A stretch of 64,000 bases of DNA from Squalus acanthias (GCA_030390025.1 CM059432.1:92754001-92818000); one strand, 5' to 3'. Positions 1 through 64,000 are shown, counted from the stretch's first letter. The notes: generated from the letters alone by a model not told the origin. Made by a program: numbers and translations.

Positions 1-703
1 GTACATCAGTCACTGAAGGTGGGAATGCAAGTGCAGCAGGCAGTCAAGAAAGCAAACGGAATGATGGCCTTCATAGTAAGGGGATTTGAGTACAGGAGTA
101 GGGAGGTGATGCTGCAGTTGTACAGGGCCTTGGTGAGGCCACACCTGGAGTATTGTGCGCAGTTTTGGTCTCCTAACTTAAGGAAGGACATTCTTGCTAT
201 TGAGGGAGTGCAGCGAAGGTTCACTAGATTGATTCCTGGGATAGCCGGACTGACATATCAAGAAAGATTGGGTCAACTGAACTTGTATCCTCTGGAGTAC
301 AGAAGAATGAGGGGGGATCTTAGAGACATTTAAAATCCTGACTGGTTTAGACAAATTAGATGTGGGCAGAATGTTCCCAATGTTAGGGAAAACTAGAACC
401 AGGGGTCACAGTCTAAGGATTAAGGGGAAGCCATTTAAGACTGAGCTGAGGAGGAACTTCTTCACCCAGAGAGTGGTGAATCTATGGAATTCTCTTCCAC
501 AGAAGGTTGTAGAGGCCAGTTCGCTAAATATATTCAAAAGGGAGTTAGATATAACACTCACAACTAGGGGGATCAAGGGGTATGGCGAGAAAGCAGGAAT
601 GGGGTACTGAGGTAGCATGTTCAGCCATGAACGCATTGAATGGCGGTGCAGGCTCGAAGGACCGAATGGTCTACTCCTGTACCTATTTTCTATGTTTCTA
701 TGT
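1..703 (+). mobile_element. CR1-type LINE, 3' portion (RT C-terminus and 3' tail)
   Basis: ORFs 19-333 and 362-610 give typical CR1 ORF2 C-terminal motifs (LYRALVRPHLEYC..QFWSP, RRNFFTQRVVNLWNSLP); ends in the cctactcctg...ctatgtttctatgt tail also seen at about 31310. Confidence 0.9.
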
Positions 704-825
704 ATTAAATTTATAGCTTAACTAGTTAAACTATTTAATATAACTATAAATAATCATTGAATAAAGACTTCAACTAATTAAATAAATAAAATAAGGCTGG
801 TCTAGGATTTGGCAGGGTAGGTTGC

Positions 826-1796
826 GTGTCTGGACTGCAGTTTGTGAACGGAGAGACTGTCCCAAGCAAACACGTCTGCAGGAGATGTCTCCATCTCGAA
901 TCTCTCCGGCTCAGTGTCATTGAGCTGGAGACACTCCGACACATAAGGGAGGGGGAGGAATTTCTGGACAGTTTTATCCAGAATGCAGTCACACCCCAGA
1001 GGAAAGCACAGGTGCAGGAATGGGAGGGTGTGACTGTTAGGGAGACAGGTAGCAGGGATTCAGGAGAGGTTGAGAAGGAGGTCACGCAGACACTGGTCCT
1101 GTCCAACATGTACGTAGTGCTCGCTACCTGTGAGGACAAAGAGAAAGACTGTAGGGAGGACAGCCACAATGCAGACCAAGGCACTGTGACTCAGAAGGCT
1201 GTCCAAGGAAGGGGGGAGGGGGGGGGGGGGGGGAAAGAAAGGAGAGAGCAGAATAGAAATGTGATAGTGATGGGGGACTCTAATTAGGGGGGATAGATAT
1301 CGTCCTCTGCAGCCAAGAACGAGAATTCTGAAGGGTGTGTTGCCTACCCGATGCCAGGGTAAGGGATATCTCACGGCAGCTGGAGAGGAGCTTGGAAAGG
1401 GAGGGTGGAAATCCAGTTGTCGTGGTCCATGTTGGAACAAATGACATAGCGGGACCTCCTCCCTGTTCCTACCTAAAAGAGTATCAGGAGTTAGGCTCCA
1501 AATTAAAAAACAGGACCTCGAGGGTAATAATCTCTGGATTACTGCCCGAGCCACATGCAATTTGGCATAGAAGGAGGCAGATCAGGGGAATTAACACGTG
1601 GCTAAAGGGCTGGTGTGGGAAAGAGGGATTCCTTTTCATGGGACACTGGCACCAGTTCTGGGACAGGAAGGAGCTGTACCGATGGGACGGGCTCCACTTG
1701 AACCGGGATGGCACCCGTGTCCGAGCGAAAAGGGTAAATAGGGAGGTTAGGGGGTGGGGGGGTGGGGGGGGAAAAAGGGATCTACAAGAAACGTAA
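826..1796 (+). pseudogene. CR1 ORF1 remnant with Cys-motif N-terminus and SGNH/GDSL esterase domain
   Basis: VIVMGDS, VVVHVGTNDI and DGLHLN motifs split over two frames; CRRC near the N-terminus. Confidence 0.8.
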
Positions 1797-1889
1797 GCAG
1801 CCTAAATATGAACAGAACAGGAAAAGTGAGCATAGGAAAGAATAAAAAGTGAGGGAGGACATTGACGGCAAGAGAGCAAATAGAGTTAT

Positions 1890-3483
1890 TATTCTTCTTC
1901 GGCAGTCCCTCGGAACTGAGGATGACTTGCTTCCACATTAAAAATAGGAGTTCTCAGGTGACTGATGAGTCCAATGCAGGACCTACAGTCTCTGTCACAG
2001 GTGGGGCAGACGGCAGTTGAAGGAGCAGGTGGGTGGGGTGCTTGGGTTGACGTGCGCTCCTTGCGCTTGGCTTCCACTTGCTCCCGGCGAAGAGACTCGA
2101 GGTGTTCGGCGCCTTCCCGGATGCTTCTCCTCCACTTTGTGCGGTCTCGGGCCAGGGATTCCCAGGTGTCGGTGGGGAGGTTGCACTTTTTCCAAGGAGG
2201 CTTTGAGGGTGTCCTTGAAGCGTTTCCTCTGCCCACCTGGGGCTCTCTTGCCGTGCCGGAGCTCAGAGTAGAGCGCTTGCTTTGGGAGTCTCGTATCGGG
2301 CATGCGGACAATGTGACCCGTCCATCGGAGCTGATCGAGCGTGGTCAAAGATTCGATGCTGGGGATGTTGGCCTGAGCAAGAACACGGACGTTGGTGCGC
2401 CTATCCTGCCAATGGATTTGCAGGATCTTGCGGAGGCAGCATTGGTGGTACCTCTCCAGTGCTTTGAGGTGCCTGCTGTACATGGTCCATGTCTCTGAAG
2501 CATACAGCAGGGCGGGTATCACTGCTGCTCTGTAGACCATGAGCTTAGTGCTGGGTTTGAGGTCCTGGTCTTCAAACCCCCTCTTCCTCAGGCGACCGAA
2601 GGCTGCACTCGCACACTGAAGGCGGTGTTGGACTTCGTCGTCTGCCCTTGTTGACAGTAGGCTCCCGAGGTATATAAAGTGGTCCACGTTGTTCAAGGCC
2701 TTGTCGTGGATTTTGATAATCAGGGGGGGGGGTAGTACTGTGTGGCGGGGGCAGGTTGGTAGAGGACCTTTGTCTTACGGATGTTTAGTGTAAGGCCCAT
2801 GCTCTCGGACGCGTCGGTGAAGGTGTTGACGATGGTTTGGAGTTCGACCTCCGAGTGAGCGCAGACGCAAGTGTCGTCTGCATACTGTAATTTGACGAGG
2901 ATGGGACAACCTTGGATCTGGACTGGAGGTGACGGAGGTTGAACAGTTTCCCATTTGTTCTGTAAATTAGCTCCACTCCAGCGGGGAGCTTACTAAGGGC
3001 GAGATGGAGCATTGCAGCAAGGAAGATCGAGAAGAGCGTTGGTGCGATGACACAGCCTTGTTTGACCCCGGTTCGTATGTGAATTGGGTCTGTGGTGGAA
3101 CCGTTAGTCAGAATCACGGCTTGCATGTCGTCGTGAAGCTGCCGACAAATTTTTGAGGACAGCCGAATTTGCGGAGGACGCTCCATAATCCCTCACGGTT
3201 TACAGTATCGAAAGCCTTTGTGAGATCAAAGAAGACCATGTACAGCGGTTGGTGCAGTTCCCTGCATTTCTCTTGTAATTGACGTGCAGTGAAGATCATG
3301 TCCATTGTGCCCCTTAGTGGGCAGAATCAGCATTGCGACTCTGGGAGGAGCTCTTCGGCCACTGGGAGAAGGCGATTGAGGAGGATTCTTGCGATGACTT
3401 TCCCTGTGGCAGACAGCAGGGAAACTCCTCTGTAATTACCGCAATCAAACTGGTCACCTTTCTTGAAGCAAATTTTTTCAAGG
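1890..3483 (-). mobile_element. 5'-truncated RTE-clade LINE with 16-bp TSD
   Basis: RT peptides nearly identical to the 48464-50101 ORF; (GAA)-type tail at 1890-1900; TSD gagcaaatagagttat at 1874-1889 and 3484-3499. Confidence 0.92.
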
Positions 3484-6400
3484 GAGCAAATAGAGTTATA
3501 GAACAGGAGTCTAAAAAGATGGTTAAACAAAGAGAGAGGAAATCCTATTAAAAATGAGTTGAACTGTCTGTACAGCAATGCGCACAGTGTCCGTAATAAA
3601 ACAGGGAAGCAGGAGGCAATCATGCGTTGGGAGGAACTCGACATAGTACGGATTATTGAGACATGGCTACAGAAAAATCAGGACTGGGAATTAAGCATTG
3701 CAGGGTATAACATTTAGAAAAGATAGGAGGGAAAAAGGGGAGGTGGAGTAGCTGTACTTAAGGATAACAATGGCAGCAGAAAAAATGGACGTAGATATCA
3801 GCAAGACAAAAATAGAATCCATATGGATTGAGATAAAAGATAATAAAGGACCAATCACACTAATAGGCATAGTCTACAGACCACCTAATAGTGGAAGGAA
3901 GGTGGAAGAAGAAATATGCAGACAAATTAGAGAAATGAGTAAAAAATAGAATAATAATCATGGGGGATTTCAACTACCCCGATATTAATTGGACAGAAGA
4001 GGTAGGTAAAGGGGATAAGGGAATGGAGTTCCTACAATGTCTACAGGACTCCTTTCTAACCTAATATGTGAAAGGGCCAACAAGGGAGGATTCACTATTG
4101 GATCTAGTTATGGGGAATGAACCAGAGCAGATAAGAGAAGTAAAAGTAGGGGAACATATAGGCAAAAGTGACCATAATATAATACTTATGTCCTTCTCAA
4201 TTATCATCTTAAAGTGTATGACAAAAACCAGGTTAATAGATTGGAGAAAAGCTGATTTTGAGGGGCTGAGAATAGAACTTGGAAAGATAAAATGGGCAAC
4301 AATATTGGCAAACAACAATGCGAAACATTTAAAACGGTGTTCAACAGAGTACAGGAAAAATATATTCCACGAAAAGGAAAGAACAAACTAAACACAAATT
4401 GAGACTCCATGGTTGAATAAAGAGACATAAGGAAACAATTGCGGGTCAGGAAAGAGGCATACATTAAGTACATAGACAGCAGAGGAGTGCATGATAAGAG
4501 AGAATACGAAGGGATTAGGAGAGAAGTCAAAAAAAATTAGGAAGGCAAAGAGGAACTATGAAATTAAATTATCAAGTAACAAAATATTAAAATATTTTAC
4601 AGGCACATCAATAAAAAAAGATTGGGATGGGAATAAGGCCATTAAGGGATAGACAGAACAATACCACAAGTAACGATAGGGAGATGGCAGAAATATTAAA
4701 TCATTATTGCGCTTCAGTATTTACCAGGGAGATAGAACAGGTGGACATGACATTGGATGATGAGATTAGTAATAAGTGTATTTAAAATTTTTATAAAAGG
4801 GGATATATTAAATAAACTAATCAAACTCAGGATAAAAACCCCCATGTCCAGATGGATTGAATCCACACATTTTAAAAGAATCTAGGGAAGAGATAGCAGA
4901 GGCATTACTACACTTATTTAATAATTTGTTAGAAAAAGGTGTAGTGCCAGAGGACTGGCGGACAGCTAACAATACCTGTATTTAAGAAGGGGGATAGAAC
5001 ATGTCCAGAGAATTATAGACCAGTCAGCTTAACATCGGTGGTAGGAAAAATAATGGAATCTCTACTAAAGGAGAGAATAGAAGAGCATCTAGAAACGAAA
5101 AGTATAATAATGAATAGTCAGCATGGATTTCAAAAGGGAAAATCTTGCTTGACCAACCTCACTGAATTTTTTGAAGAGGTAACGGAGAGTAGACAATGGT
5201 AATGCAGCAGATGTAATTTATCTAGATTTTCAAAAGGCCTTCGATAAGGTACCCCATAATAGACTAACGAACAAGGTCAGAGAATGCGGAGTCAGGGGAC
5301 AAGTAGCAGAATGGATTGCTGGCTGGCTTCAAGACAGAAAGCAGAGAGTGGGAGTAAAGGGTAGCTATTCACAGTGGCAGAAGGTGGGTAGTGGTGTTCC
5401 ACAAGGATCAGTGCTGGGACCACTGCTGGTCACAATTTAGACTGTTTTTTTGATTCCACAGTTTCTAAACTTGTAGATGATACCAAATTTGCCGGGGGGG
5501 GGGGGGGTGTAAGAGTCAATACTGAGGAGGACTGCAACAAATTACAGGAGGACATTAATAAACTTGCAGAATGGGCAAATAATTGGCAAATGAAGTTCAA
5601 CACAGATAAATGTGAGGTATTACATTTTGGTAGGAAGAATAGGGAGATCACATCACTTGGAGGATGTGAGTCTTAGTGGGGTAGAGGAACAAAGCAATCT
5701 CGGAGTACAAATACACAAATCACTAAAAGCTGCGCCACAGGTTAGCAAGGCCATTAGAAATAAACCCTAGCGTTTGGTTTGCATTTTTAGAGGGATAGAA
5801 TTGAATAATAGAGAAGTTATGCTAAACCGGTATCAAACCTTGGTTAGACTACACTTGTGTGTGCAGTTCTGGTCGCCATATTATAAAAAGGATATAAAGG
5901 CACCGGAGAGGGTGCAGAGAAGATTTACAAGGATGATACCAGAAATGCGAGGGTATACATATCAGGAAAGGATGAACAAGCTGGGTCTCTTTTCTCTTGA
6001 AAAAAGGCTGAGGGGTGACCTAATAGAGGTTTATAAAATTATGAAAGGTTTTGATAGAGTGGATACAGAGAGAATGTTTCCACTTGTGGGGAAGAGCATA
6101 ACTAAAGGCCATCAGCATAAGATAGTCACCAAGAAAGCCGATTGGGTAAAGAGGTTTCTTCTGCATTCCCTAAGAGTGGTGAGAATGTGGAACTCGCTAC
6201 CACAAGGAGTGGTTGAAGCTAACAGTATAGGTGCATTTAAGGAGAGGCTGGACAAGCATACGAGGGAGAAGGGAATAGAGGATTACGCTGATAGATTTAG
6301 ATAAGGAAAGACGGGAGGAGGCTCCAGTGGAGCAGAAACGCCGGCATGGACTGTGCCGTATATCCTATGTAATCATATGTTGAAATATACACAGCCAACT

Positions 6401-6843
6401 GAAGAGCACAATGCAACCAATGCAAAAATATTATGCAATTAAAAAAAGGAAGGTATTCGGGTTGAGATCAACTAAACAGGAACTGACAGAGACATCCGTT
6501 AGAAATTAAGGACAGGCACACCATCACATTAGGTCATCTAACAAGGTTCATATGGATGCACACCAGTCTCATGAAGCATTATAGACCATGACATATGCAA
6601 ACAGAATTAAAAATCCTAATCTTGTAAAGCTGTAAAATATACTAGACAAAAAAAAACAAGTTCAAAGTGCAGCCTCATCCTGTGATCCAGGAAATCTAAT
6701 CTGTTTTAACATTTTACTAATTCAAATTTCCATGTGAATTATACTTCACATGACCTGAAGCAGTTGAGTCATTACAGCAGTCACGCCCAAGAGTAGAGGG
6801 TCTAGAATTCAGCTACTAGAAATGGAAAAAAATGAATTCATAC

Positions 6844-7075
6844 CATTATGAAAATGGCCTTGTATTACTGATGCTTTCTGGAGAATACAATCTGAATCCC
6901 AGGAGGATTTTGGGTCAAACCCCATTTTAAAACTAATAGTTGGTCTTGAAATCTAACCAAGTGGATCTCCAATTATACAGCTCAAGGCAAGTCGCGAGAA
7001 ACAGCCAGGTGACGACAATGTGCTCAGATTGAGCAGCTCTCAGGACTTTCTTAACCAACATTTTTAACATTTGAG
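6844..7075 (-). other. Candidate host-gene exon (232 nt), possibly carrying a start codon (MGFDPKSSWDSDCILQKASVIQGHFHN, ATG at 6925)
   Basis: Non-repetitive-looking sequence; acceptor tcttttacctcgtttgtacAG, donor AATG|GTatga; aaaATGG Kozak context. Product not recognised. Confidence 0.35.
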
Positions 7076-7229
7076 CTGTACAAACGAGGTAAAAGATAGT
7101 ATCAAGCTTAAAGAAAAGCCTTACACAAATGCAAGAAGTGGAAAACCAAAGCAGTGAGAGGTATGAAATGGGACATAAAGGGATACAAAGAAAATAATAA
7201 GAGCTGCAAAAAGGAATAGGAATACAGCT

Positions 7230-8825
7230 GGCAAAGGATATCAAAGCAAAAGTTTTTATAAATATAAAAAAAGAGAGTAGGAAAGGGGAATGTGGGCCCA
7301 TTAAAGACAGATGCAGAAGAGACTAGAATGGACAATAAGGAAATGCCACACTTGTCAAGAGAACTTAGTATCAAGAGAACTTAGTATACATTTTCACAGT
7401 GCAGAAAGAGGACAAAATACCAACAGTACAAGAGAACCTAAAAATAAGTCAGTCAAGGGAGGAACTTAGTGGATTTAATACAAATACAACAATGATAATG
7501 GAAAAAATAAATGAGCTTTAAGATAGACAAATCTCCAGGACCTGACAGTTTCCACCCCGGGGTATTAAAAGAAATAGGTAAGGAAATTGCAAACACATTA
7601 GTCATAATTTTCCAAAGCTCTCTACATTTGGGAATTGTGCCTATGGATTGGAAAATGGCAGATGCCACTACACTCTAAGGGAGGGAGGGAGAAACCCAGT
7701 AATTGCAGATCTTCCCGTTTAACATCAGTTATGGGGAGGTTACTGGAATCTATCAGGGACAGAGTAAATGAGCACTTGGAGAAGTATGAGCTGATCAAAG
7801 AAAGTCAGCATGGATGTGTGAAGAGCAGGTCACATTTGCCTAATCTAGTTGAATTTTTTGAGCTCATTAATAAGTTGGACAGGGGTCTATGTATGTTCCA
7901 AAAGGCATTTGATAAGTTTCCACAAGATTATTCGCAAAAATGAGAGCGCATGGAATTCGAAGTAACCTTCTGACATGGTTTGGTAATTGGATTAGGAGGT
8001 AGGAGACAGAGGAGAGAGTAGGGATAAAGGGAACGTTCTCCAATTGGTGGGATGTGACAAGTGGTGTTCCCAAGGGATCTGCACTGGGGCCCCAACTTTT
8101 CACCATATATTATTGACTTGGATGATGGAATAGAGTTGTATATCCAAGTTTGCAGATGGCACCAAGTTAAGGGACCATTTTGGATCAGAGAAAGACAATT
8201 CAGAATATTTTCTTAATAGCTGTGGAGGAGCAGAGGAATGTAGGTGTCTATGCACACACATCACTAAACTAGTGCACAGGTACAAAAAGTAATCAAAAAA
8301 GGCTAATGTTGGCCTTTATCTCAAGGGGAACACAAAAGTGAGGAAGTGATGTTTCAGTTGTGCAGAGCGTTGGTCAGACCCAATCTAGAGTGCTGCACCT
8401 CAAATATATATTGGCCTCGGAGGGGGCTACAGTGCAGTCACCAGAATGGTACCAGGGTTTAAAGGGTTCAATTAGGAAGATAGTTTGTATAACAGAGTTG
8501 TATTTGCTTTAGTTTAGAAGTTCAAGGTGTGATCTAATTGAGGTGCTTAAAATGACAAAGGGATTTGATAGAGTAGATATAGAGAAACAATTTCTTCTGG
8601 TGGATGAATCCAAAACAAGGACGCATAATCTTGTATTAGAGCTAGACCATTTAGGGGTGAGATCAGAAAATACTTTCACACAAAGGATAGTGGAAATGTG
8701 GAGTTCTCTCCCTCAAAAAGGGAGAGATTGCTGGGTCAATTGACATTTTCAAGACTGAGATTGATAGATCTTTGTTAGGTAAGAGAATCAAGGGCAGAGT
8801 AGGCCAACCCTATTCTTATGTTCCT
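7230..8825 (+). mobile_element. Old, degraded CR1 ORF2 fragment
   Basis: Degenerate motifs SPGPD, SQHG, QKAFDK, GVP.GS.LGP and MTKGFDRVD. Confidence 0.75.
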
Positions 8826-9674
8826 CCTTCCATCCCTTACCAGGATAGTGTCTGGGCACTCGGCTTTTTCCCTGAATAGCAGCCCAAACAGTCCCTATCC
8901 TCCACCACTCGTTTGCCTGGCTAAATTGGTTTCCATCTTGAAAATCTCTTAACTCCACTCATTTCCTCCAGGTAAAAGGACTCACTTTGGGAACTCACAT
9001 GGGTCCAAACTACCATAGAACCATAGACTGAGGCCATTTGGCCCATCGTGCCTGCTCTTTGAAAGATCTATCCAATTAGTACCATTCCCCTTTCAAGTAT
9101 TTATCCAATTCTCTCTTGAAAGTCATGACTGAATCGGCTTCCACCACCCTGTCAGACAGTGCATTCCAGATTACAACATGCTGCGTAAAAAAATGTTTTC
9201 CTCATGTCGCCTCTGGTTCCTTTGCCAATTACCTTAAATCTGTGTCCTCTGGTTACTGACCCTTCTGCCGCTGGAAACAATTTCTACCATTTACTGCATC
9301 AAAACCCTTCATGATTTTGAACACCGCTATCAAATCTTCCCTTAACCTTCTCTGCTCTAAGGAGAGCAACCCCAGTTTCTCTAGTCTCTCCGCATAACTG
9401 AAGTCTTACATCCCTGGTACCGTTCCAGTAAATCTCCTCTGCACCCTGTCTGAGGCCTTGACATCCTTCCTAAAGTGTGTTGCCCAGAATTGGCCACAAT
9501 ACTCCAGCTGGGGCCTAACCAGCGTTTTGTAAAGGTTTAGCATAACTTCCTTGCTTTTGAACTTTGTCTCTATTTATAAAGGTCATGATGTGGAGATGCC
9601 GGCGTTGGACTGGGGTGGACAAAAATGAGAAGTCGCACAACACCAGGTTATAGTCCAACAGATTTATTTAATTT

Positions 9675-9711
9675 TACAAGCTTTCGGAGCTTTTCGCTCC
9701 TTCCTCAGGTA
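9675..9711 (-). ncRNA. Minimal hammerhead ribozyme motif (PLE-type)
   Basis: tac-CTGAGGA-a-GGAGC-gaaaa-GCTCC-GAAA-GC-T-T-gta: CUGANGA core, 5-bp stem II, GAAA, palindromic AGCT stem III, 3-bp stem I. Confidence 0.75.
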
Positions 9712-11107
9712 GGTTAGCAGAGAGAGAATCTCCCAGAATTCACAATTTAAACACAGACAAAATCTATTCAAATCTTTCCCTACATCAAAGACACACTAAG
9801 AGCACAGCCAAGACAATGAGATGTGTCCCAGGGGGTCCAACGTGTCAAACCACCTGCTGGCTGCATATCCTGTCAATTTGTGTTGGTTCTTGTGTTTGTT
9901 TTTTTTTTTTTTTAAAAAGACTAACACCTGGGAAGACCGGCCATGATGTCAAGTCACGTTCTGTATCGTGACATGAACCCGATATCGCGATTGAGGCCAT
10001 CCTCATGAGTGCGGAACTTGGCTATCAGTTTCTGCTCTATGATTTTGCGCTGTCGTGTATCTCGAAGGCCGCCTTGGAGAACGCTTACCCGCAGATCCGA
10101 GGCTGAATGCCCCTGGCTGCTGAAGTGTTCCCCGACTGGGAGGCAACCCTCCTGCCTGGCGATTGTTGCGCGGTGTCCGTTCATACGTTGTCTTAGTGTC
10201 TGCATGGTCTCGCCGATGTACCATGCTCTGGAGCATCCTTTACTGCAACGTATCAGGTAGACAACGTTGGCCGAGTCACATGAGTATGTACAGTGTACCT
10301 GGTAGGTAGTGTCCTCACGTGTAATGAAGGTATCTGTGTCCATGATTTGGCATGTCTTGCAGAGGTTGCCGTGGCAGGGTTGTGTGGTGTCTTGGTTGCT
10401 GTTCTCCTGAAAGATGGGTAATCTGCTGCGAACGATGGTACTTTTGAGGTTAGGCGGCTGCTTGAAGGCGAGTAGTGGAGGCGTGGGGATGGCCACAGAT
10501 ACCATCATCACACGTGAGGACACTACCCACCAGGTACACGGTACATACTCATGAGACTCGGCCAACGTTGTCTACCTGATACGTTGCAGTAAAGGATGCT
10601 CCAGAGCATGGTACATCGGCGAGACCATGCAGACACTAAGACAACGTATGAACGGACACCGCGCAACAATCGCCAGGCAGGAGGGTTGCCTCCCAGTCGG
10701 GGAACACTTCAGCAGCCAGGGGCATTCAGCCTCGGATCTGCGGGTAAGCGTTCTCCAAGGCGGCCTTCGAGATACACGACAGCGCAAAATCATAGAGCAG
10801 AAACTGATAGCCAAGTTCCGCACTCATGAGGATGGCCTCAATCGCGATATCGGGTTCATGTCACGATACAGAACGTGACTTGACATCATGGCCGGTCTTC
10901 CCAGGTGTTAGTCTTTTTAAAAAAAAAAACAACAAACACAAATTGACAGGATATGCAGCCAGCAGGTGGTTTGACACGTTGGACCCCCTGGGACACATCT
11001 CATTGTCTTGGCTGTGCTCTTAGTGTGTCTTTGATGTAGGGAAAGATTTGAATAGATTTTGTCTGTGTTTAAATTGTGAATTCTGGGAGATTCTCTCACT
11101 GCTAACC

Positions 11108-11144
11108 TACCTGAGGAAGGAGCGAAAAGCTCCGAAAGCTTGTA
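11108..11144 (+). ncRNA. Minimal hammerhead ribozyme motif (PLE-type), mirror copy
   Basis: Same 37-nt motif as 9675-9711, on the opposite strand. Confidence 0.75.
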
Positions 11145-12949
11145 AAATTAAATAAATCTGTTGGACTATAACCTGGTGTTGTGCGACTTCTCATTTTTTT
11201 CTATTTATAAAGCCAAGGATCTTGTATGCCTTTTTAAACAGCCTTCTCAACTAGTCTTGCCACCTTTAAAGACTTGTGTACGACACCCCCAGGTCTCTCT
11301 GTTCCTGCATCCCCTTTAAAATTATAACATTTCGTTTATATTGCCGTTCCTCATTCTTTTGACCAAAAGGAACCACTTCACACTTCTCTGGATTAAATTT
11401 CATCGGCCCCGTGTCTGCCTGAAGTCAATGTCCTCCTGAAGTCTCTTACTATCCTCCTCATTGATTACTGCATTTCGGAGTTTCGTGTCATCTGCAAACT
11501 TTGTAATTATGCCCTGTATACCCAAGTCATTAATATATACATCAAAAAGAGCAGTGGTCCCAACACTGGCCCCTGGGGACACCTCTGCACACTTCCCACC
11601 AGTCTGAAAAACAACCGCTCACCACTACTCTCCTTTCTGTCCCTCAGCCAATTACGTATCCACGCAGCCAATGCCCCTTTAATCCCATGAGCTTCAATTT
11701 TACTAACAAGTCTATTGTGTGGGACTTCAAACAACTTTTGAAAGTCCATATACACAACATCAACTACACTAACCTCATCAACCCTCTCCATTACTTCAAA
11801 GAACTCACTCAAGTTAGTTAAACACAATTTGCCTTGAACAAAATGTGCTGGTTTTCATTTATTAACCATATTTTTCCAACTGCCAATTCATTCTGTCCCG
11901 GATTATTGTCTCAAAGTTTCCCTACCACCGACATTAAGCTGACTGGCCTTCAGTTGCCTAGTTCATCCCTCTCCCCTTTTTTGAACATTTGCAAACTTCC
12001 AGTCCTCTGGCACCACTCCCATACCTAAGGAGGATTGGAAGATTGTGGTCAAAACCCCTGCAATTTCCACCCTTACTTCCCTCAGCAACCGAGTATGCAT
12101 CCAATTGGACCGGGTGACTTCCCCACTTTTTAAAGTGCCTCCTCTTTATTCTATCTATTTCTCTACTGCCCCCTCCTTTCATGCGACATTGACAGCATCC
12201 TCTGGTTTTGTGAAGACAGATGCAAAGTACTCATTTAGTACCTCAGCCTCCACAAGAAGATCTCCTTTTTGGCCCAACCCTTTTTATTTATATGTTTATA
12301 AAAGACTTTTGGATTCTCTTTTTGTTACCCACCAATCTATTCTCATACACTCTTGCCCCTCTTATTTCCTTTTTCAGTTTTCCACTGCACTCTCTGTATT
12401 CAGCTTGGTTCTCTACTGAATTTTGAACCCGCTATGTCATAAGCCTCCTTCTTCGGTTTCATTTTAATCTCTATATCTTTAGTCATCTAGGGAGATCCAG
12501 CTTCCTTTCCCCTCATGGGAATGTGTCTAGTCTGTACACAAACTATCTCCTCTTTGAAGGCCTCCCATTGCTCATTTCCTGTTTCACCTGCCAATCTTTG
12601 ATTTCAATCCACCAGGGCCATATTCCTTTTCAACTCAGGTAATTTAACTCTTCTCCAGTTGAGTATTTTCACATTTGATTTTCCTTGTCCTTTTCTACAA
12701 CTACTCTAAACCTACTGAATGTTAAATACTCTGTTCCAATCCTACTCCAGACCCCTCCCAGACTTCAATTATATTGGATTACTGTTTGGTACTACTGCCT
12801 GCTCTCAACTATTGAAGAATTTAATTAACAATGCTTCAGATTTCTACCCACCCCTCACCTTTACCTGGTCCATCCAGATTCCTTTCTTCCTGGACTTTTG
12901 TATGTTCAGGAATAAGCTTTCCACAGACTAGCCCACCAAATCCCACACA

Positions 12950-13118
12950 TAAAGAAAGAACTCCTATTTATATAGCATCTTTCATGATCTTGGGATGTCC
13001 CAAAGCGCTTTACAGTCAATGAAGTACTTCTGAAGTGTGGCCACTGTTGTAATATAATTGGCAGTAGCCGATTTGCACACAGCAAGGTCCCACAACCAAT
13101 GTGATAATGACCAGATAA
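12950..13118 (-). mobile_element. 3' fragment of the Deu-domain-type SINE
   Basis: Reverse complement of the 3' part of 25586-26008 (tttatatagc...gtacttctgaagtgt...tttgcacacagcaag). Confidence 0.75.
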
Positions 13119-13639
13119 GATTAGTACCTCAGTAGTTTAAAACTTCCCTCAGTGTTCAGGTGCAGGCCTTCGCTTTTTGCCCTCTTCCATTAGCTACAAA
13201 GGTCTTCATTAAGTTATTTCCAGCAATTTCAACTTTATGCCTGGTGTGCTTCTGCCCACAGAACAAAATTGCCTTTAATTTTAATGCTAACTAGCTAATC
13301 ACCTGCAATTTTGCCCAAACGCATGTATATGTATATATATATCTCCCAAATTGGATTCTGTAGTAGCCTCCTAATTGCTCAAAAATGGCATCCAAGATAC
13401 AGGCACACACTTCCAACAGGAAGTACGCTGGATGCCATCTTGGTAAAGGGATTTGCACACGCATACCAAACAACTACTGGCAGCATGCAGAGCAGTTTAT
13501 GACGTCAGTGTGCAACACTGATTTGATGCCAGCACTGCCATTTTGAACTCCGCAGTCCCGCCTATGCCCAGTCTTCGCACAGCTCAACATGATGTTAAAT
13601 GGCATGAAGGAGCCTCCACCAGTGCTACTTAGAGGAATC

Positions 13640-14068
13640 ATGAACTACTGCAGCCTCAAAGCAGGCCAAGTACCACATTGCCTGTGGCTGTCAAGGTGAC
13701 CGTGGCTCTTAACTTTTATGCATCTGGCTCCTTCCAAGCTGCTGCTGGAGATATTAGCAACATCTCAGTTTACAGCACACTGCTGCATAAGGGAGATCAG
13801 TGAGGCTCTATACACAGAGAGACAGCTTAATCTCATTCCCTCTTGCCAGATATATGCAGGCGGAGCGAGCATGAGGGTTTGCACGGATTGCAGGCTTCCC
13901 AGTGGGTACCATTTACTTCACGCACATTGCCTTGAGTGTGCCTCCTGTGAACTCGCCCATTTTCCTGAATCAAAAAGGGATTCCACTCCCTCAATGTGAA
14001 GCTGGTATGCGACCACATGCAACACATCATGCCGGTGAATGCCCATTATCCTGGCAGTAGTCACGATT
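13640..14068 (+). pseudogene. Harbinger transposase fragment
   Basis: Reads LPVAVKVTVALNFYASGSFQ..., GFARIAGFP, KGFHSLNVKLVCDH...VNAHYPGSSHD; homologous to 39007-40150, frameshifted. Confidence 0.85.
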
Positions 14069-14071
14069 CTC

Positions 14072-14645
14072 TGGGGGGAATTTTCCCAGCCCTGGGGAGC
14101 CGGAACAATGGCAGAAACTGGGAACGGGTACCGACCCCGCTCCCAACCCCACTCCGTGCCATCTTCCCGGGAGGCAGGTCCCAGAGTCGCGCAGGGACCC
14201 ATCTCCGAGGCGGGAAGGGGATTAGAGCCAATTAACTGCCTGTTAACAGGCAGTTGAGGCTTTTCCCCATTTTATGCCTGCAATTGCAGGCTTCCCGATG
14301 GCTGCGAACCTTGCCAGGTTCAGCGAGGCAAGCAGTAGGTCTGCAGGTTTGAGAGGGGTCGAAATGTCAGCTGTAGAGGTGAGTGATGGGTGCAAGTGTG
14401 GACAGGTAATTATGAGAGGTGAGTGTAAAGTGTTGGAAAAAGTTTCCTTAACATTGCTTCTTGCTGCAGGCTTCAACCTTTGCAGATGCTTTCTGCTGAG
14501 GAGAGGGGTCTTGGTGAGCCTTCTGTGCAAGGGCTCACCTTAGAACAGAGATTCAGTGTTTGACAGCTTCTCAAAGCTGTCAAACGCTGACTATTCAGCT
14601 GTCAAAAAATTTGCGACAGATGAAGCGTCATACGTTGACAGTGTC
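14072..14645. mobile_element. Truncated Harbinger-type MITE related to 28294-29117 (opposite orientation)
   Basis: Starts gggggaattttc; shares the palindromes aactgcctgttaacaggcagtt and tttgacagct..agctgtcaaa with the 28.3-29.1 kb element. Confidence 0.6.
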
Positions 14646-14995
14646 GAAGGCTTTTGTGAGGTCAAAGGCGGCCATGTACAGCGGTTGGTGCTGTTCCCTG
14701 CATTTCTCTTGTAATTGACGCGTAGTGAAGATCATGTCCATTGTGCCCCTTAGTGGGCAGAATCCGCACTGCGACTCTGGGAGGAGCTCTTCAGCCACTC
14801 ATTTCTCTTATCTGGAAGGAGGAGATGCCAGGGGATCTCAGAGACGCCGTAATTGTGACCATCTTCAAGAAAGGTGACAAGTCTGATTACGGCAATTAGA
14901 AACGTTTCCCTGCTGTCTGCCACAGGGCAAGTCATCACAAGAATCCTCCTCAATCGTCTTCTCCCAGTGACTGAAAAGCTCCTCCCAGAGTCACA
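14645..14995. mobile_element. RTE fragment with internal inversion
   Basis: About 14645-14799 matches RTE RT on the minus strand; about 14800-14995 matches the immediately upstream RT segment on the plus strand. Confidence 0.75.
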
Positions 14996-15504
14996 CAAAG
15001 GACTTGCACCATGTCTGGCAGCCACAATCCATCTTCCCTTTAAAGAGGTGCAGGCTGCCTTTAAGTAGCGCTAGCCACCCACGATATCAGGACCTCTGCT
15101 GATGCGTGCATCCAATGAACAGCGCTGGCTGCATACAGAAATCATGCAAAACAACAGGCATCATGCATTTACCATGCTGTTTGTAATGCAATGCACGATT
15201 AACCCACGCCCATTTTCAGGTTTTATACTAGTTAACCCCCTCACTCTTTCACTCCCATACTTACTCTTACTGTTGTCTTGGTACAAGTTAACCTAACTTG
15301 TCCCCATCTCTGCAAGTGTCTCCTTTCAGCCAATTATTTTCTTTAGGTTTCCCTCTCCATGTCTCCAACACATTTCTCTTCCTCAGGTGTACATTTCCTC
15401 CCCCAAAGTACTGTACTTGGAATAATCTACCAAGCCGGGTAGCAGAAACTGTTCACCCCAGTACATGCAGTATCATGCTTATTGTTCAAGGTTTCATTCA
15501 CCAC

Positions 15505-15845
15505 AAGGCATTACAGAACATGGCTAGTTTCCAATTTCAGTTTAGAACAAGGATGTGCTGGCACGTGTCTGTATAGCTCCCAACAAATCGACTGCACCTT
15601 CATTTTCAGATTTCTTCATTGCATTTTTTTCAAATGACCTACACCACTTGCAGTAAATAACAGTCCACACAAATCCTACAAATAGATTCCTTGTTTCCAA
15701 TTCAAAAATCACTAACTAGAAAGGACAAATGGGTTTTCTGATAGCAACTAAAGTTGAAGGCATCACCAGGAGTATATTTTTTTACACCACATATACAAGT
15801 GACCTGATGACATTTTGCATAACTAGCCATGTTCTGTAATGGCTT
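15505..15845. repeat. About 340-bp unit bounded by a perfect 21-bp inverted repeat (putative old MITE)
   Basis: cattacagaacatggctagtt (15509-15529) is the exact reverse complement of 15821-15841; extends to 25 bp with one mismatch. Confidence 0.7.
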
Positions 15846-15914
15846 TTAAAAACAAAGAGATTTAACAGGACTTGTCCCAGATATTAAAGTTGCTTTGTAT
15901 AAAAAAAAAGTTAC

Positions 15915-18270
15915 TCGTTCTTGGGATGTGGGCATCGCTGGCAAAGCCAGCATTTATTACCCATCCCTAATTGCCTTCGAAAAGGTGATGGTGAGCCGCC
16001 TTCTTGAACCGTTGCAGTCCGCGTGGTGAAGGTACTCCCATAGTGTGGTTAGGGAGGCGGTTCCAGGATTTTGACCCAGCGGTGATAAAAGAATGGCAAT
16101 ATATTTCGTAATCAGGATGCTGTGTAACTTGGGAGTGGAACTTGGAAGTGATGGTGTTCCCATGCGCCTGCTGCCCTTGTCCTTCTAGGTGGTACAGGTT
16201 TGGGAGGTGCTGTCGAAGAAGCCTTGGCGAGTTGCTGCAGTGCATCTTGTAGATGGTACACACTGCAGCCACGGTACGCCGGTGGTGGAGGGAGTGAAAG
16301 TTTAAAGGTGGTGGATGAGGTGCCAATCAAGCAGGCTGCTTTGCATTGGATGGTGTCGTGCTTCTTGAGTGTTGTTGGAGCTGCACTCATCCAAGCAAGT
16401 GGCGAGTATTCCATCACACTCCTGACTTGTGCCTCGTAGATAGTAGAAAGACTTTGGGGAGTCAGGAGGTGAGACACTCGCCGCAGAATACCTAGCTTCT
16501 GACCTGCTCTTGTAGCCACATCAATTATGTGCTGGTCCAGTTAAGTTTCTGGTCAATGGTGACCCCCCCAGGATGTTGATGGTGGGGGATTCGGCATTGA
16601 TTATGCCAGTGAATGTCATGGGGCTGTGGTTAAGACTCTCGCTTGTTGGAGATAGTCATTGCCTAGCACTTGTGTAGTGCGAATGTTATTTGCCATTTAT
16701 CAGCCCAAACCTGAATGTCGTCCAGGACTTGTTGCATGCGGGCATGGACTGCTTCATTAACTGAGGAGTTGTGAATGGAACTGCATCATCAGCAAGCAGC
16801 CTCACTTCTGACCTTACGATGGAGGGGAGGTCATTGATGAAGCAACTGAAGATAGTTGGGCCTAGGACAGTGCACTGAGGAACTCCTGCAGCGATGTCCT
16901 AGGGCTGTGATGATTGGCCTCCAACAACCACCACCGCCTTCCTTTATCCTCAGTATGACTCCAGCCAGTGGAGAGAGTTTCTCCCCCGCCCCCCGCGATT
17001 CCCACTGACTTCAATTTTACTAGGGCTCCTTGATGCCACACTCGGTCAAATGCTGCCTTGATGTCAAGGGCAGTCACTCTCACCTCACCTCTGGAATTCA
17101 GCTCTTTTGTCCATGTTTGGACCAAGGGTATAATGAGGTCTTGACCAGAGTGGTTCTGGTGGAACCCAAACTGAGCATCGCTGAGCAGGTGTTGCTTGAT
17201 AGCACTGTCGACAACACCTTCCATCACTTTGCTGATGATTGAGTGTAGACTGATGGGGCAGTAATTGGCCGGATTGAATTTGTCCTGCTTTTTGTGGGAA
17301 GGACATGCCAGTGTTGTACTTGTACTGGAACAGCTTGGCTAGAGGCGCGGCTAGTTCTGGAGCACAAGTCTTCAGCACGACAGCCGGGATGTTGTCGGGG
17401 CTCATAGCCTTTACTGTGTCCAGTGTGCTCAGCCATTTCTTGAAATCGCATGGATTGAATCAAATTGGCTTAAGACTGGCTTCTGCGATGGTGGGGAACT
17501 CAGCGGAGGCCAAGATGGATCATCCACTCGGCACTTCTGGGTGAAGATGGCTCCAAATGCTTCAGCCTTGTCTTTTGCACTTGCGAATTGGACTCCACCA
17601 TCATTGAGGATGGGGATGTCATGGAACCGCCTCCAAGTTAATTGTTTAATGGTCCACCACCATTCACGACTGGATGTGGTAGGACTGCAGAGCTTTGATC
17701 TGATCTGATGCCTTGATTGTGGGATCGCTTAGCTCTGTCTATAGCATGCTGCTTCTGCTTTTTAGCATCCACGCAGTCCTGTATTGTAGCTTCCCCAGGT
17801 TGGCACCTCATTGTTAGATATGCTTGATGCTGCTCCTAGCATGATCTTCTACACTCCTCATTGAACCAGGGTTCATCCCCTGGCTTGATGGTAATGGTAG
17901 AGTGAGGAATATGCCGGACCAAGAGGTGATAGATTGTGGTGGAATACAATTTTGCTGGCCGACAGCAGCTCATGGCTGCTCAGTTTTAAGCTGCTAGGTC
18001 TGTTCTGATTCTATCCCATTTAGCATGGTGGTAGTGCCACACAACACGATGGAGGGTGTCCTCAGTGTGAAGATGGGACTTCATCTCCACAATCACTGTG
18101 CGGTGGTCACTGCTACCAATACTGTCATGGACAGATGCATCTGCGGCAGGTAGATTGGTGACGACGAGGTCAAGTAGGTTTTTTTCCTCGTGTTGGTTCG
18201 CTCACCACCTGCCACAGGCCTAGTCTGGCAGCTATGTCCTTCAGGACTCAGCCAGCAGTGATGCTGACTA
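15915..18270 (-). mobile_element. Second LINE family (CR1/L2 group, here 'family B'), degenerate ORF2 and 3' end
   Basis: PDNIPAVVLKTCAPELAAPLAKLFQ, ALDIKAAFDRVWH and YEAQVRSVMEYSPLAW in broken ORFs. Confidence 0.85.
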
Positions 18271-19188
18271 CTCTGGAACAGCAGATTTAAAAAAAAAAAA
18301 AAAATTTTTACTAGGAGGTAAACTGGTTTCCAATTTTGAAGCAGTTCCTATACGATAGGAAAGTAAAAGTTATGTACAACTTTGGCTCATCTAACATTTA
18401 ACAAAACCAAATACCCAATACAAAAATAAAAATCAATGAGTCGCAAAGAATGAGTGAATATATCAAAGTCTCAAAATGTAAAATCAGTCAAGTTCAGAAT
18501 TAGATGCTTCAGCATCTTTAGTTTTAACATTAAACAATTACAAGCACCAAGTCTTGAAAAGTGCAACTGTTCACACTAATTTGTAGCAGTCCTTCCCTCC
18601 CAAGTAATTGTGTACTTTTGTTTCATTTAGTATACAAGTCAAAAGCTATGTAGTGGAAATAAAGCAGCTGTTTTTTTAACCAGAGAAAACAGCACATGTT
18701 GCAGTCAGTCAGGAATCAATGCTGTAAAAGGGACCTGAAGTAGGTGATAGGACTACTGCCTATTCAAAAATTAGTGACGCAACACCAAGCTTCAGACAGG
18801 TACCCTGGCCGACTACAAGGCACCCTACCCAATAATGGCGCACTGTGCAACTAGCGCGGAACGAGCGCATGCATACCGCAAGCGATATTCGACCCTCAGT
18901 GTCCATTTTTCCAACCAGAAAAAGTCATTGTCTGGTCAACAACGACCAGTTTTGTATGCTACCCAATTCTTTATAAAACCATAACTAGAAAAATTACACT
19001 TGAAGTAGTCACTCGTGAAAAAAGTGATATGAACCAAATATACAACAGTCCATATAAAAACAGCCAAACAAACCAAAAAGAGAATTTCTGCTAGCACTCT
19101 AGATATTAGTTATGCCTTGAATGATACAATTTAGTCAAAAACTGTTTGATTGACAATTCCAATTTTTTTTTTTTTTTTTTTAATTCAC

Positions 19189-19223
19189 CGCTCTTCCTTG
19201 TTGGTTCAATGTAGAAATGTACT
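19189..19223 (-). other. Candidate 35-nt micro-exon
   Basis: Acceptor ctttgtttcttaccacAG and donor GCG|GTgaat in non-repetitive-looking sequence. Confidence 0.25.
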
Positions 19224-19589
19224 CTGTGGTAAGAAACAAAGTCCGAGTCCAAAACGACTCCAGATTTGATCAGTAGGCTGTTAGGTGCAAGTCTTTGCAT
19301 TAAGGGAAACAAATCATTTGGTTTTATAGTTGGCAGCCTATCTCTGGACTTTGCCAGGGGAAAGATTCTAACTGTAAAACCTAGTTGAGTCATTTAACAA
19401 ACAGCTAACATCACAACAGTGCATTTTCAGAAAGGGTGATAAGTAGACACAGGCAACGAGAAACCCATTTATCTTACTTCAACACCATGTAAAAAATGGA
19501 ATTATCAGTCGTGAAATTCAGGAATAACTATAATATATACACCAGGATTCAGAGGGGGAAAATTATGGCTAACCAACCTACCTGGATAT

Positions 19590-20510
19590 TTTGTTGAACT
19601 CATACTGTAGTGTAGTTCCCAAGCTGTCTTTTCAGGATCAACTGCCTCTCCTAGTTTCGTATCATTTGCAAACTTCATAAATTTTGACTGATTTTCTGAA
19701 TCCAACTCTGTACTCTAAATGAGAAACAGCAAGGTTCCAACACCAATCCCTGGGTCAGTCCACTCAGCACCTCCTGCCCTCCCTCCAGCATAGCCGCTGT
19801 AACCATTAACTGTCAATCAATTTCTTACACACTCCCAAGTTTTATTCCGAAACCCCAATGCTTAAACTAGTAGCCTTTCCTGAAGAACTTTGTCAAATGC
19901 TTTACGCAGTCTACATACACCAGGTCATAAGATTTCCAGTCCACTTAGGATATCAGTTCCTCAAAAATATAGTTAAGGGATCAAATCATTTTAGTTAATT
20001 CTACACAGCCTTGATGCATTTTAGTTGAGTCAACACTCAGCATATCATGTAGAAGCAATCAAAGCAAATAGAATGTTAAACTATACAAGCAAAACAGTGT
20101 AATACGAGTCAGGGGAAAGTCATCCTCAAATGATATAGTACTGTATCAGGCCACAACTTGAGTGCTACTTTTGTTCACCATAATATGAGACACACATTCA
20201 GACCCTGAAGGCAATTTAGAAAATAAGCACTGAGCCCAGCATCGAAGGACTGAATTATGAGTAACTGGAGAAAATTGAGCTTTTCTGGAGGTGACTGAGA
20301 TATATAATAAACAGTATAGAAAAAAGGTAGATTAGGAAATTTACTTGAAACTAAACTGAGTAAGCCAAGGCAACACTGGTTCAAACTAGTTAACAGCAAA
20401 TTTAGTATTGGTAAAGAAGTTCTTCTTGAGTGATAAACATGTGGAATGTGCTTCTGGTTAGGACAACCAAAGTGAAATACCTGGAATCATTCGAGAAGTA
20501 ACTGGATGCC
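19590..20510. mobile_element. Very old CR1 fragments in both orientations
   Basis: KFANDTKLG on the minus strand at about 19650-19680; degenerate C-terminal CR1-like sequence on plus at about 20050-20500. Confidence 0.5.
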
Positions 20511-21839
20511 ATTCTTTCTGGGGAAAAAAAAAGCCAAAAATCCTTCCTCACCCCTATTTATCGAGTGAACTCTGAGCCAACACCAAGACACTAACAACAG
20601 CAAGCTAAAACAAAATGTTATTTTTGAATGCAAAGGACATGTCTGAAAAATAATTCTCTACACAATCCAGCTAAGAACAGTCTACACCAAATCCTCAACA
20701 TGCATTTGAAAGGTAGCTCCTTTTGATGTCAGTGTAAATTCAGCAACCGACAGAGTCATACAGCTTACAATTTCAATTCCTGAAATAGGTCAGGTGAAAT
20801 AATCGCAGGACAACTGGCTTTGGGAGGAGGAGGTTTTAAAAAAAAGGCATCATCAAATAAGATTCCCACTCTTGATCACCATGCACCAACTGGCACAAAG
20901 CATACATATACAGATATCAGGTGAAGACAGAATCAGGCCCACCTATAACAGCCACCAGATGAGAAGCAAATCAGATCTACCTGTAATGCCCAGCTGATGG
21001 AAAATCCCACAGATATAAATATAACCAACTGGGTGAAACACGCCCCAGCACAAAGGATAGAAAGAAAAAGTGTGGGGAGATTTATATTTAAAAAGCTATT
21101 TGCAATTAACTAATGGAATCTCACATGAGATCCCAGTAAGAATAATCAGCTTCTTCCATTTGAAATAGCTCTTCTACTACCAACCAAGTGCCTCAAAATC
21201 AGTCAAATGCCAAATTACTCAGAAATTGAAGCAGTTACTTGACAAACCCATTACATTACAGGCATACAACTGCTTAAAGCAAGCACTTGGAATTGCAGCA
21301 TACAGCACATTTAGTTACTGACATTTAAGTGGTATTATGCCATGTGTGCTGTACTTTCTACAAACAGCCTTCAATTGCACAAAAATAACTCCCATTTGTA
21401 GATTATGTGCAATTTATCTGTTTAATGTAAATGTCAGTTTAAGTACATTCTCTTCTAGAACTAAATATGGCATAGTTACCTACCACCTTACACGGAACTA
21501 AAGACGTGAAAACACAAGATTGGAATATTAACTCTTGTAAATATATTACTGCATTTTCAGCAATTGGCAAATTCAATAATTGCAATTGGCCCAACTTTAA
21601 AAAAACCACAAATAAATAAACCAGCTGTTGGCACAAGCGACGACCTCGCCTCAATGTGTGACTGTACAGTTTCGGGCGATGGGCAGATTTGCCAGTTTCC
21701 CCAAACTATTTTTTTTTAAAAACACCCAATGCTAGGAGTTTGTAAAGGAAATTCGAGAAGCAGATTAAGATGGCCTTTAAATAAACGAGAGATGTGGGCT
21801 GTAACCCCATGGCTGTAGCATCACCACAGACTGCACACC

Positions 21840-22500
21840 AGCAGCGCGCTCCCCTAGAAACAGCGCTCGTGGACCAATTCAAATAAAGCGGCGACGCCTC
21901 AAGGCTCCAGTTTTAATTCGGCGGAGTTCAATTTACCTTCGTTTGAAGTGTCCATCCCTCGTTCTTTCTTCACAAATACTGATAAGGGGCGGGGTGGGGG
22001 AGGAGAAAAAACCCGTTCTGACTGGGCGCTGGATCTACCTGCGCCGCGCTTGTTATTGCCGCTCCTCTCCGCCTCCCCTAACAGCGCTGCCACCCCGCTC
22101 TTATCCAGCCGCCGCAAACAAGACAACCAACCAATCAACCTCCCCCTCCCCGATTAACCGCTTTTTGCAATGCCTGGCGTGCGGTGTCAGCTAACGTCAT
22201 CGCGCACGTAAAACGGACTCGCCAGCGGTGGCACGTGTTGGCTTTATTTTCGTGCGACTTCGGGAGAAAGCTTGGGCTCGCGCGCAGGCGCACGCTGCGC
22301 TCTTTGTTGCTGAGTTCCCTCATGTTAGTGTTTGGAGTGAGACTTCTTCTTTCCTATGGTAGCAGCAAAGCAAATCAAATGTCAGTATCTAAGTCAGGTC
22401 AAAGCTTCCGGTGTAACAGCATTGTAGGCTGCCTGCGAGTTTCCTCTGAGGAGTGGGTTCTGCCGCTGCGTGTTGGCAGGAAGCTGAGCACGTAAATGAA
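21840..22500. promoter_or_regulatory. CpG-island promoter, possibly bidirectional
   Basis: Sharp CpG enrichment in non-repetitive DNA; GC box 21986-21994, CCAAT 22131-22135, CRE half-site acgtca 22194-22199, E-box cacgtg 22232-22237, NRF1-like cgcgcaggcgca 22281-22292, ETS-like cttccggt 22405-22412. Confidence 0.75.
21937..21955 (-). CDS. Candidate coding end of a first exon (MDTSNE, phase-1 donor); may be a uORF
   Basis: gggATGG Kozak context followed by GAAG|GTaaat donor at the edge of the CpG island. Confidence 0.4.
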
Positions 22501-22854
22501 GCAACATTGCTTAAAATCCTGTCTAAACGTATTGGAAGCTGTGTTTTATTTTTTAATACTGAGATAGGCCAGGTCTCGAAACTAAAGCGAGTGACTGTCG
22601 CTCCCAATGATTATCGCTAATATGATTATTCAATAAAAATGTATTTTTTCAAGATCACAAGATCAACGAGGACAGTCACCCAGCTAGTTTTAGCTAATTT
22701 GCCCAGAAAGAACCGACAGTCTGCTCATAATGGTATCCAGTTATTTATTAAATGATTCCAGGCCTTTTGCCAACACTATTTTATCTGGAAGTTCATTTCA
22801 CGTGTTGCTATGAAGTCTGTGAAGAAGAACTTCTGACATCAGTCTCAAATTTAC

Positions 22855-24690
22855 AGAAGCAAAATACTGCAGAGGCTAGAAATCTGAAATAAAAACAGAA
22901 AATGCTGGAAATACTCAGCAGGTCAGGCAGCATCTGTGGAGAGAGAAACAGAGTTAACGTTTCAGGTTGGTGACCTTTCATTAGAACTGGAAAAAGTTAA
23001 GAGATGTAACAGATTTTAAGCAAGTGCAGAGGCTGGGAAAGAGTAACAATAAGGAAGATTTGTGATAGGGTGGAAGGCAGGAGAGATTAAATGACAAAAG
23101 GGATGATGCTGCGAGGCAAAAGGAGATGGTAATGGGACAGGTAAAGAAACAAAAGATGGGTCTAGAGGAGGTGCAAATGGGAATAGCAGAATCATCAACA
23201 ACTGCCATCCGAAAAAATGGGGACATAGGTTATGATCTGAAATTGTTGAACTCAATGTTGAATCCGGAAGTCTGTAAAATGCCTAAATTGAAAGATGAGA
23301 TGCTGTTCCTCGAGCTTACGTTGAGCTTCACTGGAACAGTGTAGGAGGCCGAAGTCAGAGTGGGAGTGGAGCAGAGAATTAAAGTGACAGGTGACTAGAA
23401 GTTTGGGTGGACTGAATGGAGGTGTTCCACAAAGCAGTCACCCAATCTGCATTTGGTCTCCCCAATGTAGAGAAGACCGCATACACTAGGTTGAAAGTAC
23501 AAGTAAATCGCTGTTTCACCTGGAAGGAGTGTTTGGAGCCTCAGACGATGGGAAGAGAAGGGGGGAGAGTAGAAGTGCGGGAAATGTAACAGACAAGGTC
23601 GAGGGCCATGTCTACCACGGTGGAGGGGAATCCTCAGTTGAGGAAAAAGGAAGACATATTGGAAGCACTGGTATGGAAGGTGGCTCCATCAGAAAAGACG
23701 TGACAAAGAAACTGGGAGAATGGAATAGAGTCCTTAAAAGAAGCAGGTGGGAGGAAGCGTAGTTGAGGTAGCTGTGGGAGTCAGTGGGCTTATAGAGGAT
23801 ATTAGTCAATAGCCTATCCCCAGAAATGGAGACAGAGAAGTCGAGGAAGGGAAGGAAAGTCAGAGATGGACCATGTGAAGGCGAGGGAATCGTGGAAATT
23901 GGAAGCAAATTGATGAAATTTTCCAGTTCGGGGCGAGAGCAGGAAATGGCACCAATACAGTCATCAATGTACCGGAAAAAGAGGTGAGCAAGGGGACCTG
24001 AGTAGGACTGGAACAAAGAATGTTCAACATATCCCACGAAAAGGCAGGCATAGCTAGGACCCATATGGGTTCCCATAGAAACACCTTTGATTTGGAGGAA
24101 GTGTGTGGAGTCAAAGGAGAAGTTGTTCAATGTGAGAATAAGTTCAGCCAGGCAGAGGAGGGTGGTGGTGGAGACTGGTTGGGCCTCCGTTCATGGAAGA
24201 AGCGGAGCGCTCTCAAGCCGTCCTGGTGGGGCATGGAGGTGTAGAGGGATTGGACGTCCATAGTGAAAAGGAGATGGTTAGGGCCAGGAAACTGGAAACT
24301 GTTAAAGTAGCGGAGGGCGTCAGAAGAGTCACGGATGGAGGTGGGAAGAGACTGGACAAGGGGAGAAAAAAATAGAGTCAAGATAGGAAGAAATCAGTTC
24401 TGAGGGACAAGAACAGGCTGACAGGATGGGTCTACCAGGGCAGTCCTGTTTGTGGATCTTGGGAAGGAGGTAGAAGCGGGCTTTGGGGGACTATGAGATT
24501 GGAGGCCGTGAAGGGAATATCTCCAGAGGAGATGAGGTCAGTGACAGTCTTGGAAATGATGGCTTGATGTTCGGTAGTGGGGTCATGGTCCAGGGGGAGG
24601 TAGGAGGAGGTGTCAGAGAGTTGCCGTTCAGCCTCCGCAAGGTAGAGGTCGGTTCGCTAAATAACAACAGCGCCACTCTTGTCAGCAGTC
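22855..24690 (-). mobile_element. Degenerate Penelope-like element (RT to 3' end, internal deletion)
   Basis: GVSMGTHMGPSYACLFVG, FRYIDD and FTMDVQSLYT motifs; 3' region matches 50157-50410; mutated hammerhead (CTAATGA core) at 22952-22988. Confidence 0.88.
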
Positions 24691-25585
24691 TCAAATTATA
24701 CCTTTCACCAGTTTGAATTTGTTCCCTCTTACTAAGACTGTTTATTTTGAAGCAGTGCTCTAGATTTACTTTTAATTTAAAATTTACTAATATTTCTTGA
24801 TACGGGCATCTTCTCAATGTCCTGTTTTCAAGGCTGCATAACTAAAATTACAGCAGAGGGAGAAAGAAAATCAGCTAGAGCTGGAAAAACAGCTTTCATA
24901 AACTTGGACACAAGATGGATATTTGGATTTTTTTCAAGAATCTTAGTTTACACATTTAATGGAAGAACATTTCTTAAATTATACCTTTTTGGAGAAAAGG
25001 GTTAAATATAAAGCAATACTCTTTACCAACACAGAGAACTTGGAACATTAGCTTACATGCTAGCCGCCTGTGTTTTGTGCTGACAGACAGCATTTTCGGG
25101 GTCTGCTCAAAGTGTCAGCATTTGCTGATAAAAATCAGAACGCTCTGTGCCGCTTCTAAGCCTGGCTGCAAAGTGATTCTAACTTGCATACTGTTACGGG
25201 AATTCTTTCCACAACAAGTTCTCGACCACTTGGCAGCTGGAATCATTTTTCAGCAGGGCTCAGGTAGGAACAACACTGAGGGAAAAGGGAAGGGACGGAG
25301 GAATGGTTGTCAAGAAAGGGAAGTGGATAGCAATGAAAGAGAGACGGAAGGGGGAAATAGATGACAATGAAAACAGGGAAGGAGAAATGATGGCAAGGAT
25401 TAAGCTGTGAAGAAAACTCACTTTTAGAGGTGTAATACTGGCCTTTGCATAAAATTATGTTGAGATTTTTGGATGGGCATTTTCATTTTCACCAAACTTA
25501 TTATTTCTGACACAAAGATAATTGCTGATATAATGATATCCTGATTTATTTTTAAATCTCTTTTTGCAAGTCGAATACAATTGTT

Positions 25586-26008
25586 AGCCGTGGCTCAGTT
25601 GGCAGCACTCTTGCCTCCAAGTCAGACGATTGAGGGTTCAAGTCCGATTCCACAGACTTGAGCACAAAAATCTAGCCTGAAGCTCCAGTGCAGTACTGAG
25701 GAATGAGATGTTAAAGCAAGGCCCCGTTCTCTCTCAGGTGGATGTAAAAGATCCCATGGCACTAATTCGAAGAAGAGCAGGGGAGTTATCCCCAATGTCC
25801 TGGTCAATATTTATCCCTCAAGCAACATCACTAAAGAAACAGATTATCTAGTCATTATCACTTTGCTGTTTGTGGGAGCTTGCTGTGCGCAAATTGGCTG
25901 CCACAATTACAACAGTGACTACACTTCAAAAGTACTTGATTGGCTGTAATGCATTTTGGGATGTCCTGAGGTCATGAAAGATGCTATATAAATGCAAGTC
26001 TTTCTTTT
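25586..26008 (+). mobile_element. tRNA-derived SINE with Deu-domain-like core (SacSINE1-like)
   Basis: Box A tggctcagttgg 25591-25602, box B ggttcaagtcc 25635-25645, core aaagatcccatggcacta..gaagaagagcagggg, tail tatataaatgcaagtctttctttt. Family name is from recall, not a search. Confidence 0.8.
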
Positions 26009-26637
26009 GTATATTGATAATTTTACAAGGATAACAAAAGCTTCTTTAATGGAAGAAGGATGCGCAAGACCAGGATCAGGACACAAAACAGTAAATTCCT
26101 GATGATTATGAGATTGGTAATTGGATGAGGGAAGTCACAATGAGTCTTGTGAACTCAGATCTAAGGTTGGTTTCTCTGATCCTTAGCACGGTTTTTGTAA
26201 GAAAAATTTATTTTAACTTTATTTTATTTGTACCTTGAAACCAAATTTGATCATAATCCAATTTGCTATATTATAAACAGCTTCTTAGTAGACTCAGATT
26301 CAACATGACCAATAATTATGGAGCAACAAATCAAATAGAATTCTGAAACATGTAGCAAAAGCAATAGAGTACAAGTTAGAGGAAGACATGCTTCAAATAT
26401 ACAGGGCCCTGTCAACTCTTTTTGAGTGTTTGAGTGCCTTTCCTTTATCTTCCTGTTGTAGTCTCTGACTACTTTCTTTTTTATCTCACCGACCTTATGT
26501 ATTTTTGCACCTGTTGTATAAAAGTTTTTGAACTCAGAATTTCTTTAATCTAATTTTTCTATATTTCTTGATGTCTCTCGCTCTCTTTCTCAGTCTCTTA
26601 AGCTCATCTCTCAATCTCCCTAGTTATTAAGATTGTT

Positions 26638-27020
26638 AGTATAGAACCATACAAACGACGATGAACAGGAACAGACCCTCTGGTCCATCCAGCTGTCCCA
26701 TACAAATGCGATGCCTTGTGCTTCACTATATATACACTCCCCATACCACCCGAAAGCCATGTAATCTCTTGTGAGAGGTGAAAACCCAGATACAAAACCA
26801 GGCTAATTAGGGGAAAAAATCTGGAGAATTCCTCTCTGCCTCATTAGGCAATCGAAACTAGTCCAGGAGACCACTCTGGCAATGATTAATGTCATACAGT
26901 ACCTATCGTTTGGACAAGGTGATCTCCGCCCAGTCAGAAACAGGTCCAGCTCTCGTTTGAAGAAATTCAGTGAATCTGCGTTCACCGCACAAGCTGATAG
27001 CCTGTTCCAGAGGTCCATAG
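26638..27020 (-). mobile_element. CR1-type 3' end
   Basis: LWNRL...AVNADSLNFFKRELDLFL on the minus strand followed by a 3' UTR and tail. Confidence 0.6.
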
Positions 27021-28174
27021 GAAATGAGGACAAAATTTAACAAGCTCCAGCAAGATTTAAGCTTGGAAGGATTGTTTTTCCAATGAGCATGTGGAATAGA
27101 TTCCCAGTTAAAGTACGTACTTTAACACCTTTAAGAAAGAGCTGGATAAACAACTGAATAAAATTGGAATCGAGCATTATGAGGATCAACTTAGGTACAG
27201 ATGATTAAGGATATATGGAACATGGTGGATCCAGAACTTTAATCATAAATATGTTATGCTAACAAAGGCAACAAATGAAGGATGTATAATGTAGGATGTA
27301 AGACATGTTTATTGGTTTATCTTTGGGAAACAGGAGAAAAAAACTTTGTCAAAGCTTTTTTCAGGAGATAAATAGCTTCTGCAAAGTCCTTAATGTGGTT
27401 GAATATATATGGTTTGTGGAAAAAACAGCCCTGACAAACTGAATGGCTTTTTCACATTCCATGCTTCTTATGTGTTTATCTCTTGTTATCAAGGAGTGTC
27501 TTTCTTGATTCCTGTTTTTCCTCAGCCATACTATGAGACTTCACCAAAGTTATCAACATCAGGGATACGTTAGAATCAGTAAGATGGGCATTGATCGCAA
27601 GTCCCTTTAAATGTGATGGTGTGTTTATTTTTAAGTGACATATACACATCAAAGTAGGTCAGATTTTTAAATCAAAATTGAGTGTTTGTCACTCAAAATG
27701 GGTGACACTTGAAAAGCCTGACTTTATTAATATTTCCACCAGCTGACAGCTGCACTGCTAGACTTCTTGAACATTTGACTTGCCCATATCACATCAGAAA
27801 ATCTGTTCAGTTCAGCATGCCAGTTCAATCTGTCTCATAGTTCCTGCCAGCAGTTCAAAACAACCTTAATTTCAGCCTTTTCAGTCAACCTGGAACCCTG
27901 ATGCAATAGTTGTCAAGTAAGTGTAGCATTCCTGATATTTCCAATGCACTTGCCAGTGGGCCAAAAATACATTATTGTGAAAAATCACTCCCTTGTCTAC
28001 TGTGGAAAGATCATGTTCTGTTTACATTGTACAAAATGCATTAGCATCGCTTTCGTTTTGTAGTGAGTCCAGGTGCTGGCAACAGAATTTTATTAATTCT
28101 CATATGGAAAATTGCCATAATAACTCGGCAGCACAATAATCTACAAATGTAGCATGCAGGAATAAAATTCTTAC

Positions 28175-28251
28175 TGTTGTATTTGGTTTGATGTCCCAAG
28201 TGTCCAAAAACACCAATGGCTCAGTAGATAAATGTTATATATGGTGTGGCC
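28175..28251 (-). CDS. Candidate internal coding exon (GHTIYNIYLLSHWCFWTLGTSNQIQ)
   Basis: Acceptor gttttatggctcAG, donor |GTaaga; only phase 0 is open, compatible with the 42132-42269 exon. Confidence 0.3.
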
Positions 28252-28293
28252 CTGAGCCATAAAACTCGAGGAAAGACCCATATTCGATTTCTT

Positions 28294-29117
28294 GGACTGG
28301 ATTTTGAAACTGGGTTCGGGAATCACACATTCTGGCTTGTGAACCCGCCTCCATCGAGATGTGGCCAACCCACTGTATTTTCCCTTGATTGACCTTGTTG
28401 AGCCCACCCAGTGGGCTCAGCAGGCCAATTAAGGGCCACCCGGCAACAGGTGACATCACAGACTGACATTTCATCTGTCAAGAGCTTTTGACAGATGAAA
28501 TATCAGCGTTTGACAGCTCTGTGAAGCTGTCAAACACTGACAATATGATTTCTAACTTCAGTCCTTCCTCTCAGGCTGAGTTAGAAATCATTCCAGCACA
28601 GAAAACAGAAGGCTGCAGTTTTTGACAGAACCACGGCTTTCCTGCTTTCTGTGCCGGTGAGATTTCTAACTGCCGAGAACTGAAGGGCTGACACCTGCAG
28701 GAGGAAGTTAAGGTAAGTAAAACTTTTTCCAACACTTAGCACTTACCTTACACACTTACCTCTGCACACATGCACCCATCACTCACCTGCCCACCGGACA
28801 TATCGACCCCTCCAACCCCTGCAGACCTACGGCCCGCCCCGATAACTTGGCGTGGTTGCCACCTGTCGGGAAGCCCACACTTTTCTTTTTAAAATAGGGA
28901 TTATGCAAAAAACTGCCTGTTAACTACCTGTTAACAGGCAGTTAATTGTCACTAATCCCTTCCCGCCTCGGGGAGTCGGGTCTCAGCACAGGTCGGGTAC
29001 CCGCCGCCAGAGAAACTGGCATGGAGGCGGGATGGGGTCGGGACCCCCGAATCTGCAACTTTAACCCCCGCCCCCCACCTCCAAACCCAACTCCACGGGT
29101 CATTGAAAATCCAGCCC
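28294..29117. mobile_element. Harbinger-type MITE (824 bp)
   Basis: TIRs ggactggatttt / aaaatccagccc (11 of 12 match); 3-bp TSD CTT at 28291-28293 and 29118-29120; no recognisable coding capacity. Confidence 0.8.
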
Positions 29118-29354
29118 CTTGTCTCTGCTTGGTTAGCCGACTATCACTGGGATGGGGGTTTGGAGAACGCAATACAATTGGTCCCAATGTACCTGGGAAT
29201 AGAAGGGGAAAAGATGGCCAGAGCTCCTAATTGCTATCCAGTGACCCATTTTGGAAATGTCCTTCTGTGGACAATAGATGAGGTCAAAATTGGCTCCACA
29301 ATCAACTAGTCTACTCATACTCACTGTTCACACTCATAGATGAAGGATCTTTAT

Positions 29355-32225
29355 TGGACCAAATACCAGTGGTACCACCACTGACCAAGCTGGCTGAGTC
29401 CTGAAGGACATAGCTGTCAGACTACCTTAGAATATGGAACAGCAGGCATACCTTAGAATAGGGAACACATCTAGTGAATAGACAGAACTAAGCAGTCCTA
29501 CAACCAACAGATCAGAGAAAACCTCTGTAATACTACCACATCCAGTCAAGAATGGTGAGAGAGAATCATGCAACTAACAAGAAGATTTCCATGATCAACC
29601 ATAGTGGAGCTCACCATGCGAGTGCAAGAGACAAGGCTGGAGTGTTTTCAGCCAAAAGTGCTGAAGGAGGAATTAAAGGAAATTAGTATTAGTAAAAAAA
29701 TAGTGCTGGAGAAATTAATGGGATTGAAAGCTGATAAATCCCCAGGGCCTGATAATCTGCATCCCAGAGTGCTAAAAGAGGTAGCCATGGAAATAGTGGA
29801 TGCATTGGTTGTCATCTTCCAAACTTCTATAGATTATGGAACAGTTCCGGCAGATTGGAGGGTGGCAAATGTAACCCCACTATTTAAAAAAGGAGGGAGA
29901 GCGAAAACCGGGAACTACAGACTGGTTAGCCTAACATCAGTAGTAGGGAAAATGCTAGAGTCTATTATAAAGGATGTGATAATAGGACACTTAGAAAATA
30001 TCAACGGGATTAGACAAAGTCAACATGGATTTATGAAAGGGAAATCGTGTTTGACAAACCTACTGGAGTTTTTTGAGGATGTAACTGGTAGAATAGATAA
30101 GGGAGAACCAGTGGATGTGGTGTATTTGGATTTTCAGAAGGCCTTTGATAAAGTCCCACATAAGAGGTTAGTGTGCAAAATTAAAGCACATGGGATTGGG
30201 GGTAATATACTGGCATGGATTGAAAATTGTTTAACAGACAGGAAACAGAGAGTAGGAATAAATGGGTCTTTTTCGGGGTGGCAGGCGGTGACTAGTGGGG
30301 TACCGCAGGGATCAGTGCTTGGGCCCCAGCTATTCACAATATATATCAATGATTTGGATGAGGGAACCAAATGTAATATTTCCAAGTTTGCTGACAACAC
30401 AAAACTAGGTGGGATTGTGAGTTGTGAGGAGAATGCAAAGAGGCTTCAAGGCGATTTAGACAAGTTGAGTGAGGGGGCAAATACATGGCAGATGCAGTAT
30501 AACGTGGATAAATGTGAAGTTATCAACTTCGGTAGGAAAAACAGAAAGGTAGAGTATTATTTAAATGGTGATAGATTGGAAAATGTTGATGTACAAAGGG
30601 ACCTGGGTGTCCTTGTACACCAGTCACTGAAAGCAAACATGCAGGTGCATCAAGCAGTTAGGAAGGCAAATGGTATGTTGGCCTTCATTGCAAGAGGATT
30701 TGAGTACAGGAGCAAGGATGTCTTACTACAGTTGTACAGGGCCTTGGTGAGACCACACCTGGAGTACTGTGTGCAGTTTTGGTCTCCTTACCTAAGAAAG
30801 GATATACTTGCCATAGAGGGGGTGCAGCGAAGGTTCACCAGACTGATTCCTGGGATGGCAGGACTGTCGTATAAAGAGAGATTGGGTCAACTAGGCCTGT
30901 ATTCACTAGAGTTTAGAAGAATGAGAGGGGATCTCATTGAAACGTATAAAATTCTGACTGGGCTAGACAGACTGGATGCAAGGAGGATGTTTCCCCTGGC
31001 TGGGGGGTCTAGAACGAGGGGTCACAGTCTCAGGATACGGGGTAGGACATTTAGGACTGAGATGAGGAGAAATTTCTTCACTCAGAGGGTGGTGAACCTG
31101 TGGAATTCTCTACCACAGAAGGCTGTGGAGGCCAAGTCACTGAATATATTTAAGAAGGAGATAGATAGATTTCTAGACACAAAGGCATCAAGGGGCAGAG
31201 AGCGGGAATATGGTATTGAGATAGATGATCAGCCATGATCATATCGAATGGCGGAGTAGGCTCGAAGGGCCGAATGGCCTACTCCTGCTTCTATTTTTCT
31301 ATGTTTCTATGTGCTGAGTGGATGATGCTACTGGGCCTCCTGCCAAGGTCCTCATCCTTATAGATGGCAATGTCCAGCCAATTCATTTCGCTACACATGA
31401 CATTAAAAAATGGCTGAGTGCACTGAACACATCAAAGGTTATGGGCCCTGACAACATCCCAGGTGTAGTACTGAAGAACTGTGCACCAGAGTTAGCTGCT
31501 CCCCTAGCCAAGCTGTTCCACTACAGCTAAGACACCAGCCTCTATCCTCCCAATCACCACCGACCGCTATCCACCCTTCCCAATCCCAATCACTGCTACC
31601 CTCCCTCGCAATCACCCCCTTTCCATTCGCCTCCCTTCCCAATTGCCCTCTCTCCCGATCTGCTGCCATTGCAGCAGCCCGATCTTCGAGTCCTCTTCTC
31701 CAGCGATGCCCATTAGATGTCCACAGCTCACCGGTTCAATGATAATGAAGCCCCCGGCCCAATAATATGTGCACCTCAAGCCTATCCTGTCAGGCGCAGG
31801 GATCATTCCAATTTTGGGCACGTTCTATAAACTTCAATAAATCTAACCTGACCAACTACTGCACTATCAGCCTCTTCCCAATCATCAGTAAAGTGATGGA
31901 AGGAGTCTTTTATAGTGCCATCAGGCAACACCTACTCAGGAATAACCTGATCACAGTTTGGTTTCCACCAGAACCACTCGGCTCATACCTGATCATAGCC
32001 TTTATCCAGACATGGACGCAAGAGCTGAATCCCAAGAGGTGAGAGTCATTGCCTTCAATATCAACGCGGCACTCCTCTGAGTACAGCACCAAGGAGCTCA
32101 AGCAAAACTGAGTTCAATGGGGGTCAAAGCGAAAACCCTTCAGTGACAGGAGTCATACCTGACGCAAAGGAATATGGTTGTGGCTTTCAGAGGCCAGTCA
32201 TCACAGCCCCAGGATATCACTGTGT
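29355..32225 (+). mobile_element. Degenerate family-B LINE, interrupted by a CR1 and by an unassigned insert at about 31535-31820
   Basis: MGPDNIPGVVLKNCAPELAAPLAKLF and NY..ISLFPIISKVME motifs; sequence continues across the gtgctga duplication. Confidence 0.75.
29665..31310 (+). mobile_element. Young 5'-truncated CR1 LINE with uninterrupted RT reading frame
   Basis: Most of ORF 29604-31238 (544 aa) with a complete RT motif set (catalytic FADD appears as FADN); 7-bp TSD gtgctga at 29658-29664 and 31311-31317; ctatgtttctat tail. Confidence 0.92.
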
Positions 32226-32431
32226 CAGCCACTTGTCCCCAGATATAATTTGGGTTCAGGCATACTGAATTAGACATGATTACACATATATGTATTCCAA
32301 AATCAATTTAATCTTTATTTATGTCAGTCTTCAAGCATAACAGCAAAGCAGCAACATTTCATAGCAATAAGAGGACATCACGCTACATTCCACTATAAGG
32401 CAACCATACTAATTCAGGACAAAATGATCAT

Positions 32432-34700
32432 AGGCCAGAATTTTTTTTTAATTTGTTTATGGGATGTGGGCGTCGCTGGCAAGGCCAGCATTTATTGCCC
32501 ATCCCGAATTGCCCTTGAAAAGATGGTGGTGAGCCACCTTCTTGAACTGCTGCAGTCTGTGTGGTGAAGGTACTCCCACAGTGCTGTTAGGGAGGGAGTT
32601 CCAGGATTTTGACCCAGCGACGATGAAGGATCGGCAATATACTTCTAATTCAGGATGGTGTGTGATGTCAGGATAACGGCAAGGCTAATGGTGCTCACCG
32701 TTATTTATGGGGAAATGGTACAGTAATTTCAAGCGAGGAGCAGATGTGTGGCTAAATGTGAATATCCAAAAGTAGCTGTCTGAGTTACGCCACTCACAGT
32801 TAGCTTCGCAAAAACGGCATCTCGCTCTTAGCCTCTGTTTTTTCAGGAACTTGATGTATTTGCCCATTAATTGCCCATTAAACTCATCACAGAAAGTTAA
32901 AAACCCTTTTACTGACGTGATAAGTGTTAATTACTGCCACTCAATCTCTCTGGCACCGAAAATTAACGATTACAAGTGTGGAGTCTCATTCCTTCAGGTT
33001 TTGAATTTTTTGGCGAGATTTTAAAAGGCCCTGGTATTAACTCGGAGGCGCGTTGGGAGCGGTGGCGGGGGGGGGGTCCAATATCGCGTGGGAAACACAG
33101 AAGTAAGTTCAGTGCATCTGTCTGTGTCATTTTAACGCAGCCACCTCATTATCATTTTACTTCTGGGTATGGCGTCGATTGTGCGGTAGCGAGCGTGGTG
33201 TGGACCCGCATGACGCGATCTGAACTTCAGTATGTAAAGGGTCAGTCCAAAGATGGACTTTGGAGGAGTTGGGAGGTTTGGCTCAGAGACAGCAATTTCA
33301 CAATGGACTCAGGATGCTCAAAGGCTGCGCCCGCTTTAATGACGCCTCACACGATGTACTGCTGGGGTCTATGAGGAGCTGGAGAGAGATACTCTTCCCC
33401 AGCAATGGGAGGAAGAAACCTGCTGCTGCCACAAAGAAAGCGTGACTGGAGGTGGTCCAGGAGGTCAGCAGCAGCAGCATAGTACCATGCTCCTGGATTC
33501 AGTGCAGGAAGTGCTTTAATGACCTAACCAGGTCAGGAAAGGTGAGTACAGTTGCACATTCATCTACATCCTGTTGTATGCATCACCCCACCCCCTCACT
33601 CTGCCTTGTCAAGTCTACTCCATCACATCACTACTCACACCCACTTACCTTGCAGGTGCACCGATAATTCACTTTCTATGCACTTCCTCACATTCCAATC
33701 TCTCCATCCATCACTGCCACTCACCCTCATCCTTATGCAATTTCATGCCTCTGATAGTCATCCTCACCAAAAGCACTGCATCCCTTGCCATTAAAGTCAC
33801 TCGTGTGTATGTTGTTTCCCTTGTTGCAGGAGGAGAGCACAGAACACTAGGGAGAGGGAGAGAACCAGTCTCCACACATCTCACAGCTGACAAATACAGA
33901 GGAGGAGGCGCTGGAGATCAGTGGCATTTCGGCGTCCCTGGCCATTGGAGATGGGGAGACAGTGGCCTCCCATCTACCTGGTAACACAATTAAATATCAA
34001 TGACTCACGTGTCATATAGCACTCAGTCATGTTGATTTGATTTCAACAGTGAGTGACATATGATTATCTTCATAATGATAAGTAGCAACATTTTTACCTT
34101 GCCAGTACTAATTCATATTTTTTCTCTCCGCTAGGACCTTCATGCGTGCAGCAGCAGTCGCTGGACCTCGTGGACGACAAATACTCCAAGGAACTGATTC
34201 CTTCTGAGGGTGCACCATCACAGGACCCATGCTTATCATGCACCGGCTCAGATACTCGCACTTCGGTGGGACCAGTTAGACAGATAGTTGGGTTTTCACC
34301 TGGCCACTCAAACTTCACAAGCGAGCAAAAGTAGATGGTGGTGACAGGGACAGCTGTGGAGGGTCTGCATCGGAGGGTGCAGCCCGCTCCAAGTTCTGCT
34401 CAACTGGACACAGATGCTGTACTGCGGGGGCTGTCGATGTAAAGGGTAATCATTGAGGAGCACCAGAAAATGTGCGATGTACTGACAGGCCTTCCAAGCT
34501 CACTGACCATGACTGCAGAGTGAATGGAGGAGTCCAGCTCAAGCATGAGTGGGTTGATGTCACAGGGCATTGCGATGATATCTTCTTGCATGAATAGAGA
34601 GGCCAGCTCTGTGCACCATGTAGGAGCGGTAGGAAAAGGAAGAGTAAAGCTTTGTAGTTGCACAAGGGTATGCACATGGGTTTGTGAGAAAATGTTATGT
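32432..34700 (+). mobile_element. Harbinger relic(s) with degenerate Myb/SANT-like gene; family-B LINE 3' end inserted at about 32445-32665
   Basis: TIR-like ggccagaattt at about 32433; exon 33303-33541 reads RFNDAS...ILFP...(W to stop)...WIQCRKCFNDLTRSGK|gtgagt; further acceptors at about 33830 and 34134. Confidence 0.75.
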
Positions 34701-35416
34701 TGTTAAGTTTCTGTTCTTTAGTAAAATCACATGTTCACTCAGGTCCTAGATGCCCTGTTCCCCTCGCTGCGCCATTATCAGTTCACACTTTCAGCAACTT
34801 TATGAGCAAGCATTTTTTGAGCTGAAGGGTGCATGGCAAGTCTAACTAATGGCAGACACCATTAGATGCCCTGCTACAGCAAATTGTGGCCCATTGTCTC
34901 TGGAAAGGGAGCCACACCAACCAAGGTTTCTTCTGTGGAGGATTCACTGTAGCGCAGCTCCTAGGTGCAGACCCTCTCCCTTTATACCATTCTACGTGAC
35001 AGCCAGCATGTCTTACTGGCCTCCACTCCCCTTTATTTTCCAGACTTTACTTGAACTTTATTACATTAGTCTGAACAGACAATGTTCTTTTGCTGAGGAT
35101 TCTGGTCTTCTTGCACCTTGCCCCAGTAAATGCTAGCTACCTCACCACCCAGTACATTCCACCTCTGTAAACAATTCAACCTTGGGAGTCTTCTGTTGAT
35201 TCCCAGTTCTTAAGACCTTTCTAATCCTCCCAACTTCAGCACAAATTATTGGTAGTACTACACTAGCAAACTTCACCATATCACTTCAGCTACATGAATC
35301 CTGTGGTTTCCCTAATTAATCTTTTCCATTCTAATCCATTACATTCAACCAGAGTTACTATCTAATAATTGCAGGAACTCCTCAGGGAATCGTCCTCAGC
35401 CCAATCATATTCAGCT

Positions 35417-35872
35417 AAAAAAAAGAAAAAAGGAAAGACTTGCATTTATATAGTGCCTTTCATGACCTCAAGACATCCCAAAATGCTTTACAGCCAATGA
35501 AGTACTTTTGAAGTGTAGTCACTGTTGTCATGTAGGAAACACAACAGCCAATTCACGCACAGAAAGCTCCCATAAACAGCAAAGTGATAATGTGATGTTG
35601 ATTGAGGGATAAATATTGGCCACGGCACCAGGGCTAACACCCCTGCTCTTCTTCGAAATATTGCCATGGGATCTTTTACATTCACCTGAGAGAGCAGGCA
35701 GGGCTTTGGTTTTACATCTCATCTGAAAGACAGCACCCTCCAACAGTGTATCACTTCCTCAGTACCTCACTGGAGTGTTAGCCTAGATTTTTTTGCTCAA
35801 GTCTCTGGAATGGGACTTGAACTCACAACCTTCTGACTCAGAGACGAGAGTGCTAACAACTGAGTCACAGCT
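35417..35872 (-). mobile_element. tRNA-derived Deu-domain-type SINE, full length
   Basis: Reverse-complement match to 25586-26008, including box A/B remnants and tail. Confidence 0.8.
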
Positions 35873-36781
35873 AACACCTGCTTCAGCAGCTTCATCAATG
35901 AACTTCCTTCTGTCATAAGATCAGGAGTGGAGCTTTTCACTGACAATTCTAAAATATTCATCTGCATTCACAACTCTTTCCATAATAAAACAGCCAAGCC
36001 CACGCAAGCCCCTAGTTTTTGGATTCTCCCACAAATGGAAACATTCTCTCCACATCTACCCTGTCAACCTATTCATAACTTTAAAGACCTCTGTCAGGTC
36101 TCCTCTTTGTCTCTTTTCTAAAGAAAAAGGCCCAACCTGTTCAATCTTACCCGATAGCTGTAATCTCTCAGTTCTGGTACCATCCTTGTAAATCTTTTTT
36201 GTACTTTCTCCAGTGCTTCTATGTCCTTTTTATAGTATGGAGACCTGAACTGTGCATAGTACTCTAAGTGCAGACTCACCAGGGTCCTATACAAGTTTAA
36301 CATAACTTCTCTACTTTTGAATTCTATACCCCTAGAAATAAATCCCAGTGCTTTGTTAGCATTTTTTATTGTTTTGCTGACCTGCAATGCTGCTTTAAAT
36401 GATTTGTTCACCTGTAGCCCTAGGGGTAGAAATTAGGTCGCGCCCCATTTGGGGCGCAAATATCGTCCGGACGCAAATATTAGCGCCTGGCGCTAATTAT
36501 TGGCACTGACAGGAAACTTCACTTTTACCGCCCCGGGAGGTGAGTGGAGCGCTAAAGCAGGCGCTGCACACCTGTCTTAAGGCGCAAAGGCCAAGGAGTG
36601 AGGCGCTAACTCAGCGCGCGAGCGCAGCGCAGCTGCTGCCAGTTAGCGAGGGAACACAGACACACTGGCGCCGGACACTTCTTAAAGCGGGGGGGGACCC
36701 CTTGCTCCCCAGCCACACCCTGCTCATTGCAGCCTTGAATCTCAGCCTGGAGAGACCTGTGAATCCATTTTGCTGCCAAGC

Positions 36782-38712
36782 ATGGAGAGGATGAGAGAAT
36801 GCGCTCATCGCTTCACCGAGCGGGCCTTGGATGCTCTGGTTGACGCAGTGGAGCGCAGACGATGTATGCTGTTCCCTGAGAGTGGCAGGAGGCCTTTGCC
36901 ACGCGAGTTCAGAAGAGTGTGGAGGGAGGTGGCTCAGAGCGTCTCCTCCAGGAGCATGGTGCCCAGGACCCATACTCAATGCCGCAAAAAGTTCAACGAC
37001 CTCACTCGGGTCGTCAGGGTGAGTGGCTTTTTCTCAATACCTCTCCATCCCTCCATCTCAACCTCACTCTATGGCCAGAGGGTCTTAAAACCCCAATGCA
37101 CAACACTCATCCAACACCTATGGCCCTTTCATCAAACACACACACACATTCCACACTTTGCATACAGTAAGGGCTATTCACCTATGGGAGGCACATCAGG
37201 CAAGACCATGGCTGCATACAGTAAGGGCTATTCACCTATGGGAGGCACATCAGGCAAGACCATGGCTGTATATTGTAAGGGCTATTCACCTATGGGAGGC
37301 ACATCAGGCAAGACCATGGCTGTATATTGTAAGGGCTATTCACCTATGGGAGGCACATCAGGCAAGACCATGGCTGTATATTTACTCAGATGCTGTCCTT
37401 TTTCTTGCAGGCTAAGCTGGCTCATAATAGGAGACAGCAGCAACGGACAGGTGGAGGGCGGCTTCAGCTGCAACCCCTCAGCGATCTGGAGGAGCGCGTC
37501 CACAGGATTGTGGCAAGCCGGGTGATCGGTCCCGTCGCCACTGGAGACGCCGACCCCGTTGTGGACAGCAATGGTAAGGTCATCACCTTTTTGTCCTCTG
37601 TCCTTCCACTTGTCCCTCACAACACCAGCCTTTGACACTTTCAATCCAACTTGCTAACTCGCTGCACTTATTCCTCCCTTACTGCCACCCTGTCCTCACG
37701 CTAAAGCCACTCTTGTACCTCCCTGCTTTCAGATGGTGATTCACCAGCTGAGGAGACGGGCCCTGAAGCTGCCACTGGGAGTGATGCTGCAGCCGAGGAG
37801 GAAGAGGAAGCCAGAGCATCAGTGCCACCCTCTCCCGAGGAAGCCCATGCCCACACTGGGAACACGCCTTCCCCGGAGGGGAGCAGGGGGGAAGGGGCTG
37901 ATGATGGTGAAGCTCCAGGACCCAGCGGGCTGCAGCAACGCCATGGTGGGGGTAGGGAAGAACGGGGGCCTTCTCCCCAGAGGGAGAGTATGCCAGACAC
38001 TCCTACTGCAATGGACGCAGAGGAGGAGCGGCTGATTGCAGAAATGAATACCCAGGCGGTGGGCATGCACACTGAGCTCATGGGTGCAGTGGGAAGGGTG
38101 CCCGAATGCATTGAGTCACTGGCAAGGAGTGTGGAGCACTTCGCTGTAGCACAGGCGGATGCCACACTAACGCTTAGTGCTGCAATTCAGTCACTGGCTG
38201 CCGTGATCCCACCTCTGACTGCTCTCATACAGACTCAGATGGAGGCCACGCGAGCACAGACTGCTGCCAACCTCGATGGTTCGTGCACATGTCCCCGGGG
38301 CTGTCACCGCGCCGCAGCAGGCCAGCAATCTGTTCTCCGGCAGATTGCTCCGGATGCTGAAGTGCTGCCCCGTGGGAGTGCCAGTGTGTCGGGCGAGCAG
38401 GGAGTTGCTGGCCTCTCTCACGATGACAGCATTCCTGCTGCCAACACTGTCACTTCTCCACTGCACTTGCCACCGCCTGTAGGACAGACTGCTGCCGCCC
38501 ATGCAGAGTTGGTGCAGTCTGCAGCCGGGCCCTCCAGGCCCAGAAGTGGTCGAGGCCGTCCTTCAGGGGCATCTGCAGTGTCAGGGTCTGACGAGCAGCA
38601 GCCTTCCACCAGCCTTGCTGCAGCCACTGAGGTCCCATTACGGAGGAGCAGTAGGGTTAGAAGGGGGGAAGTGTGCAAGGGAAGGAGATCACCCTCGAAG
38701 GGCAAAAAGTAG
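36782..38712 (+). CDS. Harbinger Myb/SANT-like DNA-binding protein; exons 36782-37018, 37411-37573, 37733-38712 (459 aa if spliced as predicted)
   Basis: RFTE..LDALV...LFP...W.EVA......PRT..QCRKKFNDL; GT-AG introns (gtgagt/ttgcag, gtaagg/tttcag) join in frame with no stop; KLAHNRR...RTGGG in exon 2. Confidence 0.85.
37160..37382 (+). repeat. 54-bp tandem repeat, about 4 copies, in intron 1 of the Myb-like gene
   Basis: gggctattcacctatgggaggcacatcaggcaagaccatggctg recurs at 37171, 37225, 37279 and 37333. Confidence 0.95.
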
Positions 38713-39006
38713 GAGATGTGACAAAATGCTGGTCATTTTTTTATTAAAGGCCGAGGTTCATGGTCCAACTTTTGTTTAGTGTTTTAGACATTATCTCCAG
38801 GTTGTGAGAACCAGTTATGTTATTGACTGTTTTTTTGTGTTTATTTCTATGAGTTTGTCATGAGGAATTGACACACACAGAGTTTGTAAAATAAATAAGT
38901 TTCTGTATTCAAAATATACATGGCTGGTGGTTGGAATTATTGGTGCCTTGGCCGGCTTAGGGGTTGCGTGCTGGGTTGATTAGTGTTTGTAGCAATGGCA
39001 GGGGCC

Positions 39007-40150
39007 CTAGAAGCGGCTTGCTATTAGTCGTTGACGGACGGCCCTTGCAGTTTGACCATTGTGGGCCGCGCTCCTGCCTTGGTGCTGCTGATGATCATCG
39101 TCCTCGTCCTCTTCCTCCTCTTCCTCCTCCTCCTCTGGTGGTGCTACAAGGCCTGGTGGCATTGGCTGGGTCCTGAGGTTTGCCATGTTGTGCAACATGC
39201 AGCACACGACTACGAAGTTCGAAACTTGCTCAGGCGAGTACTGCAGGGCTCCTCCGGAATGGTCCAGACAGCGGAACCGTTGTTTCAGCACGCCGATTGT
39301 GCGCTCAATAATGTTCCTGGTTGCTTGATGGCTTTCATTGTACCGCAGCTCAGCAGGGGTGTTTGGCGTACGGAGCGGTGTCATCAGCCAGGTGCTCAAT
39401 GCGTACCCCTTGTCCCCGAGAAGCCAACCAACTGGCTGATGCGGTGCCTCGAAAACTTCTGCCACAGTAGTCTGGCGCAGGATGAAAGCATCGTGGCAGC
39501 TGCCCGGATAGTGGGCATTGACAGCGACTATCATCTGTCTGTGGTCACAGACCAACTGCACATTCAAGGAATGGAACCCCTTTCTGTTCCTGAATTCCTT
39601 TGCATTCTCTCGCGGAGCACGCAAAGCCACATGTGTGCAGTCAATGGCGCCCTGCACCATGGGGAAGCCCGCTACCCTCGCAAAGCCCAGAGCGCGGTCA
39701 CGCTGCTTGTCTGGGGTCATAGGGAAAGAGATGAAGTCTCGTCTCCTTCTGAAGAGGGCATTGGTGACCTGCCGGAAACTGGGAGATATTGGCGAGGTCC
39801 CCAACAGCAGCTTGGAATGAGCCAGTGGCGTAGAAGTTCAAAGCCACTGTGACCTTCACTGCCACCGACAGAGACGTCCTGGACCTCAGCTGAGGCTGCA
39901 GATCTGGCTGCAGCAGGTGGCAGAGCTCAGTGACCACCTCCTTGCTGAATCGCAGCCTTCGCAAACACAGCTCCTCGGACATATGGATGTAGGAGAGCTG
40001 TTCACGATATACCCTGGGAGGGTAAGCTCTCCTGTACATGCGCCTGATGGCCCTCCTCCGTCTGGCCATCATTGCCACTCTCTGTCTGCGTCTTCGTATC
40101 CTCCGATTCAGCTGGAGCAGGACGACGCCCCCAATCATTGCAGCCCCCAT
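39007..40150 (-). pseudogene. Harbinger DDE transposase (HARBI1-like family) with one frameshift at about 39775
   Basis: ORFs 39698-40150 and 39007-39804 overlap; motifs GAIDCTHV, YPGSCHDAFIL, LLGDKGY, RNIIERTIGVLKQRFRCL, CCMLHN and an acidic tail. Confidence 0.92.
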
Positions 40151-42131
40151 ATTCTATTTGCCAGAAAAGTAATGAGGTACAGCAACTAAAGTAGCAACAA
40201 AGTTAGGATGAATAGGCAAAACTACCTCACAAAGCGTTGAGTCAATGTAGAAGTCTCTCTCTCTCTCTCTCCGAATCTCTCTCTCTCTCTCAGAACGAGT
40301 GGTGCATAAATGTCGACCACAGAAAAAGAGGCCCCCTTTAAATAGCGCCCCCCCCAGCCCCACACCGATTGATAGCGTTCCAGTCTTCCGGTCGTTGGAA
40401 GCGCCAGGCGGTAAGGCAGGGGGCGCCACTCAATTTCCGCTCCGGGGCGCCCCAAGGGCGTTGCACCATGGAATGACGTCACAATCTGCGCGCGCAGGTG
40501 GTCGCAGCGGTAAGTTTTAGCGCCGCCGCACAATCTCAAGTTAAGTTCTCGAGCGGCGCAAACATCGCTGCGCCCGGGCGTTAGCGGCTTAACGCCCCAT
40601 TAGCGCCCTCTTAAGGCGCTAACGGGAGGCACAACCAAGTGAATTTTTACCCCCTAGTTTCTTATTTTCTAAGATGTTTCTGATTTCCTACCAAAGTGCA
40701 TCACCTCACATTTATCTATATTAAAGTTCATTTGCCTCTTAACTGCCCAGTCTGCAAGTTTTCTAATGTCATATTGTATTATGTTGCATTCTTCCTCAGT
40801 GTTAGCTATACCGCTGCCACCCACCCCGCCCCCCTCTCCCCCCCCCTCCCCTCCACCCCCGACACCCCCCGCCAGTTTGGTATCATCTGCAAATTTTGAT
40901 ATTGAATTACTTGTTCCGAAGTCCAAATTATTAATGTAAATTATGAATGACAGTGTCCCAGCACTGATCCTTGTGGAACACCATTTTCTACCTTACTCCA
41001 ATCTGAATATCTACCCTTTACCCCTACTCTCTGCTTTCTATTTTTTTTAGCAAATTTGCTATCCATTCAGCTATTTGTCCGCTGACTCCACATGCCCTAA
41101 CCTTTGTCATGAGCCTACCATGTGGTACTTTTGGTTTTACATCTCATCTGAAAGACAGCACCCTCCAACAGTGCAGCACTCCCTCAGTACTACACTGGAG
41201 TGTCAGCCTTTTGAAAATCTAAGTATATGACATCTACCGAATTCTATCAGGTTAGTTACGCATGACTTAGCCTTTTGGAATCCATGCTGACTATTTTTTA
41301 ATTATATTTTCTGTCTCTAGATGCTCTTCTATCACTTCTTTTAGTATAGATTCCAGTATCTTTACTTCACGTCTATAGTTCCCAGACTTTGTTCTATCTC
41401 CTTTTTTATATCTAGAAACAACATTAGCTGTCCGCCAGTCCTCTGGCACAACCCCCTCTTCTATAGAACTTTTGTATATATAAACTAGTGCCTCTGCTAT
41501 CTCCTCCCTAGTTTCCTTGAGTATGCGTGGGTGCAGACCACCCAGACCTGGGGTTTAATCCTCTTTTAGTTTTGCTAGTTTGTCAATTATTTTCTTCCTT
41601 TCTATCTCAACTGTATTAATATTCTTTTAAAGATTATCCTCCAGTGAAGTGTCTATTTTGTTATCTTCTTTAGTAAAAACTGAGGTGAATTAGCTATTCA
41701 GTACTTCTGCCATTTCTCTGCCATTACCTATGAGTTATCTTGCTCCTCCTTTAGTGGCCCTGTCCCTACATGTTCAAGGAGTATGATGGAATATTCATCA
41801 CTGGCCTTTATATCAATGATTTTCTAACTCGGCTCTCTAGGAATGTGTCAATATTTACAGGGAATCTCATCACAGAAAAGAAAGAACTTTCATTTGTAAA
41901 ATTTTATTTATCCATACAGAATTTGATTTTGTGTGATCTACTTGAGGCTAACCATAAACTTTGGTTCACCATTTGCTACAAACTTGCTTCAAATGGGTCA
42001 TCAGGATGTTGAACTCGCTAATCAACAAAGCTTGAAATTAATAATGTAGCAGAGAATGTTTTAGAATTATTTCAGTGAATTATTTTGGGTCATTATACTG
42101 TTTTCACTTTTGTCTCAATGTGGAGAGATAC

Positions 42132-42269
42132 CTTGTTCTTTTTCATGAGATACAATTCAATCCTGCCAAAAAATTGTAAACTTGGATCTGAATTTCTTGG
42201 AATTCTTGATAAAGAATAAGCAATTGACAGTTCTGTGCACCACAACCCATTTTTATTCAACAATATGAC
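42132..42269 (-). CDS. Candidate internal coding exon (46 aa: VILLNKNGLWCTELSIAYSLSRIPRNSDPSLQFFGRIELYLMKKNK)
   Basis: Strong acceptor (long T run then gttcAG), donor AAG|GTatct, 138 nt, single open frame, AT-rich non-repetitive context. Product not recognised. Confidence 0.55.
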
Positions 42270-43316
42270 CTGAACAAAAAAAAATGAATAGAAAATACTT
42301 CCCAAAAGCTCAAAGGTAGTAAGATCTAAAATGTGTGACTGTTTTAAAGTGAAATTTGCCATAGATTGGCTACATTTAATATGCTGAACATTATATATTG
42401 GATAATGAGGAACATGGTTTGGCACATTGCTATTCTATGCTTGTATCAGCCATGCATTTATCTGGAAATGGCTGCACACTGCTGCAGTTTCCAGATCATG
42501 AACTAAACTGCTAAAATGTTTCCTGATTCTGAATGGCAATGATTTTGTGTCAGATTTCAATATTTAAGTAACAGCATCAAATTCAACCATACTACAGTTC
42601 ATTTGGCTTTGAGGTTTAGTTCAGCCACAAAATAGGATTTTATAAACTTATTTCCAAAGGTACTCCTGCCAATCTGTCCAAACCCATTAATTTCTAATTA
42701 CTCATTGAGACATCAATAATACACATCAAGACATCTAAACCTCCACTTCTGACTTTAACTAGTCATTTCCTCAGTCTACAAGCAGAGAAAATATTACATA
42801 GAAACATAGAAGATAGGAGCAGGAGTAGGCCATTTGGCCCCTCGAGCCTGCTCCGCCAGTCAATGCGATCATGGCTGATCTTTGTCAACAGTTAATGGCT
42901 GATGATGAATTTCCAGTGTCGAAGTTCCTCTGATAGTTACTTACAGTATCATCCAATAGATATTCTAATGTTCCTTGAATGATGCTACAGAATATGATGC
43001 TGGTTCAAGGGTGATTCCTGGTTCAGACTTCCCCAATGATGCTGCTAACCCAACACACTTCCTCTTCTAAACTCCTACATGATGCTCTGGAGTTATTTTC
43101 ACCTTCACCTGGGTGGTAATCAGGTGGGATGAAAATCGTGCAGATTCTACAACAGGTGGGTGATCAGCTCCATCAGCTCCAGGTGGTGAAGGTGAAAATT
43201 ACTCCCAATGGATGGGCTCATTCCATGCTTATCCTTAACCAGGGAATATCATATAATTCTCTGTCACTAACACATGCTGAATATAACTTCTGTGAATAGG
43301 AACTAGGCAAATACTA

Positions 43317-46300
43317 GGGCCTAGAAATTCGGTAGTCCCCGAAAACGTGCGCAGGGATCACAATGTGCAATCAACCTGTGCCCTTTCAGAGGAATGCAGG
43401 CAGCACACGAACTTTCATGATTGTGGCTTACAGTCCAGCGCTGAATGCGCTGCTGAATGGCTGAATGCTCAGCAGGGGGCCCAAGTTCGTGCGAGGCTAG
43501 CACTACTTAAAGCTAGCCTGCACTACTTAAAGGCAGTCTGCACCTCTTAAAAGGGAGGTGCATTCTGCCTGAAGCAGCTCATTGAACTGGCTGGTGCGCA
43601 AGAACAACAACTAATGATGGCACAACTGGGGAGAGAACATGCACAAAGGTTCTTGGATGCAGCACTGGAGGCCTTGGTGCAGGAGCTGGATAGGAGGAGA
43701 AAGGTCCTGTTTCCACAGGGGATCAGGAGGCCCTCCAGGCAAAATTGCAAACGGCAGTGGGAGCAGATAGTCATAGCTGTCAATGCCAGCAGTGTAGCCC
43801 CCAGGACCTGGCTGCAGTGCAGGAAGATGTTTAATGACCTCACACAAGTGGTCAAGGTCAGTGACTTCGTCTTCAAATGCCATATCCCATCATCTGCACC
43901 ACAAGCTTCACACACTGCTCATCACTCACCTACCAACAATCTCTACCAAACACGACTCATAAGAACATAAGAAATAGGAGCAGGAGTAGGCCATTTGGCC
44001 CTTCGAGCCTGCTCTGCCATTTAATAAGATCATGGCTGATCTTCTACCTCATCTCCACTTTCCTGAACTATCCCCATATCCCTTGATTTCCTTAATATTC
44101 AAAAATCTATTGATCTCTGTCTTGAATATACTCAATGACTGAACCTCCACAGCCCTCTGGGGTAGAGAATTCCAAAGATTCACCACCCTCTGAGTGAAGA
44201 AATTTCTCCTCATCTCAGTCCTAAATGGCCGACCCCTTATTCTGTGACTGTGACCCCTGGTTCTAGACTCCCCAGCCAGGGGAACCAGCCTCCCTGCATC
44301 TACCCAGTCAAGCCCTGTAAGAATTTTGTATGTTTCAATGAGATCACCTCTCATTCTTCTAAACTCTAGAGAATATAGGCCTAGTCTACTCAATCTGTCC
44401 TCATAGGACAATCCCCCCATCCCAGGAACCGGTCTGGTGAACCTTCATTGCAGCCCCTCTATGGCAAGTATATCCTTCCTTAGGTAAGGAGACCAAAACT
44501 GTACACAATACTCCAGGTGTGGTCTCAATTTCCTAATTGCTTGCTCTCCCTGCATGTTAACTTTCAGTGATTCGTGTACAAGGACACCCAGGTCCCTCTG
44601 AACACCAACATTTCCCAATCTCTCACCATTTAAAAATACTCTGTGTTTCTATTTTTCCTACCAAAGTGGATAACTTCACATTTCTCCACATTATATTCCA
44701 TTTGCCATGTTCTTGCCCACTCACTTAGCCTGTCTATATCCCCTTAAAGCCTCCTTGAATCCTCCTCACAACCTACTTTCCCACCCAGCTTTGTATCATC
44801 AGCAAACTTTGATATATTACATTTGGTTCCCTCATCCAAATCACTGATGTAGATTGTGAATAGCTGAGGCCTGAGCACTGATCCTTGCGGTACCCCACTA
44901 GTTACAGCCTGCCAACTCAAAAATGACCCGTTTATTCCTACTCTCTGTTTTCTGTCCATTAACCAATCCTCAATCCATGCTAGTATATTACCCCCAATCC
45001 CATGAGCCCCAATTTTGTTTAATAACCTCTTGTGTGGCACCTTATTGAATGCCATCTGAAAATCCAAATACACCACATCCACTGATTCCCCCTTATCTAT
45101 TCTGTTAGTTGCAACCTCAAAAAACTCCAACAGATTTGTCAAACACGATTTCCCTTTCATAAATCCCTGTTGACTCTGCCCAATCCTATTATTATTTTCT
45201 AAGTGCCCTGTTACCACGTCCTTAATAATAGATTCTAGCATTTTCCCTACTACTGATGTCAGGCTAACTGGTCTGTAGTTCCCCATTTTCTCTCTCCCTC
45301 CTTTCTTAAATAGTGGGGTTACATTTTCTACCTTCCAATCCGCGGGAACCGTTCTCGGATCTTTGGAATTTTGGAAAATGACAACCAATGCATCCACTTT
45401 CTCTATAGCCAACTCTTTCAAAACCCTAGGATGTAGGCCATCAGGTCCAGGGGATTTATCGACTTTCAGTCCCATTAATTTCTCCAGTACTACTTTTTTC
45501 TAATATTCATACCTCATATCCACAGCTTCACCTCACCCTCACACTTACCAATGCTGCAAGCCTCACACCCATATCTCACAGCTTGCACACACTGTCAGCT
45601 ATTCAACCATGACAGGCACATCATCCAAAAACTTTGCACCAGACTCACTGACAAGCTTTCCTTTTTCTTGCAGAACAAGGTGGCTCACAATCGGAGCCAG
45701 CAGGAGCTTCCCGAAGAGGCACAGGCGCGCCTGCATACTCTTACCCACTACGAGGAGATGGTGCTGGCCATTCTTGGGACGGCAATCGCTAAACCCGTGG
45801 CCAGTGGCGGGGCTGAATATATCCAAAATGATGGTATCCTCATTCCTAATCCTGCTTCTCACATCCCACTTCCCCTCATCCCACAATCTCTTCTGATTTA
45901 CAAGCTGCACATGGTGTAACCATACACCTCTTTGCTTTTCCCCCTCCCCTCACTACAACCCTACCCTTGTGCCTTTCTCATTTCAGAGACCAAAAATATC
46001 CAATCTACCCAGCCAGTGGTGCAAGAAGAAGAGGGAGAGAAGAATGATTATGAAGAAGAAACACTGTCACTTGATCTGACGCTCGCAGCCATCAGCTCAG
46101 ATATTGGCACTGTGTGGACTTTAGATTGTAGCTTCGAAGTGGGACCTGCACGTGATGACTCACCAGGCAGGAGTAGGCTGCAACCAGGGCAGGGGGACAG
46201 GGTAGCGCAGGTGCCAGGTCCCCAGAGGGCGAGGTCGCACACGAGTTCTGCTGCACAGGACTCAGATGAGGACTTCGATGGGGCGGCCTACAGAAGAATG

Positions 46301-47635
46301 CTGATGGGTAAGCACACCAAAATGCTTGGTGCATTGGCAGGCCTGCCAGAAAGGTGAGTGCAATGTCAAGGAGCATGGTGTAGTCTGGCACCAACCTTGC
46401 ACAGGGTTTGTGCAGAGCTTGGAGCCCATGATTTCTAGCATGGAAGTGATGGCCAACTCCTTTAGCACACTTGTGGACTGAACCATGATGCAGCGTCTGA
46501 TGGCTAATGTCTTAGCTTCCATTGTAGCACAAGCAGAAGCCACCCAACGTCTGAGGGCTGCAGTTGAAGCTCAAACTTCTGTCATGCAAGCTCAGACTGC
46601 AGCCATTGTGGCTGCATTTACCAGTGTGGAAAAGGGCTTGCAAGGTGTCACAGCATTCCAGCAATCTGTTCTCCAACAGATGGTTAGGAATGCTGAGGTG
46701 CTGCCCCGGGGCATGTCAGTGGCTCCGTGGAGCATGAATCTGCTGTCCTTTCTCAGTATGACAGCATTCATCCTCCCACCACTACCACTCTGCCAGTGTC
46801 CTTGATGTTGCCTGTCAGCCAGCCAGCCCAGACTGCTGCCAACCATGCCGAGGTGGTGCAGTCCACAGCCGGGCATTCTAGGCCCAGAGCTGCTCGAGAT
46901 TGTCCTGCAAGGCCATCTGCAGTCTCCCCCACTGAAAGTCAGCAGTCTTCCACTAGCCATGCTGCAGCCATTGGGGTAGCACTTCATAGGAGCACTAGGA
47001 CAGGTAAAGGCACACTGAAGACAGGCATTAAGGGAATGCACAAGGATGATTCGTTGACTTTGTTATGTAATATTAGATGGATTGATGTATAAAGTTGGAT
47101 TGGAATGTTTCTTTTGTGGTGGCTTTTATTTCAGCATTGTGGCCAAGAGGACACTGTGATGGTCAGTAACAGAGGGCAGGTAAGGTGTGGGACTATAGCT
47201 GAATGAGGAATTGGGGTTGCGTTCTCTGGTACCACATTTGGATGAGTCAATCATGGACAGCCCTGGCAGAAAGGGGCAGACTGGGTTGCCTCCTCCCTTC
47301 CGCTTCCTCCTCTTCTGCTTCCTCCTCTTCCGCTTCCTCCTCCTCTTCCTCCTCCTCCTCCTCCTCAGCTGGTTGCCGTATGCCTGGCGGCAAAGGCTGA
47401 GTCCTCATGGTGGCGAGGTTGTGGAGCATGCAGCAGACCATAACGAATCTTGAGACGTGCTCTGGTGAGTACTGCAGGATTCCTCCAGAGCAGTCAAGGC
47501 AGCAGAAGCGTTATTTAAGGACACCAAAGGTCTGCTCTATTAGATTCCATGTGACAGCATGGCTCTCATTGTATGCATGCTGTCTACATGTGGGTAGATT
47601 GCAGAGTGGAGTCATGAGCCAGGTGGTCAGCAGAT
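43317..47635. mobile_element. Older Harbinger element (Myb-like exons on plus, transposase C-terminus on minus), interrupted by CR1 and truncated by RTE
   Basis: TIR-like gggcctagaaatt at 43317; exon 43614-43856 (WLQCRKMFNDLTQVVK|gtcagt), exon 45674-45833 (NKVAHNR), exon from 45987; VCCMLHNLA with poly-Glu at 47247-47441 on minus. Confidence 0.85.
43958..45505 (-). mobile_element. 5'-truncated CR1 LINE in intron 1 of the older Harbinger Myb-like gene
   Basis: ORFs 44744-45475 and 44049-44420 closely match the 29665-31310 CR1 protein. Confidence 0.9.
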
Positions 47636-50155
47636 AGCTGACGACTGCTGGACAGACCACCGCCTAATCCACTCTGTCATCTCCATCAACGTAGCCCCAA
47701 AACAGCGGTGGCAACAGAAGCAATGTCGCAGGAAAATCAATGCTGGAGCACTCAAAGACCCTGCTAAGAAAGCCCTATTCAGCCTGGGCCTCACAAACAA
47801 CCTGATGACTCCCAGTGATGCAGAGACACAGAGTGTCCACAGCACCTGGTCTGCACTCAAGGCCTCCATAATCAGCACCTGTGAAGAGACCTCGGTCACT
47901 CGACCAGGAAACACCAAGACAGGTTCGACGAGAATGACCAGGAGATCCAGGAGCTAATAAGCCGCAAGCGCAAGGCATTCCTGATCTGGAAACAGCAACA
48001 GAACTCGAGAGGAAGAAAGCAGCTCTACAGACGCCTGAAGGCCGAAGTCCAACAAAAAACTCGCGACTTAAAGAATAGATGGTGGGTGGAGAAAGCGCAG
48101 GAGACCCAGCAGCTAGCCGACAACCACGATGTGCGTGGATTCTTTAGCGCAGTCAAGACCACCGATGGTCCAAGCACCCAAGGTCCTACCCCACTGCGGG
48201 CCAAGAATGGAGAGGTACTCATCAAGGACAGAGAGGCAGTCAGTGCCCGCTGGAAGGAGCACTTCAAAGATCTCCTTAACCGAGACTCTGTCTTCGACGC
48301 GAGTGTCCTCAACTCCATCCCGCAGCATGCTACCCACCACCACCTCAGCACAACCCCAGCCCGGCATGAGGTTGAAAAGGCCATCCGACAACTGAAGAAC
48401 AACAAGGCCTCAGGTTAAGATGGAATCCCCGCCGAGGCGCTAAAACATGGCGGAGTAGCACGATTGGCGCGAATACATGAACTAATTTTTCTTATTTGGA
48501 AGGAGGAGAGCATGCCAGGGGATCTCAGAGACGCCGTAATCGTGACCATCTTCAAGAAAGGTAACAAGTCCGATTGCAGTAATTACAGAGGAGTCTCCCT
48601 GCTATCTGCCACAGGGAAAGTCATCGCAAGAGTCCTCCTCAATCGCCTTCTCCCAGTGGCTGAAGAGCTCCTCCCAGAGTCGCAATGCGGATTCCGCCCA
48701 CTAAGGGGCACAATGGACATGATCTTCACCGCGCGTCAACTACAAGAGAAATGCAGGGAACAGCACCGACCGCTGTACATGGCCTTCTTTGACCTCACAA
48801 AGGCCTTTGACATCGTCAACTGTGAGGGATTATGGAGTGTCCTCCTCAAATTCGGCTGCCCTCAAAAGTTTGTCACCATCCTCCGCCTGCTTCACGACGA
48901 CATGCAAGTCGTGATCCTGACCAACGGATCCACCACAGACCCAATTCACGTATGGACCGGGGTCAAACAAGGCTGTGTCATTGCACCAACGCTCTTCTCG
49001 ATCTTCCTGGCTGAAATACTCCATCTCACCCTCAGTAAGCTCCCCACTGGAGTGGAGCTAATCTACAGAACAAACGGGAAACTGTTCAACCTCCGTCGCC
49101 TCCAGTCCAAATCCAAGGTCGTCCCATCCTCTGTCATCGAATTACAGTATGCAGACGACACTTGCGTCTGCGCACACTCTGAGGTCGAACTCCAAACCAT
49201 CGTCAACACCTTCACGGAAGCGTACGAGAGCATGGGCCTTACACTAAACATCCGTAAGCCAAGGGTCCTCTACCAACCTGCCCCCGCCACACAGTACTGC
49301 TCCACGATTATCAAAATCCATGACGAGGCCTTGGACAACGTGGACCACTTTCCATACCTCGGCAGCCTACTGTCAACAAGGGGTGACATCGATGATGAAG
49401 TCCAACACCGCCTTCAGTGTGCCAGTGCAGCCTTCGGTCGCCTGAGGAAGAGAGTGTTGGAAGACCAGGACCTCAAACCCAGCACCAAGCTCATGGTCTA
49501 CAGATCAGTAGTGATACCCGCCCTCCTGTATGCTTCAGAGACATGGACCATGTACAGCAGGCACCTCAAAGCACTGGAGAGGTACCACCAACGCTGCCTC
49601 CGCAAGATCCTGCAAATCCATTGGCAGGATAGGCGCACCAACGTCAGGGTTCTCGCTCAGGCCAACATCCCCAGCATCGAAGCTTTGACCACGCTCGATC
49701 AGCTTCGATGGACGGGTCACATCGTCCGCATGCCCAATACTAGACTCCCAAAACAAGTGCTCTACTCGGAGCTCCGACATGGCAAGAGAGCCCCAGGTGG
49801 GCAGAGGAAACATTTCAAGGACACCCTCAAAGCCTCCTTGAAAAAGTGCAACATCCCCACCGACACCTGGGAATCCCTGGCCCAAGACCGCACAAAGTGG
49901 AGGAGAAGCATCCAGGAAGGCGGCGAACACCTCGAGTCTCTTCGCCGAGAGCAAGCGGAAGCCAAGCGCAAACAGCGGAAGGAGTGCACGTCAACCCAAG
50001 CACCCCACCCACCCGCCCCTTCAACCACCGTCTGCCCTACCTGTGACAGAGACTGTAGGTCCCGCATTGAACTCATCAGTCACCTGAGAACTCATTTTTA
50101 GTGTGGACGCGAGTCATCCCCGGTTCCGAGGGACTGCCTAAGAAGAAGAAGAAGG
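47636..50155 (+). mobile_element. 5'-truncated RTE-clade LINE
   Basis: ORF 48464-50101 (545 aa): RT (QCGFR, FFDLTKAFD, GVKQGC, LQYADD) and C-terminal CPTC...HLRTH; upstream in-frame stop at 48416-48418; (GAA)n tail. Confidence 0.93.
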
Positions 50156-50255
50156 TACAAAAAGAAAATACTGCAGATGCTGGAAATCTGAAATAAAAAC
50201 AGAAAATGCTGGAGATACTCAGCAGGTCAGGCAGCATCTGTGAAGAGAGAAACAG

Positions 50256-50292
50256 AGTTAACGTTTCAGGTCGATGACCGTTCGTCAGAACT
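50256..50292 (-). ncRNA. Minimal hammerhead ribozyme motif (second PLE family)
   Basis: agtt-CTGACGA-ac-GGTC-atc-GACC-t-GAAA-CG-T-T-aact: core, stem II, palindromic ACGT stem III and 4-bp stem I (agtt/aact). Confidence 0.75.
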
Positions 50293-50416
50293 GGAAAAAA
50301 GCAGGAAATGGAACAGATTTTTAAGCAAGTGTGGGAGCTGGGAAAGGGGGGAGGGGATGAAAGAACAAAAGGAAGGTCTGTGATAGGATAGGAGGCAGGA
50401 GAGGTTAAGAGACATT

Positions 50417-51307
50417 GGGGTAAAAATTCAGTTGGTTGCGCCTCCCGTTAGCGCCTTAAGAGGGCGCTAATGGGGCGCAAAGCCGCTAACACTCGGGCGC
50501 AGCGATGTTTGCGCCGCTCGGGAACTTAACTAGAGATTGTGCGGCGGCGCTAAACTTTACCGCTGCGACCACCTGCGCGCGCAGATTGTGACGTCATTCC
50601 ATGGTGCAACGCCCTTGTGGCGCCCCGGAGCGGAAATTGAGTGGCGCCCCCTGCCTTACCGCCTGGCGCATCCAACGACCAGAAGACTGGAACGCTATCA
50701 ATCGCTGTGGGGCTGGGGGGGGCGCTATTTAAAGGGGGCCTCTTCCTGTCTTTTATTGTTGGTGGCATTTTTGAACTACGCATTCTGAGAGAGAGGGAGA
50801 GACTTCTGGAGAGATTCAACGTTGTGTGAAGGAGTTTTGGGTACTGAGCAGCACTTTGCAGGTTCATTTTGATTTGCCATTCCTTGTATCGATTTAGCAG
50901 AGACTGTGGGAGCTGCACTCTGAGCTCTTTGCCTGGTACTCTCCATTGTTCTTTCCAGCACATTTGATGTGCAAGTCTCTCCAGGCCGAGATTCAAGGCT
51001 GCAATGAACAGGATGTGGATGGAAAGCAAGATTAACCATCCCCTTTAAGAACTGGCCCGTGCCATTGTGTGTGTGTTCCATTGCTGACTGACATTACATG
51101 AGCTTCGCCAGCGCTCTGAGGTAGCGCCTCACTCCTTGGCCTTTGCGCCTTAAGACAGGTGTGCAGCGCCTGATTTAGCGCTCCACTCACCTCCCGGGGC
51201 GGTAAAAGTGAAGTTTCCAGTCAGTGCCGATAATTAGCGCCAGGCGCTAATATTTGCGTCCAGACGATATTTGCGCCCCAAATGGGGCGCGACCTAATTT
51301 TTCCCCC
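50417..51307. mobile_element. Non-autonomous Harbinger element (891 bp) of the 36423-40653 family, opposite orientation
   Basis: TIRs ggggtaaaaatt / aatttttccccc; TSD ATT at 50414-50416 and 51308-51310; ends nearly identical to both ends of the long element. Confidence 0.93.
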
Positions 51308-52699
51308 ATTAAGAGATATTCAAGGCAAAAGGAGATGGTAATGGGACAGGTTAAGAAATAAAAGATGGCTCTAGATGAAGTGTAAATTGCGCGGGCAGAA
51401 TGAAAGACAGCTGCCATGTGGGAGAGAAGAGAAAAAAAAAGGTGGAAAAAAATATATATATGATAGGGGCCGAGGTTATGATCTGAAATTGTTGAACTCT
51501 ATGTTGAGTCCAGAAGGCTGTAAAGTGCCTAATCGAAAGATGAGGTGCTGTTCCTCGAGCTTACGTTGAGCTTCAGTGGAACAATGTAAGAGGCCGAGGA
51601 CGGTGAGGTCTGAGTGGGAGTGGAGCGGAGAATTAAAATGACAGGCGACCGGAAGCTCGAGGTCCCCCTTACGGACTGATCGGAGGTGTTCCGCAAAGTG
51701 GTCACCCAATCTGCGTTTGGTCTCCCCAATGTAGAGGAAACCGCATCGTGAGCAGCGAATACAGTATACTAAATTGCAAGAAGTACAAGTAAATCGCTGT
51801 TTCACCTGGAAGAGATGTTTGTGGCCCTGGACAGTGGGAAGGGGTGAGTTATAAGGGCATGTGTTGCATCTCCTGCGCTTGCACGGGAAGGTGCCGGGCG
51901 AAGGAGAAGGGGTGTTCTGGGTGATAGAGGAGTGGACCAGGGCATCGTGGAGGGAGCGGTCCCTTCGGAATGCTGAAAGGGGAGGTGAGGGGAAGATGTG
52001 TTTGGTGGTGGGATCACGCTGGAGGTGGCAGAAATGGCGGAGGATGATCTGTTGAATGTGGAGGCTGGTGGGGTGAAAGGTGAGGACAAGGGGAACCCTA
52101 TCATGGTTCCGGGAGGGAGGGGAAGGGGTGAGGGCAGAAGTGCGGGAGATAGAACGGACACGGTCAAGGGCCATGTCAACCACAGTAGAGGGGAATCCTC
52201 GGTTGAGGAAAAAGGAAGACATGTCGGAAGCACTGGTATGGAAGGTGGCATCGTCAGAGCAGATACGGCGGAGACGGAGAAACTGGGAGAATGGAATAGA
52301 GTCCTTACAGGAAGTGGGGTGGGAGGAAGTGTAGTCCAGGTAGCTGTGGGAGTCAGTGGGCTTGTATTGAATGTTTGTCAATAACCTATCCCCAGAGATG
52401 GAGACGGAGAAGTCGAGGAAGGGAAGGGAAGAGTCGGAGATGGACCATGTGAAGGTGAGGGAAGGGTGGAAATTGGAAGCAGAGTGAATGAAATTTTCTA
52501 GTTCAGGGAGAGAGCAGGAAACGGCACCAATACAGTCATCAATGTACCGGAAAAAGAGGTGAGGGAGGGGATCTGAGTAGGCCTGGAACAAAGAATGTTC
52601 CACATATCCCACGAAAAGGCAATGTACTGGAAAAAGAGGTGAGGGAGGGGACCTGAGTAGGACTGGAACAAAGAATGATCCACATATCCCACGAAAAAC

Positions 52700-54090
52700 C
52701 ATTACAGAAGCCTGTCTTCAGCCAATTCGATTCACTCCACGTGATATCAAGAAATGGCTGAGCACACTGGATTCAGCAAAGGCTATGGGCCCCGACAATA
52801 TCCCGGCTGTAGTGCTGAAGACTTGTGCTCCAGAACTAGCCGTGCCTCTAGCCAAGCTGTTCCAGTACAGCTACAACACTGGCATCTACCCGACAAAGTG
52901 GAAAATTGCCCAGGTATGTCCTGTCCATAAAAAGCAGGACAAATCTAATCTGGCCAATTACCACCCCATCAGTCTACTCTCAATCATCAGCAAAGTGATG
53001 GAAGGTGTCGTCGACAGTGCTATCAAGCGGCACATACACACCAAATACCTGTTTACCGATGCTCAGTTTGGGTTCTGCCAGGATCACTCAACTCCAGACA
53101 TCATTACAGCGTTGGTTGAAACAGGGTAAAAGAGCTGAATTCCAGAGATGAGGTGAGAGTGACTGCCCTTGACATAAAGGCAGCATTTGACCGAGTATCA
53201 AAGGAACCCTAGTAAAATTGAAGTCAATGGGAATCAGGAGGAAAGCTCTCCACACCTGGAGGACTGTGCACATGTTTTGGTCTCCTTATCTGAGGAAGGA
53301 TATACTTGCCTCAGAGGCGGGGCAACAAAGGTTCACTAGATTGATCCCTGGGATGAGAGCGTTGTCCTATGTGGAGAGATTGAGTAGATTGGGCCTATAC
53401 TCTCTGGAGTTCAGAAAAATGAGAGTTGATCTCATTGAAACATATAAGATTCTGAGGGGAATTGACAGGGTAGATGCTGAAAGGTTGTTTCCCCTGTCTG
53501 GAGAGTCCAGAACTAGGGAGCATAGTCTCAGAATAAGGGGTCGGCCATTTAAGACTGAAATGAGAAGGAATTTCTTCACTCAGAAGGTTGTGAATCTTTG
53601 GAATTCTCTACCCCAAAGGGCTGTGGATGCTGAATCATTGAATATATTCAAGGCTGAGATAGATACATTTTTGAATATTAAGGGAATCAAGGGATATGGA
53701 AATCAGGTGCGAAAGTGGAGTTGAGGTTGAAGATCAACCTTGATCTTATTGAATGACGGAGCAGGCTCGTGGGACCATATGGCCTACTCCTGCTCCTAAT
53801 TCTTATGTTCTTAGAAGGACAAGGGCAGCAGGCACATGGAAACACCACCTCCTTCAAGTTCCCCTCCAAGTCACACACCATCCTGACTTGGAAATATATC
53901 GCCATTACCTCATCGTTGCTGGGTCAAAATCCTGGAACTCCCTCCCTAACAGCACTGTGAGAGTACCTTCACCACACAGACTGCAGCAGTTCAAGAACGT
54001 GGCTCACCACCACCTTCTCACGGGCAGTTAAGGATGGGCAATAAATGCTGGCCTTGCCAACGACACCCACATCTCGTGAATGAATAAGAA
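52700..54090 (+). mobile_element. Family-B LINE fragments flanking a CR1 3' end (about 53265-53812)
   Basis: ORF 52785-53129 (family-B RT), 53218-53724 (CR1 C-terminus), family-B 3' end at 53812-54090. Confidence 0.8.
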
Positions 54091-54094
54091 GAAA

Positions 54095-54868
54095 GTGTGA
54101 GGTCATCCACTTTGGACTTAAAAAAAGATAGTTCATTGTACTTTCTAAATGGTGAAAATCTAGAAGCAGTGGAGGTCCAAAGAGACTTCAGGGTCCATGC
54201 ACACAGATCATTAAAATGTCATGAACAGATACAGAAAATAATCAAAAAGGCGAATGGAATGCTGGCCTTTATATCTAGAGGACTAGAATACAAGAAGTTA
54301 GAAGTCATGCTACAGCTATACAAAGCCCTGGTTAGACCACACTTGCAATACTGTGTTCACTTCTGAGCACCACACCTTAGGAAGGATATATTGGCCTTGG
54401 AGGGAGTGCAGCGTAGATTTACTAGAATGATACCTGGACTCCAAGGTTTAAATTACACAAACTAGGGTTGTTCTCCCTAGAATTTAGAAGGTTAAGGGGT
54501 GATTTGATCAAAGTTTTCAAGATATTAAGGGGAACTGATAGGGTAGATAGAGAGAAACTATTTCCGCTGGATGGGGAATCTAGGACGAGGGTACATAGCC
54601 TAAAAATTAGAGCTAGGCCTTTCAGGATTGAGGTTTGGAAACACTTCTATAAGGAAAGTGTGGTAGAAGTTTGGAACTCTCTTCCACAAATGGCAGTTGA
54701 TGCTAGGTCAATTGTTAATTTTAAATCTGAGATTGATAGTTTTATGTTAACCAAAGGGATATGGGCCAAAGACAAGTATTTGGAGTTAGGTCACAGTTCA
54801 GCCATGATCTCATTGAATGATGGAACAGGGCCGAGGGGCTAAATGGCCTACTCCTGTTCTTATGTTCC
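54095..54868 (+). mobile_element. CR1 3' fragment
   Basis: ORFs 54097-54366 and 54468-54842 with CR1 C-terminal motifs and tail. Confidence 0.85.
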
Positions 54869-55259
54869 TCTGTAATTCCATCAATGATTTCCAACACCTA
54901 TACTCAGGGCCATTAGTTTGTGAGGAATGAGTAAGTCAACTTCCACTTTGTTACAAGAGACTCCTGGAGTTTTACAAGTGTTTTTAGGGGTCATATTCAT
55001 GATTCCATTCATTTTTCAATGAAAACTGCAAATCAGTGGCCGTGCCTATGACACGATTTCATACCCCTAGAGTTTAACTCTAAAGAAATCCCAATTTTGT
55101 AACTCTGGGGAGGAGATGGTCTCACATATATGTGCCACAACACTGGTTCATGCAAAGAGCAGTTCCCACCTGAACTTCCAGGTATTAATTGCAAGCTGTT
55201 GCCCATACAGTGGACCGTCTATGGGAGTTTGCATACAGGGAAGCAAGATTTAGAGTGCT

Positions 55260-57300
55260 GCAACATCCATTTAAAGGGAAGCAAAGGCAGTTCAAGTCAA
55301 ATTGCTGAGGCAGCAACCTGACTGTCTGGGGAAGTTATATCCCAGCAGATGAACCCTCAGATTTACAGATGCTGCAGAGGAGCCGGTGCTCCTTGAGATG
55401 GGGTACAAGGAAGGCTGCCCCAGAGGGAAGCATGCATTGGAAGAGGCGATGGCCTGACTCAGTATTGTCTCCAATACCCGCAGAACGTGGCAGAAAATGT
55501 GTATAAAGATAGCAGATCTTAAGACAGCTGCCAACAGGTTAACCAATGATACCATATACCAGGTAGATGGTCCAAGTATTCATTGCACAAAGAGTTGCCT
55601 GTCAACTTGTTATACATTTGTTGCTGCCCCATGTAAAGTACTCAGACGGCCGTACTTACTTACCATGCATGCCCATATTACAGCAGAGCACACATTCAAG
55701 CTGCAACTTAGAACTGGAATTCTTGCCACATTGACACTTTAACGGGCTTCATACCAAAATTTCTTCCAACACAAACTAGCTGCATGATGCATGTTAATTT
55801 ACTCACATAAGGGCTGAGATGCAGGATGAGAACTTGAGAGTTACTTTAAGTGCTCTTGAAACTTCCAATGTATCAACACTACTTCTCTGATGCAGGTAGG
55901 AGCAAAAATTGAGCCTGTCAAAGCAAAATGTGGTCAGGAATGTGGGGGAATCTACGAGTCTCATCTGTAGTCGTGCAGGAAGGCTTCCCTCCAGATTGAC
56001 TACCACATTAACTCCTTCCACAGGTGAGTTACTTAGAGGAAGTTACCAGTTAAGGGGAAACTCAGGGGAAGCACAGGCTAAAATACATTTGTTGCAATTG
56101 ATTTGTCCAGAGAGGTACCTTTTGATGCCGGAGAATAAGGTAGCAGCATAGCAAAGAGGACCATGAATAGTTGTTGAAGTAGTGCAGAGAACAATGTTGA
56201 AAATGGTGCTTTAGGCCAGTTTGTTGAGTATATGTTGACACAGCGGCTTGTTAAAAGGGCGGCTGAAGCACTCAGCTGAATCTGCTGTATACGCACTTGG
56301 AGCAATAATCTTCTTGCTACAAAGATGGTTCTGCATTATTGTCTGTGTCCTGCTCTGACCTTGACAGAGCATGCGCCTCTTCATACTCCTTCACCATGGT
56401 TAGGTCTCTTTTATTGTAAAGTGATACAGCATGCAATAGACAACGATTATCCTGGCAGAGCTGAACTGTAAGGCTTTGCTTCAAGATGCTAGGGGTATGC
56501 CCTATCATGATCCTGGTAGCTGAATGGGCCTCGTTGTATCTGCGCTTGTGCTTGTGTCTGTGGTTGTCACAAGGTTAACCATGGCTTAGGAGGGTGGCCT
56601 TGGTCTCTGCTTTTACCTTCAAATAAACTCGGCGCAGAGAATGGCCATAAAATTACAGCATCATGACTGCTGTCAGGGAAGTGCATGATCTGGTGGTACC
56701 AGATTATGCACTATTAAAATATGCCCTGGAATTGTTCTGACATTCCCAAATGGCCACGTGAGTGCCATCAATGACCCCTTTAAACTTTAGGGAATTGAGT
56801 AATACAGTGAATATTGCTTTCCAGTGGGAAAAGCAATGGAAGTGTTTGCCATGCTGGACAATGCAGTGGCTGCTTGCTTGATGCACCTGTGTGCTGAAAA
56901 TTGGCTCACATTGCAGAAGGAGTCAGAGGCGTAAATGTTGAAAGTAGTGGTGACGGCTACTGATCTCCATCAGAGATCAGATATTTTTCTCTGGTGAACA
57001 TAGGTAAGGACAGTCTATAGACAGTGCAACCATGGTGGTCACCACAAATGAGACTGATCCCTTATCTAATGTTCACATGTATAATATTCCAGCAGAGTTT
57101 ATTGTATAGCAATTGCTTTTCCCTCGTCCAATGTTGCTGTGGTCAGTTGCAGTGTCCCTACTGCCACCCTGGGGGAGATCATCTAAATCAGCGCAGACCA
57201 GGAATCACATTTGAGACTTATCTTGCCTATATGGCTCAGTACCATGCCACATGATGTGGTTAGCTACTAAGCTGCTGGGGACAACTCCGGAAGGCAACTT
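55260..57300. mobile_element. Highly degraded Harbinger relic
   Basis: Myb-like remnant (PRFTDAA.., PRT.QK) at about 55350-55530 on plus; GVIDGTHVAI transposase motif at about 56750-56780 on minus. Confidence 0.6.
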
Positions 57301-59417
57301 TTAAAAATGTTGAAATGGGAGAAAAACATGGTAGCCTTGCACATTCCACTAACTTATTTAATTCCATATAGCAGTCTGAGTTCAGTGCTTGGCAGAGTAC
57401 TGCCATACAGATGATGTTGCTTTGGTAACAGTAAAGACTGCTCAAGTGTATTTTCATATTCACACTGACTTGCTACCCCATGAGGTGAGACAGTGCAACC
57501 CTTTTAAGTAGGTTCTGTTGAAACATAAAATGGGATGAATTATTAGAAATTAATAGAAAATGAGTTGTTGTTTTGAAATTCTATGATAAGCAGCTTATAA
57601 TATCCAGTACAAACAAGGCATACAAATGATGTCACAAACTGCAAGAGCCAAGCTCTTGTGTTTTAGAAATATTGATGTAAATCAAGATTTCTCACTGCAT
57701 TTATGACAACAGAATGACCTGCGATCCCATTTCCTGCAGCACCACCTGTCTCAGGTCATGTGCAAACTGCCCACATAAAAAGAGGGTACTGTAAAAAACT
57801 CAAGTGCTTTTTCAGTGCTGTGTGGCCTGAAACTTCAATTGGTCAGGTCATCGTGCAAATATAATTTAGTTCTATAAACAACTAGGCACCAAAATTCCTC
57901 AGGTCATGATCCAGCGGTTATGCCAGTTTGTACTTGCTAATGCCCTCAGCACTAACTTCACCAGAGTATGTGGGGTCAGTGGGATGGCACCTTATTAGCA
58001 AGGGACAGGAAGGTGCGAGTGCAACTTTGGTGTATCTTCAGGACTAATGTGCTTGTGATTATGGAAAACCCTGGTGGTAACCCACCCTTAGGGGGGTTGC
58101 CCAGGACCACCTCTGTCCCCAGCCTTGTTCCCCTTGGTAAGAGGGCCAATTTGTGAAAAAACTTCTTTAAAAATAAATTCTGCTTCCTCGTCAGTTTAGG
58201 GTGCTTGCCAAGCCTGGACCTCACTGGAGTGCTCCACATTCATCCTTATTTCGGCCATAACATCTCACTTTACCAGGCGTACTATCTTCCACAGAAACAC
58301 TGGGATCCATTTTCCTGGAGATTCTGCTGGTCTCTCACTGGAGTTACAGTGGGAGAGCAGTGGAACCCTTGAGGAATTTTGAGGCGCTAATTGATTAAAA
58401 ACAAACCTGGATTTTCTGTTGTGAGGGTTGTGGCTGCTGTGAGGGGACCATCTTGTGCAGGCCCCTTGTGGCATTCCCCTGTACATGTGTTATCTGGAGA
58501 AGGTGCATGAGCTGGAAGCACTGCAGAATGCCCAAGCAGTCAGAGAACACCAGAGTAGGAGAGTTTCCACTAGGACAGACCCAGCTGTGGAGGTATATCG
58601 TCACCAAAAGACTTTATTGAACCTCAGTGAGGAGCAGTGGTTGCAGAGGCTCCATTTCAGTAGGAAAGTGGTCAGTGAGTTATGTCATCGGCTAGGACAA
58701 TACCTGCAACCTTGTTCAAGAACTATCACTGTGATCTTTGCGCCAGTGAAGATCACAATGGCATTATTTTTTGCCACAGGAGGTTTTCAAGGGGATCACA
58801 GAGAACATGGCCTTATATCAGCAAGACTGTTGTTCTTCAGTGCATCCAGCAGTTTACTGCTGCAGTGTTTGCCAAGGCAAACCAATATATACCTTCCCAT
58901 GAATGCCAGGGTGTAGCAAAGCCATGCCATTAGCTTTTCAGACTTGCAGGCATCCCCTCCAGAAAGGGCCCAGGGCAATCAAGCACCAAAGGGAAGAACT
59001 ATGCCCAACTTGAGAGCAACCACCAGAATAAAGTTATACAGGTGAATGTCAGGTTCGCTGGCAGCTCACACATTTTGTTTATGCTCAGGAAATCTACCAT
59101 GCCAGCATTGATTGAAGAAGGCCAAGGATGGGGGGCTGGCTTCTAGGAGTACTTGATTACTTGCTGTTGCCATGGCTGATGACAGCACTGAGGGCTCCTT
59201 GCAATGGAACTGAGCAGAACTAGAACGATGCTCATGCACCAACCAGAGTAACCATAGAGAACAACATTGATCAGAATATAAGCAGAAGTACAAGGTTTTT
59301 GATCGGTCTGGGGTGTCCTACAGAACAATTGAAGGAAGGTATTCAGGAGAAAAGTTGCATGTTGTGTGCAGCAAAATATTGCAATAGATAGGCAATCATT
59401 CAGCTAGATAATTAAGA

Positions 59418-59610
59418 GAAAATGCTGGAAATACTCAGTAGATCAGGCAGCATCTGTGGAGAGAGAAACAGAGTTAATGTTTCAGGTCAATGATCGACCT
59501 GAAACGTTAACTCTGTTTCTCTCTTCACAGATGCTGCCTCACCTGCTGAGTATTTCAAGCACTTTCTGTTTTTATTTCAGATTTTCAGCGTCCGCAGTAT
59601 TTTGCTTTTG
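59418..59610. mobile_element. Short fold-back element made of two inverted PLE 3' ends
   Basis: About 59418-59488 is the reverse complement of about 59496-59565; both match the PLE 3' UTR at 50160-50272; 9-bp TSD taattaaga at 59409-59417 and 59611-59619. Confidence 0.85.
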
Positions 59611-59751
59611 TAATTAAGAAGAGAACTGGGCTGCTGAGGAGCAGGAGGATATACTGAAGGAAGAGGAGGAAGACCCTCCAGAAAGGACCCAGGGTAATCA
59701 ACCACCAAATGGAAGAACGTCAATCTAGGGACTTTCTCCTAAACTACTCAT

Positions 59752-60055
59752 CACATAGGATTACACAAGATTACATAGGATATACGGCACAGAAACAGGC
59801 CATTCGGCCCAACTAGTCCATGCCGGCGTTTATGCTCCACACGAGCCTCCTCCCGTCTTTCCTCATCTAAATCTATCAGCGTAACCCTCTATTCCCTTTT
59901 CCCGCATATGCTTGTCTAGCCTCCCCTTAAATGCATCTATACTATTCGCTTCAACCACTCCCTGTGGTAGCGAGTTCCACATTCTCACCACTCTTTGGGT
60001 AAAGAAGTTTCTTCTGAATTCCCTATTGGATTTCTTGGTGACTATCTTATATTGA
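59752..60055 (-). mobile_element. CR1 3' end, same subfamily as 5774-6380
   Basis: Reverse complement of 6110-6380 with the repeated (atcctatgta)-type tail. Confidence 0.85.
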
Positions 60056-61399
60056 TCACGTTATGGAACCTTTTGTCTTCCTTTCTTCTTTACTTTCCAA
60101 TGCAATAAAACATCCCATAGACATCTGGAAAGACTGTCACAGTTCCCTATCATCACCATTCCACCACCTACAAAGCCTTCAGTTCTGTCTAACATTAAAT
60201 GAAACTTATAAGTGCCATATACTAGTGTCACCAAATTTATTGCACAGATCTTTGAAGCCTGTCAATGTATTACTAATTTTTTCCACCACGGTAATTCCCT
60301 GTCTTAACAGTGTGCGTCTTCTGTGCACAGGTAACTAATCTGGTCCTTCTTCTAAGTGTTTTCATAGAAAGAACAGGGCCAAAGGATGTCAGATGCACAC
60401 CGGCTGGGTCGGCATCATGCTTTACCTCTACCACTGCTGCAGGGGCAGCCTGGTCCTGCCTGCTTTCAGACACCTATGCATTCAAGGGGGAAGGATGGGG
60501 GCAATGAAAGTGGAACAATCTGGAGAGATTGACCCAACATCTATTGACTGTTCTGATCTGTCCCTTCTCTCAGCCTCTGTGACACTCTGCCCACTGATCT
60601 GAAGGTAGTCAGCCCCAGTACAGAAGTGGCATTGAGCAAGCTGTCCACTATTTCCATCCTGGTTTGAGTAGACTCGTCAGTAAGCCGCTCCATTGAGGAG
60701 GCCATGGTGCAGGTTTATCCTTTCATCCCCATTGACCTCAGCTTTGCTATGGCTTCTTGGTGTCATAAATGGTCAAATCCTGCCTTGATATCGAGGGTGA
60801 TTACTCTCAGCTCTCCTCTGGCATGCGGGATGTGGACTCCTCCACACTTGTCACGATGTAATGGAAGCAGCTTGGCACATCACTCAAGGACTGCAGCAAG
60901 CTGTCCTGTTTCAAAGCATTCATCTTTTGAAAGCAGGACCTCAGCGATCTGGGTGCACTACTTATCCAGCTGCTGAAGGAGGCACTTTCCCCTTCTGGTT
61001 GATGGCCTGCCTCTTGTACCTCCTCCTGCTACTGCTGTCCTATGCTCAATGAATCCACCTCGACACTCCCCCTATATGGCCCTGAACTTCCACGTGTCTT
61101 GCACACATTTGAGCCAATATAAGATGAGTTGCGCCCGCCGATGGTCTGCAGAGCTGTTAACATCAGAATTTTGTGGATCAGCTCATTTACATATCCATTG
61201 GAGAAATTACTGACATAAATCTTATGTAAAACAGGAGTAATGTGCTGGGGTGCTTGGAAATTAGAATGCAGTCTTTAAAAATAAATTTATGGCTGAAGAT
61301 TGCAGCAACAGTCTGGGAAGCAGCAGGTAAGTGGCAAAATGCTTCGCTCAGTAAGTTGGCTGTCAGCTAGCTTGACTGGTTGTCTCATAAGTTATTTTT

Positions 61400-63560
61400 G
61401 TGCCATATATCAAGAATGTCTATCCCAGAAGCAGCTGCCAAAAATGTCACTCGTGACATGTGGAGAGAGTTGACAATGAATGCCAACTCTCTCACCCCAA
61501 GGACGGCAGGCCAGTTCTGCAAGAAGTTCAATGACTTGACCAGGGAAGGCAAAATAGCACATCAGCCACTTTCCCTTTTCTTCCTTGGACACCAGCACAC
61601 TCCTCACTCTCTAAAAGTAACTAAGCCTTCACAATGTTCTCAGGTTAAAGGGGCATGAACTCAAATCTTACAGTTTGGCTGCAGATCTCCCCTAACAGCA
61701 ATTACTTTCATGTGCAACCCCTTCGTCTATTTTACAAGGTGATAGCACTACATCTCTTATTTCAGTTGTTCCATGCCAATTGGCACACACTCCTCAGTTT
61801 CTAGTCTTCACCTAATTTACTGCATCTTGTTTCAGGACAAACTAGCACACAATATCCATGAGAGCCAAGCTACATGAGGGGGAGAGGTGGGGGATTCCCT
61901 ACCTGAATGACCTCACCCGCTATGAGGAGCAAACCATAGAGCTCATTGACATGCACTCTGCATGGGAGATAATGAGCTTGTGGACTTGCTTGCGACAGCA
62001 GGTTAGTGACTAAATACCGTATTACCCCTGTGAAGCACCACACAGACAAAAGCTTCCACCCACTTCTTTGTCTTCTTAATCCCAAGGGGTAATGCTCACC
62101 CACTCTTAGCTTGTACCCTCCTTTTATGCTGATTCACCATAGTAACAGTGAAAGAAGATGATGAAGATGATGATGAAAAGGAGGAGAAAGGGAAATGCAA
62201 GTACTTCCTCGTGGATTATGAGGATGACAAAGGTGACGATGATAATGAAGAAGGAAAGGAAATCAGATTCAAGCCCATCCATGAGTTTTTGCAATAGCCG
62301 TCTGTCCCATATTTCCTTGCCACAACATCCTCGATCTCATTCCCTGCATCACCTGTCTTTTCGCTACCATGCACCAGCTCAGATACTTTCACCCAGGGGA
62401 ATGAAATAGTGTTAGCGATGACGTGGCATCAATTGATTCACAGAGCACAGGGGAGCCAGAGGAGTAAGCAATGGGTGAGGATGTGCCATCTTCCTATTGG
62501 AGGCTGAGAAGAAGACTGCCCATGGCTTTGGAGTTATAGGACTCAGAACTCATGGGTACGGACATGAAAGAAGGATGTTTGAAGAATATCACACCAACGT
62601 GGAGACTCTCAAGTCAGTCTCTGAGGACGTGTGGCAACAATTTTCATTTGTGGCAACATCAGAGAAGCTTTTCCTTCATTGCAGACATCAGTGAAGTTTG
62701 TGGCAGCTTTATTGGAATCTGCAGCAGACCCCCGCCGAAAAAGCGGCCAGGGACCAGTAAGTGCCTCCACCTCCACCGAATACAGACTGCTGCCCTCGTT
62801 CCACTTCCATTAGTAGCTTCGTAAAATCCCCAATTCCTCTCCTCGACCCTGAAATTCCAAGTCCTGTGACTTGCTGCTAGAAGTGCAACACAGTGAGACA
62901 CACCTGCCCTATATCCACAATGTGACCCCACCAGAAATTGCAGGGTCAACTCATTAGAATATTACTGGAAGGGACAAAGGCGTGAGTGCCAATTGGTGAG
63001 ATGCACCTGGGAGGCCAATAGGCACAGGAGGAATGGACTATTAGGTGCAAGTAGCAAGAGACTGGCTAGTACAGTGGCCAGAACCAGATGGAATGAAGTG
63101 CACATATAGTAACTGGCAATTCACTAACCCCCAGGGTTCTTCTCAAATGCAGGATGAAGTTTAATAACCTCACAAGTTAAGCAAAGCTAAGTGTTATGGC
63201 TGCAAGCTGACGTTAACATATTTTTTGCACATTTCAGACATCAGACATATATTTATCCGAAAAGTGCATTCACAAACCTAAGGCGAACATCCTGAGCACT
63301 AAATGAACTGTAGTGGCAGTTGCACATGGAAGACTTCAATTAAATGGATACAGCATGCTGCAATCCATGCATGGCCATTGATGCCTCAGTACTTCTGTAG
63401 GAATTGTATAAGAGAAGTGATGAGAATTAAATAGCCTGTGACTGACAATAACAAGACTTCAAGATTGCACACAATTCCCAAGAATGACAGAATAGAGGAG
63501 GGACAGCAAGAGAAGGAGGTAGAGCATTCTAAGAACTCACTCAGTTAATGCCGTATGGGG
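61400..63560 (+). mobile_element. Degraded Harbinger Myb-like gene relic(s)
   Basis: WREL....LTPRTAGQFCKKFNDLTREG at about 61460-61548; acceptor then DKLAHN at 61836; acidic exon at about 62145-62260; a further QCRMKFNNLT-like remnant at about 63145-63175. Confidence 0.65.
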
Positions 63561-63621
63561 ATAGAAGCATGAGAGGGCCTGCACCCATTGTTGGTTTGTA
63601 CTGACCAAGTGCTAATAAGAT

Positions 63622-64000
63622 AAGAACATAAGAAATAGGAGCAGGAGTAGGCCATTCGGCCCTTCGAGCCTGCTCCACCATTCAATAAGATCATGGCTGA
63701 TCTTCTCCCTCAACTCCACCTTCCCGCACTATCCCCATATCCCTTGATCCCTTAATATCCAAAAATCTATCGATCTCTGTCTTGAATATACTCAACGACT
63801 GAGCATCCACAGCTCTCTGGGGTAGACAATTCCAAAGATTCACAACCCTTTGAGTGAAGAAATTTCTGCTCATCTCAGTCCTAAATGGCCAAGCATTTAT
63901 TCTGAGACTGTGACCCCTAGTTCTAGACTCCCCAGCCAGGGGAAACATCTGCCCAGCATCTACCCTGTCAAGCCCTTAAAGAATTTTATATGTTTCAATG
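63622..64000 (-). mobile_element. CR1 3' end, running off the window edge
   Basis: ORF 63691-63948 (MFPLAGESRTRGHSL..RNFFTQRVVNLWN) plus tail. Confidence 0.9.

Follow-up and report, generated by a model that had tools for sequence, protein, structure and literature searches.

A palindromic Penelope-like element insertion of known layout in the genome of the shark Squalus acanthias

The DNA analysed here, a 64-kb stretch of the Squalus acanthias genome (below, the window), is repeat-rich shark DNA in which an old minus-strand CR1 LINE is interrupted at 9582-11199 by two copies of a Penelope-like element (PLE) joined head-to-head and flanked by the copies of a target-site duplication (TSD; Table 1). 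A palindromic PLE insertion had been observed at this position in an earlier sequence-only reading, and that observation is confirmed. The inverted arms, expected to be nearly identical and about 720 bp long, measure 723 nt on the left (9621-10343) and 710 nt on the right (10489-11198) and are 97% identical in BLASTN. They differ by 7 substitutions in 710 aligned columns and by 13 nt of indels, with three gaps in an A-rich run, and no difference of any kind is found across about 370 nt of coding sequence. The 3' extension of the left arm, also described earlier, is indeed absent on the right.

Table 1. Coordinates of the features at the palindromic insertion and of the candidate host-gene exon (positions counted from the first base of the window).
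Feature	Position	Strand	Description
Host CR1-like LINE, downstream part	9094..9581	-	From protein alignment
Left TSD copy	9569..9581	+	13 bp, 85% A+T
Main 5'-truncated PLE copy with tail	9582..10494	-	913 nt; reading frame open between 10493 and the stop (9954-9956)
Tail, main copy only	9582..9620	-	39 nt, 69% A+C
Minimal type I hammerhead, main copy (predicted)	9675..9711	-	Stems I and II of 3 and 5 bp; cut predicted after 9678
PLE protein C terminus	9954..10493	-	179 aa: CX4CxxC linker, then GIY-YIG, with two cysteines inside the core
Apparent spacer	10344..10488	-	Unduplicated 5' part of the main copy; holds the CX4CxxC linker
Inversion junction	10489..10494	.	5/6 bases equal to 10338-10343; placement deduced from homologue residues on either side
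Inverted tail-less copy	10495..11198	+	704 nt, shorter; in-frame stop at 10552-10554
Minimal hammerhead, inverted copy (predicted)	11108..11144	+	Same sequence as the left one; cut predicted after 11141
Host CR1-like LINE, upstream part	11200..12133	-	Decayed RT region; from protein alignment
Right TSD copy	11200..11212	+	13 bp, exact match to the left copy
Probable first exon, minus-strand host gene	21937..22156	-	GT donor 21936-21935

The two TSD copies are identical at 13/13 positions, cannot be extended to 14, and represent the only two occurrences of this 13-mer in the whole window. When a CR1 protein translated from 29595-31238 of the same window is aligned across the site, the alignment runs to residue 367 at 11200 and restarts at residue 370 at 9564. 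The host frame is thus broken between these two positions, which indicates that one event split the old CR1; together with the exact 13-mers, this supports the earlier claim of a single insertion event with a 13-bp TSD. The single base that lies between the short arm and the right TSD copy (11199) is unlike the native continuation of the element, and the next two TSD bases fit the tail; this base is possibly a mispaired or untemplated first base at priming.

The 145 bp between the arms had been taken for a spacer, an interpretation that had to be abandoned, since this segment continues the PLE reading frame of the left copy. The minus-strand frame is open from there into the left arm, and shark homologues match the main copy from residues A-I onward, at its 5' start. 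Among the contig matches listed, a joint between 10344 and 10494, on opposite strands, is present in 4/4 sequencing runs, and loose contig ends are found before 10489, from which it follows that other copies run natively from the apparent spacer into the arm. The loop of the palindrome is the overhang of the longer copy and not a separate spacer. Bases 10489-10494 are part of the main copy and agree with the beginning of the second copy at 5/6 positions, a microhomology that accounts for one of the seven arm substitutions. At the opposite end, the loose ends behind 11198 of 74 contigs of run X2 (among the matches listed) have a consensus that starts with the 39-nt tail. One arm was used in this contig comparison; the variants listed number 40 of 202 rows, the joints 15 of 935, and the loose ends 24 of 7025. 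The palindrome structure itself depends on the genome assembly, the inversion junction and an empty site not being among the contig matches listed.

A GIY-YIG coding end had been proposed for each arm, and this is borne out by the motif, visible in the translation of the fragment, and by shark PLE homologues, although the frame in the right arm contains a stop, located at a cysteine conserved in 16/16 aligned shark homologues. The translation of the fragment has no Pfam match of its own, and homologue P0031 gives a GIY-YIG match above the Pfam cut-off. In the homologue search, in which 48 of 146 candidates obtained a score, the best match was an RT-bearing protein of Heptranchias perlo (P0001), with 88% identity and 99% of the query covered; the eight that follow come from sharks or from unnamed eukaryotes. 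The RT, located upstream in P0001, was lost at the locus itself by truncation. Directly before the C-terminal GIY-YIG, the 10344-10488 region carries a CX4CxxC motif. In the passages of Craig et al. 2021 (PMC8557442) that deal with linkers, a CX2-5CxxC motif marks Neptune or Nematis and is missing in Penelope/Poseidon. Since this linker is present, the element appears to be of the Neptune/Nematis type, an assignment made on one motif, and the Penelope/Poseidon clade was dropped. The features in common with the Neptune and Nematis clades are the CX4CxxC linker, the C-terminal GIY-YIG with two internal cysteines, and the RT upstream in the homologues; the linker motif does not separate Neptune from Nematis here.

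Two further observations concern the coding sequence. The end of the tail (9582-9586, minus strand) consists of ATG plus two bases and would read M-T, and a full-length 882-aa homologue (P0021, 52% identical) begins with M-T; judged from these letters, the tail end may lie just inside the ORF of a next copy. PLE endonuclease pieces are also present in NCBI shark gene models (P0006, P0019, P0020, P0023, and P0041) that are named as cytochrome P450, septin 5a, XRCC5, PPP1R12A, and IQCK, reflecting either exonisation or annotation error.

A search with Rfam gave no hammerhead at either of the two thresholds. The published descriptor of minimal hammerheads, taken from the supplement of PMC4209133, gave exactly two matches in the window, one per arm, and none in 200 shuffled windows, so that the intact minimal hammerhead claimed for each arm is predicted here as well. 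By this descriptor, the element has the hammerhead in its 3' end or pLTR that is a trait of EN+ PLEs. In minimum-energy folds, either of the monomer or of two strands, no hammerhead shape was obtained and stem II alone was formed. Dimeric action of the ribozymes, another part of the earlier reading, does not hold in cis: each read-through RNA would contain one sense copy, which makes a cis dimer impossible, and in the predicted hairpin this copy is wholly paired with the antisense one. In the accounts consulted, minimal hammerheads show poor cleavage even in dimeric form (PMC4209133), and cleavage by the hammerhead of an anole PLE required protein (PMC11167929).

The minimal hammerheads of metazoan PLEs in the sections of Cervera and de la Pena 2014 (PMC4209133) that describe them share with the present ones the descriptor, matched here with an extra base before stem II, and the palindromic 15.2-16.2 pair. 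In Schistosoma, hammerhead pairs on opposite strands are described there as lying 100-700 bp apart, compared with 1.4 kb in the present case, and stem I, which has 4-5 bp in the Schistosoma families, is reduced here to 3 bp, the minimum allowed by the descriptor. Among the matches listed, about half of the X2 depth at 11127 lacks one base of loop II, representing other copies of the family, and loose ends at 11142-11149 show different sequence just 3' of the cut site. A non-LTR retrozyme, described in the text available of bioRxiv 10.64898/2026.07.22.740005 as tandem repeats with the hammerhead in at least 2 consecutive units and no coding sequence, was rejected, since there is no tandem array at the palindrome locus and a coding remnant is present. 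A 23-base motif of the 3' end of the element was found at 0 loci in metagenome and viral contigs. We propose that the hammerheads are passengers of the 3' end of the element.

The insertion is single, young, and dead. Its youth follows from the retention of CpG, with an observed/expected ratio of 0.94 in the coding arm versus 0.24-0.32 in the flanks, combined with the perfect TSD. A common source of both arms is indicated by a sense A at 10638/10194, present in both although G accounts for 99.9% of the family depth (among the variants listed), and by four residues in the outer 105 aa that are common to both arms and are found in no aligned shark homologue (21 homologues were included in this comparison, at most 18 of them covering any listed column). 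The family is very abundant: the contig depth summed over the PLE bins in two DNA runs reaches 7e5-1.2e6, a sum that is not a copy number, and the depth of most contigs from unique stretches is about 8-26.

A candidate gene on the minus strand had been suggested, if real, to carry the palindrome in its intron. Its probable first exon, near 21937-22156, is backed by RNA-type contigs, whereas a downstream exon was not found. One contig each of runs X8 and X11 ends at 21935, two bases into the minus-strand GT donor, and continues for 365 and 1196 further letters, respectively; the two runs come from two studies with two organism codes and are presumed to be of RNA type. Contigs that end in this manner make it likely that a spliced minus-strand transcript begins about 11 kb upstream of the palindrome, and on balance the palindrome probably lies in an intron. 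Five candidates for the next exon, none of them tied to a protein, came out of a crude minus-strand splice scan of 1-22400; a 37-nt exon candidate (20517-20481) was discarded, as its start lacks two bases implied by the RNA contigs. The region of 21850-22450 is GC-rich and promoter-like; besides the minus-strand first exon, it may hold a plus-strand exon near 22300-22390, noticed by eye.

Any RNA reading through the insertion would, as anticipated, be able to form a long hairpin, with a predicted minimum free energy of about -1455 to -1479 kcal/mol and 91-94% of the bases paired on either strand. The RNA-type runs have zero cover in 6/30 bins, all of them unique intron-like stretches, which carries no weight either way. 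The counts of A>G and T>C are alike in the RNA-type runs (37/31 and 36/32) and in the DNA runs (40/31 and 40/33), and contigs of a large family cannot show editing at a single locus. In lizard, Penelope repeats are reported, in the portion of PMC5625713 available, to contain over 40,000 editing sites, with palindromic repeats as strong targets. If the site is intronic, the hairpin would probably be an ADAR target in the way of any pair of inverted repeats, and would have no particular role.

The inverted-end layout of PLEs with minimal hammerheads, which the sequence-only reading had invoked, is recovered here as an inverted truncated copy, a one-sided 39-nt tail, and a TSD. In the account of Craig et al. 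2021 (PMC8557442), PLEs typically have a truncated, inverted copy adjoining the 5' end and a tail of 30-40 bp on one side; complex PLE insertions bounded by a TSD are described in the relevant part of Arkhipova et al. 2013 (PMC3846280), and the inverted layout is mentioned in a section of a curation guide (PMC8969392). The layout traits of EN+ PLEs (a 30-40-bp tail at one end, an inverted truncated copy, and a TSD) are all found at the present locus. It shares with the EN+ PLE complex insertions described in those parts of PMC3846280 and PMC8557442 the head-to-head inverted copy, the one-sided tail, and a host that is another retroelement. The TSD is 13 bp long here and 8-10 bp in the rotifer EN+ PLE cases described there; both copies are cut inside the ORF, and the arms of about 710 nt include the GIY-YIG end, compared with rotifer pLTRs of roughly 200 bp. 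Unlike in those complex insertions, there is no full ORF and no direct pLTR. That the insertion is a shark PLE of Neptune/Nematis type with the known layout of inverted copy, one-sided tail, and TSD is close to certain as regards both identity and layout. The insertion is real and well accounted for, and it belongs to a known kind, its layout having already been described for PLEs. In the literature on Penelope in sharks or chondrichthyans and on edited inverted repeats, searched through titles and the beginnings of abstracts, with most subscription papers outside the search, palindromes of this family were not found. The single locus matters little, being a clean instance of a layout already known, in a shark family that is very abundant, and its value is that of a data point on how PLEs build their inverted ends.

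Taken as a whole, the locus is very probably best explained as a young, dead PLE insertion, somewhat more likely than not built by priming on both target strands. At the start, the GIY-YIG nuclease would nick the two strands 13 bases apart at an AT-rich site in the old CR1; the stagger is recorded in the TSD, and the role of the enzyme is assigned by analogy with the anole element in vitro. One nicked strand would then prime reverse transcription at a distal start site, yielding the 913-nt copy with the tail, and the other would prime 39 nt further in, yielding the tail-less copy of 704 nt; both end points are present in the sequence, and the priming is deduced from them. Both cDNAs would end early, anneal via the microhomology of 5 of 6 bases, and have their gaps filled, leaving the head-to-head repeat, with the junction observed directly and the repair supposed. 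L1 5' inversions arise by twin priming, in which two primers come from one staggered break and are joined by microhomology. There, the inverted part derives from a different, upstream part of the RNA, whereas here the same 3' end would have been copied twice, giving a palindrome.

The protein of PAc, a Poseidon element of the green anole characterized in vitro, is reported in the available sections of Frangieh et al. 2024 (PMC11167929) to cut and extend both strands, favouring DNA that is AT-rich, and to start reverse transcription from two internal sites whose spacing equals the tail. PAc and the present element have in common the AT-rich target, the AC-rich tail, two end points one tail apart, and a similar distance between the ribozyme cut and the end of the tail (96 nt here from the predicted cut, and 85-92 nt from the coordinates given in PMC11167929). 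PAc belongs to a different clade, and its ORF begins in stem II; in the present element, the hammerhead core has no ATG, and the tail contains a single ATG, within its final five bases. With its clean TSD, two end points, and microhomology, the locus agrees with the result of two start sites in anole, here in another clade.

Two-strand priming is preferred by a modest margin of belief over fold-back, an unlikely but serious alternative in which the first cDNA folded onto itself at the microhomology and served as its own template, the tail being lost when the intermediate was resolved. Such self-priming has been proposed for head-to-head PLE junctions (in the part of PMC3846280 that treats them), and it would suit the identity of the arms over about 370 nt of coding sequence, with their common rare variant, as well as the 1-nt loop of a mini-palindrome elsewhere in the window (59414-59612); the microhomology and the shared variants are compatible with either route equally well. 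However, three derived changes that can be polarised with protein homologues sit in the left arm only, near the junction, and plain fold-back copying would have duplicated them in the right arm, so that they lean against it, unless they are later mutations, which they could be. The short arm also ends at the tail boundary, a known start site of reverse transcription (PMC11167929, as above), and the junction hairpin is within chance, 19/200 shuffles folding as well; structure in the 39-nt tail is within chance too (84/200). A fold-back artefact of the assembly is extremely improbable: palindromes are hard to assemble (noted in PMC8557442), and the inversion junction is absent from the independent contig data, among the matches listed, but the TSD in a continuous CR1 frame, the one-sided tail, the microhomology junction, and the different alleles in each arm are unlike a chimeric read. 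The idea that the palindrome is kept in an intron as a functional RNA, serving as a source of double-stranded RNA or siRNA or as a ribozyme switch of the host gene, is very improbable. The probable minus-strand first exon 11 kb upstream, the very stable predicted hairpin, and the two hammerheads intact by the descriptor would agree with it; against this, the insertion is a young member of a very abundant family, its youth alone would account for intact ribozymes, and a cis dimer is impossible.

The distribution of the arm differences bears on a further alternative. Apart from the one at the junction, 5/6 mismatches lie within 60 bp of it (P of about 4e-5 taking either end and 5e-4 taking any window, values that give the order of magnitude, the bounds in the calculation being one base short). 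The sites lie at 10278-10328, at 10504-10554, and at 9721/11098, and at all six the left arm has a plus-strand A. In the four mismatches that can be polarised with homologues, the derived base is a plus-strand A, on the left arm three times and on the right once. This is a post-hoc pattern of six sites, and the cited literature leaves its cause unexplained; error-prone synthesis at the join, damage to single-stranded DNA close to the hairpin loop, failure of arm-to-arm conversion to reach these sites, or errors in the consensus could each have produced it. [quoted passage not shown] The clustering next to the junction would accord with such conversion, and so would the copy-private residues (4/50 in the apparent spacer versus 4/105 in the outer part, the latter all common to both arms), but the CpG retention and the perfect TSD speak for youth, 13 nt of indels separate the arms in the A-rich run, and the protein contrast is weak, the outer part being the more conserved domain and the homologues coming from other species; this history is improbable. 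Returning to two-strand priming, we can speculate, with only slightly less doubt, that long PLE palindromes record their own integration, both target strands being primed on a common source RNA and some 60 final bases next to the microhomology join being synthesized or repaired in an error-prone manner with an A bias on one strand. If true, mismatch counts over many shark insertions would provide a genomic test of two-strand priming versus fold-back, or else reveal arm-to-arm conversion in palindromes of retroelement size; junction-clustered, strand-biased mismatches recurring across many insertions would separate the two mechanisms.

Several other elements are found in the window. The mini-palindrome mentioned above is a second head-to-head PLE palindrome, of another family, about 200 bp long with 78-nt arms and its 1-nt loop inside hammerhead stem II; a second case of the layout in the window, it is longer by about 42 bases on its right side, and its direct repeat measures 9 bp (59409-59417 / 59611-59619). 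Two longer copies of this second family are located at 50156-52717 and 22852-24190 (minus strand); one such copy has an open stretch of 413 aa that includes an RT end and GIY-YIG, and its 3' region is interrupted by a different element with inverted ends (50406-51307). In both DNA runs, 11193-11196 is joined to 16643 at depths of 148-477 (among the matches listed), connecting the tail-less PLE end with LINE-like sequence; the matching side comprises 20-24 letters only, and the join suggests a chimera multiplied elsewhere in the genome. The regions of 36400-40700 and 43500-47600 contain transposase and Myb/SANT-like ORFs and are, judging from their translations, presumably Harbinger-like DNA transposons, one of which includes a 54-bp tandem array at 37167-37382.
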